Shown here: one piece after another, positions 1-64,000 of the stretch | Layout of the letters: every line of letters starts with the position of its first letter | Numbering within the stretch: position 1 is the stretch's first letter | NCBI GenBank assembly: GCA_000002435.2 | Contig: CM018791.1 | Reading direction: 5' to 3' (one strand) | DNA length: 64,000 nucleotides | Origin: Giardia intestinalis | Taxonomy: Eukaryota | Notes under the pieces: generated by a model | Told to the model about the DNA's origin: nothing | The model's input: only the letters and a program-made list of their open reading frames with translations | Databases searched by the model: none | Translations under genes and position numbers: made by a program

Positions 1-3000
1 ACTGCGAGAAGCCATTGTTGTTGCCACTGATGTGGCGTCGATGGATCGTCTCGAGCCAGCTGATTGTCTTCCACGGCTTACGGAACTTGAGGTACGGCCT
101 ACAGACCCGTCCGGCTCTGGCACTGTTATAGGCGGTGTATAAGAAGTAGAATAACCAGTAGCGTGGTAAGCATGGTTACTATTGACACTGCGCATGTTAA
201 TCGTGATGGACTCAACGGTTGGAGTGCTCACAGGGTCATCACTTGCCGCAGCACGGGTAGGCTGAGGAATGGACCCCAGTGACACCTTTCGTTCCCGATC
301 AAAACTCAAGGTGCGAGGAGATGTCATCACCTTTGTGGTGCTGCTGCTTGCCTTTCCAGAAACTGTGGCCCGTCGCTGAACCGCTGGCGGGGCTGCCACC
401 GCAGCAGCAGCTGTCTGTTGCTTTGAAGTAGGCTTAGATGTGCCGTCCGTACGGTTGGGGCCGGCCATTGCTGCAAGACGCTGCCTCAGTCCATCGAAGC
501 GTGGATCCAGTGGGACAGTCGGTTCTGGATCGGTAGCAAGATCTTTGGTGAGCAAGGAATCCAGGGTAGGGGTTGGAAGCTCCCTGGTGGGAGCTTTAGG
601 CTCCTTCATCTCTTGGGCCACCCTGCTGAAGCGACTAGAAGGTATTTTAGCAGAGTATGCGGTGACCGTGGGCACCTGTGTAGTATGGGTCGATATGGGA
701 GCGCGCGAAGGCGAGCCTCCGTAGCTTTTCCTACGGACCTGACCGGTGTAAATGTTATCGATATCGCGTGCAAGACTGGGATTTGAGTCGTTGAACAGCT
801 CAGGAGGCACATCCAAGAGTACAGAGGATCTTTCGCTGGCGTCTGCATCCATGTCTCGCATGATTTTAATGAGTCTTTCGTTTCTTGGTACATGCGTCGA
901 GGTTGGGCGCTCCACCTCGTGCATTAGCATTTCTCGCTCCTTCTGCAGGCGCTCTCGTTCTCGGTTTATCCGTTCTCGTTCGCTCAAGTGCGATCCGCTT
1001 TGGCTCCGTGAATTTATTTCTGGGACTGGGATTGGGCGTTGATCCGAGATTATAGTATTTTTCGCGTTCTCAAGCGCATTCTTAAGAGTATCAGCGTGCC
1101 CCCTGTTCTTGGTTGGAGCTTCTTTAGGTATTCCCTTGTATTGCCCTATTCGCGCATTGGCAGGATCTGCTAGCACAGTAGTCAAAGAAACCGCAGAGGA
1201 CGATGCAGGTGCAGACTCTAAAGTTGAAGCAGGAGTTGGTTGCTTACTGGTTTGATTAGTAGCAAACCTATCACTATCCGTCTCAATGCTCGGCCGTAGG
1301 GTCCCAAGGGCTTGGCTGGCCGCATTCTCTGTGGAGCTTACTAGGTTCGTGTAGGGTCGTTGTCTGTCCGAAAGTATTTGGTCTACACTGCGGCGTCGTG
1401 CCGCCGAAGGTTGCTGCACAGAAGCTGCCGGTGCAGAGTCGCTTGACGGAAGAGACGCTGGCGTATTGGCAGACACTGCTACCGCCTGACGAACACTAGC
1501 GTTCTGCTGCTGCTGATGAAGAACCAAATTTGCGCTTTTGTTCTGTCCAAGGCTCTGAAGAGCCTCCGAGAAGTCGTGCTTTCCTGTGTTATAATAGGAA
1601 ACTGGCGTAGTGCAAGGCTGAGCAGCCTGCTCTGTGACCAGCGACTGCTTTGATACTGGATTTTTGTTGCTATAAGAAACATCGGAAAAGCCGTTGATTA
1701 TGTCACTGAGAGATGCTGTCTGCGCATCGTTGGACGAGGCCTTAATAAAACTGCCAACACCTGTAAGAATCTCACGACTATTGCGTTGCATTTGAGTCCG
1801 AGCCTCTATCATGAGTTGCGAATCATGGGAGGGAGCTGACGAAGTGGTTGGTCCATTGGAAAGACTATTGTACTGGGGTATCATTTCTTTTGTTATATTC
1901 ATTTTCCTCATAGCTTCCCTTACATCTGTCGGGTGAAAAACTGAAATATTGGTTTGATCAGACTGAAGCGCGTTTCCGATAAACTCGATGTGACTGTCGT
2001 TATATCTCTTTGGAGGACGAAGCTCTCTTGCCAGGAACTCGTGAGAGAACCTTGTAAACTCCGGAGACCCAAATAGTATCTTAATTAAGACAAGATTGCA
2101 GGAGTCTGGATGCGCCGCAGCATATGTTTCCAGCTCATCCAACGTCCGCGGGTAGGTTATGTAGTCCTGCGTCGGCTTCTCCTTGCCACGGATAGTCATG
2201 TGCGAGTACTTCGACTTAAACTCCCTGTCATCAACAACGCCAGCGGCCATACGAAGAAGCGTCTGTGCAAACATTACCATGAAAGAAGTCCAGGAGTCAC
2301 GATCCTTAACAGGTTTGTAGCAGGAGCCAGAGGATCCCACGCTGGATAGGATTGCGGAGTATGAGCGCAGGAGTCCTGAGTTGAGAAGGATGTGGTGAAC
2401 GACTGGGGGAGCCAGGTCACCGTACTCTGCCATGCACAGGACTAGCCTTCCGCCCAGGTAGTGGAGGGTAGACATGGATGGATTGGTTTCCATCAGGTGC
2501 AAAATCTTACTCAAGAAGCCATTGACACAGATTCGCTTAGCAATCTCGAGAGGACAGATTGGGTTATAGAACCTTGTTCCGTCCATGTGAGAAAAGATAA
2601 ACGTTGCTGAGAGCTTCGTGGTGCTGGGCCCTCCGCTACCGGACTGGGAAGTGGGGGAGAGGTACCCGTAGGTGAGAGGGTTGAGGTCGTTCATGAGAAA
2701 GGCATTAAGGTCAAGGCCAGAAAATTCATTTGCAGGGGGTTCCCCATACTGCTTGTAATGCATAGCAATCTTAATGTCTGCAGAGATGCCCAAAAGCCGC
2801 GCCAATACTTCTAGAATCATGAAAACGTTAGAGTTAAAAGAAACAAACTTATTCTGCAATCTGTCTATGGCAGAAACGGTGTCGAAAAAAATATCATGAT
2901 AGTCCACATTGATGGACCTTAGGTGAGCATCATGTAACCTGGTGAGTTTTGCTGGATTGGGAGCGTGCATGTAAATTGGATCGGCGTCATACGGCGCTGG

Positions 3001-4107
3001 CTTGGCCTTGACCTGCGTTTGCCGGACAACCCCAACTAACTTCGACAGCATATCTTGACACCTCAGGGCAGAATTATAGCACATCCAGGCCATAGCATAA
3101 ACAAGAACGTTGCCTGCCTTTCTAATATGCATGCTGGTAAAGGATTGCGTTGTGGACGGGGATACAGGGGCTTTAGGTACCGTAGAAAGACTAAGCATCG
3201 GGATACCTGAGAATACCACAGAGGCGATGGTGGGTACGTGAACAAGGATAACGTTTATCAGCTCGTGAAGATTCTTGCTGAACACGCGAGTTAAGATGAA
3301 GGAGCAGTTATTGGCACTAGCAGTTGACGGCACCTCGTACTTGCAGAGAAGTAGATCAATCAGTGTCTCTAGTGTTTTATTTTCACGCAGAAGAGCATAT
3401 ATTTCGTTTTTGCAGGTCTGAGGGAAGTCGTCCTGACAAATAATAAAATTCCGCAGTGCTTCTGCTACGCCGGAGTTCTCTAACGCTGCGATCCAGTATC
3501 CAAGACACCTACTGCATTCTGGGCTTCTTAGGGCGGAAGTAAAAGCAGAAATGCGTGTGGGAGTGGAAATAAACGCCGTTACAATAATGACGAAATAGCG
3601 AGCAATAATGGGGTTCGGACGTACTTGGGGGAGCGGCACCCTGTCAGTAGTGAGGGTAGATGAGTAGTTCTGGGCCAAAAACTGAAAAAGAAGAGCTAAA
3701 GCAGTGCGATGAGAAATAAACCTGTCCAGAAAGGGCGAACTGTGCATGGTCTGGGAGAAGATCTCTGCAGCTATGTCGGCAAGCTCCATTCTATGAATTA
3801 TGGGCGTGGTGTACACGACACTTGGCTGGATTCCTGGTCGTCCTTGGTAATAGCTTTCTATCTGGTGCTGTGCGGCTAAGTCTACACACATTACTTCTAT
3901 TATGCGAAGAATAGTCTGAGGATTGCAGAGGTAGCTCAGAAGAACCTTATTATCTGCACGCAAATAGGGAATAAAATCGCTATGCTTGAGAACCCTTTCA
4001 AATTGCCCCGCTGAGATGAGCATCTCAATGGATCCGGTGGCCAGCGCGCCCTGAGAGCCTGGCTGCTGCCGGCCATGGGCCAAAAGATGGCTCATACCCG
4101 AAAGCAT
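1..4107 (-). CDS. SAPS-domain protein, putative PP6/Sit4 phosphatase regulatory subunit-like; 3'-partial (C-terminus runs off window start), at least 1365 aa
   Basis: Continuous open frame on the minus strand from ATG at 4107 (second in-frame ATG at 4095) down to position 1 with no stop. It is absent from the ORF track only because it has no in-window stop. I checked the frame by hand at the start, in the middle (about 1980-2040) and at the end. The N-terminal roughly 750 aa are helical, and the segment ...DNKVLLSYLCNPQTILRIIEVM...IAAEIFSQ... recalls the SAPS family N-terminus. The C-terminal half is S/T/P/A-rich low complexity. Immediately upstream (4108-4140 on the + strand) is AT-rich. Confidence 0.45.
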   Translation of the reverse strand, partial: MLSGMSHLLAHGRQQPGSQGALATGSIEMLISAGQFERVLKHSDFIPYLRADNKVLLSYLCNPQTILRIIEVMCVDLAAQHQIESYYQGRPGIQPSVVYTTPIIHRMELADIAAEIFSQTMHSSPFLDRFISHRTALALLFQFLAQNYSSTLTTDRVPLPQVRPNPIIARYFVIIVTAFISTPTRISAFTSALRSPECSRCLGYWIAALENSGVAEALRNFIICQDDFPQTCKNEIYALLRENKTLETLIDLLLCKYEVPSTASANNCSFILTRVFSKNLHELINVILVHVPTIASVVFSGIPMLSLSTVPKAPVSPSTTQSFTSMHIRKAGNVLVYAMAWMCYNSALRCQDMLSKLVGVVRQTQVKAKPAPYDADPIYMHAPNPAKLTRLHDAHLRSINVDYHDIFFDTVSAIDRLQNKFVSFNSNVFMILEVLARLLGISADIKIAMHYKQYGEPPANEFSGLDLNAFLMNDLNPLTYGYLSPTSQSGSGGPSTTKLSATFIFSHMDGTRFYNPICPLEIAKRICVNGFLSKILHLMETNPSMSTLHYLGGRLVLCMAEYGDLAPPVVHHILLNSGLLRSYSAILSSVGSSGSCYKPVKDRDSWTSFMVMFAQTLLRMAAGVVDDREFKSKYSHMTIRGKEKPTQDYITYPRTLDELETYAAAHPDSCNLVLIKILFGSPEFTRFSHEFLARELRPPKRYNDSHIEFIGNALQSDQTNISVFHPTDVREAMRKMNITKEMIPQYNSLSNGPTTSSAPSHDSQLMIEARTQMQRNSREILTGVGSFIKASSNDAQTASLSDIINGFSDVSYSNKNPVSKQSLVTEQAAQPCTTPVSYYNTGKHDFSEALQSLGQNKSANLVLHQQQQNASVRQAVAVSANTPASLPSSDSAPAASVQQPSAARRRSVDQILSDRQRPYTNLVSSTENAASQALGTLRPSIETDSDRFATNQTSKQPTPASTLESAPASSSAVSLTTVLADPANARIGQYKGIPKEAPTKNRGHADTLKNALENAKNTIISDQRPIPVPEINSRSQSGSHLSERERINRERERLQKEREMLMHEVERPTSTHVPRNERLIKIMRDMDADASERSSVLLDVPPELFNDSNPSLARDIDNIYTGQVRRKSYGGSPSRAPISTHTTQVPTVTAYSAKIPSSRFSRVAQEMKEPKAPTRELPTPTLDSLLTKDLATDPEPTVPLDPRFDGLRQRLAAMAGPNRTDGTSKPTSKQQTAAAAVAAPPAVQRRATVSGKASSSTTKVMTSPRTLSFDRERKVSLGSIPQPTRAAASDDPVSTPTVESITINMRSVNSNHAYHATGYSTSYTPPITVPEPDGSVGRTSSSVSRGRQSAGSRRSIDATSVATTMASRS

Positions 4108-4225
4108 AGGATTTATTTTTTGAATTTAGTGGTCGAGAAAGCGCGTAGTGCGGCCCACACTAAAGGGTCGTTACATTTACTTCTCTTGTGTATGGAAGCA
4201 TGGGGAGCGACAAGTGAACTCTGGA

Positions 4226-4690
4226 CTAGACACGCCCCATTTGCATCGCACGGATGTTCCGCAAGAACCGGCCTATCGGTGTCATATAGCCGTACTTTCT
4301 CTGGTGGAAAAATTGGATCGAATAAGCAACGACGACGCCCACCCACGGAAGAACAAAGCTTGCTATTTCTTGCCACTCCTGCCTGTTAGAGTCGTAGGGA
4401 AAGTAGGTCAACAAGTTGAGAAGAAGGTAGCTCCGGCTAAGATAGTAGCAACTGATGGGTGCCGAAGCCACAGCAAGAACTAAAAAGACATACAAGCCTA
4501 TGTTTGACGATTCGTAGAAGATCAGGGTCAAAATCACAGAGAAGAAGGCGTAGATATTTGGTCTTGTAATGTAAGCGTACATCAATATAAAAAGTGTCTG
4601 GGCACGGAGATACTCATGAACCGCAACTGCTCCGGGAGAAACAGTGGGAATGTCGGCCATTCTATCCGTTTTTTTCTTGTTTAAAGACAT
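4226..4690 (-). CDS. hypothetical small membrane protein (about 4 predicted TM helices), 154 aa
   Basis: ATG-initiated ORF (cat at 4688-4690 on +). It has four hydrophobic stretches, and its basic C-terminus reads ...HQRKYGYMTPIGRFLRNIRAMQMGRV. I recognise no family. Confidence 0.5.
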   Translation of the reverse strand: MSLNKKKTDRMADIPTVSPGAVAVHEYLRAQTLFILMYAYITRPNIYAFFSVILTLIFYESSNIGLYVFLVLAVASAPISCYYLSRSYLLLNLLTYFPYDSNRQEWQEIASFVLPWVGVVVAYSIQFFHQRKYGYMTPIGRFLRNIRAMQMGRV

Positions 4691-5091
4691 TTGAGGGCTA
4701 TGCTTTTGACGCTCCAGAGGGGCCTACTGTCCATCATGTCCACCGTGAGCGTGTGGGCATAAATGTCTTTGGCGGAAACATTGAACAAAAGTAGGTACGA
4801 GGCTATGGTTTGAAAAATAAAGTGCACATGGCCGGCCTCTTGGCCCCTAGGAATTGTGCTTGCGCTTGAGAGGGACCTATGCAACGCGCTGGCCTGAAGG
4901 TATACGTCCATAAAATCTTTTCCATTATGAAGTATTTTGTCCGCACATGCCTCAAGTTCATCTGTCTCCCGGGTTGTCTGGGCATTTGTGTCAAGGTTTT
5001 TCTGGAAGACTTCTAAATAAGTACATGTGCTATCAACCAGTTCTATTGCCCTGTCAAGGACATCCACCATTTGTCTTAATACCGTAGCCAT
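4681..5091 (-). CDS. hypothetical protein, 136 aa
   Basis: ATG-initiated ORF (cat at 5089-5091). Its stop codon (4683..4681) lies 7 nt downstream of the ATG of the next minus-strand ORF (4690), so the two ORFs overlap by 10 nt in different frames. Confidence 0.45.
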   Translation of the reverse strand: MATVLRQMVDVLDRAIELVDSTCTYLEVFQKNLDTNAQTTRETDELEACADKILHNGKDFMDVYLQASALHRSLSSASTIPRGQEAGHVHFIFQTIASYLLLFNVSAKDIYAHTLTVDMMDSRPLWSVKSIALKCL

Positions 5092-5106
5092 TTTTTTGTC
5101 CTCACT

Positions 5107-6390
5107 ATGACCCTGACTCTCTCAGCGTCCCCGTCGCCCCTTCCTATTCGGCCCTCGTCAACGGCCGTTCTAGCCATTACAAACTCGGGGACAACTGGCT
5201 ATTGCTTCCAACTGGCGGCAAAGTACAAGAACGAACTTAAGTATTCTCCAAAGCGCGGCTTCATTTCTGCGGGAGCTGAGCAGCTTATAACTGTTGCAGC
5301 TCTGAGTAACTTAACACCGGGGCTTCGGGTGCAGATCTACGCCGTCGCAACGGAGAAGTCGCTCGGCATTCCAGATGATGACATGGTCAAAGTGATCATC
5401 GACGGTGCTAAGCGGCTCAAGACTCCCTGCGTCAATCTGAAGGTGGACGTTGTCAATCTAAACGCTCACACTACTAAAGAGCACCTGCCCCAACTGCCGC
5501 CTGCCCATATGCAGAAAAACCATGGCGTCGCCCCCAATTTCGGAAACGATAGTGAGACCAGTTTATTCGACAATTACTTAACACAGACGCAGAAGAACTC
5601 GTGCTCATTAACAAATAATACAGACACTTTATATAGCAGCGATCACACTTGCATTTCCTTGATCGACTCCCAATTGTGTGAAGCATCCAATAAGCGGATT
5701 GGGCAGGGAAACAGCCAGGGAATCGATAAGTTAGACGTTGACGTGGGACAGCTTAAGCTTAAGCTTCAGACACTGGAGAATAAAGTAGACGCCATTCTGG
5801 AAACCGTGCCGTTGGCGTCCACATCCATTAAGCTGGGCGTTTCACAAAACTTCGAGCTATCAGAGGCTGACATGAACGGTGTTATCTCTGCCGTTATAGA
5901 GCGCTTGTCAGCAGAATTCAAGGCCCAGCTGGTCGCGTCTGTATGCACTGTAGCAGCACCGCATCCCGATGGATCAAAGCAGGAGGTACTTGTGCAGGAA
6001 TCCTTGCCGAAAAAAGAAGTAAGTTCCACTTCACAGGAGGACGGGGAACAGTCGCAAAGGAAAGTGCCCGCTGAAACAGCTATTACTGATGTACGTAGTG
6101 CACAACACAAAAACCAACTAGATGACGAGATTGAGGCAGCAACGAATAATAACAAAAACAGCAATCTTAACAGTACATTGAATGGTACTGAGAGAGAAGC
6201 CAGCGGAGTAAGGGACAGGCTCTCTGGACAGCCACCTACTCCCGAAGCACCAAGGTCATCCCCTGGCACCAGTGTAGGGAAGCAGCTGCAAAATGCTCTG
6301 GGTCAAGTGCTCATACTATCCATTATATTTGCTATTGCAGCGTGCAGTAAGCTGTTGAAAAGAGCACTGCGCTCCAAAAAGGAAGCATAG
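5107..6390 (+). CDS. MSP-domain protein, VAP (VAMP-associated protein)-like, tail-anchored; 427 aa
   Basis: ATG at 5107. The N-terminal roughly 120 aa resemble an MSP domain (...AVLAITNSGTTGYCFQLAAKYKNELKYSPKRGFISAGAEQLITVA...). A central coiled-coil segment follows (DVGQLKLKLQTLENKVDAILE), and a single C-terminal TM helix (VLILSIIFAIAACSKLL) is followed by a short basic tail. This is the typical VAP architecture. Confidence 0.5.
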   Translation: MTLTLSASPSPLPIRPSSTAVLAITNSGTTGYCFQLAAKYKNELKYSPKRGFISAGAEQLITVAALSNLTPGLRVQIYAVATEKSLGIPDDDMVKVIIDGAKRLKTPCVNLKVDVVNLNAHTTKEHLPQLPPAHMQKNHGVAPNFGNDSETSLFDNYLTQTQKNSCSLTNNTDTLYSSDHTCISLIDSQLCEASNKRIGQGNSQGIDKLDVDVGQLKLKLQTLENKVDAILETVPLASTSIKLGVSQNFELSEADMNGVISAVIERLSAEFKAQLVASVCTVAAPHPDGSKQEVLVQESLPKKEVSSTSQEDGEQSQRKVPAETAITDVRSAQHKNQLDDEIEAATNNNKNSNLNSTLNGTEREASGVRDRLSGQPPTPEAPRSSPGTSVGKQLQNALGQVLILSIIFAIAACSKLLKRALRSKKEA

Positions 6391-6441
6391 ACGCTACAAG
6401 ACTAAGGCAGCAAGACCAGGGCCACAGGGCCAAGTACAGTG

Positions 6442-9400
6442 TCACGGTTTTTCTTCTTGAATGGTGGAGCCAATTATATAAAAGACCCCGATACCCCGCG
6501 CCAACGAGTCACGCAATCCCGTGATTCTGTCAATAAGCTCGTTCTTTATGTTGGAGAACTTTAGAGACCAGTCGAGCGCAACGTTTTCAAATATAAAGGC
6601 ATTTATATCCGCTTTTATCATGCACTTAAGTATCTTAGTCAGAAACACAACGTGGGAAGCATACTCCTGTTCTGCTGTTGCTTGGGCTCTCGTAGAACCC
6701 AGCTCTTCGTTATCATTGATGAAACTAGTGAGTACGCACAGTCGCACGCGCACCTGGAGCTTCATACTGTTCAGGTTCCTGATAATCTTCAGAGTCAAGT
6801 CTGTGTATTGCAACGTGTTGACCGGGATTCCTGTCTTCTGCGTGATATCATCAATCAGGTCTTTATAGACAACAAGATCCAGCCTTTTTGACGTAAGTTC
6901 CTGCGCTTTTCTGCTGAATCCGACCACCACTGGATCCTCATCAGTCGAGTCAGTGCTCTCGTCTCTTCCGTGCTTCTGTGGCGGTGTTCGTGGGTCATCT
7001 GCCTCATCGGTGGTCTCGTCCGAGTCTACTATAAACCCGTCAAGTGTGGAGTCCACTTCAGTGATAGAGTCGCTTGTGTATGTACTACAATCCAAACTAT
7101 ACGAATTCTCCGTTCCTCCGTCGACAGCATCTGCACCTACGCGGCCGGAACGACCTCCCTTATTCAGCTCAGAGTCTTCTGGACGGGAATTCCCGTGAAA
7201 CCTCCTCACCACATGATCGAAGAATCTGTCCCCTGATGCCGAAGTCGATGTCTTCTTCCCGAGCTCTGCAGAATTCTTACTACTGGCTTGTGGTCTCCAC
7301 TCTAGTGAGCTGCTCAGTATGTCAGTAAGCATGCTATTAAGATGGTCCTGGCGATAAGCAGGGGCGTACTTAAAGCTCAGCTTGTTAATAATTATGGTGA
7401 GGGCTGGCTGGCCAATCAATAGATAGAACAGGAGTAGTATCTCTAGCTTTGTACTATATACTATTGTTATCGTCTCTATATTAATCTTTCTGATTGCTGG
7501 TGAAACACACGAAAGGAGCCCTCCCTGTAGCATATGAATCAGGTCATAAGCTGAAAAGTGTAGCGAAATGATGCAGATCGATGTGCTTCCCTTCATGCAT
7601 TCACCAAACTCATCCTTGTGTAGCTTAGCAAGCAGCCCGATCCCATAGAGCTGTTGGGTGTTGGGTATAACTCCAGGAGCTGGGTGAATGTAGAAGCGGC
7701 GATATTCTTTGGAGTAAATCACAGGCGCTACGGCACGCAGCTGGGAATTTATCATCGGGGAAGCATGCGACCTAAGGAGATTGTGCACACACCGAATAAA
7801 CTTGCTCTCTTTTGAAAGCTGGGAGTCATTCAAACCCATTATCAAGGATGCTCCCCAATCCACAGTGACATCTATGAATGGAAGTAGCTGATGACTAGAC
7901 GTGTTCGCTTTGTTTCTGCAGTTGCAGTCACCTGGATCTGGTACTGTTTTGCTAACATCACTTGCCGTTATCTTTAAAAAGGGTTCAGACAGCGATCCCT
8001 TAGACCCTGTAGTGCCCATATCTGCAGTGCCTTTAATCAGGAGTCTGTCCATGCTTCGAGCGTAATATCCACCAGTTAAGTATGCCTTTACCATGGCCTG
8101 AATGGTGCGCTGGCAGATACTGTGGACATCTTCGTATGCCACATAGCTTGTTATGGCTGCACTGACATTCGGAGGAGAGAGCTCGCGCAACACTGGATGT
8201 TTGCGCAGTGCAGATCTTTTGAGGTCCAGTAGATATACCTTGCGAAGGACCTCATAGCTTATCGAGAGGATGTATCCATTGTAGACTAGGAATGTGTTAG
8301 CATTATCAACGTACTCGTCGATATACCTAAAAATTCTATTATGCTCGAAGAGTCCTGGTAATCGTGTGTAATCAGCGTCAGTGCAGTTCTCGCTAAACGA
8401 TTCTAATGTGCCCATGGTCCGCTTCATTAGCTTATCTATACTGCGCCGCGGGGACGGGTATAGGTTGCTCTCCTCTTCTTCTGAATATGAGGCTGTCTGT
8501 ATGAAGCTCACAGAGCTGTATTCTGTCGAGCTCCCTCTGCCTGGAGCAAGTTCTGCGTGGTTGTTTTCAAGTAGAGCTGCAGGATTCCGCGGGGCAGATG
8601 CATGTGTAAAGGTGATATCTGTCGCAGAAGAATTGAACTCGGGGCTTGCTCTGATCTGAATCTTAATGAGCTTTCGTATCAGCCTTGCTGCCACTTTGTC
8701 GCAGTAAAACGGGGAGCTCTTAGTTGCAAATATGCTCTGGATAAAGCAATCTGGATCGTCTGTATCTTTTGCTGCGTCGCGTGCTGCGCTACATATCTGA
8801 CAATCGCGCATACACAAGAACCTCCTGTAGTTGGTGAAGGGCGTATCACTATCAGTAGAGCTAATAGTGTTGTGTGCTTCTTTATTTCTGGCCACGCTTG
8901 AGGCGGAGATTTCCGACTTGACGAGCTGAGGAATCAGGTTAGTAGATGTACTGCTGAAACTCGACATGGTGCTGTCGAAGTATGTACGGCGGACAAGTGT
9001 ATACAACTCTGCTAGGTGCTCGTGGAGCATCAAGCAGTCATGGTTCTCTCTTGCCTCGTCAAACATACCTTCAAAAAACCGGCTATTCATCAATGCATCA
9101 TATGGAAGGCATAACACTAGCGGCGTTTCTATCACTGAGATGGCTCCTGTCTTCTTTTTATTGTAGGATAAGATGATGGCGCGAGATGTGGGCGGCAAGA
9201 TAAATGTGAGCTTAATGAGTCCAGACGGCACCGTGTGGAGCCTTTTCTTCGAATACCGGCGTTTATATAGATTGCTATCTTTGGCTGATGGTGTTATACG
9301 CAAAAACTTTAATAGGTGATTGAAGTTGGGCAGCAAAACAACGAGCTCCTTCTCCTTTAGTGCGTCTAGCTCTATAGTAATTTGGTGCGTCTCTACAGAC

Positions 9401-10326
9401 GGCGTTCCTGATTGTTCTAGGTATGAAATTAGCTTTCGCATAATGAGATTAAAACTGAGAAGGGAAAGTGCTAAGGAAGGAGAGTATATTAGTCCCTCAC
9501 GGCTGCTAGGGGTGCTTTTGGCATCTGTTCTGTCCAGCCTAATCTGATCTTCTTCAAAGCATTTGGTGATTCTGGAGAAAAACGCCCTTGCTCGCCGATG
9601 GGAGATGTTAACTAATTTATTTCCCCCCAAAGATTTGGCTATTAAAAGTAGGCAGAAGTACATATAGACTATGTACTTTGGAACCATGTAGAGATTCTTA
9701 AAGTTGCTGTTGTCCTCAAGAAGAACGTGTACGGTTGGGGGCAGTGAAAAGCCATGGGTAACCTCTGGAGTAAACAGGAAGGGATATCTATTCGAAGAAA
9801 CCTGTGCAGGCGACGCATAAAAGCTTTGCAGCAAGCGGCTATTCACGGTAACTTCTAGCCAATATAACCTCGAGTGCAGCAGCCTGAAAATCTCTGGAAT
9901 GGCAGAATCACAGGACAAGTGTGTTAAGGAGATGACCTTTTGGATTGACTGCAGAGTGCTGGCTTGGGTGTCTATAGTGATGTTCTTGAGCCAAAGGTTG
10001 CGAAGGCCCTTCCGTGGCTCGTTCAAGTGACTCAGTAATTGCCCCAAGCACTCCAGTGAATCAAATCGGAGATTTGCTAGCCGCAAGCGTGAGACAGCTA
10101 AAGCTTTTGCGCTGCTGAGAGGGGATGATCGTATGTACCCGTGCGAAAGGTCCAGGCTCTCTAAGCGCACGTAGTGAATGAAGATTTTCTGCAGTCTCTG
10201 AAATACTTGAGAACTTGTCAACTCCTTGTCATCTAAAGATATGCTCAAGAGAGCAGCATAATTTAATGACTTAGGGGGGAAATGAATCTTTGAGTCAACG
10301 TAAACCGGAAAGAGTAGGTAGTTCAT
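6442..10326 (-). CDS. hypothetical protein, 1294 aa (N-terminal leucine-rich-repeat-like region, internal acidic S/T/D/E-rich stretch)
   Basis: ATG verified (cat at 10324-10326). It is a long uninterrupted ORF in a compact genome. No catalytic motifs recognised. Confidence 0.7.
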   Translation of the reverse strand: MNYLLFPVYVDSKIHFPPKSLNYAALLSISLDDKELTSSQVFQRLQKIFIHYVRLESLDLSHGYIRSSPLSSAKALAVSRLRLANLRFDSLECLGQLLSHLNEPRKGLRNLWLKNITIDTQASTLQSIQKVISLTHLSCDSAIPEIFRLLHSRLYWLEVTVNSRLLQSFYASPAQVSSNRYPFLFTPEVTHGFSLPPTVHVLLEDNSNFKNLYMVPKYIVYMYFCLLLIAKSLGGNKLVNISHRRARAFFSRITKCFEEDQIRLDRTDAKSTPSSREGLIYSPSLALSLLSFNLIMRKLISYLEQSGTPSVETHQITIELDALKEKELVVLLPNFNHLLKFLRITPSAKDSNLYKRRYSKKRLHTVPSGLIKLTFILPPTSRAIILSYNKKKTGAISVIETPLVLCLPYDALMNSRFFEGMFDEARENHDCLMLHEHLAELYTLVRRTYFDSTMSSFSSTSTNLIPQLVKSEISASSVARNKEAHNTISSTDSDTPFTNYRRFLCMRDCQICSAARDAAKDTDDPDCFIQSIFATKSSPFYCDKVAARLIRKLIKIQIRASPEFNSSATDITFTHASAPRNPAALLENNHAELAPGRGSSTEYSSVSFIQTASYSEEEESNLYPSPRRSIDKLMKRTMGTLESFSENCTDADYTRLPGLFEHNRIFRYIDEYVDNANTFLVYNGYILSISYEVLRKVYLLDLKRSALRKHPVLRELSPPNVSAAITSYVAYEDVHSICQRTIQAMVKAYLTGGYYARSMDRLLIKGTADMGTTGSKGSLSEPFLKITASDVSKTVPDPGDCNCRNKANTSSHQLLPFIDVTVDWGASLIMGLNDSQLSKESKFIRCVHNLLRSHASPMINSQLRAVAPVIYSKEYRRFYIHPAPGVIPNTQQLYGIGLLAKLHKDEFGECMKGSTSICIISLHFSAYDLIHMLQGGLLSCVSPAIRKINIETITIVYSTKLEILLLFYLLIGQPALTIIINKLSFKYAPAYRQDHLNSMLTDILSSSLEWRPQASSKNSAELGKKTSTSASGDRFFDHVVRRFHGNSRPEDSELNKGGRSGRVGADAVDGGTENSYSLDCSTYTSDSITEVDSTLDGFIVDSDETTDEADDPRTPPQKHGRDESTDSTDEDPVVVGFSRKAQELTSKRLDLVVYKDLIDDITQKTGIPVNTLQYTDLTLKIIRNLNSMKLQVRVRLCVLTSFINDNEELGSTRAQATAEQEYASHVVFLTKILKCMIKADINAFIFENVALDWSLKFSNIKNELIDRITGLRDSLARGIGVFYIIGSTIQEEKP

Positions 10327-10347
10327 AATCTAAAATTTTGACGCGGG
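10327..10347. promoter_or_regulatory. 21-bp divergent intergenic spacer (putative bidirectional promoter) between the 1294-aa gene and the NEK-like gene
   Basis: The sequence is aatctaaaattttgacgcggg. The start codons of both flanking ORFs were verified. An AT-rich core lies directly upstream of both ATGs. Confidence 0.4.
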
Positions 10348-12753
10348 ATGGCACTCAAACGAATCTTATCGGTCAAGAATCTCAAGCCTCTTTGGGAGGA
10401 GACCACCATGGTGCGGCAGTGTACTAACTCTCGAGTGTTATGTTGCTATAAACTCGAAGACAATGAGGTGGACGATGACGAGAAAGCGCACCTCAAAACG
10501 CGTCTAGACCTTCTACTCACCGTCCGGCACCAGGGGATGCGCCTTATTTATGAGCCCACTAGTCCGCCTTATCTGTTCTACGCCTACTGTGGCGGGGGCA
10601 GTCTTCAAGATGCCTTCAAGAGCCATATTCTTCAAGAGACGAAATTCTCGCGTGACGAAATTTTGGACATGTTGTATCAACTTGCAAGCTTGTGCATCTT
10701 TTTGTACGAGTCCCAGACAGGCATACTGGATGAAAATAGCATAATCATAGATCCTCGATGCATATTCTACGATGATTACGGTATGTTGCGGGTGGAGTTC
10801 GGCTGCCCAATGTTCAAGATGGTCCATGTAAAGAAGAAATTTACAAGCACTGCAGATGCTGGAGATGTTGTGATGATGACATCTCTCCCCTTGCCCGATC
10901 TGTTCTACGATATGAGTGGCGCTATCGATCCAGAGTCTATGATGGGTGCCAACATCTTTAACAGAAGGGATAACTTCTCTGACATCGCATCGGATACAAG
11001 TGCATCGGTATCTGAAGTAGCAATGGCAGACTCTTCAACCAATGCTATCACTAACTCAGAGCATAACTCCAGTGTTCAGTCTAACACCCAGTCTAACGCC
11101 AAAGCCTCTAAGTACCTGCATGACCCCCTGACTCCTTACAGGCGGCAACCATTAAACACTGATATCTGTCACCATGATCGGTATGTACCACCAGAATATT
11201 ACAACCAACAGCAGGACACGCCAGAAGGTGTAGTATGGAGTATTGGGCGGCTACTCTATGATGCCTGTCAGCTCACTGGATCAATTCACAAGACTGCTCT
11301 TTCATCACTGGATAAGGAGTACTACACAAAGGGACTGGACAAGGAATACGGAGCAGATTTAGCCATCCTTCTACGTAGCATGATGCAAACTAATTACAGG
11401 AAGAGGCCTACCTTGAGTTACATCTTGAATCTGCCCCTTCTCATGGGTGCTCGAAGGAGCTTTGAGGAGAGACACGGTATTGTGCGAACGGCTGACGGAA
11501 ATACACAACTTATGATCGCAGCTGCTGAGGGGGACATTGCATCCGTCCGGAGATATCTCTACCAGCGATGCTACAGGAATAACCGGGGGGAAACAGCTCT
11601 GATGCTTGCTTTGAAGCACGGACAAGAGGACGCAGGGCTTTTGTTAGCAGATGAAGAGTGTGGATTTGTGGATACAGATGGCAATTTCGGGGCCAAGTAT
11701 GCTCTGTCTAATAGTATAAGTACAGTGTTTCAGAAGCTATCTGTGACAGAGAGGTTCCTCCTAATTAAGTACGGTATTACACACTTGATGATTGCTGCCA
11801 CCAGCGGCGATGTTGCAGGCGTATCCTCCTATCTGGAGGGCAGCGCAGGCTTGGTCCTCAACGGACCAGGAACGACAGCGCTAATGATGGCGGCGTCTGT
11901 TGGTTCGACAGGATGCGTGGAGCAGCTTGCGGCATACGAGGCCCGGATACAGGATGCCAAGGGAATGACCGCCATGATGCACGCTGTACTTCGCGGACAG
12001 ACCGATGTGGTCTGCTTTCTGAGTCAATATGAGGCTAATTATTTGGATAATAACGGTATCAGCGCCCTTATTCATGCTGTCTATGAGCATGAACGGATAA
12101 AAGAAAAGATAAGACAGGAAACTAAAGCCATCCGGCCCGGGAATATAGGCGTGTTGAGTGCCAGGTGTGGGCAGTTGCTTTATATTATTTCGCACCTAGC
12201 ACCGTTGGAGGCGCGTCACAGAACCTCTGGTGGCTACTCTGCACTTATGCTCGCGGCCCAGTATGGAAATATTCGCGCTGTTGAGTCACTTCTTAAGTAC
12301 GAAGGTGGACTGCAAGCAGAGGATGGAACAACTGCCCTTATGCTAGCTATCCGCTATGGGTACACATCTGTTGCTAAAGTTCTGGTACCAATTGAGGCGG
12401 GGTTAACTACCAACGGTAAAAGCACCCAGGGGGACAAGTACACTGCACTTATGGAAGCTGCTGTATGTGGGGATCTGGAAATTGTCAATGCTCTTGCTCC
12501 AAAAGAAGTCCATATCGTACAGACCCCAACAACGAAGTTTCCTGCCGGGAAGACAGCTGCAGATTGGGGCACAGAGTCAGCTGTCTCCGTGGACACAAAA
12601 ACAAAGCAAGACGTTCTCTTTGCTCTGATGATCTACCAAGAGCGTGTAAAACTTGCTGATTCACCCGTCCAAAAGACATTCAAGGAGTTCCTTATGCTGC
12701 TATCTCCACTTATAGTTCTTTTGGTCATGCTTCTACGCAAATATGCAAGATAG
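10348..12753 (+). CDS. NEK-like protein kinase-fold domain (probably catalytically inactive) fused to C-terminal ankyrin repeats; 801 aa
   Basis: ATG at 10348. The N-terminal roughly 380 aa have a kinase-like fold but lack a canonical HRD motif, and the DFG position reads EFG (LRVEFGCP). The C-terminal half has many ankyrin repeats with the recurring TALM.AA / G.TALM.A motif. This matches the diplomonad NEK-ankyrin family. Confidence 0.65.
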   Translation: MALKRILSVKNLKPLWEETTMVRQCTNSRVLCCYKLEDNEVDDDEKAHLKTRLDLLLTVRHQGMRLIYEPTSPPYLFYAYCGGGSLQDAFKSHILQETKFSRDEILDMLYQLASLCIFLYESQTGILDENSIIIDPRCIFYDDYGMLRVEFGCPMFKMVHVKKKFTSTADAGDVVMMTSLPLPDLFYDMSGAIDPESMMGANIFNRRDNFSDIASDTSASVSEVAMADSSTNAITNSEHNSSVQSNTQSNAKASKYLHDPLTPYRRQPLNTDICHHDRYVPPEYYNQQQDTPEGVVWSIGRLLYDACQLTGSIHKTALSSLDKEYYTKGLDKEYGADLAILLRSMMQTNYRKRPTLSYILNLPLLMGARRSFEERHGIVRTADGNTQLMIAAAEGDIASVRRYLYQRCYRNNRGETALMLALKHGQEDAGLLLADEECGFVDTDGNFGAKYALSNSISTVFQKLSVTERFLLIKYGITHLMIAATSGDVAGVSSYLEGSAGLVLNGPGTTALMMAASVGSTGCVEQLAAYEARIQDAKGMTAMMHAVLRGQTDVVCFLSQYEANYLDNNGISALIHAVYEHERIKEKIRQETKAIRPGNIGVLSARCGQLLYIISHLAPLEARHRTSGGYSALMLAAQYGNIRAVESLLKYEGGLQAEDGTTALMLAIRYGYTSVAKVLVPIEAGLTTNGKSTQGDKYTALMEAAVCGDLEIVNALAPKEVHIVQTPTTKFPAGKTAADWGTESAVSVDTKTKQDVLFALMIYQERVKLADSPVQKTFKEFLMLLSPLIVLLVMLLRKYAR

Positions 12754-13054
12754 ACTACTTGCTACGTCTTCTTGCCCACGAGGAAGGACGGTAGCCTCAG
12801 GTACTGGCTCATAAACTCTCGCTGCGTCCTCTGTGAAAGGGTGGGTTTGCACCCCAGCTGAGAGACACGTCCGTGCCAGCGGGGTGTTGTGACAAAGATG
12901 GGCTGGCCAAGTGCAACTTGAAATCCATTGCAGTAGTGCCCGTCGCAATCGTGGAGAGACTCTCCGTCGTACCGAGGATCTGGCGGGAAGGCATGTGGAC
13001 CGCTGGACCTCTCAGTCATCCCCTTCCTGCACCTGTGACACGTCCTGGGTGTCC

Positions 13055-13774
13055 ATGGTTCTGAGGCCTGTCTGTGCATTGTGCACGGACTCGTGTGCTG
13101 TCTGTAAGGATGGCACACCAACCGGCTGTCAGCAGTGCAGCCCCGGCAAGATCCTGAACTTCTCGATCGCCTCCAGTGAGAGTGCAGACTGCGTTAGCCA
13201 GTGTTCTGTTGGTAGTGAGTGTGCAGAGTGCGTGGGGGAGCTCTTCGTGAGCCTGGACGGGCAGTCGTGCCTGGAGGAGTGCAGCGGGGACAAGGTAGTG
13301 GGAGAGGTGTCCGGCGGCGTGCGGAGGTGCTGGTGCGAGCGGGGCTTCCTGCCGGCGCTGGACAGGTCCGGGTGTGTGCTCCCAATCGAGTGTCCTCCTG
13401 ACATGCCGTCGTGTGCTGCCTGCGATGAGTCGGGCAGGTGCCTCTTGTGTGCCACCTCGGGCCACAACGTTCAAGTAGACCAGCGGACGTGTGCAGAAGG
13501 GTGCGGTGCCAGGGCCTCATCGAACCAGGGGGTGTGTATGTGCGAGACTGGTACAATTCTTGATAAGGGCGTCTGCGTCCCAGCCAATGATGTAGCTAAA
13601 AGAAAAACGGCGGCAATCGCAGGAGGGACGGTGGCCGGGGTAGCTGTCATCGGCGTTTTGGTTGGTTTCCTTTGCTGGTGGTTCATTTTTAGGGGCAAGC
13701 GCACCAGTGCCCCATCAAATGCTACGTCCATCACGCTGAGTCTACGTGGTAACACAGTGCTCGCCAATGCATAG
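13055..13774 (+). CDS. high-cysteine membrane protein (HCMP/VSP-like) with CXXC/CXC motifs, C-terminal TM helix and short basic tail; no convincing signal peptide, possibly a 5'-truncated gene relic
   Basis: The ORF track starts this ORF at 12911, but that codon is GTG. The first ATG is at 13055. The protein is rich in CxxC motifs (CALCTDSCAVCKDG...GCQQC...CAECVGE...). It ends with a TM helix (VAGVAVIGVLVGFLCWWFIF), RGKR, and a tail that does not end in the VSP-type CRGKA. Confidence 0.5.
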   Translation: MVLRPVCALCTDSCAVCKDGTPTGCQQCSPGKILNFSIASSESADCVSQCSVGSECAECVGELFVSLDGQSCLEECSGDKVVGEVSGGVRRCWCERGFLPALDRSGCVLPIECPPDMPSCAACDESGRCLLCATSGHNVQVDQRTCAEGCGARASSNQGVCMCETGTILDKGVCVPANDVAKRKTAAIAGGTVAGVAVIGVLVGFLCWWFIFRGKRTSAPSNATSITLSLRGNTVLANA

Positions 13775-13831
13775 GTCCGACAAGCAGCAACTGTTGTCGA
13801 TGCACAGACTGAAGGTCGTGCTCTATGTCCA

Positions 13832-13838
13832 AGTGAAC
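13832..13838 (+). promoter_or_regulatory. candidate polyadenylation signal AGTGAAC (AGTRAAY type) about 58 nt downstream of the HCMP-like stop
   Basis: Exact match to the diplomonad AGTRAAY consensus. It is further from the stop than is typical, so this is weak. Confidence 0.3.
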
Positions 13839-14075
13839 GGTTTATGCGCTGACTCTCTGCTCCCTACAAAGAAACAAAGGCCTTTCTACTAGAGATGAAC
13901 TACCAATAGAGGAAGTCGATGAGTCTCCGACTACTACAACCACAGCTGCAGAAATACCCGTTATGGCGCTAGCAGAAAGGTTGGGATCGGTGAATATGCA
14001 CTTGTCATCATCCAACCTGTAGTCGTCCCCGCGCTGATAGTGCCTGCTATCTGTGTTACACCTGACATTCAATTC

Positions 14076-14093
14076 ATTCGGTTGCAACCGAAT
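14076..14093. repeat. 18-bp perfect palindrome ATTCGGTTGCAACCGAAT
   Basis: Read directly. It lies in the unusually long (444 bp) spacer between the HCMP-like gene and BMS1, about 125 bp upstream of the BMS1 ATG. Confidence 0.8.
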
Positions 14094-14218
14094 AAGTCAG
14101 CTGGTGACGACCCGTACTGAGCAACCTACCAACTCGTGGCCGACAGGGCCATCTCGATGAAGCAGAGTAAACCAGTGAGTATATTTAAAAAGAAAGCGGC
14201 AAGTCCCTAATAATTGAA

Positions 14219-17200
14219 ATGTCTGAGCGTAAGGTGACAGATGAGCAGGAGAACACGAAGCACAAGGCAACGAAGAGCACACGCGGTCGTAAGAACAAGC
14301 TGAAGAAGCGCGAGAACGTTCGGGAGGCCATTAAGGACGGCACTCGGCCACACCATGTGAACATGAAGGCATACAGCTTTAAATCCGTTGTAGCAGCGCG
14401 GAGAGTAATACAACGACAGGCCAATGCGCTTCAGAAGGCTGCAAAGCTGCCGTATGTGGCGCGCTACGGAGACTACCCGCCTCCGGACCTGGTTGCGATT
14501 ATAGGCCCGAAAGGTGTTGGAAAGACGACACTCACCAAAGCCCTTGTCAAGGTTGTAGGTGGGTACTCCATATCAGACCCCACAGGGCCGATAACAGTTG
14601 TGGCATCCAAAACAAAAAGAATTACCTTCTACGATGTGCCCGCATCTATACCAGCGATTCTAGACATATCGAAACTTGTCAACTTGGTCATCCTTGTTGT
14701 GAATGCAAAGATTGGCCTCGAGGTTGAGCACTATGAGTATCTTAACATACTCCAGGCCACTGGGTTTCCCCGGGTCTTCACCGTTTTCACGCACTTAGAC
14801 GAATTCCATAAGATCAAAGCTTTGCGGGGTGAAAAGTCTCGGCTTCGAGAACGCATTTGGAAGGAGGTCCACCCAGGATCCCGGGTATTTTACATGAATG
14901 GGCTGGCGTACGGAAGGACATACCATAAGACAGATATAGCCCTTCTTGCACGTATTCTGTCACGGCAAGAATATAAGCTAGGTCTCAATTGGCGCGATAA
15001 TCACGCCGGCGTTCTGATAGATCGTATCGAGGATATAACGGACCCCGGACTTCTGAGCAAGGTTAATCAAGAGAAGAATAAGCTCGTCAAACACACGCTT
15101 CTTGTCTATGGTTATGTTCGAGGGACATATATGGATCCTGCGCAGCATTTTTGCATTCCAGGAGCGGGAAACGTCATCGTCAAATCAATGAAGCAATTGC
15201 CAGATCCCTGCCAGTGTTTTGAGCAGCAGAAAAAGGATGGAGAAGGCCGTCGCTCGCTTTCCTCTAAGACTAAGACAATATATGCACCGTTCAGCAACAT
15301 GGGTGATGTATTCCATGATAAAGATGGCCTGTGGTTGCGAGTACACGAGACAGGTGTGCGCTGGAAGGACGAGAAAGAGGATGATCTTCCTACTGGTTTA
15401 AAAATGCTGCGAAACTTAGAGAACATCGACCCTAAAGAAAGAGACAAAGCCGCGCTTGGCATCCGTCTTGTGGATGACTCGGATCAAGAGCTGGATTCAC
15501 AACAACACACAGAGGACATAGTGCAGGCTTCGGAAGCAGACACAAAGGAGGAATCAGCGTCACAAGCTCAGGACGAGGAATATGAAACAGAGGAGGAGCA
15601 ATCTAGTGACGGAGAAGAAAATGCATTTCTTAAGGAGGCACAATTGGTCCAGCAAAGTAGCCACGTTAAGCAGACAGAGCATGCTGCCGAGCATTTAAGT
15701 TTTGAGGAAAGTAGTGATAACATTGCAGACATTGATTACGATATAATGATGGCTGGCAAAAAGGAAAAGATAGCTAACAGTGATTCGTCTGAGATAACTG
15801 GTAGCGACGGCGTGTCTAATGAGAACCAGAGTGAGGGTTCCTCTAGTGACGAATCCACGGGAGGCAATACCGGCGTAACAACTGAAAACCCGTACGCATC
15901 CATCCATCTGGCAACTCCAGTGGGGGCTAAGATTGCATTGGAGGACCTTGTCTATAACATGGATGGGATCTTAGCAGAAATGAAGACGAAAGGATTATCG
16001 CCAGCTATGACGCATACAACGAGATCTGCTGCCATAATGTCCAAACTGGTCCCCTTGTTTGACGACGATGGCCCTGACATCTACGGTAGCTCTGCGGCAA
16101 CCATAGATAAGTTCTCACTACTGCCAATCTATGACCCTGGAAAGGCTGTGCAGTACGATGGGGCAGTTACAAAGTCAGGTGGATCGGCGCTCTATACCGG
16201 TATCAATTTGGCGGGGAAGAACTTCTACAAGCTGGAGTCCCACAGAGACATCAGCAACATAATACCTAAGGATGCCGCCTACTCTCAAGCGTTTACAGAA
16301 ACACTTCAGGGTTCAATCAAAAAGCAGCTTTCAGGCCTGCGCCTGGCCGACCTTGACTGGAAGAGAACAAAGAATAGTGTGTGTACCGGCGATTGGGACA
16401 TGGCCAAAATTCTAGACGCCGTTCTACACGGTGAAGTATACAAAGGAAAAGAGCATCAGAAGGATGGAGCTGGTGGTGTCCATATTGCAGAGGATGGTGT
16501 ACTCGAGATAGGCTACCAAACAGGTTCTGAAAAGCCTGCTGATGCTGATGCAACGGAAACAAACGCCTCAAATGCTAAATCCCAGGTCGGCCTAGAGTAC
16601 ACTATTCCTCAGTCGAAGCGCGGGAAGCACGCCAACCCGTCCGCTGCTGACAAGAAACTAGCAAATGATACAAACGAGCTTCTCGAGGGCCTGGAGCTGA
16701 ACAACGATGGTATGGAGAAGAATCAGCGAGAGGCAGATGAGGTCAAAGAGAGGAATGCAGCGTTCACCAAGAATTTCACTGACGAGTCTAGGTTCCCACC
16801 CGGGACGTATCTTCGGATTGAGCTAGAGGGAATAGACCACGAGTTTGCCCAAAACTACTCATCAATTAACCCGCTAGTTCTGGGGGTTGTGCTGCCCGGC
16901 GAGCAGAACTATGGGTACATAACCGCCAAAGTAAAGAGGCACCGCTGGCACGACAAAATCCTCAAGACCAAGAACCCAGTTTTTGTGTCGTGTGGTTGGA
17001 AACGATATCAAACCATTCCATACTACTCCATGGAGCAGCAAGGATCGATGGCAGACATCAACACCGACGAGGTGATGGAGGCAGGCAGACACCGGATGCT
17101 GAAGTACACGCCTGAAAACATGTATTGCTACTGCACCTTCTGGGGCCCGATTGTTCCAGCAAACACAGGATTTCTATTTTTCGATACGATTGATGATACA

Positions 17201-18100
17201 CAGAGGAGCTTTAGAATCGGTGCCACAGGTACCGTTGTCAATACTGGTTTGCGCCATATGGTGTATAAAAAATTGAAGCTTGTTGGAGCTGTTAACAAAG
17301 TCTTCAGGAACACAGCCTTCATAGAGAAGTTATTCACCTCAAAACTGGAGGCCATGGCGTTTATCGGAGCCGGAATCCGGACTGTGAGTGGAATACGGGG
17401 TATTATCAAAAAGGCAGAGAAGCAGCCCGAGGGCCTTGTGCGGGCATCCTTCGAAGACAAGGTTGCCCAGTCAGACATCATATTCCTTCGCACCTACGTT
17501 CCAATTACCATCATCAAGTTTTGCTATGAAATGCTCAACCACTACTATGTGTACGACGAGTATACCAGAGAGTACATCATCCCTGGAAAGAAGAAGAGTC
17601 ATTATGAGCAGCCTCTCCGAATAAAGACTTTTGCAGAGTTGAGACACGAACGTAACCTTCCGATCCCAATAAATCCTGATTCCATCTATCTGCAGAAGAC
17701 GGCTCGAGTAGTAGATCAGTTTATAGAGGACGAACACAGGGAGGAGCTCCTCAACATGGTGCCCACGCGACTGTTGAAGTCGCTTCCGTTTGAAAACCAG
17801 CATGAGATTGTCATAGCGAAGAACAAGCCCAATCTGATTAAAGATGAGTTCTTGAAGAGCCTCGCCGATGGTAGTGGTGTTGAACACGAACGTGAGAAGG
17901 TGTTAAACGATCTTCTTGTGGTTAAAAAGGAGCAGGACAGAAAGCAGGTTGAAATAAAGAAGAAAGAAGAAGAGGAGAAGAGGATAGAGGAGGAGATAAA
18001 GGCGATGCATATTCGTGAAAAGACGAAAGACTTACGGAAGCGGAAACGCATAGTGCGCCAAAAGCATGAGGAAAAGAGAATTAGCGCCAAGAAACTTTGA
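14219..18100 (+). CDS. BMS1: ribosome biogenesis GTPase BMS1
   Basis: The N-terminal GTPase domain reads ...DLVAIIGPKGVGKTTLTKALVKVV...GPITVV...RITFYDVP.... A BMS1-typical central acidic region follows. A C-terminal segment (KVKRHRWHDKILKTKNPVFVSCGWKRYQTIPYY) and a K/E-rich tail are both closely similar to yeast and human Bms1. ATG verified at 14219. Confidence 0.9.
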   Translation: MSERKVTDEQENTKHKATKSTRGRKNKLKKRENVREAIKDGTRPHHVNMKAYSFKSVVAARRVIQRQANALQKAAKLPYVARYGDYPPPDLVAIIGPKGVGKTTLTKALVKVVGGYSISDPTGPITVVASKTKRITFYDVPASIPAILDISKLVNLVILVVNAKIGLEVEHYEYLNILQATGFPRVFTVFTHLDEFHKIKALRGEKSRLRERIWKEVHPGSRVFYMNGLAYGRTYHKTDIALLARILSRQEYKLGLNWRDNHAGVLIDRIEDITDPGLLSKVNQEKNKLVKHTLLVYGYVRGTYMDPAQHFCIPGAGNVIVKSMKQLPDPCQCFEQQKKDGEGRRSLSSKTKTIYAPFSNMGDVFHDKDGLWLRVHETGVRWKDEKEDDLPTGLKMLRNLENIDPKERDKAALGIRLVDDSDQELDSQQHTEDIVQASEADTKEESASQAQDEEYETEEEQSSDGEENAFLKEAQLVQQSSHVKQTEHAAEHLSFEESSDNIADIDYDIMMAGKKEKIANSDSSEITGSDGVSNENQSEGSSSDESTGGNTGVTTENPYASIHLATPVGAKIALEDLVYNMDGILAEMKTKGLSPAMTHTTRSAAIMSKLVPLFDDDGPDIYGSSAATIDKFSLLPIYDPGKAVQYDGAVTKSGGSALYTGINLAGKNFYKLESHRDISNIIPKDAAYSQAFTETLQGSIKKQLSGLRLADLDWKRTKNSVCTGDWDMAKILDAVLHGEVYKGKEHQKDGAGGVHIAEDGVLEIGYQTGSEKPADADATETNASNAKSQVGLEYTIPQSKRGKHANPSAADKKLANDTNELLEGLELNNDGMEKNQREADEVKERNAAFTKNFTDESRFPPGTYLRIELEGIDHEFAQNYSSINPLVLGVVLPGEQNYGYITAKVKRHRWHDKILKTKNPVFVSCGWKRYQTIPYYSMEQQGSMADINTDEVMEAGRHRMLKYTPENMYCYCTFWGPIVPANTGFLFFDTIDDTQRSFRIGATGTVVNTGLRHMVYKKLKLVGAVNKVFRNTAFIEKLFTSKLEAMAFIGAGIRTVSGIRGIIKKAEKQPEGLVRASFEDKVAQSDIIFLRTYVPITIIKFCYEMLNHYYVYDEYTREYIIPGKKKSHYEQPLRIKTFAELRHERNLPIPINPDSIYLQKTARVVDQFIEDEHREELLNMVPTRLLKSLPFENQHEIVIAKNKPNLIKDEFLKSLADGSGVEHEREKVLNDLLVVKKEQDRKQVEIKKKEEEEKRIEEEIKAMHIREKTKDLRKRKRIVRQKHEEKRISAKKL

Positions 18101-18104
18101 GCAC

Positions 18105-20420
18105 CTAGCCGAAGATATGCTTCGCTGCCCCCTCTATATTGACGCGCCCGCGGTAGCCTTCCACCAGGAGCTTTGCCTCGGTCGTGGTCGCATAATACCC
18201 CACACCCTTTCCATCTTTGTTGTGTAAATGCACCTCATGAACTAAGAGTTCCTTGGCAACAGAAAGGTTATTTGCTTGGAGGGCAAGCATGCACGCACAC
18301 TCTCCAGACTTCCTTTGCATCTTCGCCTCTTGCGGAATTAGGTGAAGCACGGAGTACAGATCTCCTACCTCTGCAGCTATCATCAGAGCTGTCCCACGTG
18401 TGGTGAGTATCCCCCCTTCGGCCTCCAGGAGGAGATCCACAACCTCCCTGTGTCCTTTTTCAACGGCACGCATTAGTGCGGTGTAATCGTCATTGTCTAT
18501 CGCTCCTGTCTCTGAAAGAAGTAGCAGCTTAACGCATTCAGCGTTTCCGGCAATCGCAGCGTGCATTAGGGCGGTCTTCCCCTCTCTGTCTCGCTTGCAG
18601 CGCTCACCCGACAGCAGAGTTGGCAGTAGTGCAATAGCATTATTGACGGCAGCATACATGAGACTAGTAAATCCCATGGTATCTTGAGCACCTAGCTCTT
18701 GGGTCCCTTGTACCATAAGCTCTGTTGCCTCCACCGACCCCTTCATGGCGCCATACATAAGTGCTGTCCGGCCACGAGTATCTGTCTTACCACTCTGTAA
18801 AGGAATCAAGGCAGTCAGCGCGGGCACATTGTTAACACTTGCCGAAATCATGAGCGGTGTGACACCGTCTGCGGTAAACGTATTATTTTCAGAAGCCACC
18901 AGTTGCTGAAGCACGTAGCAACTATTTGACTTAATTGCATACATCAACGCTGTCCATCCATACTTGTCTTTTTGATTGGCCTCATAGTTTAGTAGAAACT
19001 CCACTGCTTCTATGTCATTGTCTGTGGCAGCAACCATCAGTGCCGTGAGGCCTAGTTCAGTGCGGCACGGAGACTCTGCAGCAACAAGAAGCTTCGCAGC
19101 TTGAAAGTCATGCTCTTTTATAAGCAAGTTGTAAGCAGTGAGTCCGTGGAGACAGTAAATCCCTTTTTCTAGAGGAAGGAGAAGAGATACAATGCTCTTG
19201 TGGCCTCCACGGGCAGCGTAATACAGGGCAGTACACCCGTGATGGTCCCGACGCCTACATTCCAACTTCAGTAACCGTTTGGCCATGGCATAGTTGCCAA
19301 GAAATGCAGCATACATTAGTGCCGTTCTACCCACGTCGTCGACAAGTGTGCTCTCAAGGCTGACAAGCTCTTTAAACCGTGCGGTGTCACCTGCCACGAC
19401 TGCATCTATAAGATTGCTACGCACCCTGCCCTCTTGCATGAACATAGCTGGTGTCCTAGAAGTAGTTTGAGTGTCCCTTCCGCGCTGTGCACTTTGCTGC
19501 TTGCTTGAAACAAGTAACGATGCGGATTGAGACTGGACGGAAGGGGCTGTAATGTGCTGTCGGGGAAACGGCAGAGACAGTGTCTGCTCAATAGAGTTTT
19601 CATCCAAGTCTAAGAAAGGCTTGTATCGGAGAAGCTCGCGAGCAGTGACTCGAGAATCCTCGTCCTTGGATAACATGTGTGTGAGAGTTGTCTGCAGGGG
19701 AGCTGGTCCTGTGATAGTAAACACAGGAAAATCTGCACGAAATACGATCGACGAAACGTTGTCATTCGTGAGCAAAACCTCACCTTGTAGGAGAAAGTAA
19801 AGTACGAGTCCAAGAGACCAGATATCCGCAAGACTGGAAAAGGGGGTGCTCCTGAGAATCTGTGGAGAACGGTACAGAGTAAGATCAGGTGCATAGTTGA
19901 CTATCTTATTCAATCCCAAAGACCAAAAGAGAGGCAGTATTGACAACATAGGCACCCCAGTGGGTGTCACATAGATATGCTCCAGAGAAACACCCAGATG
20001 AACAATGGATCCTCCCGTTGTAAAGGGATTGTGTAGGTATTCTAGTGCATCTAAAATAGCAACCCCTATTCGCGTAATTTCCCACGGGTCAAAGTTATAT
20101 AGAAAGATGTTTCCGCGCACAAGATCGAGGAGAGACCGTCCAGGATAGTCTTCCACAATAATACAGAGCACTTTCTCGTCAACATTGAGGACGTATTCTC
20201 GCAGCGTGCATATATTTGGATGGCGCATCTCACTTACTATGGATACTAAGCTCATTAGCCTAGTATAATTAGCAGGGACCATATCCGTATATCTTATAAT
20301 AACACAGCAGTGTTCTGAGCCGTCCATGTGAGACTGTGCTCTTGCAACGCAACCCACAGGTATCTCCTTTATCGGCTCGGTGATGGTGTAGTTTGGAATG
20401 CTGGGTAAAGTGTTTGTCAT
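18105..20420 (-). CDS. NEK-like pseudokinase domain fused to C-terminal ankyrin repeats; 771 aa
   Basis: ATG verified (cat at 20418-20420). The N-terminal kinase-like fold shows HLGVSLEHI where HRDLKPENI would be, and no DFG. The C-terminus has about 12 ankyrin repeats (TALMYAA..., GWTALMYA...). Its stop is only 4 bp from the BMS1 stop on the opposite strand. Confidence 0.65.
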   Translation of the reverse strand: MTNTLPSIPNYTITEPIKEIPVGCVARAQSHMDGSEHCCVIIRYTDMVPANYTRLMSLVSIVSEMRHPNICTLREYVLNVDEKVLCIIVEDYPGRSLLDLVRGNIFLYNFDPWEITRIGVAILDALEYLHNPFTTGGSIVHLGVSLEHIYVTPTGVPMLSILPLFWSLGLNKIVNYAPDLTLYRSPQILRSTPFSSLADIWSLGLVLYFLLQGEVLLTNDNVSSIVFRADFPVFTITGPAPLQTTLTHMLSKDEDSRVTARELLRYKPFLDLDENSIEQTLSLPFPRQHITAPSVQSQSASLLVSSKQQSAQRGRDTQTTSRTPAMFMQEGRVRSNLIDAVVAGDTARFKELVSLESTLVDDVGRTALMYAAFLGNYAMAKRLLKLECRRRDHHGCTALYYAARGGHKSIVSLLLPLEKGIYCLHGLTAYNLLIKEHDFQAAKLLVAAESPCRTELGLTALMVAATDNDIEAVEFLLNYEANQKDKYGWTALMYAIKSNSCYVLQQLVASENNTFTADGVTPLMISASVNNVPALTALIPLQSGKTDTRGRTALMYGAMKGSVEATELMVQGTQELGAQDTMGFTSLMYAAVNNAIALLPTLLSGERCKRDREGKTALMHAAIAGNAECVKLLLLSETGAIDNDDYTALMRAVEKGHREVVDLLLEAEGGILTTRGTALMIAAEVGDLYSVLHLIPQEAKMQRKSGECACMLALQANNLSVAKELLVHEVHLHNKDGKGVGYYATTTEAKLLVEGYRGRVNIEGAAKHIFG

Positions 20421-21007
20421 ATATTAATGCCTAGATGACTTGGCTTTGGGTTTTATGGATTTTGGTATTCGGGCAGAGACAACCAGTCTGCAGGCTGTCT
20501 GCTTCTATGTTTAATGCTCCAGTTAATACTCATGTACCCTGTTATGACAGTTGATTTAGCAGCGTAGCAACTGTACGTGGTACGCATTAAAAGGGTAACC
20601 TGAGATATGAAAGACCCCAAGCCTCGTACTGAGCCTCATGTTAATCCGCTTATGGTTTGCTATTGAGTACTATAATGTACATGTTCATTTCTTTAGTGTC
20701 AATGGATGCAGATGGCTTGTTATCTGACTTCACCATATCTACTTTCGGGGTTACAGCCTCATTACTGCTTTTGCTAGAGCTCTCTCTCGTGGCAGTAGCT
20801 GCATGTCTACATGGCTTGCGAGGGACCCGAAGAAATGCAAAGGTTGATGGCATACAGTCTGGCTTGCTTATTCTGCATACGATAGAATGGAATAGAATAG
20901 AGCAGCATGACGTAACATAGGATAACCCTCATCTCCTTGAGAAGCGGACAAACACGGACACTTCGACTACCAAGTCACCAAATTAGATGTCAACGATTTA
21001 AAAAACT

Positions 21008-22543
21008 ATGGACGAGTTAACGTCTGCTTTCATGGGAGGCCTGCCTGAGCTGTCTCAAGACATAGCTTTTACATATAAAAGCGAAATAAGAACAGTTCTT
21101 GCACTAAAAGATGGGAGCATCTTTCCCGGGGCTCAGCCCGTTTCTTTGGAGCCACGTCGCGGCCTTCCGGACATCGTGATTAACAGCTATCTTCTTTGTG
21201 AAAAGACTGATGGCACAAGGTTCCTTCTATATATTCCTGTCGACTTCAACGAGCCAGACATGACACTCGATCTAACCACTTACACGACGGAGTCTGATGG
21301 TTTGGTACTTCCACGGAGCTACTTCTTGATAGACCGTGAGTACAATTTTCACAAGGCTGAAGGGATGATAAAGATACGGCCTCTTCTGAAGACCCTCAAC
21401 CTTCCCGAGAGCTTTGCTTCTGATGCTTACACCATCCCAGAACAAAAGAAAAAGCTTCTTACTTTCTTCAATTCGTTTACAGCCATGTTCGACGGAGAGC
21501 TAGTTGGCGACTTCTCTAACGGCACAGTCCAAGATCATGCCCCAACCGATAAGCCCAATCAGCTCTGCTACTATCTTTTCGACGCACTATTCATCAATGG
21601 CACATCTATACTCAGTAATAATTTACGAGAAAGACTAGCGGTTGCAAATGCCCTGCCAGAGTACTTTGTTCATCGCAAAACAAACCAACTCCTATTCAAA
21701 ACAAAAACTTTCTACGAGAAGGAAAACGTTGTGGATCTGTTTAAGCTTCTCAATTTATCAGGCCGCCACTCCAGACCACTCTTGCCCCACCACTCAGACG
21801 GCATCATCTTCACAGCCGTGAATGAAGCCTATCAACCTGGGACGTGTCAATTTATTCAGAAATGGAAACCCTTGTACCAGAATACAGTTGATCTCCTTCT
21901 GCAGCCAGTCAAAAAGAAGATGTATGTGCTGAGTCCAGAGGATTATGGAGTCCTGGAGAAAGGAGCTACGTCGAAGCGCAACGGTGAGACATTGGACAGC
22001 TCTATCATGGGAGCCATCCAGCAGGTGATTGGGAAGCTCTTGAAAGGGAAGCCATCGGACGTGTTTATAGGCAGGCTGTTTACTGCTGTATCTGGTCTGC
22101 TAGACTCTACGCCAATCGACGTTATATCGCTAGAAGAGAAGAAGTATGAGAATCTGGATAAGCGAAACACTGAGGTTCAAAGAGAAAACAAACCAGGGCT
22201 CATAATAGAGTTCTTTTGGGAGCAAGACAAAGAAATACTCACATACACAGACGTTACAGACTATCTCAAAGAAAGCTATCCAGAGCTGCAGCAACTGTTT
22301 GGATCCATTGAGGTGAAGCGGACCCGTAAGGGTACGTGGGTCGGCCAAAAGTATCGTCTTGATAAGCTGCTCCCCAACGACAAGTATGTCTATGAGAGTG
22401 TCTGTCGCGCCTATAACGATCACGTTAGTGAGGCGGATCTGATTGCAATCTTGCTGGGAACGAAGCCGCTACCACAAGGCGGCATCATAGGAAAAGTCAG
22501 CCCTTATCTTCTTACCCGTGTCCACTGTCCTGGCTATGATTAA
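21008..22543 (+). CDS. mRNA capping enzyme, guanylyltransferase (nucleotidyltransferase + OB domain)
   Basis: Motif I KxDG is present as LLCEKTDGTRFLLYI. A motif IV-like DGIIF and a motif V-like FIQKWKP are also present. ATG verified at 21008. Confidence 0.7.
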   Translation: MDELTSAFMGGLPELSQDIAFTYKSEIRTVLALKDGSIFPGAQPVSLEPRRGLPDIVINSYLLCEKTDGTRFLLYIPVDFNEPDMTLDLTTYTTESDGLVLPRSYFLIDREYNFHKAEGMIKIRPLLKTLNLPESFASDAYTIPEQKKKLLTFFNSFTAMFDGELVGDFSNGTVQDHAPTDKPNQLCYYLFDALFINGTSILSNNLRERLAVANALPEYFVHRKTNQLLFKTKTFYEKENVVDLFKLLNLSGRHSRPLLPHHSDGIIFTAVNEAYQPGTCQFIQKWKPLYQNTVDLLLQPVKKKMYVLSPEDYGVLEKGATSKRNGETLDSSIMGAIQQVIGKLLKGKPSDVFIGRLFTAVSGLLDSTPIDVISLEEKKYENLDKRNTEVQRENKPGLIIEFFWEQDKEILTYTDVTDYLKESYPELQQLFGSIEVKRTRKGTWVGQKYRLDKLLPNDKYVYESVCRAYNDHVSEADLIAILLGTKPLPQGGIIGKVSPYLLTRVHCPGYD

Positions 22544-22585
22544 TTGGAGCACCTCTGTATCTGTGCTGCATGCACATTGATGCGT

Positions 22586-25500
22586 CTACTTCAAGCGCGT
22601 AAGCCCGTTGTTCATCACGTCCTCTGCATCCTTGATGCGATTACATACTTCATAACTATATGACGTCTCTGCCATTAGCAGAACCCGCTCGGCTATTTCT
22701 GCTATTGAACGGCCGGGGAGAACCCCTCCAATTCCCTTCAGTGAGGCCAAGTAGGCATCTGCCACATCTACAAGCGTTCCGCAGCTGACATATGCTAAAG
22801 CCTTGAGACGATTGATAAACCAGGATGTGTGCAGAGAAGCCCCGGCAAGGAAATACGTTGGAAATGTCTTAGAGGTGTCGATGCAGAACGGAATCAGAGG
22901 GACGTCAGAGCGCACCTTATCTAAAAGCTTTAATGCTGTCTGACTTAAGATTGTCGTGTCCTCTGCCATTGTGTCCAGGAGGCTTTGGGCAATGGCAATG
23001 AATGCGTAATTAAATGGCACAATGCTCATTGCTGCAGCAATGTCAAGCATTCGTCCGGTGCACTCCACTATTTTATCGCGTATCTGCTCCAAAGAGAATT
23101 TATGTACCCTTCCATCCACATGGCTTGCAAGCATACTGGAAAGAGAGAGAGCAAGACCACACCACGAGGGAAAGTTGAAGGCATCTAATTCCACAGCCCT
23201 CGTCAATGCTTTCAGATGGTCTTGCTTCCCCGCATAGAGCATTATTATCCCCATCGTTCCCAGAAGCTCCGATGAAAAATAGTTAGTAGAGATGGTGGAT
23301 GCTGAAAAGCTGATTAGTCTAGAACCTATAGACTCAACCAATTGCGATACACCACGTGCGGTCTGGGGTAATGCAATCCCAAGGTAGTCTGTTGTGAAAG
23401 ACCCTGAGATTGAGGAGGTGAGGTTGGAGCTAGTAGATGAGGGGCTTACTGGTTTAAGTGTTTGGAACTCCAGTGGGTTGTGGTACTGATCCGCGTCTTC
23501 CTCGTCAAGGTTCCGCTTAATACTTTCAAAGACCTTGGCAGCTACTGCAAACTCGTCTTCGGATGGCTTTTCAAATGGAACGATGAATGGAATGCAATCC
23601 TGAACCGGTACATGCCTTGCACAGAGGCTTAAGATAATGCGACACATGTATATGTCGTCGTAGAGGCTAAACCCAGTTAGCACGGGACAATCGAGAAGCC
23701 CGCCATAATACACCACGGGAGTCTCTATAGATCTGTACATGGCATGCGCCTGCAGGAGCATGTCCAGGCTCACGCGAGAATTAAAAATGATAGACGTAAA
23801 AGTGAGGGCTCTAATGTCATTAAGGAGCGTAGTGCTAACCGTACTGCTCTCTGGGATAACGCTGAGGATAGCTTCATTGGAGGTAGATTGTTGATTAGTG
23901 GTTCCTGTTTTAGAGTGAGAGTGGGACTTGGTGGACGCGGTGATGGATGTAGACCACGAAGGTAATGGAACAACACTATTGAAGTCTCCCTGAATTGCGT
24001 GTGCGACTGCAAACCTTGGCAAGTTTTTGTTTATGATAGAAAAGATAACCGGGACTGTGTGTGTAGATGCTCCAATTAAAGCAAGATTCCCTAATAAGCC
24101 TGGAGCATTGATATCCAGGGATTGATCCAGGAGGTCTAGATAGGATGTGGCTATATCATCAGCACTTCCAAGCATATCCTGAAAGAGGACGTACGGGTTG
24201 AAGTCCCCACTCCCCTTCGTCACCAAAAATGTATCCCGAAGAAGCAGTGACTTTGCGTCTCCCAGTCTACCTTCTAAGATTGCGCATCGCGCCAAAATGA
24301 TTACTCTCTTGGTAGTCATAGAAGAATACTGCTCAGGAAGCAAGCTGGTGGAGATATCAAGCTGTGCTAAACATTTTTGTGCAGCTGGCACAGACCCCTC
24401 CAACAGCAAATACTCTGCCAGAGCAAGACGAAGGGCGATCATAATGTACTCGTCAGGTACGTAGTTTCGTGAACATTTATCGTGAGCGCCAAGGGGGAGA
24501 TTCAAAAGAGTTACACCGGTATAGAAAGATGCATTGCCTGTGGAGTCCTCAACTTCAAGGCACGCTCTCCTAACGGTGCCGATCAAAAGTGACTTGAGTT
24601 CGTTATACTCTGCCGAAAAGTTCAAGACTCTGAACAAATCCATGCATGTAACTTTTAGCAGGATGCGCTCTAATATCTGCCGCCTGTCGTTAGGTGTAGC
24701 TGGCCTAAACTCAAAATCAAAAAGGTCGTTTGCACAGTACAGTAACGACAGTGCAAGGTATTCATCTTCGCCTGATGAAATGAGTTCGTGACAAGTAAGA
24801 AGTACAAGTCGCGAAAGCATAATTGTGTCTGTTCTTCCTGCAGCATCATGCAGAAGGGGTATACTGAACACACGCAGGAGACTACGGGAGACGCCTGCTT
24901 TGTTTCTTGTGCAAATGAATGCTCGTAGGAGCCCTTCTACTGCACGCTCAATGAGCATGGTATGCTCGCCTCGACGTCGGCGCTGCCTCTCGCGGACAAG
25001 TGCAGCAGAGTAGAGCTCTATGGCTCTGGCGGCCTCGTGCCGCGCCTTGCTGTAGAGAAGAGCATCTCCGTATTCCAGGAGCTCCTCTGGCTTGCGCTGC
25101 TTCTGCTTGGCTTCTGTGTATGCCTCCTTAGCCGCGCACATGAGCTTGTGGTGTAGCTGCGCGATGGGCATGGCCTTCCCAGTCGTCTTCACGTATGAGT
25201 CTTTGAACTCTCGCACATGCTTGGTAAGGAGAAGGTCGATTGCAGCAAACGGCTTTTGTCTGTCCACCCCCGACTTGTCGACGCTTTTGCTTCTGCTATT
25301 CGCATTTAAAGTTTGATTGCACGTGTTGATCACCTCTGCAGAGCTCCCATGGGTAGATTTATCCAGGAAGACCTTGCGCATGCACTCTTTAAAGCGACAA
25401 ATAAGCGCATAATCATCTATATCCGCGTCCTGAGCTGGAGGAAGGGCACTGTCAATGAACAACCTCTTCATAAAGTCAGAGGTGGTAATCATATATTTAT

Positions 25501-27484
25501 CTACGCTATTATGCCCATTTTGGAGGCGAAGTAATAGATCGCTGAGAGGTATCACCCTTGTTCGTAACTTAGAGAGGATTGTGCTGTGATCCAAAATTAT
25601 CGGAAGGGAGCCAATGTCCATATGGCCCAAGGGACGTGCAACATTTGTGACGATAGGATGAACGATAATGCCGAAGTTAGAGTTAAGCTTACTCTGGATC
25701 CCTGCTATATCTGCTTTAGAGATCACGCCTGTGGGAAGTCCCTCCAATTGAGACCGCATGGAGGTAATCTGCTCTGCAATGAGTGCAGCAGTACCTTCTG
25801 TATAAACAAAGGGTTCAGCGGAGAAAGGGACGATAATCTGCTGCTTGTGTAGTGGGACGCCATCGGTGTCGGATTCTGGCACTTCAGAGAGTCGTGCAGA
25901 CTGCGGTGAGGTGCGATCCATAATGTGTGCCTGCATGTCTATGCAGGCCTCGCAAGCAAGGTCTTCTGGCGAAAGGTCAAATCCAGAGTCTGGTTGCCCC
26001 CCTATGGAGGTCCGTCCTGGTGCGCTCCCGTCAATCAAACAGTTGAGTAAAGTGCCATCCGGTAACGCTTCCAATCGCAGCATAAGACGACAACAGCTAT
26101 CCGACCCAGACAGTACGACTGAGCGCATTTGCTGGAGGGCCTTCCCAGATAGATAGAAGACTTGTTGTGTGTTATGTCTCTTAGCATAGAAAAGAGGGAA
26201 TCGAAGGAATTCAACCCCGTTCTCTACAAGTATTGTAACTTGTTTTACCTGATTCTTTGGGTCCAGACTGGGGTGTCCGGCCTTCTGCTGCTTTGCCCCT
26301 GCTCCTTTACCAACCATCCCAGCAGAGGATTCATCGAGAGCAGCAACCTCCTTGGCCACCGTGTCATAATGGACCAACAGCGCATTAGTATAGGTAGCCT
26401 GTAAAAGCTCGTGAAGGGCGTTGTAAGTGTCGTTAAATGTTACTCCGCCATAGGTAGCAGACTGGGCCGTGTCTTGCTTTCCGGTCTCTGCTGGCTTTTT
26501 TGATGAGCTGTCTCTTTTAATAAGACTAGAAGTGGGCACCCCCATATGATAGCAATCTGCAAGCAATCCTAACACTGTGTTCGCAATGGATTGAGGGTCC
26601 ACTGGGTTCTTGGCGCCGACCTTTTCTCCAGATCCAGACAGCTGGGAGACAACCTTCATACCCGAGACAATAGAACTCTGGTCGAATAGAAGCTGAAATT
26701 CAGGGAAGACGATTTGGTATCTTTGAGATGAAGACAGACAAACTACGTCCTCAACAGTCTGTATCTTTGTTGGCTGTCTAACATCCTTCTCCACCCTGTC
26801 TAAGTAACCATTGTGGATTGTGGCAAGAGGAGTGTCATGCAGCCCTGGCAAATAGAGAGAAAGAGACCACCCGAAAGCTGGAAGTGTTGACTGCGTGATC
26901 TTACCCAGATTGGAAAAGCTTCCGATGAACTCCACTCCACTCAAAACTGGAGCAATCTTGTGTAGGTTGTGATAATCTGGGTTTGGAATAGATACCTTAA
27001 CGGTCACTTTGAGGGTCGCTGTCAATCCGGTGGAAAATGTGCTGGTGAACACTAGTGGAATGACCTCATTGGATACAGAATAGGTATGATCGGGTAACTC
27101 CGTGCTGTTGTCAATTAGATGACTGGAATCCATTATGTCCCGCAATGCTATCTCTGCATATGCGAAGCACGGAATCAAACTTAGCTCGGGATAGGAGACG
27201 TCATCTGCAGGCCGCTTTGCCTTCTTTGGGGGCTGGACAGCGTTTATAATAACGTATATGAACTCATTGTATGCTACAGAAAGTTCGTCCTCGTGGGTAG
27301 CGCACATTGGCCGAAAGGTTGCTGTCGTCTCTACGAACCTCTTTGTCTCTGGTTGAAATAGAAGTGGTGGCACGAAATCAACATAGACGCTTTGCCGAAA
27401 GTAGACGACAGGAATGTATTGAGTGAGGGGGTCAAACTGCCCCGCCTGGTCCGCGAAGCCGTGGGAGGTGAGCTCTATAAGCAT
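22586..27484 (-). CDS. hypothetical large protein (about 1632 aa from first ATG), mostly alpha-helical
   Basis: The ORF track starts it at 27502, but that codon is TTG. The first ATG is at 27484 (cat at 27482-27484), giving MLIELTSHGF.... No family recognised. It could be a trafficking-complex or scaffold-type subunit. Confidence 0.7.
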   Translation of the reverse strand: MLIELTSHGFADQAGQFDPLTQYIPVVYFRQSVYVDFVPPLLFQPETKRFVETTATFRPMCATHEDELSVAYNEFIYVIINAVQPPKKAKRPADDVSYPELSLIPCFAYAEIALRDIMDSSHLIDNSTELPDHTYSVSNEVIPLVFTSTFSTGLTATLKVTVKVSIPNPDYHNLHKIAPVLSGVEFIGSFSNLGKITQSTLPAFGWSLSLYLPGLHDTPLATIHNGYLDRVEKDVRQPTKIQTVEDVVCLSSSQRYQIVFPEFQLLFDQSSIVSGMKVVSQLSGSGEKVGAKNPVDPQSIANTVLGLLADCYHMGVPTSSLIKRDSSSKKPAETGKQDTAQSATYGGVTFNDTYNALHELLQATYTNALLVHYDTVAKEVAALDESSAGMVGKGAGAKQQKAGHPSLDPKNQVKQVTILVENGVEFLRFPLFYAKRHNTQQVFYLSGKALQQMRSVVLSGSDSCCRLMLRLEALPDGTLLNCLIDGSAPGRTSIGGQPDSGFDLSPEDLACEACIDMQAHIMDRTSPQSARLSEVPESDTDGVPLHKQQIIVPFSAEPFVYTEGTAALIAEQITSMRSQLEGLPTGVISKADIAGIQSKLNSNFGIIVHPIVTNVARPLGHMDIGSLPIILDHSTILSKLRTRVIPLSDLLLRLQNGHNSVDKYMITTSDFMKRLFIDSALPPAQDADIDDYALICRFKECMRKVFLDKSTHGSSAEVINTCNQTLNANSRSKSVDKSGVDRQKPFAAIDLLLTKHVREFKDSYVKTTGKAMPIAQLHHKLMCAAKEAYTEAKQKQRKPEELLEYGDALLYSKARHEAARAIELYSAALVRERQRRRRGEHTMLIERAVEGLLRAFICTRNKAGVSRSLLRVFSIPLLHDAAGRTDTIMLSRLVLLTCHELISSGEDEYLALSLLYCANDLFDFEFRPATPNDRRQILERILLKVTCMDLFRVLNFSAEYNELKSLLIGTVRRACLEVEDSTGNASFYTGVTLLNLPLGAHDKCSRNYVPDEYIMIALRLALAEYLLLEGSVPAAQKCLAQLDISTSLLPEQYSSMTTKRVIILARCAILEGRLGDAKSLLLRDTFLVTKGSGDFNPYVLFQDMLGSADDIATSYLDLLDQSLDINAPGLLGNLALIGASTHTVPVIFSIINKNLPRFAVAHAIQGDFNSVVPLPSWSTSITASTKSHSHSKTGTTNQQSTSNEAILSVIPESSTVSTTLLNDIRALTFTSIIFNSRVSLDMLLQAHAMYRSIETPVVYYGGLLDCPVLTGFSLYDDIYMCRIILSLCARHVPVQDCIPFIVPFEKPSEDEFAVAAKVFESIKRNLDEEDADQYHNPLEFQTLKPVSPSSTSSNLTSSISGSFTTDYLGIALPQTARGVSQLVESIGSRLISFSASTISTNYFSSELLGTMGIIMLYAGKQDHLKALTRAVELDAFNFPSWCGLALSLSSMLASHVDGRVHKFSLEQIRDKIVECTGRMLDIAAAMSIVPFNYAFIAIAQSLLDTMAEDTTILSQTALKLLDKVRSDVPLIPFCIDTSKTFPTYFLAGASLHTSWFINRLKALAYVSCGTLVDVADAYLASLKGIGGVLPGRSIAEIAERVLLMAETSYSYEVCNRIKDAEDVMNNGLTRLK

Positions 27485-27527
27485 TTTAAATACTTGGCTC
27501 AATTTCCCTCAATTTCTGTCTGGCAAT

Positions 27528-28637
27528 TTACAGCACCTTGGCCATCTTGTGGAAAAGGGTCCCCCGCGCCTTGAGCTCACTTGCAGGAATAGCAATACAC
27601 TCTGTTGCTGTCTCGCAGACCGCTGTTCGGGTCTCTCCCTTACCAATAAAGACAGACTCACAGCCGAAGATAGAACCTTCCTGGAACCCGTCTCCGTAGC
27701 CATCAACGACAATAAGAAGGCAGCTTGTCACTTCGTTTGCAGTCACTATTGAATCCCCCTTGGCAAAGACCTTCACCTCCCCCAGAGATGCGACAAAGGA
27801 TGTCTCGTCATCAGTCAGAGAGGTGAATTTGTCTTTCAGGTAGTGAACTATTGCATTCCCTGAAAGCAGGGATCGCCGCTGATTGAAAATCATCTTTATG
27901 TACGCTACTCTGGGCAGCACAGCAGTGCAAACCTTGGTAGGTTGATTTGCAGTCGCCTCTGGTGCTCCAGCTTGAGACCCTTGACCTTGAACCACTCCAG
28001 TGGGCTTATCTGTTAGAGGATCATATACAGATGCAGTGAAGTGCAACTTCCCCGGAACCGGAAGACAGCACTGCTCTCCGAAGAACTGCCCCACACTCAA
28101 GATCGCTGCATCTCCGTTACGATAACGTGCAAACACCTTCCCAAATAAGATGAAGACCAGCCCATCCGTTGGCTCATCCACTCTGTAGAGAGTAGAGCCC
28201 GGAGGATACTCCTTCAAAACAAACATGGTCCTCAAGTTAGACATAAGCTGCGGGCTCAGAGATGATAGGTGCGGATGTGTCTTGACAAGGTTAAGAATCT
28301 GGTCATCTAGCGCGACATTGTTAAGCCTGATCGCATGCGGAGCTGTGCAGTCCAAGGAAACTGTCCGCTCAGAGGTTCTGGCTCGTTGTATCATGCAAAG
28401 GCGGTAGACTATTGCAGCAAAAGGGTCCTCTGGCATATCCTCTAGCAAGGTAAGCAAGCACTCTCTAAAAGCCATGTTCACCTGGTGGGTCGATAGATAT
28501 TCGTCTAGTTTCCTGTGAGACTCTTGACAGTGTGCGTCTTTTCTAAGGGCTTCCACTAGCAGGGTAGCGAGGTCCTGCTCCGGTCGCTGTACTATGCGAC
28601 GATTCTTCATAAGGTCGTCCTCGTCCTGGCTAGCCAT
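27528..28637 (-). CDS. cyclic-nucleotide-binding domain protein, candidate PKA regulatory-subunit-like; 369 aa
   Basis: ATG verified. There are two cNMP-binding-like segments. The second has a phosphate-binding-cassette-like GSIFGCESVFIGKGETRTAVCETATEC (FGE...RTA). The first is more degenerate (FFGEQCCL). A basic RARTSERT stretch sits upstream, where PKA-R proteins carry the inhibitor site. The length fits a PKA regulatory subunit. Confidence 0.45.
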   Translation of the reverse strand: MASQDEDDLMKNRRIVQRPEQDLATLLVEALRKDAHCQESHRKLDEYLSTHQVNMAFRECLLTLLEDMPEDPFAAIVYRLCMIQRARTSERTVSLDCTAPHAIRLNNVALDDQILNLVKTHPHLSSLSPQLMSNLRTMFVLKEYPPGSTLYRVDEPTDGLVFILFGKVFARYRNGDAAILSVGQFFGEQCCLPVPGKLHFTASVYDPLTDKPTGVVQGQGSQAGAPEATANQPTKVCTAVLPRVAYIKMIFNQRRSLLSGNAIVHYLKDKFTSLTDDETSFVASLGEVKVFAKGDSIVTANEVTSCLLIVVDGYGDGFQEGSIFGCESVFIGKGETRTAVCETATECIAIPASELKARGTLFHKMAKVL

Positions 28638-28710
28638 TCCACTTCTTCCAGAAATTTAAGTTGAATTTTAAGCAGGACACTTTATCTTTGTGACCTCACT
28701 ACGCTGTGCA

Positions 28711-28734
28711 CTACACTGCATACTACACTGCATA
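28711..28734. repeat. perfect tandem duplication of 12-mer CTACACTGCATA (x2), with a degenerate third copy at 28697-28710
   Basis: Read directly in the 119-bp divergent spacer between the cNMP-binding gene and the membrane-protein gene. Confidence 0.8.
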
Positions 28735-28756
28735 AGCGCTCTACAACTAGGTGCTC

Positions 28757-30451
28757 ATGAAGAATAAACAGAAATCGTATACCGACCTGCCCAATAAGGA
28801 AGTCCACCTTGAGCAGACGTTCCGACGTGGTTTCAGAGATCGGACAACTGGTGCCACCAGCCCGTTATTAAAATGTCCTAAAGCTGAGAGTGCCTCCTTG
28901 CCTGGTGGTGGCTTGTCTTGCAACTATTTATACATGATTATGTGGCCAATGTGGAAGGCTTATCTGTACATTTTTCTTGCGCGTCTATTTTACAACGGCA
29001 CACTCTATGTTTTTCTCGTCTTACAATTCCTTATCAGTATCCATTTTTGCGGCTTTAACGGCACGCTTGCCTTTTGCAACTTCATTGCTTTCAGGGAGCT
29101 AATCCTAAACATCTCTAGCAACACCGCGACACGGGTCTTTTCATGCGCTGCACAGGTTCATCAACTAACCAATGACTTCACGTTCGTGAGGGGGCTATTA
29201 GTGCTGTATTTTCTAGTCTACATTTGCTACTCTGTCTTAATTATTCTGATTGTAGCACTTTTGAGGCAGGTATTCGGTGATGTTCTCAACGTATTCCCCG
29301 CTATCATAAAGCGCTTTCCACAGTATGACCCAGAATTGCTGAAAAACTATCTCTCTGTAATGAGCCTGCCACTTCAGGGTCTAGGCTTGGGAATCTGTAC
29401 CTTTATTAGCACAGAAAATAGATACTTCTTACCCGGCATAATCGCGTTTTCGTCTGTGCTGTGCAGCCTCTTCTTCCAGCTCCTCTTTCTGCTCTCCAGG
29501 ACCAACATTATCACGCACATCCAAGGTTCTCCTAGTAACGTTGTTTTGCTGCTCGAGGGCGTCCCTCAGATTGTATTTGGAATCGCTAGTGTGGTAGCAA
29601 TTGTCTATGTGATCTCTGTTGGCCGCGCACCCCAGCTCAGAAAGTATAATATCTTTCTTCATTTTCGCTATATCCACCGTGTAGATTTTAGCATGATAGC
29701 CAAGATGGCCAGGAACATGGTCGCTTTAACTCTTCAGCACTCTATCCAGCCATTACTACTTCTCTCTATTCAGTACAGAGTGGCTAGGACGTCTAATCCA
29801 TTCGAGTATTACTGCATGCAGATGCTTTGTGTGGTCATGTACTATCTTTTGACGCGATGCTCTGACACTATGGTGATGTCCTCCAGTGAAGCTTATGCGA
29901 TTGTCAGGGGAGTGTATGAGCAGGCAGGAATAGCTGAAAAGTCTTGGCTGCTAAAGCTTCTTTTCCTGGGGACGGCGTTGGCGTCATCATCACTGGTCTT
30001 GATATTCTTTCAAGCCTACCGAGAAAAAATCCTCACACTAAGCATACCGCTTGCTTTCCGTATGCATTCCAATTTGTTTTCCATGTACTTCTCCAACTAC
30101 AACGCAAGATACGCGACAGCAATTTGGACCTGCCTCATTCACATAATCACCAGCATATTTGTTACATATTTTAACGTGAGCGTTTTGTTTGAGGAGTCTC
30201 TACTGTATAGCCTCTCGATGATTGTGTATAAATATACTCTACTGGTTATTACGGTCTGCGTCACTCTGCAGCACATAGCCGGTGACTCGGCGCTGCCATT
30301 TATTTTTCTAATTATCAACGTGCTTACTCTCCCTCTCTACATACTAAGGTCGTTCGTTAGTTACAATCGCATGGCTCGTAAATCAAAGCAGACTATTGAA
30401 AAAGAAAAAGCTGTTTGTACAGCCATTTTCTATGATGTGCTGAAGAGTTAA
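28757..30451 (+). CDS. hypothetical multi-pass integral membrane protein (at least 10 hydrophobic helices), about 564 aa
   Basis: The ORF-track start at 28751 is GTG. The first ATG is at 28757 (MKNKQKS...). The hydrophobic segments are long and Phe/Leu/Ile-rich. No transporter signature recognised. Confidence 0.6.
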   Translation: MKNKQKSYTDLPNKEVHLEQTFRRGFRDRTTGATSPLLKCPKAESASLPGGGLSCNYLYMIMWPMWKAYLYIFLARLFYNGTLYVFLVLQFLISIHFCGFNGTLAFCNFIAFRELILNISSNTATRVFSCAAQVHQLTNDFTFVRGLLVLYFLVYICYSVLIILIVALLRQVFGDVLNVFPAIIKRFPQYDPELLKNYLSVMSLPLQGLGLGICTFISTENRYFLPGIIAFSSVLCSLFFQLLFLLSRTNIITHIQGSPSNVVLLLEGVPQIVFGIASVVAIVYVISVGRAPQLRKYNIFLHFRYIHRVDFSMIAKMARNMVALTLQHSIQPLLLLSIQYRVARTSNPFEYYCMQMLCVVMYYLLTRCSDTMVMSSSEAYAIVRGVYEQAGIAEKSWLLKLLFLGTALASSSLVLIFFQAYREKILTLSIPLAFRMHSNLFSMYFSNYNARYATAIWTCLIHIITSIFVTYFNVSVLFEESLLYSLSMIVYKYTLLVITVCVTLQHIAGDSALPFIFLIINVLTLPLYILRSFVSYNRMARKSKQTIEKEKAVCTAIFYDVLKS

Positions 30452-30657
30452 CAGAAGCATTAGATTGTGGAGTTTTGCTTTTCTTTCAACACACAACAGG
30501 TGTTGAAGTTTTTGTTGGAGCAGAGCTAGAATGTAATGGAGTTGCATAGGTACTTATCCATTGCAAGGGCCAATGTGCGTGTCGAAATGGGTTGGCTTCA
30601 AATTTTCACTGTTTCTTCTCCACAGGTATCATGATAGAATAAAAAAGCCAGTAATTC

Positions 30658-31887
30658 ATGCCTGATCACGCATTCTGGAACACTCAGCCAGTCGTGCAGG
30701 AGTTGGTTGAGGCTCTAGAGGATGGCGACATGCCCCAAGATCTTATTTCTGTGGATCCTGCCCAGCATCCCGACACTTCCATCCCACTCCCGGAAAAGTT
30801 CGTCTGGACGGCTATTGATCCCCACGATGACGGCCATATGGCCGACCTCTACAAGCTTTTACACGCGTATTACGTCGAAGACACCAGTAACATGTTTCGC
30901 TTCGCGTATTCTAAGGATCTTTTAAGATGGTGGTTGACAAGTCCTGGTTGCAAACCAGAGTACTCTCTAGGAATACGCATAGACGACCCAGATAGCGAAG
31001 GCCACGGAAGGCTCATTGGTTATATTTCTGGGGTCGTGAGTGACTACGCCTACTCTAACGTGGACGGAGGCGAGGTCTTTTCTAGGCCCATGCAGAGTAT
31101 TGTATTTCTGTGCCTCGATAAGAAGTATCGTAGTCTAAAGTTGGCCCCGCTGTTAATTCAAGAGATCACACGCCGCTCGTACAAGAACGGAGTCTTCCAT
31201 GCCATATACACGTCTGGAACGTCTCTGACCGCTCCCATTCAGGTTGCAACCTACTACCACCGCATTCTCAATCCCCTGAAGCTGGCAAGAATTGGGTTTT
31301 GCACGAAGCCTAAAGCAATCAGCGACAAGGAGTTTGCCTTTTTCTACAAGCTGCCCTTTCTTCCCACTGCTTTGTCATCGTGCTTTCATGTTTGCACTGA
31401 AGCTGATATCCCTGTTCTCTATGATCTCTATCTAGAGTATACTCGCAGAAAGTACAAGTTCAGGCAGATCTACTCCAAAGAAATGTTCACACATGTGGTG
31501 ACGCACAGAAAGGATAGCATCCACACACTGGTGTACAGAGAGAAAGAGGGAGGGCAGCCAGATGCGTTTATCACCTACTACATCATCGACACGGCAGTCC
31601 TGGCCAAAGACATCAGAAAGCAATATCCAAACATGCGTAACGGGTACATTTACCTTTATTCTCTGCGCGATGACTGCAACCTGTCTATAGGCCAGCTAGT
31701 CCTCGCCCTTATGCACGATATGCAGAACAACAATATCGATGTCTGCACTGCTCTTAACGTAGGGCTTAACCCCAGCTTCTTCTCCACCATGAAGTTCGCA
31801 GAAGGGAGCGGAAAGCTGAATTACTATCTGTTTAATTTGAAATGGCCGAAGATGGCCTTGAAGGACATAGGGGTCGTGTTGATATGA
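30658..31887 (+). CDS. NMT: glycylpeptide N-tetradecanoyltransferase (N-myristoyltransferase)
   Basis: The N-terminal FWNTQPV motif matches the NMT FW(S/N)TQPV motif. The segment ...YVEDTSNMFRFAYSKDLLRWWLTSPGCKPEYSLGIR... matches the conserved NMT core. The 409-aa length fits. ATG verified at 30658. Confidence 0.8.
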   Translation: MPDHAFWNTQPVVQELVEALEDGDMPQDLISVDPAQHPDTSIPLPEKFVWTAIDPHDDGHMADLYKLLHAYYVEDTSNMFRFAYSKDLLRWWLTSPGCKPEYSLGIRIDDPDSEGHGRLIGYISGVVSDYAYSNVDGGEVFSRPMQSIVFLCLDKKYRSLKLAPLLIQEITRRSYKNGVFHAIYTSGTSLTAPIQVATYYHRILNPLKLARIGFCTKPKAISDKEFAFFYKLPFLPTALSSCFHVCTEADIPVLYDLYLEYTRRKYKFRQIYSKEMFTHVVTHRKDSIHTLVYREKEGGQPDAFITYYIIDTAVLAKDIRKQYPNMRNGYIYLYSLRDDCNLSIGQLVLALMHDMQNNNIDVCTALNVGLNPSFFSTMKFAEGSGKLNYYLFNLKWPKMALKDIGVVLI

Positions 31888-31936
31888 CTTGTAAATAGAA
31901 AACACGACAAGGTATATCCACGGCGCTGGGGGTATC

Positions 31937-33802
31937 CTACATATCATCGGACTTCTCGGTATATTCCTCGGTGGACGATTCATCGGTAGATTCTTCAGCA
32001 GACTCATCGGTGTGGATGATCTCATCTTCGCCATCCGTGCCGAGGGCTTGACGGTCCTGCTCTTGGGCCTCTTCTTCCACTTGGCGTCTGAGATCGTTGA
32101 GAATGTCATCAGAGAAGCGCAATGGCGCCAGCTTCTGAGATAGAGAAACCAAAGTGTTTTTATATGATATTCTATTGTGAAATAAAGATTTAAAGCCCGA
32201 AATAGCAGGGATTGATCGATCAGACTTAAGGACTTCTGGGCGCTCCTTCAGGAGTGTATTCACCCATATCAATATGTCACTGACATATTCCGTATTCTCC
32301 ACGCAGTTTGCGTACTGAAGGAGAGACGCAAAGACGCTATGAACACCCTCCTCGGAAAGCATTTTTGCAGTATTGATTCGAGCCTGCTTGGACGTTGTTG
32401 TCAATAGTGCATGTAGCCGGTGCTTATTCTTTTGAGCAATCACTTGCTCAATAGGCAAGACGTCGTCAGATTGAGAGGTCTCCCGGAACTCGTCAATGTG
32501 AACGGGTGGTGCAGCTATCGCGGCTTTTGGTAGTACGGCGCTCTGGATATTGGGGTTTGCTTCATTGAAGCGTGTGAATTGATTGAATATTTCAGCATTT
32601 GCACCGGTAGCAGCCCCCTGAATGGCTTGATGAGATGACTGCAGCAGCCGTGCTGACACATCTGCAATGGTACGCTTCTCAGTCTTTTGCTTCGCCTCAT
32701 CAGGATCCGTCTGATGATCTTCGACAAAGAAATAGTCTTTCAGGAGGTTATTTGGGACATCTTCTGTGATCAGTGATGGAAGCGTATAGTTCCCCTTAAT
32801 GATGTAAATGGCTGACTTGGCCCTTAAGTACTGTGGAATAGCTGCCAAGATGCTGGAAGCCAACGTTCCTGATGCACGTAACTCCAGAGCAGGAGGCACA
32901 GAAGGGATTCGCGCCCCCTTTTTGGTCACCTGTTCTAGGCTTGGAAAGGGAAGGATGAAAAGCGAGACAGAATTAGAAGAGCAAGCGGTGATTGCATATG
33001 TTACACATGCATGTTTAGCCTTCCCATAACTTGCGCTGAGAGTAAGTTGTGTCTGGGTATCAGAACTGACTAAGCGCCCAACTCGAAGCAAGTGCTCTTG
33101 CTTGTAATAGCCCAAGAGGCTTATTATCGATGCATTTCTCATGGAAACACCAATCAGGCAATGCTCACATGCAAGTGCAACCACTGAGGACTGAAGCCCA
33201 AGGAAGTTGATCCCAGTTTGGTTGCAATCTAATATGTAAAGCCCTGGGCCATAGGCTATAACGCACGACTGCTCCAACAGCCCCATGTGTATCTCTGAAA
33301 CAGTGGGCTGCGTGGCGGGAGTGAGCGAGTCTGGTTGTGCCTTATTCAACGGACTAGAGTGTCGGTAGGGGATGCTCAATATGTTGACTTCTTTTTGTTT
33401 GACTAGAGACCCACTTTGGCCCCAGATACCCTTTATGAGTACTCCATCAATGTCAATTGATAACACATAAGAAGCGCCTCTGGGAGCGACAATGGCAGCG
33501 ACTGCAGATCTGTGAGAATAATTGGCTGAAACAAACAGCGATCCCTCACTCGTCCAGGTGTAAATACTTCCAGAATTGGTTCCGATAATTGCCCCCTGTA
33601 CCTCTGACCTTTGTCCTTCGGCCCTGTCCTTACCGTGAAGAGCCAGCGACGTATCGAAAAGCATAGCGGTGACACTCATGGTGACGAGCTGAGAATCGGT
33701 GATGTCCCGGAGCCACATCCCAGACGTTGCATCCCAAAGCCGTAACATCCCATTTTGCTGGTAGACGGCGAAACAGGCCTTACGACTGTCAGTAATTAAC
33801 AT
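31937..33802 (-). CDS. WD40/beta-propeller-like protein with acidic C-terminal tail; 621 aa (hypothetical)
   Basis: ATG verified. The N-terminal half has WD-like repeats (LRLWDATSG..., SIYTWTSEG...). The C-terminus is strongly acidic (DESAEESTDESSTEEYTEKSDDM). Confidence 0.45.
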   Translation of the reverse strand: MLITDSRKACFAVYQQNGMLRLWDATSGMWLRDITDSQLVTMSVTAMLFDTSLALHGKDRAEGQRSEVQGAIIGTNSGSIYTWTSEGSLFVSANYSHRSAVAAIVAPRGASYVLSIDIDGVLIKGIWGQSGSLVKQKEVNILSIPYRHSSPLNKAQPDSLTPATQPTVSEIHMGLLEQSCVIAYGPGLYILDCNQTGINFLGLQSSVVALACEHCLIGVSMRNASIISLLGYYKQEHLLRVGRLVSSDTQTQLTLSASYGKAKHACVTYAITACSSNSVSLFILPFPSLEQVTKKGARIPSVPPALELRASGTLASSILAAIPQYLRAKSAIYIIKGNYTLPSLITEDVPNNLLKDYFFVEDHQTDPDEAKQKTEKRTIADVSARLLQSSHQAIQGAATGANAEIFNQFTRFNEANPNIQSAVLPKAAIAAPPVHIDEFRETSQSDDVLPIEQVIAQKNKHRLHALLTTTSKQARINTAKMLSEEGVHSVFASLLQYANCVENTEYVSDILIWVNTLLKERPEVLKSDRSIPAISGFKSLFHNRISYKNTLVSLSQKLAPLRFSDDILNDLRRQVEEEAQEQDRQALGTDGEDEIIHTDESAEESTDESSTEEYTEKSDDM

Positions 33803-33834
33803 TTATTTTTGCTGCTGGGGCCTTTAATAGCATA
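33803..33834. promoter_or_regulatory. 32-bp divergent spacer (putative bidirectional promoter) between the WD40 gene and the 1572-aa gene
   Basis: The sequence is ttatttttgctgctggggcctttaatagcata. Both flanking ATGs were verified. Confidence 0.4.
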
Positions 33835-36800
33835 ATGCTTCCTGCTGAGGCTGCCTCAGAGCTTCTAGAAACCACTCTGAGCCTAAGCGTAGAGCCCTAT
33901 TTATCAGGGGCATGTTCCTTCCTAGACATTGCAGAAGAGCAGGTTCAGCTTGTTAGCGAATGCTTTACCCAGGAAATTCTTTCAGATACCTTAGAAAATC
34001 ACTACGATGCGAGCAACCATAGCATCGGAAGCGATAACGATCGCCAGGCGCTTTTATTTGTCCTACTTGTCTTGACGACTCGTGGAGGGACAGGGGTGCC
34101 TCTAGAAGATTCTTACATAGCCACGCAGCTCTTGGCGCGGTTGGTGCCTCTGTCTGCTGACTTTATTGACCTGATACTTTGCGCATTTGCCGGGGTAATA
34201 TCTTCTGGCATAACGATCCTTGAACAGGCATCCCTGCAGGGAAAGGCCCGGTCGAAGACCCTCTCTTCTCATACTCAAGCAAGTACCCGAAGAGCTACGC
34301 AGAACATCGTCAACTCACAATCCTCTGTTGGCAGCCAGGAGGATTATACTCTGCTTTTAGATATGGATGCAGAACCTGTCGATCTCACAGCCACTCCAGC
34401 CACTGTAATCACGGCTATAATCACGGCCTTCAACAGTATGGCTGCATTTTTTCGAGAATCGCCCAACTGTACGCCACAGCTGAACACTCTGACGTACCTC
34501 CGAACTATGGCCTCGGAAACAGTGGTACGCCTGCTTAACAAGCCTCTAAAATATGTTACATACACAGAAGCTCCGGCTCCGGCTATTATAAAAGCCGTAT
34601 TCAAGCTACTTGAGGCGCTGATGGACTCGTTGACGGCTTATCGCGGAGTCCTGCTATATGACGTCGTGAGACTACTTGTTCTCAATCCTCATGGAAAGCA
34701 TAAAGTAACCAGCTCTCTCTTCGTAGAATCAGTCAGCTTGGTTCAAGCTCTGAGTCATGAATGTTTATGCAGAACATGCCTTCCACTGTCCTCGTCCACG
34801 CTTTTCTCATCTGCAGATTTAGATACCTTTCTATCAGTTTACCTTCCGCTGCTTCAGTTTAGTTTGTTGAGCATTCACGACCTCTCCGCCATCCGACTTT
34901 GTGGTGCCTCTGCAATAGCCAAATTGATAGATGCAATTCTATGCACATTTAACACTACGGGAACTGAACCTAAGATATCCGCAAAATATCAAGAGTTGTT
35001 TTTCAGCAGACTAATCTCATTCTTCCATGCCTTGGTCAATCAACCCAAAGCTACCTACAAGTTGGCTGTGCTTGATCTATTAGCAGCCATCTTTATCAAC
35101 AAAGCAATCTGTCTTAAGCTTGAGGCCTCTACTGATTTTCTCGAGCGGATTTGCATTGATCTCCTTTTCCCTCTCGCATGCGATCAGGACGACTCTGTTG
35201 CAGCATCTACCCTCAATCTGTTGACTCGTTCATATTCTAATAAGACTATCTCAAGATACATCACATTATTAGTTTATCCCCTTTGCTTATCTTTTACGCT
35301 ATTGTTTCGGGCAAATATTAAGTTGCATTTAGTCATTCAGTCTGTTGCCTTGCGGAAGGCCACAACATATTTTCTCGGTAGCTGCATTATTTTTGACACA
35401 AGCAAGCTCTTGGATGCTATTATCCCAAGGTTAAAGTCCTCTAATAATCGCAGTACCAATAACAGCGATAATAGAGATGCCGATGAGCCTTCAGAAGAGC
35501 AGCATAGCTCACCACCCTCCCCACAGACTTCACGACCTAACGGTGAAGTTAACGCTGAGGAGGAGCCCCTGAGTTTGTCGATGTTGAATGACTCTGCAGA
35601 CGACGAGCTTTCGCCCCCTCACCAAGCAATGCTTACGTTCCTGAGTAGCTCTCTATCTGATCGAGGACTAGAACTTCTTTCTATTGCTCGAAATCGCCTC
35701 TGCGGACTTTTGAATAATCTCAGGATCAGTCACATCAACGTTTCAATCAAAGATCTTTTAATGGACGAGCTTTCTGTTAGATGCCAGGACTCTTCACCTG
35801 TAGTACGCAAGCTAGCTATCAATACCATGCTAGAGTGCGCCAACGTAATCCCTCTGTCTTTGTGGTTCGAATGTGTATTCAATTCTCGAGGCGAGTCAGT
35901 CGACGGATCCGCAAATATTGTTTTAGAGCATGCCATGAAGATCCTGCTCCATCCAATCCTGGATTGTTTACCAAATAGCGACGTTTCTACTGGCTCTGTG
36001 GAGTGCAAGATTTCTCTTCTGTTTGGAGGCGTGCTATTTCATCTTGCACCTAAGTATGAAGGTGCTGAACAGCGTGTAACTATCACCAGTCTTTCATATA
36101 CCGTTCGAAACGTGCTAAAGCAGCACAGTCTATCTGAGTACCTGCAGCTGTTGGGTTGTGCAATAGAAACACCGTTAAAGCTCACACAGACTGACCAAGT
36201 TGCTTGTGGGGCACTAGTTTTAGCAATAGGCTGCACCACTATGCTTGTTCATTGTTACGAAGGAACATTTACCATTGATGATGCTGCGGCGATTGATCTG
36301 CCGTTTTCCTACGTGGCACCGTTAGCAGCCACTGGCTCTATAGGGCCTGTGGGATTGGCCACAATCTATAACCCGATACTATCGGCCTCACTTGAGACAG
36401 ATACCATTGGAGTGGGTCTCTCGTATTTGCTTCTGTCCTGCATATCATTACTGTCTGACTTCTTGCAAAATGAGGACCCGCAGCATATAAGTAGTCTTAT
36501 GTTTGCAATTGATAAAGATAATTTGGCAAGAGTTTTTCTGCAGAAGATTGATTTGTTACTTGGATTCTTGGGTCTTAAGCACCATAATGCTAATCTTGTT
36601 GAGAAGTCCCATGTGTTCTCCGATAGCGTTGTTTTGATTATGAAGAATATTCTGGAAGGTATTGCATGCTTTCTGCACATCTATCAGCTATCCGACACAT
36701 CGTTAGGTGGCCAGTGCAAACGCTTTTTGCTTAAATGCATTCCTCTGGTAGATATTTCTATGCACATGCTTCATACAGTCTTTCCAGAGCTTTCAGATGC

Positions 36801-38553
36801 ATTAAATTTGGAGCATGATGGTCCTTCTGCTCAGTCAAGCGTTCATCAGGAAGAGCGTCCAAGAACAGAATACGCGTCCTTTTCACTTGGCTATCTAGAT
36901 GCAATAGTTGGCCACACATCATGTCTGTCACAAATTGTCAGAATAAGCATCTCTATTTTCTCTAATGAAAACCTTCCTTCCACCATCGCAGAGTTGCAGG
37001 CATTGCTGTCTAATGTCCAGGCGGCTGTCTTGGCACGATTACAGCACATAGCGATCAATGCCTCTGCTCTTCTGGAAGGAAAGACAGATGCATCAACATC
37101 TACTTCCACTTCCACTTCCACTTCTACAATCATTCAGCAATTGACTGAGGGACTGGCTCTAAACTCAGCAGAGCTCACCGACCTTTGCAACGGCACCCCT
37201 CCTACTTGTCAGTTGTGCGCCCATGTACTAAGAAACATAGTATCTGAGGGATTGGTGGAGCAGCTGGGAACTATGAAAAGTGCTCAATTTAGCGACATCT
37301 GCCTCGGGGTAGCATCGTTAATAGGAGAATTCAGGGCGCACATGACAGAACTGGTACGTAAAAATAATGACAATGGCTCACCAGATCTCCACGTAGTGTC
37401 CAAGTTGCTTCAACTTTGTGACAATCTTTCCGGCACTCTGATCAGTTGCCTCGGCTACCACGTCCTTCACCTAGACCCTTTGAAAGATGCGCCTGCACTG
37501 ACTGCATACCTCTCTTCCTTGTCACACATCTCACTAAAGCATTGCAGTCCACAGGCTAGAAACAATAGCCTTCTAGCATTGGCGTCTCTGTGCTATCTTG
37601 TCCCAGATATGGCTGGAGACCACCTTACTATTCTGTTGCCCCTTATGGAAGAGTGCTCTCTTCTCATTCGCCGCCAAGCTCTTCTTGTTATCAGTGACCT
37701 TCTACTTAAGGAATACCTAAGGAAGGAGCCCGCTTTACTTCTAGCTTTGTACTCTCTCATTGCAAAGGAAACTAACTACGAGTTTCGTCTATTTGCGCGA
37801 AGAATATGTATTGAGCCTCTGCTCAGAAAGGTACCAACATTCATAACCCATTCGTTCCTAGATGTACTGCTGATGCTGTCTGGGTCTCAAGGCTTTACTA
37901 GATGCCCTATTACTCTAATTGCACTTAAGATCATAGAGATAACGAGCTTTTCTGGCCCAGAAGGCCTTCGGGGTGTGCACAACACTGACTCGGAGAAGGA
38001 GTTACGTGAAAAGCTTGTCAAAACACTATCAATCCAATCCAGTACGCATCGGCACGACTTCTATGTTTTTCTATTAGCATTGCTAACCCCTCCTAAGCGT
38101 TTTGAGATCTTATCAATCATGCTCAGAGAGTTCTTAGATAAAATAGACGATTATTCCACACTTCTATCTGTATACTCTGCACTGGATGACATTCTGCAAC
38201 TGCTTGTGGCCGGGCTCTTTGACTATAAGGTTGATACGCTTGCTTATCAGCTTCCTGAGTCTCAACATTCACAAGATGATGGTCTTTCTGCAGAAAAGGT
38301 GGCCCTTGTGGCGTCGGTAATTGGACGCCTGTCAGACAAGTACTCTCTTGACAGACTTCTCCCTGCTCTTCTACGAATCTACTCTCTATGCAGAGACAAT
38401 CAGCTGTCTCTTACTGTGAAGCTATCCGAGGCAATTCACTCTGTTCTGCGGCGTTCCAAGATATCGATAGTCGATCTTAAGGAGGGCTATCCTCAGTTTG
38501 GTGCCGAGTTGTTGGAACTAAAGCTGCTAGATGACGTAGACGGGGTACGATAG
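33835..38553 (+). CDS. hypothetical large alpha-helical HEAT/ARM-like repeat protein, 1572 aa
   Basis: ATG verified. It has repetitive helical-repeat character throughout and an internal (ST)n tract. The C-terminal region has HEAT-like repeats (SPVVRKLAINTMLE..., IRRQALLVISDLLLKEY...). A resemblance to condensin-type HEAT subunits is possible but unconfirmed. Confidence 0.65.
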   Translation: MLPAEAASELLETTLSLSVEPYLSGACSFLDIAEEQVQLVSECFTQEILSDTLENHYDASNHSIGSDNDRQALLFVLLVLTTRGGTGVPLEDSYIATQLLARLVPLSADFIDLILCAFAGVISSGITILEQASLQGKARSKTLSSHTQASTRRATQNIVNSQSSVGSQEDYTLLLDMDAEPVDLTATPATVITAIITAFNSMAAFFRESPNCTPQLNTLTYLRTMASETVVRLLNKPLKYVTYTEAPAPAIIKAVFKLLEALMDSLTAYRGVLLYDVVRLLVLNPHGKHKVTSSLFVESVSLVQALSHECLCRTCLPLSSSTLFSSADLDTFLSVYLPLLQFSLLSIHDLSAIRLCGASAIAKLIDAILCTFNTTGTEPKISAKYQELFFSRLISFFHALVNQPKATYKLAVLDLLAAIFINKAICLKLEASTDFLERICIDLLFPLACDQDDSVAASTLNLLTRSYSNKTISRYITLLVYPLCLSFTLLFRANIKLHLVIQSVALRKATTYFLGSCIIFDTSKLLDAIIPRLKSSNNRSTNNSDNRDADEPSEEQHSSPPSPQTSRPNGEVNAEEEPLSLSMLNDSADDELSPPHQAMLTFLSSSLSDRGLELLSIARNRLCGLLNNLRISHINVSIKDLLMDELSVRCQDSSPVVRKLAINTMLECANVIPLSLWFECVFNSRGESVDGSANIVLEHAMKILLHPILDCLPNSDVSTGSVECKISLLFGGVLFHLAPKYEGAEQRVTITSLSYTVRNVLKQHSLSEYLQLLGCAIETPLKLTQTDQVACGALVLAIGCTTMLVHCYEGTFTIDDAAAIDLPFSYVAPLAATGSIGPVGLATIYNPILSASLETDTIGVGLSYLLLSCISLLSDFLQNEDPQHISSLMFAIDKDNLARVFLQKIDLLLGFLGLKHHNANLVEKSHVFSDSVVLIMKNILEGIACFLHIYQLSDTSLGGQCKRFLLKCIPLVDISMHMLHTVFPELSDALNLEHDGPSAQSSVHQEERPRTEYASFSLGYLDAIVGHTSCLSQIVRISISIFSNENLPSTIAELQALLSNVQAAVLARLQHIAINASALLEGKTDASTSTSTSTSTSTIIQQLTEGLALNSAELTDLCNGTPPTCQLCAHVLRNIVSEGLVEQLGTMKSAQFSDICLGVASLIGEFRAHMTELVRKNNDNGSPDLHVVSKLLQLCDNLSGTLISCLGYHVLHLDPLKDAPALTAYLSSLSHISLKHCSPQARNNSLLALASLCYLVPDMAGDHLTILLPLMEECSLLIRRQALLVISDLLLKEYLRKEPALLLALYSLIAKETNYEFRLFARRICIEPLLRKVPTFITHSFLDVLLMLSGSQGFTRCPITLIALKIIEITSFSGPEGLRGVHNTDSEKELREKLVKTLSIQSSTHRHDFYVFLLALLTPPKRFEILSIMLREFLDKIDDYSTLLSVYSALDDILQLLVAGLFDYKVDTLAYQLPESQHSQDDGLSAEKVALVASVIGRLSDKYSLDRLLPALLRIYSLCRDNQLSLTVKLSEAIHSVLRRSKISIVDLKEGYPQFGAELLELKLLDDVDGVR
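37102..37125 (+). repeat. (ACTTCC)n hexanucleotide microsatellite encoding (ST)n inside the 1572-aa CDS
   Basis: Read directly: acttcc x3 plus acttct. The protein reads ...DASTSTSTSTSTSTII.... Confidence 0.85.
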
Positions 38554-38598
38554 GCATGGTAGCCGACCAGGTCATCACCACAGACTTTCAATGCAACT

Positions 38599-38763
38599 TC
38601 ATTGCCTATGAAGTGCAAAGAAGTCACTACGCTCCTCTAAGTAACGCATATTCTGCTCTACAACCTTTTGTAAGTGATGAACTCTACCCTCTAAGTCTTC
38701 TATATATTCTACAACATAACAGGGAAGGTCTGCAGGAAGCTTCGGCCTGATTGGGTAGCCCAT
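38599..38763 (-). CDS. candidate unlisted small ORF, 54 aa (MGYPIRPKLPADLPCYVVEYIEDLEGRVHHLQKVVEQNMRYLEERSDFFALHRQ)
   Basis: ATG-initiated ORF that I translated by hand. It is below the ORF-track size cut-off. It lies in a 442-bp spacer between two plus-strand genes, which is unusually long for this locus. Its mix of charged and hydrophobic residues looks like a real small helical protein. Confidence 0.25.
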   Translation of the reverse strand: MGYPIRPKLPADLPCYVVEYIEDLEGRVHHLQKVVEQNMRYLEERSDFFALHRQ

Positions 38764-38995
38764 GACTTGAACGAGTTGCTAAAGTTACAATTTTTCCTTC
38801 CTGTAGACGGAAGACAATTCGGCAATTGATGCAAATATCAAACAGTTTAGGTCCTTATCTGTCGCTGTATGCCTTTCTAGCGGCTTTTTGCAAACGCCCC
38901 CACAGCTGCCTGCTCTAATAAACTAGCTGGTGCTTTTAAGCAGTCCACGTGGCTCATTACTCCTTACTATGTCGAGAGACCCAAAACACAAATAA

Positions 38996-40384
38996 ATGCA
39001 GTGGCCTTCACCAAGCACTTTGTATACCGGCCCCATCCTGGCACCAATGGTGCGAGCAAGCTTTCCAGGGATTCGTGCGCTTGCAGCAGCACTGGGTGCA
39101 TCGGCCGTTTACACCGGTGCAATCGTCGGAGACAGCCTCAGAGATGTTGTCACAGAGGTGGATCTGAGCAACATGATTGCCAAGATATCCACGACACGCC
39201 GGTCTGCGGGATCCCCATCGTGTGTGATCATTTCTGTTCCCATTCAGGCCACAGAGACGCCGGGGCAGTTCGAACCGGCAATACCACTGGTTGTGCAGCT
39301 GACCGTCAACGAATATGACGATGTCGATAAGATTTGTAGCATCCTTGCACCATGGTGTGTGGGGATAGACCTGAATCTAGGCTGTGGGGCCCAATTTGCT
39401 GTGTCAGGTGGAAGGGGACAGCGTCTTGTAGACAAAGCAGAGAATGTTATAGCGCGATTCTTAAAGGCGTTGCAGCAGATCGAGGATAGTGGTGGAAGAC
39501 GCATAAGCTTTTCGATAAAGCAGCGGCTTTTGGGTTCTGTCGAAGAAACTGTCAATAAGATGTGTGCATTTTACAAGCTTGGGGTCAATTGCATTGCAGT
39601 ACACATGCGCAGAAAGGGCGAAGAGCGAGGCTGCACACACGCAGATTGGGGCTCCTTCTTTCAAGTGTTATCCGGATTATATACTTGGTTTTGGACGGTC
39701 TTTTGTCAAGGTGATCTCCAGCTCTTTGAAGATGCTCTTAGAACATTTCACGTAGTTGCGAACGGAGACCTGTTTTCGCGGGAGACCATCACTGACTTCT
39801 TCTCCCTCTCTGAGCAGTACTTTTCGCAATTACCCACAGATATACAGCCGTACTTATCCAGTCGATATGGACGCCTGACTCCAGTGATGCTGGCTCGAGG
39901 AGCCATATCTGACTTAAGCCTCTTCTCCTTTATACTTGAGCAGAGAGGAGAATCAGCTAAGAAGGCAGATGCCTCCGTTCCTGCACATATCTCTGAGGTG
40001 CTTTCTTTGTTGCAGCCAACCAACGAGCCCCTCTGCTACCTCAATCAAGCAAAGGCGCTTCTGCAAGTGTCTGAAGCCACAAGTTCCCACTTCAACAACT
40101 ACAAGTACACAGTCCTCAACGGCATAGCTTTTGTCAGAAGCCATGAAATTTACAAGTCTAATACTCAACGCCTTGCATACAAATACTTCAACCAAGAACT
40201 GCAAACACCAAAAACATACGGGGAGTATCGCACCCTGTTGAACAGATTGTCATCGAAACCATATTCCTATTGGGCTACATTATTACAAGAACAGACAAGA
40301 CCGTCTACGGAGAAAGAATGCTATCAGCCTCCTGCTCCTTCGCTGACGGCGCCTGAACAGGAGGAACGGAATCACAAATGTTAG
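38996..40384 (+). CDS. DUS: tRNA-dihydrouridine synthase (Dus family)
   Basis: The N-terminal ILAPMVRASFPGIRALAAALGASAVYTGAIV matches the Dus LAPM(V/A) motif and TIM-barrel start. ATG verified, with the AT-rich aaataaATG directly upstream. Confidence 0.6.
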   Translation: MQWPSPSTLYTGPILAPMVRASFPGIRALAAALGASAVYTGAIVGDSLRDVVTEVDLSNMIAKISTTRRSAGSPSCVIISVPIQATETPGQFEPAIPLVVQLTVNEYDDVDKICSILAPWCVGIDLNLGCGAQFAVSGGRGQRLVDKAENVIARFLKALQQIEDSGGRRISFSIKQRLLGSVEETVNKMCAFYKLGVNCIAVHMRRKGEERGCTHADWGSFFQVLSGLYTWFWTVFCQGDLQLFEDALRTFHVVANGDLFSRETITDFFSLSEQYFSQLPTDIQPYLSSRYGRLTPVMLARGAISDLSLFSFILEQRGESAKKADASVPAHISEVLSLLQPTNEPLCYLNQAKALLQVSEATSSHFNNYKYTVLNGIAFVRSHEIYKSNTQRLAYKYFNQELQTPKTYGEYRTLLNRLSSKPYSYWATLLQEQTRPSTEKECYQPPAPSLTAPEQEERNHKC

Positions 40385-43300
40385 AGCTACGATTGGTTGG
40401 ATCACAGACAGGGATGCCATCAAAGAATGTTCCCTCCTTTCCAACAGATTTAGCATACTCCCGCACCAGCGCGTCGCTGTACATGTCAGAAAACTTCCCT
40501 GTCAACACAGGATATGTGCGCTTGAACTGCTCTACGCTGTCCATGTCAATGAGAATCTTCAAGATGTTAGCAGACGAAGGAAGTGCATAACGCACATAGG
40601 TAGGAGAAGAAACAAGATAGTCGAAAACGTCACCAGAGCCGTTTTTCACTGCAACCATGAAGGCGTAATCGTTCATGCCGCCCTCAACACGGCTTTTCAC
40701 CTCCAACTCAAAGAGCTCCTTGTTACTAGAGCCTGTCTCCCCCGCCGCCTCCATAATGAGCTTGACAACTCCAATGCAGTTCATAGCACACGCCATGAGA
40801 AAAGCGGTCATTCCGAGATACTTATCACCTGGCATTCGCTGCGCCACGTTTTGCTGCAAGGACACGCCAAGCTCAACGCGGACAGTAAAAAGCTTCTTCA
40901 TGAAATCGAGGTACGTGAAGATAGATGTGTCACTAGCCGGTAAAGACGAGCAGCGCTCTACTAAGCGCATAAAGCATGTATAACCGCGCTTATCCCTGAG
41001 TCCTAAGTCCTGCTTCTGTCCCGGGGAGTTGAGCCTCTTTACACTCTCGTTATACAGCAGATTAAACATATCTATCTTTCCGCTCATTGCTGCGGTCATC
41101 AAGCACGACTCGCCCTGGTGCATACACCCAAGGAACTCCAGGTTATTCTGAGCCCCCTGAATGTCATCTTTGACTATAGCATTATGGAGTTTGTGCTCCG
41201 GAAAGTCCTCGTACTGAGCAAGGATATCTTCTATGCCACGGTAGTTTTGCTTCATCGCGAGGACACGGGCATTGTCGTTGTGCTTGTTCAGCATCCCCTT
41301 CTCATGGGGAGCGAGTAGCTTGACACCGTCAATGTAATTATTGGTTGCAGCTATCATTAGCGCCGTCTGGTGCTGATCGTCATATACCCGAACACCATGC
41401 CCCAGTTCGACAAGGACCTCAACCACGCGCGTCACCTTTAATTTTGTCGCGAACTGCAGGTGTGTTAGGCCAAGGACAGTGTGTGCCCGTGAAGGAATGT
41501 TGTTAGCTAAGTGCATTATAATGGTGTTAGTGAACGGAATCTCAGTGACCGGCTTCATATCAACCTTTGTCTTTAGATCTGCTAGGATCTTCTCTATGGA
41601 CAGGTCATCCGTTTCCAAGTTCAGATCACCTCCAGTACCCCCGACAGGCTTTTCGGTGTCATCCTTCTTAGAGACAATAGGCTGGCTTCCGAGGACGTAA
41701 GTATCTCCGATTTGACTCAGATACTTGATGGCGGCAATAAGGCAGTCGTCGTCGAACTTATCATTGATTCTCCGTTCGAGAGGAGCCAGCTCAGCAACTA
41801 TCGACTCTCGGCCCATCCGAGCCGCGACTAGGAGAGCAGTAACACCGCTGTTGCTACTACGCATGCCCGCCTCATATGGTATGAGGATGCGCGCTATGTC
41901 TGTTTGGTTCCGGTATATGCTTATCATGAGCGCTGTGTAGTAGTCTGCCTCTTGCTTAATCTCTGGAAGAGTCATATAGTACAGCTCCCTGGACTCGTAT
42001 GGGGCCAAGATGCGTACGACGTCGACCGCATCTACCTCAACAGCGTGCATGAGTGCCGTATACTTGCAACACTCACATATCTTTCCAATCTGTCGCTTGA
42101 ATTTGGATTTGACGTTGATGCTGGGAGAGCCTGGCCCCATGGTTGACGGCGCAGAGTCATCTCCTGGTACTATAGAGGAGGACGAGGGATGTGGAAGCGA
42201 CGTGCCCGGCATATCGAGCCGCTTCACAACGCGCAAGTTCGTCTCGTGAAGCATAGACTCCACATTTGGGACCACGAACGCACTATCCTTGAAGATCTTG
42301 GACTTCTTGATCTCTTTGGCAATTTTCCTGCGCTGAAGGTCTGCATTGTCACTTGTCTTGATTATCTCCTCGCAAGTAGCGGAGCTACTATTGATTGCCG
42401 CCAGCATGAGTGGCGTATGCGTCATGCGCTTGCCTGTCTCACCATACTCAGAGAGTATGTCGATGCAATTGGCACTGCCGACCTCGCAAGCAACCTCATA
42501 CGGAGTTAGCCCCTTGCGGTTCTTGATGTCGAACTCCTCTGGGGCCAGTAGTTTGCAAGCCCCAACACTATTCGCTCGCACAGCGTAGTGAAGGGCCGTG
42601 TTTCCTTCATCGTCACAAGCACGAAGTAGCAGATTGCGCGTGTCCTTGTTGTATAGAAGAATCTCTATAATTTGGCGGTTATTACTAGCTGCAGCGACCA
42701 TCAGAGCTGTTGCATTCATTGGCTTCAGGCGTGCCTTGAGTTCTGAAAGCACCTGAGGCTTGAAGATCGCATACGATCCACAAACAACCTCATCCATTAT
42801 CTTAACACGGTTGAGCATGCACGCTATGAGTAGCCCAGAGGCGCCCATACTTGAAACAAGGCCTGCTTCCGCTTCAAACAGCTGCATAAAGCAATCGTAC
42901 TGGTTGAGCTCTGCGGCCAGCATGAGCGCAGAAAAGCCGATATGACTGAAGAAGGCCTGAAACTGCGTAGCCGGTTGTGTGTCAGAGTACGTTCGCAGCA
43001 TGATCTTTGCCGACGTCGTCTTGGCCTTACTCAGAAGGGTGAGTGTCTCATTGATGATTCCCTCAACCCCTTTCAGCGTTGTCTGCATTCCTGGAGTGGA
43101 GTTGATTTTTGCCTGCAGAGAGCGGCATCCGTCACCGATGGCAATGATTTTCTGAATGGCCTGCTTTGAAAAGCCCAGAGAGACAGACGCGTCTGTATCG
43201 GTCCCAATAAAAGCCGAGATGTATGCCATGCAAGTAGAGATTATATGCTTAACCTTTGTCTGGTCCTCATTCGAGATGGTAGCATCACTCTGGAATGCAG

Positions 43301-45860
43301 CAAGGCACATGTCCTTGATCTTCCCCAGGTTGTTCTGGATAGAGAAGAAGAGGTCCTTAACAGAAACCTCCTGATTTGCGGGGGTATCTCCCAGACCAGA
43401 CTTTGACAAGGTATCAAAGCCGGAGAATGTGGGCTCAAAGCCCTGAAGATTTGAAAATGAGCGTGATCGCATAGCAAGGGCCGAAGTATTTATGCCGAGA
43501 GTGGATCCCACTGCACTGGTCGCAGCGTCGAAGTTGACTTTAGAATCCACGCGCCGAAAGTCTGAAGCTCCGCCGTTATGAGAGGCGTGTCTGCTGTGGC
43601 CAGCAGAAGAGATAGGGCTCTTCATCGTGGAGGCATCGCTGTTGGCCTCCATCAAGGCACTAGCGGTGAAGATCTTCTCGGCATTTTTGATAGCCTGGGC
43701 CGTCTTCGCCTCAATTTCCTTTGCAACCTTCTTCTGCTGCTCTCTCATAGACGTAGCGAAGTTCTTGTAATTATTTTTGGCAGTAAGTGTGGCATCCTTC
43801 ACCTCTTTTGCACGCAGGGCCTTCATGGTCATCTTCTTGTTAGCAAACTCATTATTGACGGTGGCGTCGTTAGTAGATGAGTACTTATGCAGCCAGACAT
43901 CTTCGGGTGTAATAAAGACATTGTCGCCTTCACCACCCAGCATCTCCTGGCAGAAGGACATGTCAGAACTGTATTCTATTTCATTGAAAAGATCGTGTAG
44001 CTCTCCGGTGGCCTGAAGCCCGCATTCAGTTTCTTTAAGCTCGCACACGTAATCTGTATAGCCACGGGCAACTGCATACATCAATGCGGTTGCTCCAGAT
44101 GCAGAGTAGAGCCCGCCCTCGCCACCAGGAGCCTGCTTAAGGATTTTCTCTTTAACGGTTGCAGGAATCTGTAGCGATGTTATATATTTCTGCTTCCGGT
44201 TACGATTCAGATAAGGCGAGGACAGAAGACGGACAACATCGAGGTTTGAAGTGCGGGTGTTGATTCCTGTTGTCTCTAGCTCCTTCCCTGTTATCACCGT
44301 CCCCACAGGTAGAGACGGTGTCGGCGAATCGACAGTGCTGACCGTAGCAGGTTGCTCCTGAGTACCACATAGCCCAGGCTTTGTGGTGGCAACGGATCCT
44401 GCTGAACCTGCCGAAGAAGCTGCAGTTTTATAGTACGTCATTGCTAGCGGTGACATAACAGCTAGCATGAGTGCAGAGTAGCCCTTCTGGGTCTGAATAC
44501 ACATTTCCCTGCTACTAACGATTGTGTTCGTTATCCTAAGGTCTCCTTGGACGGCTGCGTACATGAGAGCCGTGAAGCCATTGATATCAAGGTGGCCCAG
44601 CTCGCGGATCAGCAACTCCTTGGCTATGAGAGGATAATGGAGGCGGGCGGCAAGGATAAGCGACGACTCCTTGTTCGAATTGGTCATCTGTGTCTCAAAG
44701 GTGGAAAGAATCTTGACTGCGATGAGGTTGTTGGCCACTACGGCACAGTAAAGTGCGCAGGAGAGCGTCGGATGCGCGGAGGACATGCCTACTTCCTTGA
44801 CCATCAGTTGACGCATGCAAGATATGTAGTTCATAACATAGTGAAGCGGATGCTTATCATAGGTCGTCACTGGCGCGGGGGTCTGATGTCTGGGGGAAAG
44901 TATTGACTGGACAGATTGCATGGCAATGGTCGAAGAGGAGGGATCGCCTACAAGGAAGGTGGTAGTGATAGGATTGGGGCTGATGACGCTAGAGGACGTA
45001 AAGCCTCCCGGCGTAGACGCTGCTGTCGGGGACATAACTGTGGAGGATGTCGGGTTCTGCCCTGTTATATCTGCAAGGATTGTGGAGGCCAACGCCTCAG
45101 TCGTTTGCTCTGGCGCAGAGGCAAACGGCTTGTAGCTCTGGTAGCTAGGCATCAGTTTAGTGAAATCGTCCGGATGACAGTTCAAGAGATCGTTCAAATC
45201 CAACTTATTAAACTGATCTGTACCTCCAAAGCAGTGCATGATGCGGGTCATGGCGATGACGGTGACCATCAGAGCAGACACCCGGTTGGCATCGTTCGTA
45301 CAGAGGCACGCCTCATAGGGAAGCAGCAGGTCCAAAATCTCGCAGTGTCCAAGGGCCGCGGCATGCATGAGAGCTGTCATGCTGTTCTGATACGCACCTA
45401 GTTCCTTCTCTGCATCAGATCTCTCCAGATATCCCTCCTTTAGGTTGTCACAAAAGTCTTTCACGTATATGTAAGAATTGTTCTTCACAGCAAGGATAAG
45501 GGCGGTGTTGCCAAAGCTGTCTTTGAGGCCCATTTCCCCTGCAAGGGGGCGAATACATATACCTTGGTTGGCAATCGCTGCATGCATTAGTGCGGTACGC
45601 CTGTAAGGCCCTGTCTGAAGGCCGAGTTCCTGGATAATTTTCAACGACGACGCGTTCTGATTCTGTGCCTTGACAATCCCGTTTACCGCATGAGCTTTTC
45701 CGTTGGCAGCAGCGATCTGGAGGGCGGTCATGTGATTTACCGGGTCGATACACCCGGTCATCGAAATGTACTTTTTAAGGATGTCTCCGTTATTCTGCAT
45801 CACAGCTGCCATCAAGGGGGTCTGAGCGACCTTGTTTTCAGGACTTGTAGTATCTGCCAT
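40305..45860 (-). CDS. very large ankyrin-repeat protein (Protein 21.1-type), 1851 aa
   Basis: ATG verified (cat at 45858-45860). It has dozens of ankyrin repeats (TALMHAA, TALMISIYRNQTDIARILIPYEAG, ...) separated by low-complexity linkers. Its last 80 nt overlap the 3' end of the Dus CDS on the opposite strand. Confidence 0.8.
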   Translation of the reverse strand: MADTTSPENKVAQTPLMAAVMQNNGDILKKYISMTGCIDPVNHMTALQIAAANGKAHAVNGIVKAQNQNASSLKIIQELGLQTGPYRRTALMHAAIANQGICIRPLAGEMGLKDSFGNTALILAVKNNSYIYVKDFCDNLKEGYLERSDAEKELGAYQNSMTALMHAAALGHCEILDLLLPYEACLCTNDANRVSALMVTVIAMTRIMHCFGGTDQFNKLDLNDLLNCHPDDFTKLMPSYQSYKPFASAPEQTTEALASTILADITGQNPTSSTVMSPTAASTPGGFTSSSVISPNPITTTFLVGDPSSSTIAMQSVQSILSPRHQTPAPVTTYDKHPLHYVMNYISCMRQLMVKEVGMSSAHPTLSCALYCAVVANNLIAVKILSTFETQMTNSNKESSLILAARLHYPLIAKELLIRELGHLDINGFTALMYAAVQGDLRITNTIVSSREMCIQTQKGYSALMLAVMSPLAMTYYKTAASSAGSAGSVATTKPGLCGTQEQPATVSTVDSPTPSLPVGTVITGKELETTGINTRTSNLDVVRLLSSPYLNRNRKQKYITSLQIPATVKEKILKQAPGGEGGLYSASGATALMYAVARGYTDYVCELKETECGLQATGELHDLFNEIEYSSDMSFCQEMLGGEGDNVFITPEDVWLHKYSSTNDATVNNEFANKKMTMKALRAKEVKDATLTAKNNYKNFATSMREQQKKVAKEIEAKTAQAIKNAEKIFTASALMEANSDASTMKSPISSAGHSRHASHNGGASDFRRVDSKVNFDAATSAVGSTLGINTSALAMRSRSFSNLQGFEPTFSGFDTLSKSGLGDTPANQEVSVKDLFFSIQNNLGKIKDMCLAAFQSDATISNEDQTKVKHIISTCMAYISAFIGTDTDASVSLGFSKQAIQKIIAIGDGCRSLQAKINSTPGMQTTLKGVEGIINETLTLLSKAKTTSAKIMLRTYSDTQPATQFQAFFSHIGFSALMLAAELNQYDCFMQLFEAEAGLVSSMGASGLLIACMLNRVKIMDEVVCGSYAIFKPQVLSELKARLKPMNATALMVAAASNNRQIIEILLYNKDTRNLLLRACDDEGNTALHYAVRANSVGACKLLAPEEFDIKNRKGLTPYEVACEVGSANCIDILSEYGETGKRMTHTPLMLAAINSSSATCEEIIKTSDNADLQRRKIAKEIKKSKIFKDSAFVVPNVESMLHETNLRVVKRLDMPGTSLPHPSSSSIVPGDDSAPSTMGPGSPSINVKSKFKRQIGKICECCKYTALMHAVEVDAVDVVRILAPYESRELYYMTLPEIKQEADYYTALMISIYRNQTDIARILIPYEAGMRSSNSGVTALLVAARMGRESIVAELAPLERRINDKFDDDCLIAAIKYLSQIGDTYVLGSQPIVSKKDDTEKPVGGTGGDLNLETDDLSIEKILADLKTKVDMKPVTEIPFTNTIIMHLANNIPSRAHTVLGLTHLQFATKLKVTRVVEVLVELGHGVRVYDDQHQTALMIAATNNYIDGVKLLAPHEKGMLNKHNDNARVLAMKQNYRGIEDILAQYEDFPEHKLHNAIVKDDIQGAQNNLEFLGCMHQGESCLMTAAMSGKIDMFNLLYNESVKRLNSPGQKQDLGLRDKRGYTCFMRLVERCSSLPASDTSIFTYLDFMKKLFTVRVELGVSLQQNVAQRMPGDKYLGMTAFLMACAMNCIGVVKLIMEAAGETGSSNKELFELEVKSRVEGGMNDYAFMVAVKNGSGDVFDYLVSSPTYVRYALPSSANILKILIDMDSVEQFKRTYPVLTGKFSDMYSDALVREYAKSVGKEGTFFDGIPVCDPTNRSSNICDSVPPVQAPSAKEQEADSILSP

Positions 45861-46003
45861 TTAGAGTCGGCTACTACTTTTTAAAATTTTACCAGTTTTT
45901 GATGTTTAAAATTTTTGACGAACATTCGCAATTTAATCCTCGCGGATTGTTTAAAGGTGTTCACAAGCTCAATCGTCAGAGAAGTGTAGACTCCACCAGA
46001 AGC

Positions 46004-46010
46004 ATTTACT
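46004..46010 (-). promoter_or_regulatory. AGTAAAT polyadenylation-signal match overlapping the TAA stop of the 464-aa gene
   Basis: The + strand reads atttact. On the minus strand this is AG-TAA-AT with TAA (46008..46006) as the stop codon. That is an exact AGTRAAY match in the position where the diplomonad poly(A) signal frequently overlaps the stop. Confidence 0.4.
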
Positions 46011-47400
46011 GAGCAGATGGAGTGACTGCTAGAAATGCAAGTACTCCAGGGGTTCTCCTCTCATGTATCTTTGTTCTGATTGTTGCTAAAAAGACCACAG
46101 ATAAAACATGCTTGCCCGTGTCAACAGACACACCGCCGATTCTGCTATGCTTACCCGACGGGTTGCAGGTTTCTGCTGTCGCGGCTTCGTATGCAGCACA
46201 GAAGCTTTTAACCAGTCCAGAACTTAGTGGCCTGGGAGTAGATACTCCGATGCTTAACTTTGTTAGCAGATCTGTCAAGTTTTTGGACTCGACACCTACT
46301 GTGTCCACTCCGCCGTCCACAAAGCCGATCGGAACGCAGAGTTCCATCTTTACTGGTTGCTCATCTGCAGTATCCGCAGTACCTCCATAATACCACTCCA
46401 GAAGAGCGTGAAGGCCAGTATCTGTGGGGTCTAGTTCTCTGGCAATACTCATCCCCAAGTAGAGCAAATGTGCAGAGAAATTGATCGTGGTGTATCGTAC
46501 GGACAGCATAAGGACTTCCTTCTCCCATACTGTGTGCTCTGTCGAATCGGTATCAGCACACACTGGCTGCACTACCATGCTCAAGCCATCCGGTTTAAGT
46601 TGTGATAGAAATGCATCCGCAGACCCCAGATAAACGTGCTTTGGCGTAAGAGTAATGTGCGACAGTAAGTTGAGGAGCACTGTGTCCGCTCCACTACGGC
46701 TGCAGAGGAGAGCGATCTGCATGCAGAGAAGAAAAAGCGGAGCATCCGCAAACATGGACAGGTTTGCCTGCTTGTAGTCATCCCGCAGCTTATCATACTG
46801 ATGGAGGGGCAGTGTACGAAGAAGAGAGAGTACTCGGCGGGGCGAGGTCTGACAGAAGTCAAGGATTTCCTGAACAGGGCAGACATCCATGACGACCCCC
46901 AGCTCAATGTAGCTTCGCAACACGATTCGTAGGTGCAAAAGCTGACCGCGGGTTGCCCTGCAAATCACATCCCTGAAATTGAGTAAGCACAAGATACGGG
47001 CGGTGAATTGCAGCTGAACGTGTCGTACTCGCGCTATCTCCTGCTCCAGGTAGTCTGCCAAGTAGTTATGACCTCCCTTCTGGTACTGCATATCAATAAT
47101 ACCAAGCAGTTTAGAACTAAACAGATAGTTTTCCTCGTACTCTAGGAAGTTCAAGAAGTGCCCCTGATACTCTGCTGTCTGCGATGTGAAGTCCTTCATG
47201 TTGTCTATTTCATCTTTAGCTAAGATTATGTACTTAATTAGATCCCTGGTATACGATTCGCCCAATTCTGTGTCTCTAGTACTAAGGGTACCTGTCTGCG
47301 CCCGCTCACTAAGCTCGAGGATTTTATTTAAGACTGATATTAAGGCATCAAAAGTGTACTCAAGCTTCTCGAGCTTTCTAATGATCTGCTGCTCCGACAT
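46006..47400 (-). CDS. hypothetical protein, 464 aa
   Basis: ATG verified. It is mostly helical, and no motif recognised. Confidence 0.65.
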   Translation of the reverse strand: MSEQQIIRKLEKLEYTFDALISVLNKILELSERAQTGTLSTRDTELGESYTRDLIKYIILAKDEIDNMKDFTSQTAEYQGHFLNFLEYEENYLFSSKLLGIIDMQYQKGGHNYLADYLEQEIARVRHVQLQFTARILCLLNFRDVICRATRGQLLHLRIVLRSYIELGVVMDVCPVQEILDFCQTSPRRVLSLLRTLPLHQYDKLRDDYKQANLSMFADAPLFLLCMQIALLCSRSGADTVLLNLLSHITLTPKHVYLGSADAFLSQLKPDGLSMVVQPVCADTDSTEHTVWEKEVLMLSVRYTTINFSAHLLYLGMSIARELDPTDTGLHALLEWYYGGTADTADEQPVKMELCVPIGFVDGGVDTVGVESKNLTDLLTKLSIGVSTPRPLSSGLVKSFCAAYEAATAETCNPSGKHSRIGGVSVDTGKHVLSVVFLATIRTKIHERRTPGVLAFLAVTPSAQ

Positions 47401-47770
47401 ACCCCTGATGCTCCGTCACCGTCTTCCTTTCGCCGGCAATTGGTTATAAGTTTATTTTTTAACGACAGATCATGTGGACAATTGGAGTGTCTAAAGACGT
47501 CTGCGCTATCTGAGGCATACGGGGTGGCTAGGGCCACTTGTTCTTAAAGCAATGTGATGTTAGATTAACTTATCTATAAAAATCATACCACCGGGTACTA
47601 TTCGTCTTTTCGACTGTTTTGGCGTTCTTTGTTGTCAGCCGATATCAACTAAAAGCCTCACTAAATCACCGTACCCTCCGCGCACCTTCACATAAGATCT
47701 CAATCTTGCTCCCTCTTCTGCTCTGCACAAGAGAGTAAGTATTTTACTAGTCGTATTTTAACAATTGTAT

Positions 47771-47798
47771 TTGCTCAGATTGCTCAGATGTTGCTGAG
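47771..47798 (+). repeat. short direct repeats TTGCTCAGA TTGCTCAGA TG TTGCTGAG, 20-50 bp upstream of the first tandem-paralog ATG
   Basis: Read directly in the 419-bp spacer. Confidence 0.6.
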
Positions 47799-47819
47799 TT
47801 TTGAGACTGTCACGCTACC

Positions 47820-48167
47820 ATGAACTCGAATTCTAAAAACAAAACAATGTCATGCTGTGGAAATCGGGACGTGGCCCCTGCAATAGCTCCTTTGAGTGAG
47901 GATTTCTTTAGTAGGAGCGTGGAGCTAATCTTGCCAGGGCACAGTTCCGATATACGTCTAGTTTATGAGAATGATCAATGGCAAAACGCTGGCATAGAAA
48001 AAAGTGTGGAGTACAAAAGTCTTCTAGAGCGATGTAAAGTCCTCGAGCGAGAGAAGAAGGAGCTAAAGGCGAAGTATGACGAGGCTCTGCGAAAGCTCGC
48101 CATTCTATCTCTCGAGCATGAAAAGCTTCAAAACGCCACAGAAATACACGTTAAGAAGAACATATGA
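47820..48167 (+). CDS. small coiled-coil protein with N-terminal MSCCG cysteine cluster (tandem paralog A); 115 aa from first ATG, 106 aa from second ATG at 47847
   Basis: ATG verified. The protein reads ...MSCCGNRDVAPAIAP...IRLVYENDQWQN...KSLLERCKVLEREKKELKAKYDEALRKL.... It is clearly similar to the next ORF. Confidence 0.55.
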   Translation: MNSNSKNKTMSCCGNRDVAPAIAPLSEDFFSRSVELILPGHSSDIRLVYENDQWQNAGIEKSVEYKSLLERCKVLEREKKELKAKYDEALRKLAILSLEHEKLQNATEIHVKKNI

Positions 48168-48182
48168 GAACACTAGTGCTAT

Positions 48183-48677
48183 ATGGCCTGTGCTCTTGAC
48201 GTTAGCACAGGTTCAGCGTATGGGATACGTAAATTTTGTAGTGAATTTTACAGTGAATTTTGCAGTGAATCTTGGGTCATGTCGTGCGCATGTAGACAGC
48301 AGCCTGTGGAGACGTGCGGGTATTCCACGGACATCTGGAGCATGACTCCGCAACTGAAGCTTTCTACTGCATCTGGTCCGGTGGAGATCACCTATGAAGA
48401 TGGCGTCTGGAGCTGCAATAACGCTGCAGACACAGACATCCAGAAGCTTCACGACAGCGCCACTAAACTTGAGCATCAGAAAAAGCACCTTGAAGACAAA
48501 TTACGATCCATTGAGGAGGAGTGTCGCAAGAAAGAGCGTGCCATTGAGCTAATCCTGGGCTCGAATAAGTGCACAACTGTGCCCCGCAGGAAGACACCCG
48601 TGTTTACTGCTGTACCTGGGGGTTATTCTGAAAAGACTCTGTTTTCGGAAGTCAGGAGCTCTGCAACACTTTTGTAG
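48183..48677 (+). CDS. small coiled-coil protein with MSCACRQQ cysteine cluster (tandem paralog B); 164 aa from first ATG, about 132 aa from internal ATG at 48279
   Basis: It is in the same frame as paralog A, separated from it by two stops. The shared blocks are MSC(C/A)C, then (I/L)x(L/I)xYE(N/D)(D/G)xW, then a heptad coiled coil (LEHQKKHLEDKLRSIEEECRKKERAIEL). The 5' 96 nt of the annotated ORF contain a 12-mer tandem repeat, so they may be 5' leader rather than coding. Confidence 0.55.
   Translation: MACALDVSTGSAYGIRKFCSEFYSEFCSESWVMSCACRQQPVETCGYSTDIWSMTPQLKLSTASGPVEITYEDGVWSCNNAADTDIQKLHDSATKLEHQKKHLEDKLRSIEEECRKKERAIELILGSNKCTTVPRRKTPVFTAVPGGYSEKTLFSEVRSSATLL
48238..48273 (+). repeat. 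12-bp tandem repeat x3 (GTAGTGAATTTT ACAGTGAATTTT GCAGTGAATCTT)
   Basis: Read directly. It lies just upstream of the internal ATG (48279) of paralog B. Confidence 0.85.
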
Positions 48678-48709
48678 ACAAACATAAGATCTAACCAGTT
48701 GAGTGTCTC

Positions 48710-50719
48710 TTAACACCCATTGGTCATGGATTTGACAGTATGACCTTGTTCTCTATCTAGTTTTGATCCTCGCAGGACAGAGGTGATGTAACCTATGTCC
48801 TCCGTGTTTAGAGCATCAGGGCCCATTCTTTCTACAAGCAGAAGCACACAGTTTTTAAGCTCGATAAGCGCATCCTCTTGCTCCGAAACCCTCCGCACAA
48901 GATTTTTGACTGGCTGGGCTTCCGGCAACATATCCAAAAGCATGGAGTAAAGCTCTGCCCTGAGTTGGTTGTTGGCAGTGGAATTTTTGGTTAGTAGATC
49001 ATTGATCGATATGGGGCCAGACGTATTGAAGCCTATAGTCCCCTCACTGAGCTGCATCGACGTGGTTGCTTTTGGCGCAGCAGCTGTGTGCGAGTGCTGC
49101 AAATCAGACCTACGCAATAGTGACCTAGTCATTGAACACTGAGACGCATGCCTACTCTCTAATACTTCCTGCGGCTTTGTGGCGGCCTGACGGGAGGGGC
49201 TGTAGGTGATCTGCGGCGTCGAGCGGTCAGCCTTGACAACTGCAGACATCGGCCGTGTGGACCTGCCCGACACCGTGGACTCGTCAACAGTGTAACTGTG
49301 ATCATGATAGGCGCTATCCACAAGGGAGGACTGCACCACGGTCGGGCTTCCTATACAGCGCTTCGCCGTGTCTGGCCTGCTGCTGGAGCCATTGAGGCCG
49401 AATGCTAGGCTGCTTGAAGTTAAGGGGCTTCTCACAGACTTGGAACTTGCTTCAGCAGCCAGCTTGGTGATATTTCTGTGAGTCCTTTCACTAAAGACGG
49501 TGGTGTTGCTCTCTACCAGAATTAGTTCCTTGAACAGTTTGGTGAAAAGCTCAAAGGATCTTGGGGTTTCTCTGAGCACTTTACTGCACTGAAACCAGTT
49601 GTCAACGTGTTCTTTATCGGCATTCGCACTAGCATTCTCAACAACGTTAAGTTTTGCGAACACATTGACGCATAGACTAGTGAAGAATTTGCGACTGTTC
49701 TTTGTCCCACTAATTGGACTGGAGATGGTTCTTGTACGTTCTACAAATACCTCTCTGATCGCACTCACAGAGGGAAGAAGATCTTCTTTGTATTCTGAGT
49801 ATATCCCGAGGCAGTCGAAGGCTTTGTTCATGACTGAGGGAAGAGGGCCCATGGCATCTGACAGAGTAATTTGGGAATCTGCCTTTTCTCCGTGTAAGAG
49901 AAGCTTAACACGTTGCAATGAGCTGCAGAGAAGGAGAAAGGCTCGAAACTCTTCCAAACACATCCTTATTTGTGGCGTGTCGGCATACAGGAGATCTATA
50001 TACAATGTTATAGATTCTAGAGTGCTGGTGACGAACAGGAGGAAGACGAATAACGAGGGGAGAGTCTCTAACAAAAACTTCGCATATATCTCGCAGACCA
50101 TCTCTTTATCACTCGTACCATATGCATTTGCAAGGATCAAATTATTTATGAAGATATTGGGGACATACTGAATTTCCTTCAGCAAGTACGGAGCTTCAGA
50201 TGAAGCCAGAGCCTTAAAGAACCTGCTCTCCTCACCCATACCCGACTCATATGCAATTCCCTTGATGCTCAGGTGCGTGCACCCAGGCATCAAAGCGCGT
50301 ATCAAGGCCTCAAATGAGCTCTCGGCCCCTTGCTTGATGGCTAAATTGGTCAGGTTAAGTGTATGCAGTGTGGGATTTGTAACGATCTTCCGTTCAATGT
50401 TTAACTTTTCGGCAGACGAGCCAACGCCAGCGGCATCTACAAAGCTAAAGCTAGAGATGCTAAGTGTCGTAAATTCGCAAACCGACGTTAAGAGCTGAAT
50501 CAGCAAGCCTATAGCGGAGATGGATACATCCATGCACTCGCTTAATACTATGTGCTTTGTGGTGCTCATCGTGGGCACAGAAGCTTTCAGTGCCTGGGAA
50601 ACAGCAATAGCCCCTCTGGACCCGTGCAGCAGATCGTGCAGCAATGGGGTTGCATCAACAACCTTCTCGTTACAGCGCAAGGCTGTGGCAACGTGGGATC
50701 CTTTGCTAGGAGACGCCAT
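48710..50719 (-). CDS. hypothetical protein with leucine-rich-repeat/RNI-like N-terminal region, 669 aa
   Basis: ATG verified. It has LxxLxLxxN-like periodicity (LHTLNLTNLAIKQG...). Confidence 0.65.
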   Translation of the reverse strand: MASPSKGSHVATALRCNEKVVDATPLLHDLLHGSRGAIAVSQALKASVPTMSTTKHIVLSECMDVSISAIGLLIQLLTSVCEFTTLSISSFSFVDAAGVGSSAEKLNIERKIVTNPTLHTLNLTNLAIKQGAESSFEALIRALMPGCTHLSIKGIAYESGMGEESRFFKALASSEAPYLLKEIQYVPNIFINNLILANAYGTSDKEMVCEIYAKFLLETLPSLFVFLLFVTSTLESITLYIDLLYADTPQIRMCLEEFRAFLLLCSSLQRVKLLLHGEKADSQITLSDAMGPLPSVMNKAFDCLGIYSEYKEDLLPSVSAIREVFVERTRTISSPISGTKNSRKFFTSLCVNVFAKLNVVENASANADKEHVDNWFQCSKVLRETPRSFELFTKLFKELILVESNTTVFSERTHRNITKLAAEASSKSVRSPLTSSSLAFGLNGSSSRPDTAKRCIGSPTVVQSSLVDSAYHDHSYTVDESTVSGRSTRPMSAVVKADRSTPQITYSPSRQAATKPQEVLESRHASQCSMTRSLLRRSDLQHSHTAAAPKATTSMQLSEGTIGFNTSGPISINDLLTKNSTANNQLRAELYSMLLDMLPEAQPVKNLVRRVSEQEDALIELKNCVLLLVERMGPDALNTEDIGYITSVLRGSKLDREQGHTVKSMTNGC

Positions 50720-50834
50720 TTACACACAAAGAGCAACCTTTATGCTAAATTTAGTTAAAAACGCGTGAAGCTGTCAAAATTTGAGGCGTGAGACAAAGAT
50801 TTTATGATCTAAGTCCTTGTACCTTTGTGGATTG

Positions 50835-53800
50835 CTACAGCTTGAAGATTCCTCGGCACGCCTGCGATATCACAGCGGGAAAAATGTCTCCTTTCAAGTC
50901 GTTTCTATCGTCAATACAGTTCCTGGCGAGGCAGATAAAGCTAAGCATAGCGACATCTACCCCTGCTTGGCCAAACGTAGCCTTATTTTTTGCCAGATAT
51001 TGACGAATGGTACTAGAGCACTGGTTACACTTGCTCATGATCGCATGGGTCATGAGCTGGGGGCACATTAGAGTTGCTGCTAGTGAGGATGCATATAGGA
51101 GCATCCGGTCGTCTTCGTTGTTCTGCACAGAAGCTCCTCCACGGGCAGTATAGTGCAGGGTCGCTAATCCATTGACAAAATCCAGTAGCTGAATATAAAA
51201 TGACCCCGTTTCAGGGGGCAACGAGTTCGGATATGCGCCAGCCGGAAGTGGAAGCATGCCAACTAATGCAATAATGGTCTCTAGCAGCATAAACTGGGTT
51301 TGAAGGTCTAGACTATCTTTCGGCCTTATTACAGAAAAGACTGAGGCAAGATTTGTCATGAGCGTCCGCAAAAAGGTGGTCACAATCCTTTGCTTGGTTA
51401 TGGCATCAATGTGTTCGTATTTCATATGCTTTGTAATGAGGACGTGGCAGATATATACGAGCCGATGGGTGTATGCCGCTGTTCTAGGATGTTCAGAGCT
51501 AATCTCCCACGCAGCAACATCAGATACCTTGCTCAGCAAGCCCAGTACTAGAGCGTACCCGTAGCTGTCCAATTCTAACGCAGACTGTGCATCGCCAGAC
51601 TGCCCTTGCATCTGTGAACCTAACCGTTGTGAGAAAAATCTGGACATAAACACAGAGCCACCTTCGCAGCCGGTTGTAAAGCAAAACAAAAGATCAGCAA
51701 GAAGAATATAGTGTTCTAATGGGTGGTCTACTAACTTTTGGCTCTCCTGGCGAATAGACGCCGTCTTGCTATCTGCTTTTCTGTAGAGGGCGTACAGTAT
51801 TTGCACTGCATTCTCAATATGGGATCCTTTCAATGCTGCACCAGGATTTCTTCTCTGTAAAAGCATCAATAGACAGGCGATATAGGCTTTCGATGGACTG
51901 CTAGATGTCAAGAAAACGGACTTCTCAGCTAGCATATACGTTTCATTAAATGTACTCTCCAGCTCGCGCATACTAGCCATCAGCGCAAGAGAGTGCTCTA
52001 GAAGACCATCAAGGACCTGATTTGTTGCAAGACAAGTAGCCCGTGGAATATCGGAGTCACTGCGCGGGAGCAAGTTGAGTCGTCCAGTTATTAGCTTACA
52101 CATATGAGCAAGTAGCATTGTGGTATACACATAGAAGTATTCGACTCCCCCACACCCTTTTTTGCGCTCTTGAAGATGCAGTGCAGTACTCAGCATGCCC
52201 TTGTAGAAGAGCTCGGTGTCATCTGTTGACAACGTTGAGAACTGCAAAAAACTTCGGTAGAGCCTAGAAAACACGTAGCACAAACATATCTGCATGCTTC
52301 CCTCAGAAACTATCACGGCTGGGCAATCAATGAAGGAGAACAGAGTCCCCATTGAAAGGGCGCCGATGTGCTGGTAATCGACCATGCGGAACCAGGCTCT
52401 GGAACGGTGTCCTTCAGTAGAGCCTCTTGTGACAGCATCGACATCTTCTGCACCTGAGAACGGTCTTACGAACTCCTCCAACAAGCTTACTGTACGAATG
52501 ACAATAGTCTGAATTAGTGGCCTATTGTTTTCCGGCAGCGAAGCCACACGGGTAACACTTACCATCAGTCGAGAGATTAGGTCAGCGATCAGATTAGCTA
52601 GTTCATGTACGCCCTTATGAATATTTGGTGACAGTTGGAAAATGCGCTCCATGAGTACGAAAGCATCTAAAAAGTCCAGAAGGCAACAAGAGATTACCCC
52701 AGGCTTAAACACTTCTGAAAGGCCTTCAAGCTGTGTCTTGGATGATAGCTTGGCATGTACTTTCGGTAGTAACGCTAAAAGTCCTGTTGTACTTGGCACG
52801 AAGCACAGCTTCACAGCTCGTGAATTTGCAGCCGTAAGCCCATTTTCAATGCAAACCATGAGCATGGTGTGGTACAGTCTAAGGATTTGGGAAGTTGTGA
52901 GCGTAAACCCATCTGGTGTGTAGTTTTTCTGAAAGAAATATAGACAATCCTGAAAGAGAGCCAATATATCTACCGCTGCTTGCTCCGAATGTGCTAGTTT
53001 TGAGCTGCTGTCTAAGATACCGGACAGCGAATCACAGAACAAACTAAGAAGCTCGTTATTGTTGAAGGAGTCGACGCTTCGAGAAACATTAGCCACCGCG
53101 CACAATAGTCCATAGCGCAACACAGGCTCTGCAAGCAGAAATTCTGTTGTGGCTACGTGGTCCCCTAACGCCTGCAAACAGTATGCGAAAGAGATCCCAT
53201 CTTTCACGAAGGCTCTCATTTCTTCAACTAGCTGCGATTTGGAGTGCTTTGAAAAGGCATAATGAATAGCTGTGAGTTGTGACTCTGCACACATGTCAGC
53301 AAAGCAGCAGTCAGACTCATGCATCGCTGTCGTGCCGGATGCTGCTTTAGCCTTGTCTGTGTCATATAGATTGATTGCTTGCTTGGTATATGAAATGCTA
53401 TAAAGGCTTCTTTCAAGGCGCTGCTTCTCCCAGGGGGTAAAGATGACCTTTCCCTCAAAGATTAGTGTGCTGATAGAGTTCCTAAGAAGATTGCGATACT
53501 TGACCGTGTGGATGGCGGATAGGAAGACGGTGTCAGTCCGTGGAATGTTTGCAACTACAGACAGTTCGAATATGAGGATCCTAAGCATACCACCGCGAAT
53601 GGCCTCATTTGATGAAAAGAGGGTGTAATAGAGATCCTTAGCCGTGCATAGATGATAGAGTATGGTGGATTGTAGATTAATACATGCTTTATCGGCTGTT
53701 TGTAGATTGTGATCGTCTCCGTGATGGCCGGGGCCACCAAGAATCTTTACGCCAAGGCTTGCTGCTGCACCAGATGAGTATGCCGACTCCAAGAGGGTAC

Positions 53801-55946
53801 AAGAGTAGAAAAGAGCCAAGAGAACATACACTGCCGCGGTCGGGGCAACGGCTACAAACATCGTTGCTAAGCCACTGATAACAGATGTCATGGAGAGCAG
53901 TCTAAGAATGGCCATTTTCATTTTTAAAATAGAATAATAGATTGCTGAATGATTTGCCTCTTTAAAAACTGAGAGTGCCTTAGAAACAAGTCTGCGGGTA
54001 TCTCTCGTCACATACACTTTGGAGTCCTCCGACCCCCCTGCCACCACAGTATAAAGAAGCTCATAGTAATAGAGGCAAGAAATGGCGAGACGATACGATC
54101 CAGTAGTGTAGAATTCTCCGTCATCTACGCAACTAACAATCAAGCTGACATCCTCCAATGTTGCGACCGTCTTCGCAGTTAGCTCAGGGAGGAATTCGGC
54201 GTCTTCTAATAAGAATTGGCTTCCACACTGCCCTACTATCTCAAAAATTGGCTTAAAAACAGCCTTATCGTATGCTAAGGTAGAAAAGGTCAAAAGTGCC
54301 TGCTCCATTGAAGAGTAGGATAGGGCTATGTTATCTAAATCGGAAAGGTTCATGATGCCGGCCAAACTTTGATTTTCCATTAGAGCATTTGATGCAATTG
54401 ATCGCACTTCAGGAACAGATAGTGTTGAGAGAGTTAAAATGAACACGTCGTAGAAGCACAGCCTTTCAGAAATTGTTGTACCATCATCGCACTCCAGTGG
54501 CCTGGGGTACTTTTGATATCCTGTGCATAAAGAATCATAGAGTAGAGTAAAGGCCTCCTTGTCGGAAATCTGAAGAAAAATCAAGGGGATGTGTCCGCAA
54601 ATAATCGAGGTACTGTGGGTGTCTTTCAACCAGTCTGCAATCCAGATTCCAGTGTCACTTGCTGTTAGCAGTCTAGTGACAACAGTCCGAAGGTTCTGCG
54701 ACGACGTAACACTCCGACGATTAACGGGCACCAGCTCCCAATAGAAGGGGACAATAGCAGGAGTACATGCCGAGGTTGTAGTGGTGAACGCCAGTGCAAC
54801 AATCTCTATATTTCTCTGCAGCAGCTGAGCAGGGCAACTAGCCACGACACGAAGGAGAGCCTCCTGGAGGTCATCTTCTGTGGCATTAAGCACTTTCGTG
54901 CCCGAGACATCCTCAAGAGATATATATGCATCGCAAGCGCGCAAATTGGTGATAGAGAAAAAGCTTGTGAAAATGAGATCTGCGTGGTCGGGAAATGCAG
55001 CTATCAATAGCCAGATTAATCTGAGTAATGCGCTTTTACTACTCTCCCCGAACTCAAATGCTAGAGTCCTGGCTATGTTCCGTAGATAAGTAATAATCCA
55101 TGTCACAGGTTGAGAAACCTCTATAGACCCTAATATGCCAAGAATCTTTCCATGTTCCACCGTTTGCAAGAAGACGTCTATAGCGCCATAGGCTCTGGAA
55201 TCACCACGCTCAACTGAATAGCACAACCTCAGGAACTCTACTGTTTCTGCGTACACCTGCTCGAGGCCTCTAAATATGTACGAGTTAGGACCATGCTGTG
55301 GCACTGGGGGTGGTGCATGGGGTGATGCTCTAGATGCCTGCGTGTTAATGTCTAAGCATAGCTCCACAATGATGCGCTCCCAAGACGAGAGGGGAAAGCA
55401 CACGGATTTAAGATAACTTTCAGCGAACCTTTCTACTAATAAATCAAAATCTGCACCCTTCTCAAGAGATCTCGCAATGGTGCAAGTAACAATGAGCAGC
55501 GTTGCCGCTCTAACAGTCGGGTTCTCAGAGGAATCCCTGAGGCGGCGTGAGCAGAATTGGAGTATTGTTTTTTGGAGGACAGGAGTCATGGAGTTGACGG
55601 AGTAGAGGAGCAAAGCATAGATCTCAGGGAAGGGTTCAGACATAAGGCTGTAAGTTAGCTGAATAAACTCATCTGGTATGGATTCTATTCGTTTATGGCG
55701 ACGCAGAGCCAGAAGGAACAGCTGCAAAATAACTCTGAGAACAAGCTCTTCTTTTTCACTGTTCCGCTCCCGTGCAAATCGCAATAGAGGCTTGTACGAC
55801 AAAATATCGGAGCTATCTCTTAGGCCTAGCTGGACATGAAGTGATAGTCGAACGAGGCTCCGTAATAACTCCAAGGGTGGCTCAGTACAATTACCAAGCT
55901 CCCTTATCAAGTTCATTTTTGAATTTTTGGTTAGAATTTTATTCAT
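50835..55946 (-). CDS. hypothetical very large alpha-helical (HEAT/ARM-like) protein, 1703 aa
   Basis: ATG verified (cat at 55944-55946). It is a long uninterrupted ORF, and no catalytic motifs recognised. Confidence 0.7.
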   Translation of the reverse strand: MNKILTKNSKMNLIRELGNCTEPPLELLRSLVRLSLHVQLGLRDSSDILSYKPLLRFARERNSEKEELVLRVILQLFLLALRRHKRIESIPDEFIQLTYSLMSEPFPEIYALLLYSVNSMTPVLQKTILQFCSRRLRDSSENPTVRAATLLIVTCTIARSLEKGADFDLLVERFAESYLKSVCFPLSSWERIIVELCLDINTQASRASPHAPPPVPQHGPNSYIFRGLEQVYAETVEFLRLCYSVERGDSRAYGAIDVFLQTVEHGKILGILGSIEVSQPVTWIITYLRNIARTLAFEFGESSKSALLRLIWLLIAAFPDHADLIFTSFFSITNLRACDAYISLEDVSGTKVLNATEDDLQEALLRVVASCPAQLLQRNIEIVALAFTTTTSACTPAIVPFYWELVPVNRRSVTSSQNLRTVVTRLLTASDTGIWIADWLKDTHSTSIICGHIPLIFLQISDKEAFTLLYDSLCTGYQKYPRPLECDDGTTISERLCFYDVFILTLSTLSVPEVRSIASNALMENQSLAGIMNLSDLDNIALSYSSMEQALLTFSTLAYDKAVFKPIFEIVGQCGSQFLLEDAEFLPELTAKTVATLEDVSLIVSCVDDGEFYTTGSYRLAISCLYYYELLYTVVAGGSEDSKVYVTRDTRRLVSKALSVFKEANHSAIYYSILKMKMAILRLLSMTSVISGLATMFVAVAPTAAVYVLLALFYSCTLLESAYSSGAAASLGVKILGGPGHHGDDHNLQTADKACINLQSTILYHLCTAKDLYYTLFSSNEAIRGGMLRILIFELSVVANIPRTDTVFLSAIHTVKYRNLLRNSISTLIFEGKVIFTPWEKQRLERSLYSISYTKQAINLYDTDKAKAASGTTAMHESDCCFADMCAESQLTAIHYAFSKHSKSQLVEEMRAFVKDGISFAYCLQALGDHVATTEFLLAEPVLRYGLLCAVANVSRSVDSFNNNELLSLFCDSLSGILDSSSKLAHSEQAAVDILALFQDCLYFFQKNYTPDGFTLTTSQILRLYHTMLMVCIENGLTAANSRAVKLCFVPSTTGLLALLPKVHAKLSSKTQLEGLSEVFKPGVISCCLLDFLDAFVLMERIFQLSPNIHKGVHELANLIADLISRLMVSVTRVASLPENNRPLIQTIVIRTVSLLEEFVRPFSGAEDVDAVTRGSTEGHRSRAWFRMVDYQHIGALSMGTLFSFIDCPAVIVSEGSMQICLCYVFSRLYRSFLQFSTLSTDDTELFYKGMLSTALHLQERKKGCGGVEYFYVYTTMLLAHMCKLITGRLNLLPRSDSDIPRATCLATNQVLDGLLEHSLALMASMRELESTFNETYMLAEKSVFLTSSSPSKAYIACLLMLLQRRNPGAALKGSHIENAVQILYALYRKADSKTASIRQESQKLVDHPLEHYILLADLLFCFTTGCEGGSVFMSRFFSQRLGSQMQGQSGDAQSALELDSYGYALVLGLLSKVSDVAAWEISSEHPRTAAYTHRLVYICHVLITKHMKYEHIDAITKQRIVTTFLRTLMTNLASVFSVIRPKDSLDLQTQFMLLETIIALVGMLPLPAGAYPNSLPPETGSFYIQLLDFVNGLATLHYTARGGASVQNNEDDRMLLYASSLAATLMCPQLMTHAIMSKCNQCSSTIRQYLAKNKATFGQAGVDVAMLSFICLARNCIDDRNDLKGDIFPAVISQACRGIFKL

Positions 55947-56316
55947 TTTGCAAGAACTAGGACTACCTGTTCGGCGGGCGGTGTCGGGGATGCCATAGGC
56001 TCCATGAATAAATTGCTGGCATGAGGAACGAACAGTGAGAAGGATTGAAAAATCATTTACTCATCACAATTGGATTGCGCACGATGCAAATATGAGCTCT
56101 GCAATTATGCAACTTTAAAGGTCATAACTTATAGATTGCTTTGTACAGGTGCTTATGTTTGCATGCGCAGGCCAAGCTCATGCGCAGCAGCAGGCAAACC
56201 GACCATAGTTTGAGGCTCTACGCTAACATTTGCTGCAAAACTTAAAGCATAAAGTAATACAATCATCCAGAGTTAAAAGCCCTTTGGTATCTGCTTCTAG
56301 CTCAAGAAAGAGACCA

Positions 56317-58158
56317 TCACGGTGGAAATGGATTGGGTCGGGCCTTAAATTGCTCAAACACAGGCCTCGCTATACATTTTTCATGCCGTTTGGAAGCAGA
56401 GATGGACCTGGGCCGAGTCCCAGATGCCAACGGATAAATGCTTTCAATGGTATTTGTGGAACTGACTCGGGCACTTTTGCTAAAGCGCCGTGTCTGAGGA
56501 CTGTCATAGGTTTTCAAGCTAGCTGTTTTGGCGCTACTTGATCTACAAGCATGTACACTTTGGGGGTGGTCATGAGCCTTCAACCGTGCCTGTATTCTAT
56601 GTCCTAATGCATGTATTTGGTTAATGTCGGACTCCATCGCGTCCAGAGCTTTATCAGTTTCTCCGCGTAGGATCCATAGCTTATTGAGAGCCGACTTTTT
56701 GGCTGAGATTGCCTGGCAGAGAAGCCTTATTTCTTCGCCGCGCTCCCACGTTCTGTTGGGATCCTCCTTGGCAATTTTAAGCACCTCATCCAAGTGCTGC
56801 TGAAAGCTGCGGAGCTCTGCTTCAGTACTGGTGATTAAGTCTGCTATCATTGGTATTTGCTTACGATGAATAATATGTAGTTTGTTGCTCTGATTACCTG
56901 TGCTCTGCTTTTTCCGCATGCGTGACGAACTCTTTCGAACGCTTCTTCTGCCTGAAGACTTGCGTGACGACGCCCGAGAGGACCCACTGCTGGAGGGAAT
57001 GCTAGTGTTTGGACTTGATAGTAGCCTATGAGTCTGTGGAGGGTTCTCAGAGATGCTGGAAATTGGGGTGCCTTTAACCGTTGTTTCTTTATCAGGTATG
57101 TAAGACGTTGAGGTGAAGCCGTTGGGATAACGTGTAGCTTTTGCTATATTCATCTGTGTTTGTTTGCTTGGAGTTTTAATGGAAGCAACTCTTAAAGCTG
57201 CGCCTGGAGAACTTTGCAAGAAGACGCTATGTGATGTAGGCTCTCCATGTACTTGTTGAAAAGAATCAGATGTCCTTGTTAGGTCTATACTCTGCACTGG
57301 ATCATCTAATTTTACCACGTTCTTGTGCTTGAGCTTTGTAATAGGCTGGACATCAGTAGTGCTGTCGACTGTGTACGCTATCGCAGACGTATCTACACTA
57401 GGTCCAGTAACAGATGTGCTATCAAGCTCGTTGTGAGACGAAAGCGGAGACTGAAATTCGTCATATGCTATTTCGTGGACGATGTTTGCTAGAGTGACAC
57501 AGCTTTTCCGTGTTTTGTCAAGGTCTTCTTGCATGGATCTGAGTTCTTCTGTCAACGACTCAGAAGTCATGGTCTTCTGATCAAGACGTGCTAATAGAGC
57601 ATCATATTTTCTCTGAAGATCTAAAAGTTGCATTCGCGTCTCACCCTCAGTTGTAATTCCCTGTCTACCCAATGTGCTACTGTCGTCCATTGGCCTCAGA
57701 AAGTTAGATGGTGTTGGCGTAGACGTGCTGGGATGTAACTGGTCCTGTTGTGTTGTAAATGCCTTGTGGGCCTTGTTGACACTCTCTTTATCAAAGACTT
57801 CCGAACGCTTTTCTCGCAGCATAGATAAGCCAGTTGGTATAGACCCCAAACCACTGAACTGCTTACCTCTGGAGGGATCTGTGCGTACACACCATGAAGC
57901 GGTAGGAGAGGGCGTCAGTAACGGATGGACTGAAGCTTGTGGAGGCGGTGCAGAGGATGGAAGGGCACTAGATAGCGACGCGCTGCTGGGATAATCATTG
58001 GACGATGCGGTAGCAAGACTTGGGGTTTTAATGCTTGAGGAAGGAGGACTGTGTAGTGCAGTGAATGTGCCTGGAGAAGTGAATGGAAAGGTAGGGTGTA
58101 CAGGTGGTGGGCAGTATGAGGCCAGACGCAGAGCCTCAGAGAAAGATGGTCCTTGCAT
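56317..58158 (-). CDS. hypothetical S/P-rich, coiled-coil protein, 613 aa
   Basis: ATG verified. The N-terminus is Ser/Pro-rich low complexity. It has two coiled-coil blocks and a basic serine-rich segment (SSRKSSGRRSVRKSSSRMRKKQS). Confidence 0.6.
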   Translation of the reverse strand: MQGPSFSEALRLASYCPPPVHPTFPFTSPGTFTALHSPPSSSIKTPSLATASSNDYPSSASLSSALPSSAPPPQASVHPLLTPSPTASWCVRTDPSRGKQFSGLGSIPTGLSMLREKRSEVFDKESVNKAHKAFTTQQDQLHPSTSTPTPSNFLRPMDDSSTLGRQGITTEGETRMQLLDLQRKYDALLARLDQKTMTSESLTEELRSMQEDLDKTRKSCVTLANIVHEIAYDEFQSPLSSHNELDSTSVTGPSVDTSAIAYTVDSTTDVQPITKLKHKNVVKLDDPVQSIDLTRTSDSFQQVHGEPTSHSVFLQSSPGAALRVASIKTPSKQTQMNIAKATRYPNGFTSTSYIPDKETTVKGTPISSISENPPQTHRLLSSPNTSIPSSSGSSRASSRKSSGRRSVRKSSSRMRKKQSTGNQSNKLHIIHRKQIPMIADLITSTEAELRSFQQHLDEVLKIAKEDPNRTWERGEEIRLLCQAISAKKSALNKLWILRGETDKALDAMESDINQIHALGHRIQARLKAHDHPQSVHACRSSSAKTASLKTYDSPQTRRFSKSARVSSTNTIESIYPLASGTRPRSISASKRHEKCIARPVFEQFKARPNPFPP

Positions 58159-58228
58159 TTATGGTTTGATTGTAAAGATTGCAAAAAATCGACGGAAGCC
58201 AGTAGCACTAACTAGCGGTCGTACAATT

Positions 58229-60832
58229 ATGTCTAAAGCAGCTACTGCGCCGTCGGTTTCGGAAGATAAGAGCATAGTGCAGCATTCTACCTTCAGAGCG
58301 TCCCCCTTTCATAAGCGACAACGTAGAGAAAGCATTCTAACTATGTTAGCAATACTATATATGGATGCTGGTAAAATCTTGTTATACCTTCTTCTCAAGA
58401 TACTCCAGAGCATCCTCTCTTTTTGGTACATGTCTACCCTGTCAATCACAATTAATGCATACGCAATTGCATCTCAAAATACCGGATTTTATAGATTGAC
58501 GCGGCGGCATATACATCAGGAATATTTTAAAACATTTGAGGAGGGCTACCGTGCTGGGTTCTCATGGTTAGTGTATCGCATGATTGACAGATTTCTAAAT
58601 CAAAAATCCCTAGCTGTCCATCTAAGCAATGAGGTCGTCGAGAACCCATTCGGTGACACAGTATGTGGCATGGAACACGCCCTAGTGTACATGTGTGTGC
58701 AGTTTTTCATCTTGTCGTTTTGGTCATTTTGTTACTCTATCTTGCAGGCGTATATTCAGCGTATATCGAACGTGATAAAGGACATTATCAACAATCGGAT
58801 TTACATATCCTTTCTTTCTGTCCTCCTAACTCGTCACCTTTCTCAGCCGTACCAACAGCTGGAGCAAGAGTCTTCAGGCGAGCGCGCATCCACCCTGAAC
58901 GAGTACTCTCAGACCATGGCGAATCTCATAACGGGTCTACTTGAGAAGGCCATTCCATCTGTCAGTTACTTCTTAATAATGCTAGTGACGACTCTTTTAA
59001 GAGAAAAGCCGTCCTTGAATAGCCTAAATGACGAGAAGACTAACGTAGCCAACAGAAAACCGAAAAGAAAGGATTCCAAAAAGCCTCAGTTTTCTTCTAT
59101 TGCCTCCACAATCCATGACAGACACGCCCTTGCACTAATACTTATTGCCCTGTTACCGGTTCCTTTTAACGTCTTTGTGGTTGCCTCCGTGGAGCGCCAA
59201 AGGTTTGCGCTCAGTTCTTCCCGCAACTCTGCTAAGATGCAGTCTGTTGCCCTGCTAACCGAAGTAACTTCGCGCTATAGGCTAATAAAGCTGTATGACG
59301 CTGTCTCCTATGAAATAAGTAATGTATGTAAGCTAATGCACAAGTTCAAAAGCGTTGACATTGTCAACATTCTTTTGAGAAGCACGTCTAGAAAGGTTAA
59401 GAGCCTCACTAAAAGGTACACGTCGTCGGTTCTAACCCTGGGATCGGCTATTTATTTATCGCTAAACATCCTAAGCTACAGGCAAATCCAGCAGATAAGA
59501 TACATAGTAAGCACAGTCACAACCCAGATAACAAAGTTATTAGAAATCCCTGGAGTAATAGTAGACATTCACGAGCACTTTGGTGTGATTATTAAGGAAC
59601 TATCGAAACCCCAAGAAGCGGGACTATCAAGTGATAACACTGTTGGGTTTGCGGCCACGTGTGCATACTTACAACAGCATTGGACGGATATTACTAGATC
59701 CTCTTGTAAAGCTGATTCTTCCTTCAGTTTGAAGGCTTGGACTAGGAGCTTCTTTAAGAGAGCAGCTTGCTACATCAATATCGGTATTATTAAAATCATT
59801 CCACCGGTGTTCCGTTACAAGTATCCAGCTAGTCTTGTGACCTCAACAAGTCCGGATATCAATGAAAGGATGTATGTGCAGGAGCTCATGGCTGAATCAC
59901 AACAGTACGTCACCTTGCAAGAGCCTTTCCCTTTAACTCGGCCCATTCAGCCATGTACTCCCACATCTATAGAATTCCGAGACGTCTGCTTTTCTTACAA
60001 AACGGGCTGTGATATTTTGCATGGCCTGACCCTGTCTGTTCATCCCGGCCAGAAGGTTGCTATCGTGGGGAGGTCTGGGATCGGCAAGTCCACGATCATC
60101 AACCTCTTGACGCGGCTATACACCACACCCCAGCCTCAGGACACTTCGTCGCCCGGAATCTATCTCAATGGCAGGGCTATAGGGTCCATCCCACGCGAGG
60201 AGCTACGGAGGCTTATAACAGTCGTCCCGCAGGATAACATACTCATCAGGGGCTCTGCCACGGACAACATCGCCTATGGACAGCCTCGCAAGCTCCCGGG
60301 CTCCCACGCAGAAGAGGAGCAGAGGCGCTACATCCGAGAAGTCATTCGGCTATGCTACGAGGCTTCCCGTGTCGCTGCGGCTGAAGAGCTCCTGGGAGAT
60401 GCACCATACAGTGGAACTCTGCAGGGCCTTTCTGGGGGACAACGCCAACGGGTAGGAATTGCCAGAGCTGTCGCACGTGGAGGCAGCGTTCTTGTGCTCG
60501 ACGAGGCGACGTCGGCACTCGACGAAGAGACAGAGAAGCGGGTCCTCCAACAGCTATTCCGCTCACTGGACCGCAACCAGAGCGTCGTCATTATCAGTCA
60601 CAGACTCTCCACTCTCAGGCATGTCGACCTGATTTATATTCTAGATAATCCAGATGGCAGTGGAGCGCGCGTGGTAGAGTCAGGCTCGTACGACTGGTTC
60701 GTTGCCGAAAGCCAATATCTGAAGGATGCAGGCCAGGATATCTCTGACCTTGTGAGTAACTGTGGCTGTAGCAGCGCAGGTGTTACCCCAGGCTTCTCCC
60801 ATGCAACTCTTGATGCAAAGGGGGATCTGTAG
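58229..60832 (+). CDS. ABC transporter, half-transporter type (TMD-NBD), about 867 aa
   Basis: Walker A is GRSGIGKST, the ABC signature is LSGGQRQRVGIARAV, and Walker B is VLVLDEATSALD. An N-terminal multi-helix membrane domain precedes them. The ORF-track start at 57998 would overlap the opposite-strand 613-aa gene, so I moved the start to the first ATG after that gene's start (58229, MSKAATAPS...). Confidence 0.85.
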   Translation: MSKAATAPSVSEDKSIVQHSTFRASPFHKRQRRESILTMLAILYMDAGKILLYLLLKILQSILSFWYMSTLSITINAYAIASQNTGFYRLTRRHIHQEYFKTFEEGYRAGFSWLVYRMIDRFLNQKSLAVHLSNEVVENPFGDTVCGMEHALVYMCVQFFILSFWSFCYSILQAYIQRISNVIKDIINNRIYISFLSVLLTRHLSQPYQQLEQESSGERASTLNEYSQTMANLITGLLEKAIPSVSYFLIMLVTTLLREKPSLNSLNDEKTNVANRKPKRKDSKKPQFSSIASTIHDRHALALILIALLPVPFNVFVVASVERQRFALSSSRNSAKMQSVALLTEVTSRYRLIKLYDAVSYEISNVCKLMHKFKSVDIVNILLRSTSRKVKSLTKRYTSSVLTLGSAIYLSLNILSYRQIQQIRYIVSTVTTQITKLLEIPGVIVDIHEHFGVIIKELSKPQEAGLSSDNTVGFAATCAYLQQHWTDITRSSCKADSSFSLKAWTRSFFKRAACYINIGIIKIIPPVFRYKYPASLVTSTSPDINERMYVQELMAESQQYVTLQEPFPLTRPIQPCTPTSIEFRDVCFSYKTGCDILHGLTLSVHPGQKVAIVGRSGIGKSTIINLLTRLYTTPQPQDTSSPGIYLNGRAIGSIPREELRRLITVVPQDNILIRGSATDNIAYGQPRKLPGSHAEEEQRRYIREVIRLCYEASRVAAAEELLGDAPYSGTLQGLSGGQRQRVGIARAVARGGSVLVLDEATSALDEETEKRVLQQLFRSLDRNQSVVIISHRLSTLRHVDLIYILDNPDGSGARVVESGSYDWFVAESQYLKDAGQDISDLVSNCGCSSAGVTPGFSHATLDAKGDL

Positions 60833-60982
60833 AAACAAAGCACACCTGGTGGCGAAGACGAGTAAAATAAAAATGCCAGCAAATGAACACTGCGCAGATC
60901 TGATTTCTCGCCTGTTATATTTGCGCTCCCCACAAGCTCTGTACATAAATAGACGCGTCGAAGAGCGGTCTACATAAGACAG

Positions 60983-61552
60983 TTGATAAATAAAATTTTG
61001 TTGTGGGCTGACACGCATTCACCCTTTTTGTTGAAGCCTAATGATAGCAATAATCATAATTTGTACCTTGTAAAGAGTGCTTCGTCCCTGTCTAAGCTCT
61101 ATCCTGAGTTGCAGGATGAGGCAGAACGACGCAAGGCACAGGAGGTCGGCGAGGCCTCTACCGCCGATGTCGATCTGCTGCACTGCAACAGCATCTATCT
61201 GATGGAGCAGTACATACCCCACAGTGCGGTGTTCAAACTATACACATATCGAGGCATGATTATCCACACAGACTTTCGTGCTCCACTTCGTCTCCCAGAA
61301 GCCTTTCATCCAGGAGGATTGTACGAAGCATACGGAGCTTGTGACACTTCGGAGGCTAGTTACCGGAAGATAAATTCACAAACGTGTCTGGAGATCCAGA
61401 CCAGCATCGCATATGCTCCGACTCCCGTGGAATGGCGCCTGGTCCAGAGCGTTGCCCAGCTGATTTACACCTCGCTGGGATTGTCCATACTGGGGATTGA
61501 TGCTCTTTTCGTTTTAATTTCATACAATCGATTTCACTTTATTTTGACCTGA
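60983..61552 (+). CDS. ITPK1-like (inositol-tris/tetrakisphosphate kinase) ATP-grasp domain fragment; lacks the N-terminal domain and a proper ATG (frame opens after a stop at 60950, first ATG only at 61202), so probably a truncated gene or pseudogene
   Basis: From the TTG at 60983, the frame encodes LLKPNDSNNHNLYLV, which matches the ITPK1 KP...SH.LFLV block. It also encodes LMEQYIPHSAVFKLYTYRG, which matches QEFINH.AVL.KV.V.G. RAPL matches RPSL. GLSILGIDALF...YNRF matches GLSLFG(I/F)D.I..N. There is no room upstream for the roughly 150-aa N-terminal domain, because the ABC-transporter stop is at 60832. Confidence 0.4.
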   Translation: MINKILLWADTHSPFLLKPNDSNNHNLYLVKSASSLSKLYPELQDEAERRKAQEVGEASTADVDLLHCNSIYLMEQYIPHSAVFKLYTYRGMIIHTDFRAPLRLPEAFHPGGLYEAYGACDTSEASYRKINSQTCLEIQTSIAYAPTPVEWRLVQSVAQLIYTSLGLSILGIDALFVLISYNRFHFILT

Positions 61553-61635
61553 GAAACATAGATAGATTGGTTTAAAAAATATTTATTTTGAATTTGCCTT
61601 TTGATCAAGTACACGTCAAAGATAGTATATGGATT

Positions 61636-61649
61636 ATATTTAATTAAAA
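61636..61649 (+). promoter_or_regulatory. AT-rich initiator-like element (atatttaattaaaa) immediately upstream of the ATG at 61650
   Basis: AT-rich stretches abutting the start codon recur at most genes in this window. Confidence 0.4.
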
Positions 61650-64000
61650 ATGAAACGATGCATTGCACGGCGAGAGCTTTTACCGGGGCCATTTTTGATT
61701 CCAATCGTAGTCTTTCCTTTTATTGTCCTATTATCCTCATTGAAATTCTTTGGCTTGAACTCCTCGCAGAAGAAGATCTTGCCACTTAGCGCATACTTTT
61801 TACTCATGATTCTCATGAGCTTTGTGGAGCTTGGAGCCCTGTCCTTCGCTTTCGCTCTGCTCCATTACGCCTTTTGCCAAAAGCTTCCTTTGCCACCAAT
61901 TTTCGTCAATCTTTTTTTGATTGTTATCTGCTTGGGGCTCTTTGCAGGAACTCTGTATGATCTTGAATCAGCGAGAGAATGTCAAACTATTTTCACACTG
62001 TCCGTACTCCAAACCTATGTCTTCCACGTTGCATATCCTTCCTGGCCACTTCCGGACAACTATATTGTTGGACGGAAAACATCTACTGAAGGAATGAAGG
62101 TTCTATTTGAAAGTATCCGACTCCATTACAAGCACTGGGCCATTATTTTCAGCATTATATCTGCTTTAATAGTAGCTACCATTATTACATTGGTAATGAA
62201 TTGGGACACCTTCGTTTTTTCTCTCTTTTCACGAAGAACGCTTGTGGCCCAGCACAAGCGCATTCCCGCTCGAGCAGACCTTGCAGATAAGAGCTTACGG
62301 GTTCTAAACAGCATCAGTGGGTTCTCTGTGAAGGCGCCTCCAGCAATCCATCAACTTACCAAATCAGTCCTGTTCTACTCTGAGCAAGCGATTACAAGTC
62401 AGTCCATTGAAATGCAGAAAGCCCAGACACTGTCTTCAGTTTCTGGACAGCACCAGAGCGAAGCCAGTGCCCTAGGGACGCGTATACTTGATGGAGTTGC
62501 AGTTTCAGAACGGCGAAAGTTCCCTGTCAAGCTCTACGATAACCTCTTCACTTCTCCAGAGTTCCTGGTTGCTGCCGTGTGCACTTTATTTTATATTATC
62601 ATCTTGCTTGTGATGATCGTCAGAAAGTCCGTACTCCCGACCTTCCTTGACAGGGGGGCTCCGATGTCGTACATATTTCTGAAGCAGATGGGGCCGTATC
62701 AAGCGTCGCTGTTCAGCACTGAAGATACCTATACCGCTATGGTCCAACGCATCCGGTCACAGTACACGCTGTCTCCAGAGGAGTGCTGGCTTGACCAGCG
62801 GGAGCCCCCCGTTTATCCTCTTCTCTACGCGTCCCACGATGTCTGCTGTGCGTATAACCGTGCCGTTGAGGGCGTGGACTGCACTGCGCTAAGATCAGGT
62901 CCTGCTGACCTGAAGCAAAAGATAAGGTCCGACCCCGGGCTTCAGTCTGACCCCCCAAACGTCGTCATTCTTTTCTGGGAAAGCTTGAGTCTGAGTCCGT
63001 ATTTCTACACAGACGCGTTCCTTCAGGGACAAGAGCAGCTCCTGCGCTCGGCAGATGGTATGCTGAAGGCAACTATCGTCCCTAACCTGCAGAGGTTCGT
63101 ACAAGATGGCATTTCCTTTGTTAATTCGGCCTCCTTGGGACTCCCCACAGTTTCTGGATGGCACTCGCTGATGACTGGCCTGGTCCCCAACTTCTATGGG
63201 GTGAATATGATCACATCTGCCGTCACAGATGTTTATGGGCTACCACAATTCTTTTCAGATGCAGGATATAAGAACTTCTATGTTAACTCTGGCTCGTTTA
63301 CTTTTGACGGACAAGATGCCTGGGTGACTCGCCCAGGTTGGTTTACTGATGTTGTATACTATTACCCAACAGACGAGCAGGCCGAGGAGCTTGGAGTGGA
63401 TCCAGAGAGTGTTCCTCAAACACAATCTTGGGTTGCAGATCGAATAACTAACCGACAGTTTATCACTACCTTCTCTGACGTTGCAGAGAAGGATCCGACC
63501 AAACCTATTCTGGGTGTTTACATGAACGTTGACACCCACACGCCCTTCACCGGGTTCGACAAGGAAGAGTTCTACTCCGACGAAGTACTGGATGGCATGA
63601 TTGCATCCTGCCAAGCCGATCCGGAGACCCCCGAGTGCAGGTTCCTGTTGGATCCGTACATTGTGAAGTACGCTCGGGTCCTAAAGTACTCCGACAAGTA
63701 CTTCCTCGGAAAGACCCTGGAGTTTCTAGAAGCTCATCATCCCAACACCATAGTCGTGATTGTCGGGGACCATGGCACGAGGGTCTCCATTGATAAGAAG
63801 CGTCTAAGAAAAGGCGTAAGTGATGCTTGGACATACAGCGAGGAGTGCCTTACAGCCGCATTTCTCGACGACAACGCCTTTGTTACGGGTGCATACCTAC
63901 GCTACCTCGGCGGCCCAGGAAAAGGCACCTACAACGCACGAGTGTATGACTTCTTTGAAAAGTGGAGAGGGACTGCTTATATGGGCACCACAGACAACCG
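61650..64000 (+). CDS. polytopic membrane protein with C-terminal alkaline-phosphatase-superfamily (sulfatase-fold) domain, LtaS/EptA/MdoB-type phosphotransferase-like; 5'-complete, 3'-partial (runs off window end), at least 783 aa
   Basis: I translated the whole frame by hand from ATG 61650, the first ATG after an in-frame TAA. There is no stop through 64000, and the ORF is absent from the track only because it has no in-window stop. Five or six N-terminal TM helices are followed by PNVVILFWESLSLSPYF. Then SASLGLPTVSGWHSLMTGLVPN has Thr at the position where sulfatases carry the Cys/Ser nucleophile (CTPSR...LTG). After that come YMNVDTHTPF and ...LEFLEAHHPNTIVVIVGDHGTRV (the GDHG motif). Confidence 0.7.
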   Translation, partial: MKRCIARRELLPGPFLIPIVVFPFIVLLSSLKFFGLNSSQKKILPLSAYFLLMILMSFVELGALSFAFALLHYAFCQKLPLPPIFVNLFLIVICLGLFAGTLYDLESARECQTIFTLSVLQTYVFHVAYPSWPLPDNYIVGRKTSTEGMKVLFESIRLHYKHWAIIFSIISALIVATIITLVMNWDTFVFSLFSRRTLVAQHKRIPARADLADKSLRVLNSISGFSVKAPPAIHQLTKSVLFYSEQAITSQSIEMQKAQTLSSVSGQHQSEASALGTRILDGVAVSERRKFPVKLYDNLFTSPEFLVAAVCTLFYIIILLVMIVRKSVLPTFLDRGAPMSYIFLKQMGPYQASLFSTEDTYTAMVQRIRSQYTLSPEECWLDQREPPVYPLLYASHDVCCAYNRAVEGVDCTALRSGPADLKQKIRSDPGLQSDPPNVVILFWESLSLSPYFYTDAFLQGQEQLLRSADGMLKATIVPNLQRFVQDGISFVNSASLGLPTVSGWHSLMTGLVPNFYGVNMITSAVTDVYGLPQFFSDAGYKNFYVNSGSFTFDGQDAWVTRPGWFTDVVYYYPTDEQAEELGVDPESVPQTQSWVADRITNRQFITTFSDVAEKDPTKPILGVYMNVDTHTPFTGFDKEEFYSDEVLDGMIASCQADPETPECRFLLDPYIVKYARVLKYSDKYFLGKTLEFLEAHHPNTIVVIVGDHGTRVSIDKKRLRKGVSDAWTYSEECLTAAFLDDNAFVTGAYLRYLGGPGKGTYNARVYDFFEKWRGTAYMGTTDN

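Follow-up and report, generated by a model that had tools for sequence, protein, structure and literature searches.

A tandem pair of small Giardia genes encoding predicted zipper proteins with conserved N-terminal cysteines

Two adjacent genes of Giardia lamblia WB, GL50803_7396 and GL50803_7397 (7396 and 7397 below), are best explained as copies that arose long ago, when a small gene confined to the Giardia lineage was duplicated in tandem. Both are real, functional and transcribed. In the model favored here, to which we assign an overall probability of roughly 0.55, this ancient, Giardia-only pair would encode parallel zipper dimers that are acylated on a cysteine head and serve as small lipid-anchored adaptors or tethers. 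The pair was found in the window, a 64,000-nucleotide stretch of contig CM018791.1 that derives from WB, and both genes carry the annotation label "hypothetical protein".

The gene pair, its start codons and the intergenic repeat

The first-pass annotation described two same-frame ORFs with two stops between them, in agreement with the coordinates of ORF1 (47820-48167, + strand) and ORF2 (48183-48677, + strand) and with the intervening TGA (48165-48167) and TAG (48174-48176) codons. The genes within these ORFs are 111 bp apart and are both encoded on the + strand:

47847 to 48167, + strand: GL50803_7396 coding sequence, stop codon included, 106 aa (dN/dS 0.01-0.03; 94% identity between assemblages A and B; FPKM 1244 in WB)
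48279 to 48677, + strand: GL50803_7397 coding sequence, stop codon included, 132 aa as currently annotated (dN/dS 0.06-0.16; RNA-seq FPKM given below)

The gene upstream encodes an ankyrin protein of 1851 aa (Protein 21.1-type, by Pfam scan), and an Rfam scan of 47300-48800 returned zero matches at E <= 1.

The dN/dS values indicate strong purifying selection on both genes, and the 94% identity of 7396 between assemblages compares with 78% for the neighboring gene. In published RNA-seq data, 7396 has an FPKM of about 1244 in WB, and 7397 has values of 42 in WB, 251 in AS175, 46 in P15 and 22 in GS (Table S1, PMC3610916). Expression of 7397 is therefore about 30-fold below that of the abundant 7396 mRNA. 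The presence of transcripts for both, together with purifying selection, dispels the doubt that the ORFs might be dubious. A main-text literature search for the two gene IDs found no paper that mentions them, and the literature searched gave no peptide or localization report for either. Among the entries listed in the DHHC/palmitoylation, organelle-proteome and three-strain-proteome supplements neither gene appears, which is weak evidence.

Each ORF contains an in-frame internal ATG, at 47847 (followed by S-C-C-G) and at 48279 (followed by S-C-A-C), and the first-pass annotation had raised these as possible starts. The 2020 WB reference annotation begins the two proteins at these codons (MSCCG, 106 aa; MSCAC, 132 aa), and the onset of cross-lineage conservation coincides exactly with both. 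Conservation and annotation thus place the translation starts of both genes at 47847 and 48279. The segments upstream are as follows:

47820 to 47846, + strand: upstream in-frame extension of ORF1 (MNSNSKNKT), the start in the old annotation; non-conserved, in a GC-rich context
47830 to 47846, + strand: A-rich initiator-like element ATTCTAAAAACAAAACA, which abuts the 7396 start codon; the A-rich run is kept in four lineages
48183 to 48278, + strand: upstream extension of ORF2 (old 164-aa annotation); non-conserved, overlapping the 7396 3' UTR and the repeat

In P15, the counterpart of the 47820 ATG is a GTG followed by a stop, and the segment is unalignable in other lineages; the ORF1 extension is, on this comparison, probably not translated. 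The final 10 nt of the ATTCTAAAAACAAAACA element are 80% A+T, and the element may function as the 7396 initiator. The ORF2 extension has neither an open frame nor conservation in other lineages. If long isoforms were nevertheless made in assemblage A, from 47820 (115 aa) and 48183 (164 aa), the Cys cluster would be internal and neither protein would have an N-terminal lipidation head. Both extensions are indeed ATG-initiated and open, not only in WB but also in DHA2, an A2 isolate annotated with proteins of 115 and 164 aa, and the exact start codons of both genes are assigned from conservation. This alternative is nonetheless improbable, since every other lineage examined either lacks the extensions or has them closed, no A/T-rich initiator lies 5' of 47820, the 48183 ATG falls inside the 7396 3' UTR and thus upstream of where that transcript is polyadenylated (48255), and the short forms are used both by the re-annotated reference and by the RNA-seq study.

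Between the two coding sequences lie two further features:

48168 to 48255, + strand: 3' UTR of 7396, 88 nt to the mapped poly(A) site (Table S1, PMC3610916)
48232 to 48274, + strand: 12-bp tandem repeat AATTTTGCAGTG, 3.6 copies with 87% matches, from repeat detection

The repeat had been noted in the first-pass annotation as part of the 5' leader of the second gene. It exists, but it is not a leader: 5' UTRs in Giardia are 1-14 nt long (PMC3610916), and the 3' end of 7396 lies inside the repeat. Three AGTGAA hexamers are found in it, at 48240, 48252 and 48264, AGUGAA being the hexamer that most often serves as poly(A) signal in Giardia (PMC3610916). The AGTGAA at 48240-48245 precedes the published 7396 poly(A) site at 48255 and is within about 40 nt of it. 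Relative to other lineages, the repeat is a +24 bp assemblage-A expansion of a conserved AAATTTTATAGTAAATT element; outside assemblage A the equivalent position holds one AGTAAA, and across eight assemblage-A contigs the copy number is identical. The poly(A) site is 4-10 nt 3' of the conserved AGTRAA, with the AGTAAA of P15 and assemblage B located 4-8 nt before the site, and the 3' UTR has a similar length in WB (88 nt), P15 (81 nt) and GS (83 nt) (Table S1, PMC3610916). A hairpin at 48187-48211 within this UTR is not significant (fold z = -1.48). The 7396 transcript ends within the repeat, which is also part of the A/T-rich, putative promoter region of 7397. On this reading, a single conserved A/T-rich AGTRAA element between the genes ends the 7396 mRNA and would also sit in the core-promoter region of 7397; its triplication in assemblage A gave rise to the 12-bp repeat.

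Paralogy and distribution of the family

The first-pass annotation proposed that the two products are paralogs that arose by local tandem duplication and share two sequence blocks. The core block is as it described (LEREKKELKAK in ORF1, LEHQKKHLEDK in ORF2). The second block is also present in both (IRLVYENDQW in ORF1, VEITYEDGVW in ORF2), with the correction that its first position, given as I or L, is V in ORF2. Product against product, BLASTP yields an E value of only 0.54. The full-length Smith-Waterman alignment, however, is better than its shuffled controls (z = 7.05, Gumbel p ~6e-5), so the paralogy stands. The signal resides in the N-terminal 52 residues outside the coiled coil, which align without gaps at z = 6.56, and is retained when the first five residues are removed (z = 6.75), whereas the coiled-coil segment on its own does not differ significantly from shuffles (z = 0.5). 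When the two ortholog sets are compared with hhalign, the alignment is collinear from residue 1, with a probability of 86.6% and an E value of 4.5e-6. Synteny of the pair, with 7396 and 7397 in the same order, extends over five lineages of G. intestinalis: WB, P15, one represented by an assemblage-B contig, and two more.

A third member of the family, P0040 (MSCGC..., from a 68% GC organism represented in SRR14944320 and SRR27143828), was identified by profile search (E = 7e-5) and is matched by hhalign to both the 7396 family (E = 3.8e-10) and the 7397 family (E = 2.1e-7). It is the sole new homolog, besides the G. intestinalis orthologs, in an exhaustive HMM search of ~1.84e9 representative proteins. 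A repeat protein from the same search (P0041) was rejected as spurious, since it matches at zipper positions 64-95 only. Word-indexed searches with each product and with a nine-sequence family profile recovered G. intestinalis orthologs only, and when JGI metagenomes were scanned, first P0040 and then the 7396 family serving as query, no match was confirmed. Among the rows listed in a G. muris ortholog table, neither 7396 nor 7397 is found.

The weak BLASTP score and the insignificant coiled-coil comparison are what would be expected if the two ORFs were non-homologous and their likeness reflected the composition of coiled coils and an MSC start shared by chance. We regard this as very improbable: the gapless N-terminal halves score well above shuffles with or without their first five residues, the profile-profile match is strong, P0040 bridges the two families, the predicted secondary structure elements occur in identical order, and the genes are co-oriented neighbors in all five lineages. 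Tandem duplication thus remains the best explanation for the pair.

Predicted architecture and the cysteine head

Both proteins are predicted to begin with a disordered Cys head, followed by a three-stranded beta-meander and then a leucine zipper about six heptads long; 7397 has an additional basic tail:

47853 to 47858, + strand: Cys3 and Cys4 codons of 7396, putative S-acylation sites, invariant in four lineages
47919 to 47990, + strand: beta-meander predicted in 7396, three strands within residues 25-48, VELILPGHSSDIRLVYENDQWQNA (AF2 strands 25-29, 36-41 and 44-48)
48006 to 48161, + strand: predicted leucine-zipper coiled coil in 7396, residues 54-105 (AF2 helix 54-105, pLDDT ~90)
48285 to 48293, + strand: Cys3-Ala4-Cys5 codons of 7397, putative S-acylation sites; Cys3 invariant, Cys5 in four of five lineages
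48351 to 48416, + strand: predicted beta-meander of 7397, residues 25-46 (AF2 strands 25-30, 33-40 and 43-46)
48432 to 48560, + strand: predicted coiled coil of 7397, residues 52-94 (AF2 helix 52-94, pLDDT 83-98)
48561 to 48674, + strand: C-terminal tail, in 7397 only, in which the basic block KCT(T/A)VPR(R/K)KT..FT is conserved, from the ortholog alignment

The AF2 models are monomer predictions of moderate confidence (pLDDT 77 and 72), built on shallow alignments of 8-10 sequences, and although both show the same layout of disordered head, three strands and long helix, they are not independent because they were built on one shared alignment. Within the beta-meander segment, L27, L29, S33, Y40 and W45 are invariant in both paralogs and P0040. 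The heptad coiled coil claimed for both products is borne out by the long AF2 helices and by a dominant heptad register: 67-92% of the a/d positions are hydrophobic in a single best register, and the d positions are mostly Leu. In 7396 the single best register has d residues L L L A L L H, and in 7397 83% of the a/d positions are hydrophobic in one register. The gap in the paralog alignment is exactly 7 residues, and each zipper has a conserved Cys at a heptad a position (C63 in 7396, C82 in 7397). The 7397 tail has low AF2 confidence, and its last ~18 residues are absent in two lineages.

A Pfam scan of both products and four neighbors assigned no family to 7396 or 7397 above threshold, with only coiled-coil matches below the cut-offs. 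Among these, Cep57_CLD_2 (PF14197), ERM_helical (PF20492) and Vps5 (PF09325) share heptad-rich helical segments with the pair; they score 13-15 bits against gathering cut-offs of 27-40, cover the zipper only and were set aside as compositional. A PDB sequence-profile search likewise gave weak coiled-coil matches only and matched no solved fold. Melanoregulin, a small protein palmitoylated on an N-terminal Cys cluster, was matched over positions 17-109 (PDB 6cmy) at E = 0.09 and was rejected as not significant.

The Cys cluster noted in the first-pass annotation is shared by both products (C3 and C4 in ORF1, C3 and C5 in ORF2); its description as a tri-cysteine applies to WB ORF2 alone, in which the additional Cys13 is not conserved. 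Across the family the head reads MSCC, MACC, MSCAC, MSCVC, MSCGC or MSCAR, with Cys3 invariant in all ten sequences whose N-terminus is intact. A variable, indel-carrying, disordered linker of ~15-20 residues comes after it. The 7396 head is probably flexible, because its residues 4-13 have AF2 pLDDT values below 50. The most likely role of the head, as far as its sequence can indicate, is S-acylation of Cys3, Cys4 or Cys5. Dual acylation would not be universal, since in assemblage B Cys5 of 7397 is replaced by Arg (MSCAR) and one motif Cys is kept. The basic/hydrophobic context around the head cysteines is weak, with one Arg. Giardia has nine DHHC proteins, and S-palmitoylation of other Giardia proteins is proven (PMC4109852).

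In both proteins conserved Cys residues lie within the first five or so residues, a placement comparable to that in well-studied acylated proteins. Cys3/Cys4 of GAP-43 (MLCCMRR) and Cys3/Cys5 of PSD-95 (MDCLCIV) are classic N-terminal palmitoylation sites, and the remainder of these proteins is disordered with an IQ motif in GAP-43 and composed of PDZ, SH3 and GK domains in PSD-95. The GAP-43 cysteines occupy the positions of those in 7396 (MSCCGNR) and the PSD-95 cysteines the positions of those in 7397 (MSCACRQ), in each case with a flexible segment after the motif; because none of the four proteins has Gly2, none is myristoylated. There is no kinship of sequence or fold to GAP-43 or PSD-95, and acylation of the Giardia pair is putative. 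SCG10 (stathmin-2) is similarly small; its N-terminal targeting domain, which has two Cys and is palmitoylated, precedes a long alpha-helix. Its cysteines are at positions 22 and 24, and its helix binds tubulin as a monomer and forms no zipper. No homology of 7396 or 7397 to SCG10 was detected in the Pfam, exhaustive HMM or PDB profile searches. Within Giardia, the annexin alpha19-giardin is myristoylated and palmitoylated (cited in PMC4109852). Like the pair described here it is Giardia-specific, and as an N-terminally lipidated protein associated with cytoskeleton and membrane it illustrates the use of N-terminal acylation by this organism; it differs in its annexin fold and MG-C type signal, whereas 7396 and 7397 have neither Gly2 nor annexin repeats.

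Proposed function and biological meaning

In the mechanism proposed here, one of the Giardia DHHC acyltransferases would S-acylate Cys3/4 in 7396 and Cys3/5 in 7397, and the zipper would form a parallel dimer with as many as four acyl chains gathered at one of its ends. These chains would therefore hold the dimer on the cytosolic side of a membrane. The beta-meander would lie beside the bilayer as a binding module with the zipper pointing away, and the proteins may thus serve as small lipid-anchored adaptors or tethers. Acylation, parallel dimerization, membrane attachment and the adaptor role are all steps that we infer.

The same cysteines could instead be unlipidated in soluble or cytoskeleton-bound coiled-coil dimers, where they would bind metal (four thiols per dimer, as a Zn or Fe-S center) or form inter-chain disulfides. 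A predicted parallel zipper would place the two Cys residues of each chain side by side at one end, and this, like the further conserved Cys at heptad a, is compatible with such an arrangement. It is nonetheless unlikely given the loss of a head cysteine in assemblage B 7397, the disordered, variable and indel-bearing linker (ill suited to supporting a metal site), the reducing cytosol, and the match of positions 3/4/5 after Met-Ser to generally known N-terminal acylation motifs. It is also conceivable, if doubtful, that the MSC motif has some other role, for instance in how the N-terminus is processed or in stability, as an N-degron or acetylation context, or as an RNA-level initiation context, with the beta-meander and zipper acting without a membrane anchor. 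The near-absent 5' UTRs of Giardia mRNAs place the first codons in the initiation region, where RNA constraint is possible. The head Cys codons, however, vary synonymously (TGC/TGT) among lineages with the amino acid unchanged, and the distant P0040 preserves M-S-C-G-C with different codons; the constraint is therefore on the protein. Returning to the lipid-anchored adaptor model, a more specific version is speculative: a dually S-acylated, Giardia-lineage family with a previously unseen beta-meander-plus-zipper fold might be an abundant membrane-skeleton tether that joins, for instance, the plasma, flagellar or peripheral-vacuole membrane to the unusual Giardia cytoskeleton, with 7396 as a highly expressed, near-invariant core subunit and 7397 (basic RRKT tail) as a low-abundance regulated partner, the two being capable of heterodimerization.

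About half of Giardia genes are labelled "hypothetical", and to our knowledge the organism is without most canonical membrane-cytoskeleton linkers and actin-binding proteins. As a highly transcribed and unusually conserved small orphan, 7396 is a reasonable candidate for a parasite-specific structural or trafficking role. The result is tidy but modest, both genes having been annotated already, and it does not overturn current understanding. The locus is a compact case of an A/T-rich AGTRAA element, triplicated in one lineage, that apparently doubles as terminator of one gene and promoter region of its neighbor. Two annotated, unstudied genes become a defined family with a testable mechanism.

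Gene identity, transcription and start codons

The window has a G+C content of about 47-50% and contains long intronless ORFs that crowd both strands and leave only very short spacers. As first described, two co-oriented, same-frame ORFs are separated by two stops (TGA and TAG). An exact-sequence look-up identified them as GL50803_7396 and GL50803_7397 of Giardia lamblia ATCC 50803 (WB), hereafter 7396 and 7397, both named 'hypothetical protein'.

Features of the locus
40305-45860, minus strand: neighbouring ankyrin-repeat protein, 1851 aa
46006-47400, minus strand: neighbouring GL50803_7394
47820-48167, co-oriented and in frame with ORF2: ORF1 (7396), from the sequence
48183-48677, co-oriented and in frame with ORF1: ORF2 (7397), from the sequence
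48678-48962, plus strand: 3' UTR of 7397, from its published length
48710-50719, minus strand: neighbouring GL50803_17312

Both are genuine genes. WB, P15 (assemblage E), an assemblage-B contig and two more G. intestinalis lineages all carry the pair in synteny. Synonymous sites are saturated between lineages, and dN/dS stands at 0.01-0.03 in 7396 and at 0.06-0.16 in 7397. Between assemblages A and B, 7396 is 94% identical, compared with 78% for the adjacent 7394; 7397, at 73%, is at about the local norm. The first-pass annotation held the ORFs dubious if they lacked transcript or peptide evidence. Transcripts of both are present in published strand-specific RNA-seq, with FPKM values in WB, AS175, P15 and GS of 1244, 964, 395 and 641 for 7396 and 42, 251, 46 and 22 for 7397 (PMC3610916, Table S1). 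Expression of 7397 is ~6-fold higher in the A2 isolate AS175 than in WB, and that of 7396 is similar in the two. No peptides of either protein were found in the searched portions of published supplements, and no publication on either gene was found.

The Cys motif follows the internal in-frame ATGs as proposed (47847, then SCCG; 48279, then SCAC). Use of the longer isoforms, starting at 47820 and 48183, is the alternative. In a four-lineage DNA alignment, conservation begins exactly at 47847 and 48279. The P15 counterpart of the WB extension MNSNSKNKT reads GTG and then a stop, other lineages have nothing equivalent to the 32-codon ORF2 extension, and a fifth lineage has a stop two codons upstream of MSCVC. 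An A-rich run, ATTCTAAAAACAAAACA, lies immediately 5' of 47847 in all lineages, and the context of 47820 is GC-rich. Giardia mRNAs have 5' UTRs of 1-14 nt, and ribosomes do not scan (PMC3610916). Because conservation, context, 5' UTR length, the current WB annotation (XP_001710169.2, 106 aa; XP_001710170.2, 132 aa) and the RNA-seq coordinates (PMC3610916) agree, the internal starts are right; they are not new, as the reference annotation already carries both genes, uncharacterised, with these short starts.

Elsewhere in the window, the divergent 7394/7396 intergenic region (47401-47846), at 446 bp unusually long by Giardia standards, matches nothing in Rfam, and WB and P15 share 67% identity across it. 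In WB but not in P15 it holds a 9-bp tandem repeat, TTGCTCAGA (2.1 copies, 47771-47789). Large opposite-strand ORFs overlap at their ends at 40305-40384 (38996-40384, plus, with 40305-45860, minus) and at 57998-58158 (56317-58158, minus, with 57998-60832, plus, TTG start); the latter overlap is probably an over-extended TTG start call of the plus-strand ORF.

Paralogy and age of the pair

Although BLASTP of 7396 against 7397 is unconvincing (E = 0.54), the proposed tandem-duplicate paralogy holds, as the pairwise alignment beats shuffled controls at full length (z = 7.05, Gumbel p ~6e-5). The signal lies in the N-terminal non-coiled-coil halves, which align gap-free (z = 6.56; 6.75 without the first five residues); the coiled-coil segments taken by themselves do not outscore shuffled sequences (z = 0.5). 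Compared profile to profile, the two ortholog sets match with 86.6% probability (E = 4.5e-6) in a collinear alignment over residues 1-75. The core LE.(E/Q)KK.L..K is common to both ORFs, as is the I/L...YE(N/D)xxW block, but the first residue of this block is Val in ORF2.

The suggested search for further members, run with a combined profile against 1.84 billion representative proteins, returned the two Giardia families, one new 127-aa protein (P0040) and one repeat protein judged spurious. P0040, the only homologue outside G. intestinalis in that search, starts with MSCGCGAG...IRLTLPTDSGLLELQYNEGDW ahead of a zipper and matches both families by hhalign (E = 3.8e-10 for 7396, 2.1e-7 for 7397). 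Its gene lies on two short Logan contigs (L016, 224-607; L017, 1094-1477; SRR14944320 and SRR27143828) of 68-69% G+C with compact intronless genes, and may come from a Giardia-like diplomonad not yet sequenced. The upstream neighbour is orthologous to the ankyrin protein of the window (tblastx 6.6e-28), a partial synteny; no second family member adjoins P0040 on these contigs. Residues M1, C3, L27, L29, S33, Y40, W45, L59, L66 and K76 are invariant in all nine aligned family sequences. Judged from comparison of the family sequences, the duplication is older than the divergence of the G. intestinalis assemblages, and it may be later than the split from the GC-rich relative carrying P0040, for which the contigs are too short for certainty.

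The 12-bp repeat and transcript ends

The 12-bp tandem repeat upstream of ORF2 is present (48232-48274), and AAATTTTATAGTAAATT lies ~70 nt past the 7396 stop in all lineages. Assemblage A is longer by two units (+24 bp), an expansion that is fixed across eight independent contigs. AGTGAA, the most frequent poly(A) signal in Giardia (PMC3610916), occurs in every WB unit. Poly(A) sites of 7396 were placed from published 3' UTR lengths (PMC3610916, Table S1).

Poly(A) sites of 7396
WB: 3' UTR 88 nt; site at 48255, with the first AGTGAA 10 nt upstream and the 7397 ATG 24 nt downstream
P15: 3' UTR 81 nt; site 6 nt before the 7397 ATG
GS (assemblage B): 3' UTR 83 nt; site 4 nt before the 7397 ATG

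Since the WB site lies within the repeat and the units carry AGTGAA, the repeat is the transcript end of 7396 and not, as first read, the 5' leader of 7397. By position, it would also be the A/T-rich core-promoter region of 7397. AGTGAA is scarce across the window (27 copies versus 43.4 expected; at least 27 in 100 of 100 shuffles); despite this depletion, three tandem copies lie at 48240-48269. The assemblage-A contigs examined all look alike in repeat copy number, which therefore does not explain the AS175/WB difference in 7397 expression.

The 7396 3' UTR also contains a perfect 8-bp inverted repeat, CCTGTGCT ... AGCACAGG (48187-48194/48204-48211, 9-nt loop), which is 7 bp in P15 and absent from other lineages; the fold z-score of this UTR is only -1.48. 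The published 7397 3' UTR is 285 nt in WB and AS175 and 281 nt in P15 (PMC3610916, Table S1), so the transcript covers the 3' end of GL50803_17312 in antisense for ~250 nt, a tail-to-tail overlap of a type reported as common in Giardia.

Predicted architecture and the N-terminal cysteines

AlphaFold2 models
7396 (mean pLDDT 77): residues 4-13 of the head below 50, short helix 18-22; strands 25-29, 36-41, 44-48; long helix 54-105
7397 (mean pLDDT 72): head irregular before residue 25, one isolated strand/bridge residue at 11; strands 25-30, 33-40, 43-46; long helix 52-94; additional low-confidence tail

The agreement of these models is not independent evidence, because one alignment is common to both. 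A heptad coiled coil in both products, as initially described, is borne out by the predicted long helices and a single dominant register in each (d = L, L, L, A/I and so on). The gap between the paralogs, exactly seven residues in one alignment, therefore keeps the register. No curated family or solved structure matched beyond generic long helices. The 7397-only tail has a conserved basic block, VPR(R/K)KT (residues 101-106, 48579-48596), resembling a PKA-type RRxT site; its final ~18 residues are absent in two lineages (L009 and L018).

The Cys motif forms an island of conservation before a linker variable in sequence and length. The cysteines of the proposed di-/tri-Cys cluster are present; however, the third of ORF2 (Cys13) is WB-specific. 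In the most economical reading, to which we assign a probability of about 0.55, 7396 and 7397 would be small lipid-anchored adaptors, in which a flexible tether would join an N-terminal S-acylation signal to a beta-meander and a parallel dimeric zipper. In favour of this reading, GAP-43 and PSD-95 have N-terminal cysteines at positions 3/4 and 3/5, the same positions as in 7396/7397. Palmitoylation of the putative head is plausible: Cys3 is invariant, with different codons, even in the distant 68% GC homologue P0040, and nine DHHC proteins are present in Giardia, where VSPs, HCNCp and alpha19-giardin are documented substrates of S-palmitoylation (PMC4109852). The same conserved N-terminus could instead serve metal binding, disulfide stapling or some other role, and the single Cys in the head of assemblage-B 7397 counts against the lipid anchor. 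As lipid-anchored adaptors, 7396 and 7397 would be of modest interest, a new lineage-restricted instance of a familiar type that combines an N-terminal Cys-acylation head with a coiled coil.

Follow-up and report, generated by a model that had tools for sequence, protein, structure and literature searches.

The open frame between an ABC transporter gene and a sulfatase-family gene of Giardia intestinalis WB is a transcribed pseudogene fragment, ordinary in kind. Very probably it is a non-functional, truncated duplicate of the single ITPK1-like ATP-grasp kinase gene of Giardia. It forms the left end of a segmental duplication of ~3.6 kb, which includes the sulfatase gene downstream. The window (the whole stretch of DNA analysed) is 64,000 nucleotides long, and the features discussed here are listed in Table 1.

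Following a TAG at 60950-60952, the frame is open from 60953 to the TGA at 61550-61552 (199 codons). Its distance from the ABC gene agrees with an initial annotation of the window, which had placed it 118 nt past the ABC stop (60830-60832; 60950 is 118 nt on). That annotation also put the first ATG downstream of the KP block (FLLKPNDSNNHNLYLV), and a scan for in-frame ATGs in the open frame found two only, 61202 and 61256, with the block upstream of both. The 189-aa product that it had named exists as a mechanical TTG-start ORF (60983..61552), but the open frame itself has 199 codons. From 61202 onward the frame is the annotated 116-aa hypothetical protein GL50803_27713, and the fragment is annotated as protein-coding in both WB and P15 (NCBI assembly, assemblage E).

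Table 1. Features of the window around the ITPK1-like fragment (., no strand assigned)
Feature	Position	Strand	Basis or remark
ABC transporter gene, 867 aa	58229..60832	+	identical to WB KAE8303138.1; Pfam ABC_tran E 8e-24
AGTAAAA, polyadenylation-signal-like	60861..60867	+	regex scan; ~30 nt after ABC stop
Gene X 5' stub, 34 codons (MPANEHCADLISRLLYLRSPQALYINRRVEERST, then stop)	60873..60977	+	tblastn; stop TAA 60975-60977 on junction
Junction and unconverted boundary zone	60976..60996	+	first 21 nt of ITPK-derived DNA; alignments
In-frame copy of parent codons 128-307	60977..61516	+	alignment to GL50803_16912
Gene-conversion tract	60997..61497	.	98% identical to WB parent, indel-free, ~85% to P15 fragment
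Annotated ORF GL50803_27713	61202..61552	+	identical to P0008 / KAE8303139.1; starts at first in-frame ATG
Unconverted island: decayed ITPK 3' end, spacer and promoter, first sulfatase codons	61498..61677	.	sliding identity
Frameshifted tail ISYNRFHFILT, then stop	61517..61552	+	parent DNA out of frame; three-way alignment
Sulfatase-family paralogue ("LtaS-like")	61650..64000, runs off window	+	Pfam Sulfatase E 9e-18
Informative sites, 63 by strain, 1 by locus	60997..61497
Informative sites, 1 by strain, 48 by locus	61498..61677
Informative sites, 199 by strain, 0 by locus	62178..64000

The search for an intact paralogue that the initial annotation had proposed found one, GL50803_16912 (340 aa), on another WB contig, with counterparts in DH and P15; this complete gene is the only other homologue. 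Homology begins at 60976/60977, at parent codon 128. N-terminal ITPK1 coding sequence was found nowhere in the window, and the first 127 codons are absent from the locus, so that the N-terminal domain cannot be encoded here, as had been claimed, and a non-AUG start, which had been offered as a way out, would not restore the full protein. At the other end, 5 nt are missing at 61516/61517, and the resulting frameshift costs the fragment the last Mg-ligand motif, IIDINYF; the tail downstream has separately lost another 2, 3 and 10 nt, and in the P15 fragment a TGA falls seven codons earlier than in WB. No ATG precedes codon 203. The ITPK1 blocks quoted in the initial annotation are all present, but YNRF does not belong among them: it is the parent IIDINYF region read out of frame after the 5-nt deletion. 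Its description of the product as a C-terminal half captures the N-terminal truncation but is imprecise, since the last ~33 parent residues are gone as well.

According to an HMM alignment to human ITPK1 and the parent model, the fragment retains K147, H154, K214, R228 and D302 and is without residues 1-127 and D314/N316. Going by ATP-grasp enzymes and ITPK1 in general, we take K147, K214 and D302 to be ATP-binding or metal residues and D314 and N316 to be Mg ligands. The set of nucleotide- and metal-binding residues is thus incomplete, D314 and N316 having gone with the frameshift, and the three-domain fold would be incomplete too, with the N-terminal domain (1-127), strands 309-317 and helix 326-336 of the predicted structure missing. 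With no N-terminal domain and the last Mg-ligand motif lost, the fragment cannot be a kinase. Rfam gave no match.

The ITPK1 assignment reaches the fragment only via its ~98% identity to the parent protein (4 differences in ~169 shared residues). The 199-aa piece alone had no Pfam match at E<=1 and no match in a PDB sequence search. The initial annotation had made its ITPK1 reading depend on a significant profile hit; taken literally the piece fails, but this is too strict, as the nearly identical parent does match, and through the parent the truncated ITPK1-like ATP-grasp fragment is borne out. The parent scores 23.0 bits against PF05770 (Pfam cut-off, 23). A Giardia-only profile found just four non-intestinalis relatives among 1.8 billion representatives and nothing significant in the PDB; success there came only with distant relatives added. 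With the family profile so widened, human ITPK1 was matched at E 7.6e-15 and PPIP5K2 more weakly (1.6e-6), the alignment to human ITPK1 spanning an N-terminal region (IHK motif) and a C-terminal region (GIDxx...IDxNxFxG). The Giardia profile also reached P0047 (E 8e-5, 1.8 billion proteins), a clear PF05770 member (E 8e-27), and an alignment-based word search matched G. intestinalis proteins only. The AlphaFold model of the parent (pLDDT 89.6, pTM 0.87) found ITPK1 structures as its best PDB matches, the top Foldseek matches being 2qb5, 2q7d and 8oxe (E 1.5e-14, TM 0.60-0.64). From sequence profiles and the predicted structure, the parent looks like a divergent member of the ITPK1 family of ATP-grasp proteins, with putative kinase activity. 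It would share the three-domain ATP-grasp fold of ITPK1 (PF05770, PF17927; 2q7d, 2qb5, 8oxe), and the fragment retains the FLLKP...H..LYLV, EQYIPH..VFKLY, RAPL and GIDAL blocks; the Giardia family differs in being very divergent, with a Pfam score just at the cut-off, and the fragment in having no N-terminal domain, no final IDxN Mg-ligand motif and no family match of its own. In a published survey, Giardia was scored as having no ITPK1 (PMC8024741), and such a parent would bear on how Giardia makes higher inositol phosphates.

On the upstream side, the ABC transporter gene, whose true start is ATG 58229, lies outside the duplication; the accession that follows its own, KAE8303139.1, is the fragment. 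The polyadenylation signal of Giardia has the motif AGTRAAY, and a similar motif stands shortly after the ABC stop. Behind it lies the stub of a third, unrelated gene. A search with the ABC gene drew overwhelmingly bacterial transporters and just one Giardia contig, L016, which is more distant and carries an intact gene X (147 aa or more) directly behind the ABC gene. The gene X protein of L016 matched the window by tblastn at 60873-60965 (84% identity, E 1.4e-13); gene X had no Pfam family. The junction zone where the stub meets ITPK-derived DNA (GC 0.17) differs from the parent by 8 substitutions, 7 of them GC to AT. Seven of the 8 are common to WB, the AII-like contigs and P15, and position 60983 varies among the fragments. 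They create an AT run, ATAAATAAAATTTT (60986-60999), which is probably a transcription initiator. A scan for bacterial promoters and terminators is irrelevant to a eukaryote.

Within the window, the duplicated DNA (60976..64000) shares 94.9% identity with L005, a parent-locus contig whose encoded protein is exactly GL50803_16912, and a sulfatase gene lies downstream at both loci. The parent-locus DNA of WB was taken from Logan short-read contigs (L005, L006) rather than from the reference. Positions 62278-64000 are 100% identical to the WB-like parent-locus contig, a figure to which a collapsed assembly path, or one that switched loci as in the mosaic contig L001, may have contributed, although the P15 pair (95-100% identical there) supports the pattern independently. 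In P15, homology extends over L007 5797-9432 and L008 5403-9050, ending ~30 nt before the sulfatase stops, and the two sulfatase paralogues of P15 fall in one 90% cluster from which the WB proteins are absent. In assemblage B, for which contigs L013, L014 and L017 were compared, a second copy extends further left (reaching codon >=108) and its decayed island is another one, so duplication and truncation may have occurred in either order. The edge position beside the sulfatase gene, the C-terminal lesion, the gene X stub and the gene conversion described below had been missed by the initial annotation.

In the conversion tract (GC 0.51; the identity in Table 1 is from a sliding-window comparison), the two paralogues of one lineage resemble each other more than either resembles its orthologue in another lineage, though the duplication predates the split of the lineages. 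In the island, paralogues are 52-62% identical and orthologues 78-95% (GC of 61498-61649, 0.24). Informative sites (Table 1) sort the body by strain but the tail and spacer by locus, the mark of concerted evolution by ectopic gene conversion. A decaying gene relic, as the initial annotation had suggested, is therefore right as to the relic, but the body is not decaying, being homogenised with the parent. At 61257, 61314 and 61315 the AII parents show the states of the fragment, and at 61314 the WB and P15 parents have the other state; probably at least one transfer ran from fragment to parent, in sub-assemblage AII. It is tentatively possible that the fragment is an active, bidirectional recombination partner that wrote T221M, E240G and C243Y into the functional AII gene. 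If so, the locus pair, with its sharply bounded tracts, would offer a natural read-out, at a single locus, of homologous recombination in Giardia, whose sexual and recombinational biology is still debated.

Classical examples of interlocus or pseudogene-to-gene conversion are CYP21A1P/CYP21A2 and the globin genes. As in these, the Giardia paralogues are closer within a lineage than orthologues are between lineages, sharp tract boundaries stand beside indel-rich unconverted islands, and fragment variants have likely been transferred into a functional gene (AII). Unlike them, the exchange would join different chromosomes of a tetraploid, binucleate protist, and no harmful conversion of the parent is known. 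The pair also resembles duplicated pseudogene fragments at the edges of segmental duplications, which are likewise truncated exactly at the breakpoint with an intact parent elsewhere, carry frameshifting indels and AT decay over part of their length, and hitch-hiked with a neighbouring gene that remained intact; it departs from the typical case in that most of the copy is undecayed, being continually homogenised with the parent, and in being transcribed from an initiator seemingly born of the decayed junction. It offers a clean example, with mapped tract boundaries, of ectopic gene conversion between Giardia chromosomes; for gene conversion in this protist, one paper states the mechanism to be unresolved (PMC2829556).

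Homology, breakpoints, lesions, the mosaic phylogenetic signal and the occurrence in three lineages have been shown; for the direction of events, we infer the following course. An old segmental duplication would have copied ~3.6 kb, reaching from ITPK1 codon 128 almost to the sulfatase stop (~10 codons short of it), out of a parent locus (LCAT - RING - ITPK1-like - sulfatase - NEK kinase) that would sit on another chromosome. In an ancestor shared by assemblages A and E, this copy would have been joined, just 3' of the ABC gene, to the first 34 codons of gene X. The sulfatase paralogue would be the useful cargo and the ITPK1 piece a by-product. Parts outside the conversion tracts (the 21-nt junction; the tail and spacer) have decayed to ~60% identity, with indels and 17-24% GC. 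Recurrent ectopic conversion has held the 500-bp body, together with the greater part of the sulfatase gene, at 95-100% identity to the parent. The AT-rich decayed junction appears to act as an initiator, giving a transcript with an atypical 216-nt leader.

Transcription of the locus counts against this reading. Published Table 1 of PMC3792122 gives GL50803_27713 a 216-nt 5'-UTR, which would place the transcription start site (TSS) at ~60986, although the scaffold coordinates in that table are ambiguous and its rows for GL50803_29595 and GL50803_27713 cannot be reconciled with the window. A defined TSS and transcript, protein-coding annotation in two genomes, up-regulation of 1.4-, 2.3- and 4.0-fold with Caco-2 cells (PMC7461913) and an ORF from M203 (109-116 aa) that all three lineages (WB, the AII-like contigs, P15) keep open would all suit a functional small-protein gene, of 116 aa from ATG 61202 or longer through a non-AUG start, whose product might be a stand-alone partial ATP-grasp module, regulatory or dominant-negative, induced on host-cell contact. 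We consider this improbable. Such an ORF would start inside the predicted C-terminal beta-sheet and be without strands 309-317, helix 326-336 and D314/N316; its tail is out-of-frame junk that differs in length between WB and P15, where the stop is earlier. In the inferred transcript three out-of-frame ATGs (61041, 61116, 61167) precede the annotated start, in a species whose 5'-UTRs are mostly <20 nt (PMC3792122). The open body is explained by conversion, which overwrites it from a constrained parent and so mimics purifying selection, leaving dN/dS uninformative, and RNA-seq reads over a 98%-identical paralogue are prone to mis-assignment. Just as unlikely, in our view, is a role for the locus as non-coding DNA or RNA, be it a long leader or alternative promoter for the sulfatase paralogue or a source of RNAi against the parent. 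The published transcript location, 692 nt long, would run from a TSS at ~60986 to ~61677, inside the sulfatase ORF; no AGTRAAY-like motif was found by regex scan on the + strand from 60868 to 61800, hence none between the fragment stop and 61800; and the island covers the sulfatase promoter, so that the paralogues may be regulated differently. Yet a typical AT-rich initiator (TTTAATTAAAAATG) belongs to the sulfatase gene itself and sits right at its ATG, a continuous transcript would be hypothetical, the table coordinates are those already noted as ambiguous, and sterile transcripts are common in Giardia (PMC3792122). The transcript of the pseudogene fragment is most likely a sterile RNA, and the fragment is presumably untranslated.

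That the truncation is merely apparent, through an assembly indel or mis-join or through an N-terminal exon added by cis- or trans-splicing, is extremely improbable. A Logan contig, L001, does encode the 318-aa P0001, in which an N-terminal domain is joined to the tail of the fragment, and Giardia trans-splices a few split genes. The frame matches P0001, the representative of a Giardia protein cluster containing full-length 340-aa proteins, at 96% identity over 95% of the frame length (E 1.6e-116). L001, however, is a parent/fragment/parent mosaic of the kind typical of k-mer assembly chimeras: the genes upstream in it belong to the parent locus, and it switches between the paralogues within stretches of 62 and 43 nt over which they do not differ. 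We regard L001 and P0001 as probably such a chimera and rejected P0001 as a fuller version of the locus, since it is a paralogue mosaic in the parent gene context. The junction, with the gene X stub, and the tail recur in P15 and in two AII-like (A2) metagenome contigs, which disposes of the assembly frameshift or indel considered in the initial annotation. Trans-splicing or an intron was rejected as well: no Giardia 3' splice/branch motif was found at the junction within 2 mismatches (matches across the window were below chance), the reported TSS sits at the junction, no locus carrying only the 5' part was found, and the intact paralogue makes a split gene unnecessary.

The duplicated pair shows how short-read assemblies create chimeric "proteins" such as P0001 across repeats. 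Annotations should mark GL50803_27713 as a fragment of GL50803_16912, and GLP15_3468 as one of GLP15_5131, rather than list either as a hypothetical protein in its own right. RNA-seq and proteomic signals assigned to the fragments, such as induction on host-cell contact, need paralogue-aware re-analysis; GIDALFVLISYNR is an example of a stretch whose spanning peptides are unique to the fragment.

The ITPK1-like fragment lies between the ABC transporter and sulfatase genes in a window of approximately 48% GC, with tiny spacers and long ORFs on both strands. Exact protein matches assign the window to Giardia intestinalis WB. The fragment is most probably a pseudogene, a truncated duplicate at one margin of a duplicated segment and unremarkable in kind; the initial annotation was right in substance. 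The locus is somewhat more informative than usual for its clean evidence of ectopic gene conversion in Giardia, its third-gene stub at the junction, and a parent resembling an overlooked Giardia ITPK1. The fragment's annotated ORF, GL50803_0027713 (1.97-Mb contig), encodes a 116-amino-acid (aa) "hypothetical protein" whose accession directly follows that of the ABC transporter. The ABC start is annotated inconsistently across strains (867 aa from the ATG in the WB reference; ~943 to 944 aa in DH and P15 models), and a mechanical TTG-start ORF (944 aa; extension 57998-58228) overlaps the 5′ end of a divergent 613-aa gene (56317-58158, minus strand).

All of the ITPK1-like blocks quoted in the initial annotation were found in the fragment frame, with the first in-frame ATG at 61202, as it had placed it, and the sole other at 61256. 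The 189-aa product it named exists as an ORF (60983..61552), but the start is a mechanical TTG. The 199-aa translation alone gave no Pfam match at an E value of ≤1 and no match in a PDB sequence search, and it matched a small Giardia protein family (E values, 1.6e-116 to 5e-51). N-terminal truncation, likewise claimed from the sequence, was borne out: the N-terminal 127 codons are absent (parent residues 128 to 307 are the span aligned). The C terminus is frameshifted as well. Past codon 307, a 5-nt deletion is followed by 2-, 3-, and 10-nt deletions, so that ISYNRFHFILT* is the parent's YIIDINYFSG... region read out of frame. By alignment and parent model, the fragment has lost the conserved D314 and N316 as well as the terminal strands and final helix. 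The P15 fragment stops seven codons earlier than that of WB.

The intact paralogue that the initial annotation had suggested seeking was present as a 340-aa protein in each genome by cluster look-up (GL50803_0016912 on a 4.0-Mb contig in WB, DHA2_154427 in DH, and GLP15_5131 in P15); a second P15 gene, GLP15_3468, is a fragment resembling ours. Within the ITPK1 family of ATP-grasp proteins this parent is highly divergent, and its PF05770 score of 23.0 bits falls exactly at the cut-off. A profile built from Giardia sequences alone found nothing in the PDB; run against 1.8 billion representatives, it picked up just four relatives from outside G. intestinalis, of which P0047 clearly belongs to PF05770 (E value, 8e-27). 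With these four added, the profile matched human ITPK1 (7.6e-15) and plant ITPKs (~1e-11), with PPIP5K2 well behind (1.6e-6); the alignment to human ITPK1 takes in both the IHK region at the N terminus and the GID...IDxNxF region. The AlphaFold model (pLDDT, 89.6; pTM, 0.87) best matched human and potato ITPK1 in the PDB (E value, ~1e-14; TM score, 0.60 to 0.64). Because Giardia was scored without ITPK1 in a 2021 survey (PMC8024741, Table 1), the parent, apparently an ITPK1 that has been overlooked, counts as a modest discovery by itself. The DH and P15 orthologues are called inositol-tetrakisphosphate 1-kinase in UniRef.

Gene order at the parent locus is LCAT(+), RING(−), ITPK1-like(+), sulfatase(+), NEK kinase(−); in the window and P15, the fragment locus reads ABC(+), fragment(+), sulfatase(+). 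Positions 60976..64000 are 94.9% identical to a WB-like parent-locus contig (L005), so the fragment marks where a segmental duplication, made up mainly of the sulfatase gene, begins on the left. In P15, homology stops ~30 nt short of the sulfatase stop codons, giving a duplicated unit of ~3.6 kb. No ITPK1 homology was found upstream of 60976. There, in what looks like a spacer after the ABC gene, the stub of an unrelated gene X ends with its stop codon on the junction, its ORF open in WB, AII-like contigs, and P15. Gene X (no Pfam family) follows the ABC gene intact (≥147 aa) in L016 (1507-1947), a contig from a more distant Giardia, and its remainder is absent from the window and the P15 locus. 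Eight changes specific to the fragment fall in the initial 21 ITPK-derived bases (60976-60996); WB, P15, and the AII-like contigs have seven of them in common, and the fragments differ from one another at position 60983.

Features of the fragment locus and their four-way comparison (window positions)
Feature	Position	Paralogues	Orthologues	Strain : locus sites	Remarks
ABC transporter	58229..60829				Product identical to WB KAE8303138.1 (exact protein match)
Gene X stub	60873..60977				34 codons, unrelated gene; first 31 gene X residues match window, 84% identity, E 1.4e-13
Fragment frame	60953..61549				Closed by TAG 60950-60952; TGA 61550-61552
Annotated ORF	61202..61549				Product identical to KAE8303139.1 (exact protein match)
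Fragment body	60997-61497	93-100%	79-88%	63 : 1
Decayed tail, spacer, first sulfatase codons	61498-61677	52-62%	78-95%	1 : 48
Sulfatase	62178-64000	93-100%	73-94%	199 : 0

An assembly frameshift or indel, offered by the initial annotation as a cause of the truncation, is ruled out by P15 (NCBI assembly) and two AII-like metagenome contigs, where stub, junction, body, and tail all recur. A 318-aa "protein" (P0001; contig L001, Logan SRR3596234) joins the parent N terminus to the fragment tail and might pass for a fuller version of the locus. Its gene context is the parent's, in a parent/fragment/parent mosaic, and L001 switches twice between paralogues within 62- and 43-nt stretches identical in both; P0001 is thus most likely a k-mer assembly chimera, judging from these switch points, and a caution for protein catalogues from short-read assemblies. 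Trans-splicing as the source of the missing N terminus was also rejected.

The fragment might conceivably yield a functional 116-aa protein, or serve the sulfatase paralogue as a promoter element or RNA; neither role is required by the sequence. GL50803_27713 is among seven ORFs with unusually long 5′ untranslated regions (UTRs) (216 nt, by TSS-seq plus RNA-seq; PMC3792122), which would place its start site at 60986 (61202 minus 216), the first base of an AT run (ATAAATAAAATTTT) produced by GC-to-AT changes at the junction. This leader is former coding sequence with three out-of-frame ATGs. Up-regulation of up to 4-fold on Caco-2 contact was reported (PMC7461913), possibly through reads mis-assigned from the 98%-identical parent. 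No polyadenylation-like motif was found between the ORF end and 61800. In Table 1 of PMC3792122, GL50803_29595 (406-nt UTR) and GL50803_27713 share a scaffold start (CH991771, 260,060), rows not reconcilable with the window.

For the truncated duplicate, a four-way alignment of the WB and P15 fragment and parent loci gave a sharply mosaic signal. Together with the shared junction changes, it makes the duplication older than the assemblage A/E split. Ectopic gene conversion has later made the bulk of it uniform in each lineage, sparing the indel-rich island (61498-61677) and the junction. The P15 pair shows the same pattern independently, and both P15 sulfatases fall in one 90% cluster without the WB proteins. 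GC content is 17 to 24% in the unconverted pieces (60976-60999 and 61498-61649) versus 51% in the converted body (61000-61497), and of the eight substitutions at the junction, seven replace GC with AT. The pattern is consistent with a mutational bias towards AT that conversion from a constrained donor richer in GC counteracts. WB parent DNA came from Logan contigs encoding exactly GL50803_16912, not the reference itself, and 100% identity past 62278 could partly be a collapsed assembly path; reference proteins were used for the protein-level comparison of the ITPK tract. Over 61650-64000 (L005 and the P15 contigs L007 and L008), the sulfatase paralogues are 95 to 100% identical within WB and within P15 and 73 to 94% between strains, with a less homogenised patch at 62078-62177 (72% in WB, 88% in P15) and a promoter and first codons that are not homogenised.

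At 61257, 61314, and 61315, both AII parent loci (L009 and L010) match the fragment (T221M and E240G), and the parents of WB and P15 share a state at 61314 that no fragment has, which suggests that conversion also ran from fragment to parent (pseudogene to gene) in AII. A third difference (C243 versus Y) is due to a WB-parent-specific change at 61323. The AII parent genes encode M221, G240, and Y243, states that the WB parent lacks.

In assemblage B there is also a second ITPK1-like copy (L013, 5482-6530; L014, 1-660; L015, 1283-1535) with a body 97 to 100% identical to the B parent, its own larger decayed island, and a different decayed tail (…TTDNLYLSRTVRYNSQ…) beginning at about codon 272. 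It reaches left at least to codon 108, beyond the A/E breakpoint, with an in-frame TAA; the codon-128 truncation could therefore have occurred during duplication or later. Its disabling mutations vary by isolate, with a frameshift in GSB and TAA at codon 125 in L014.
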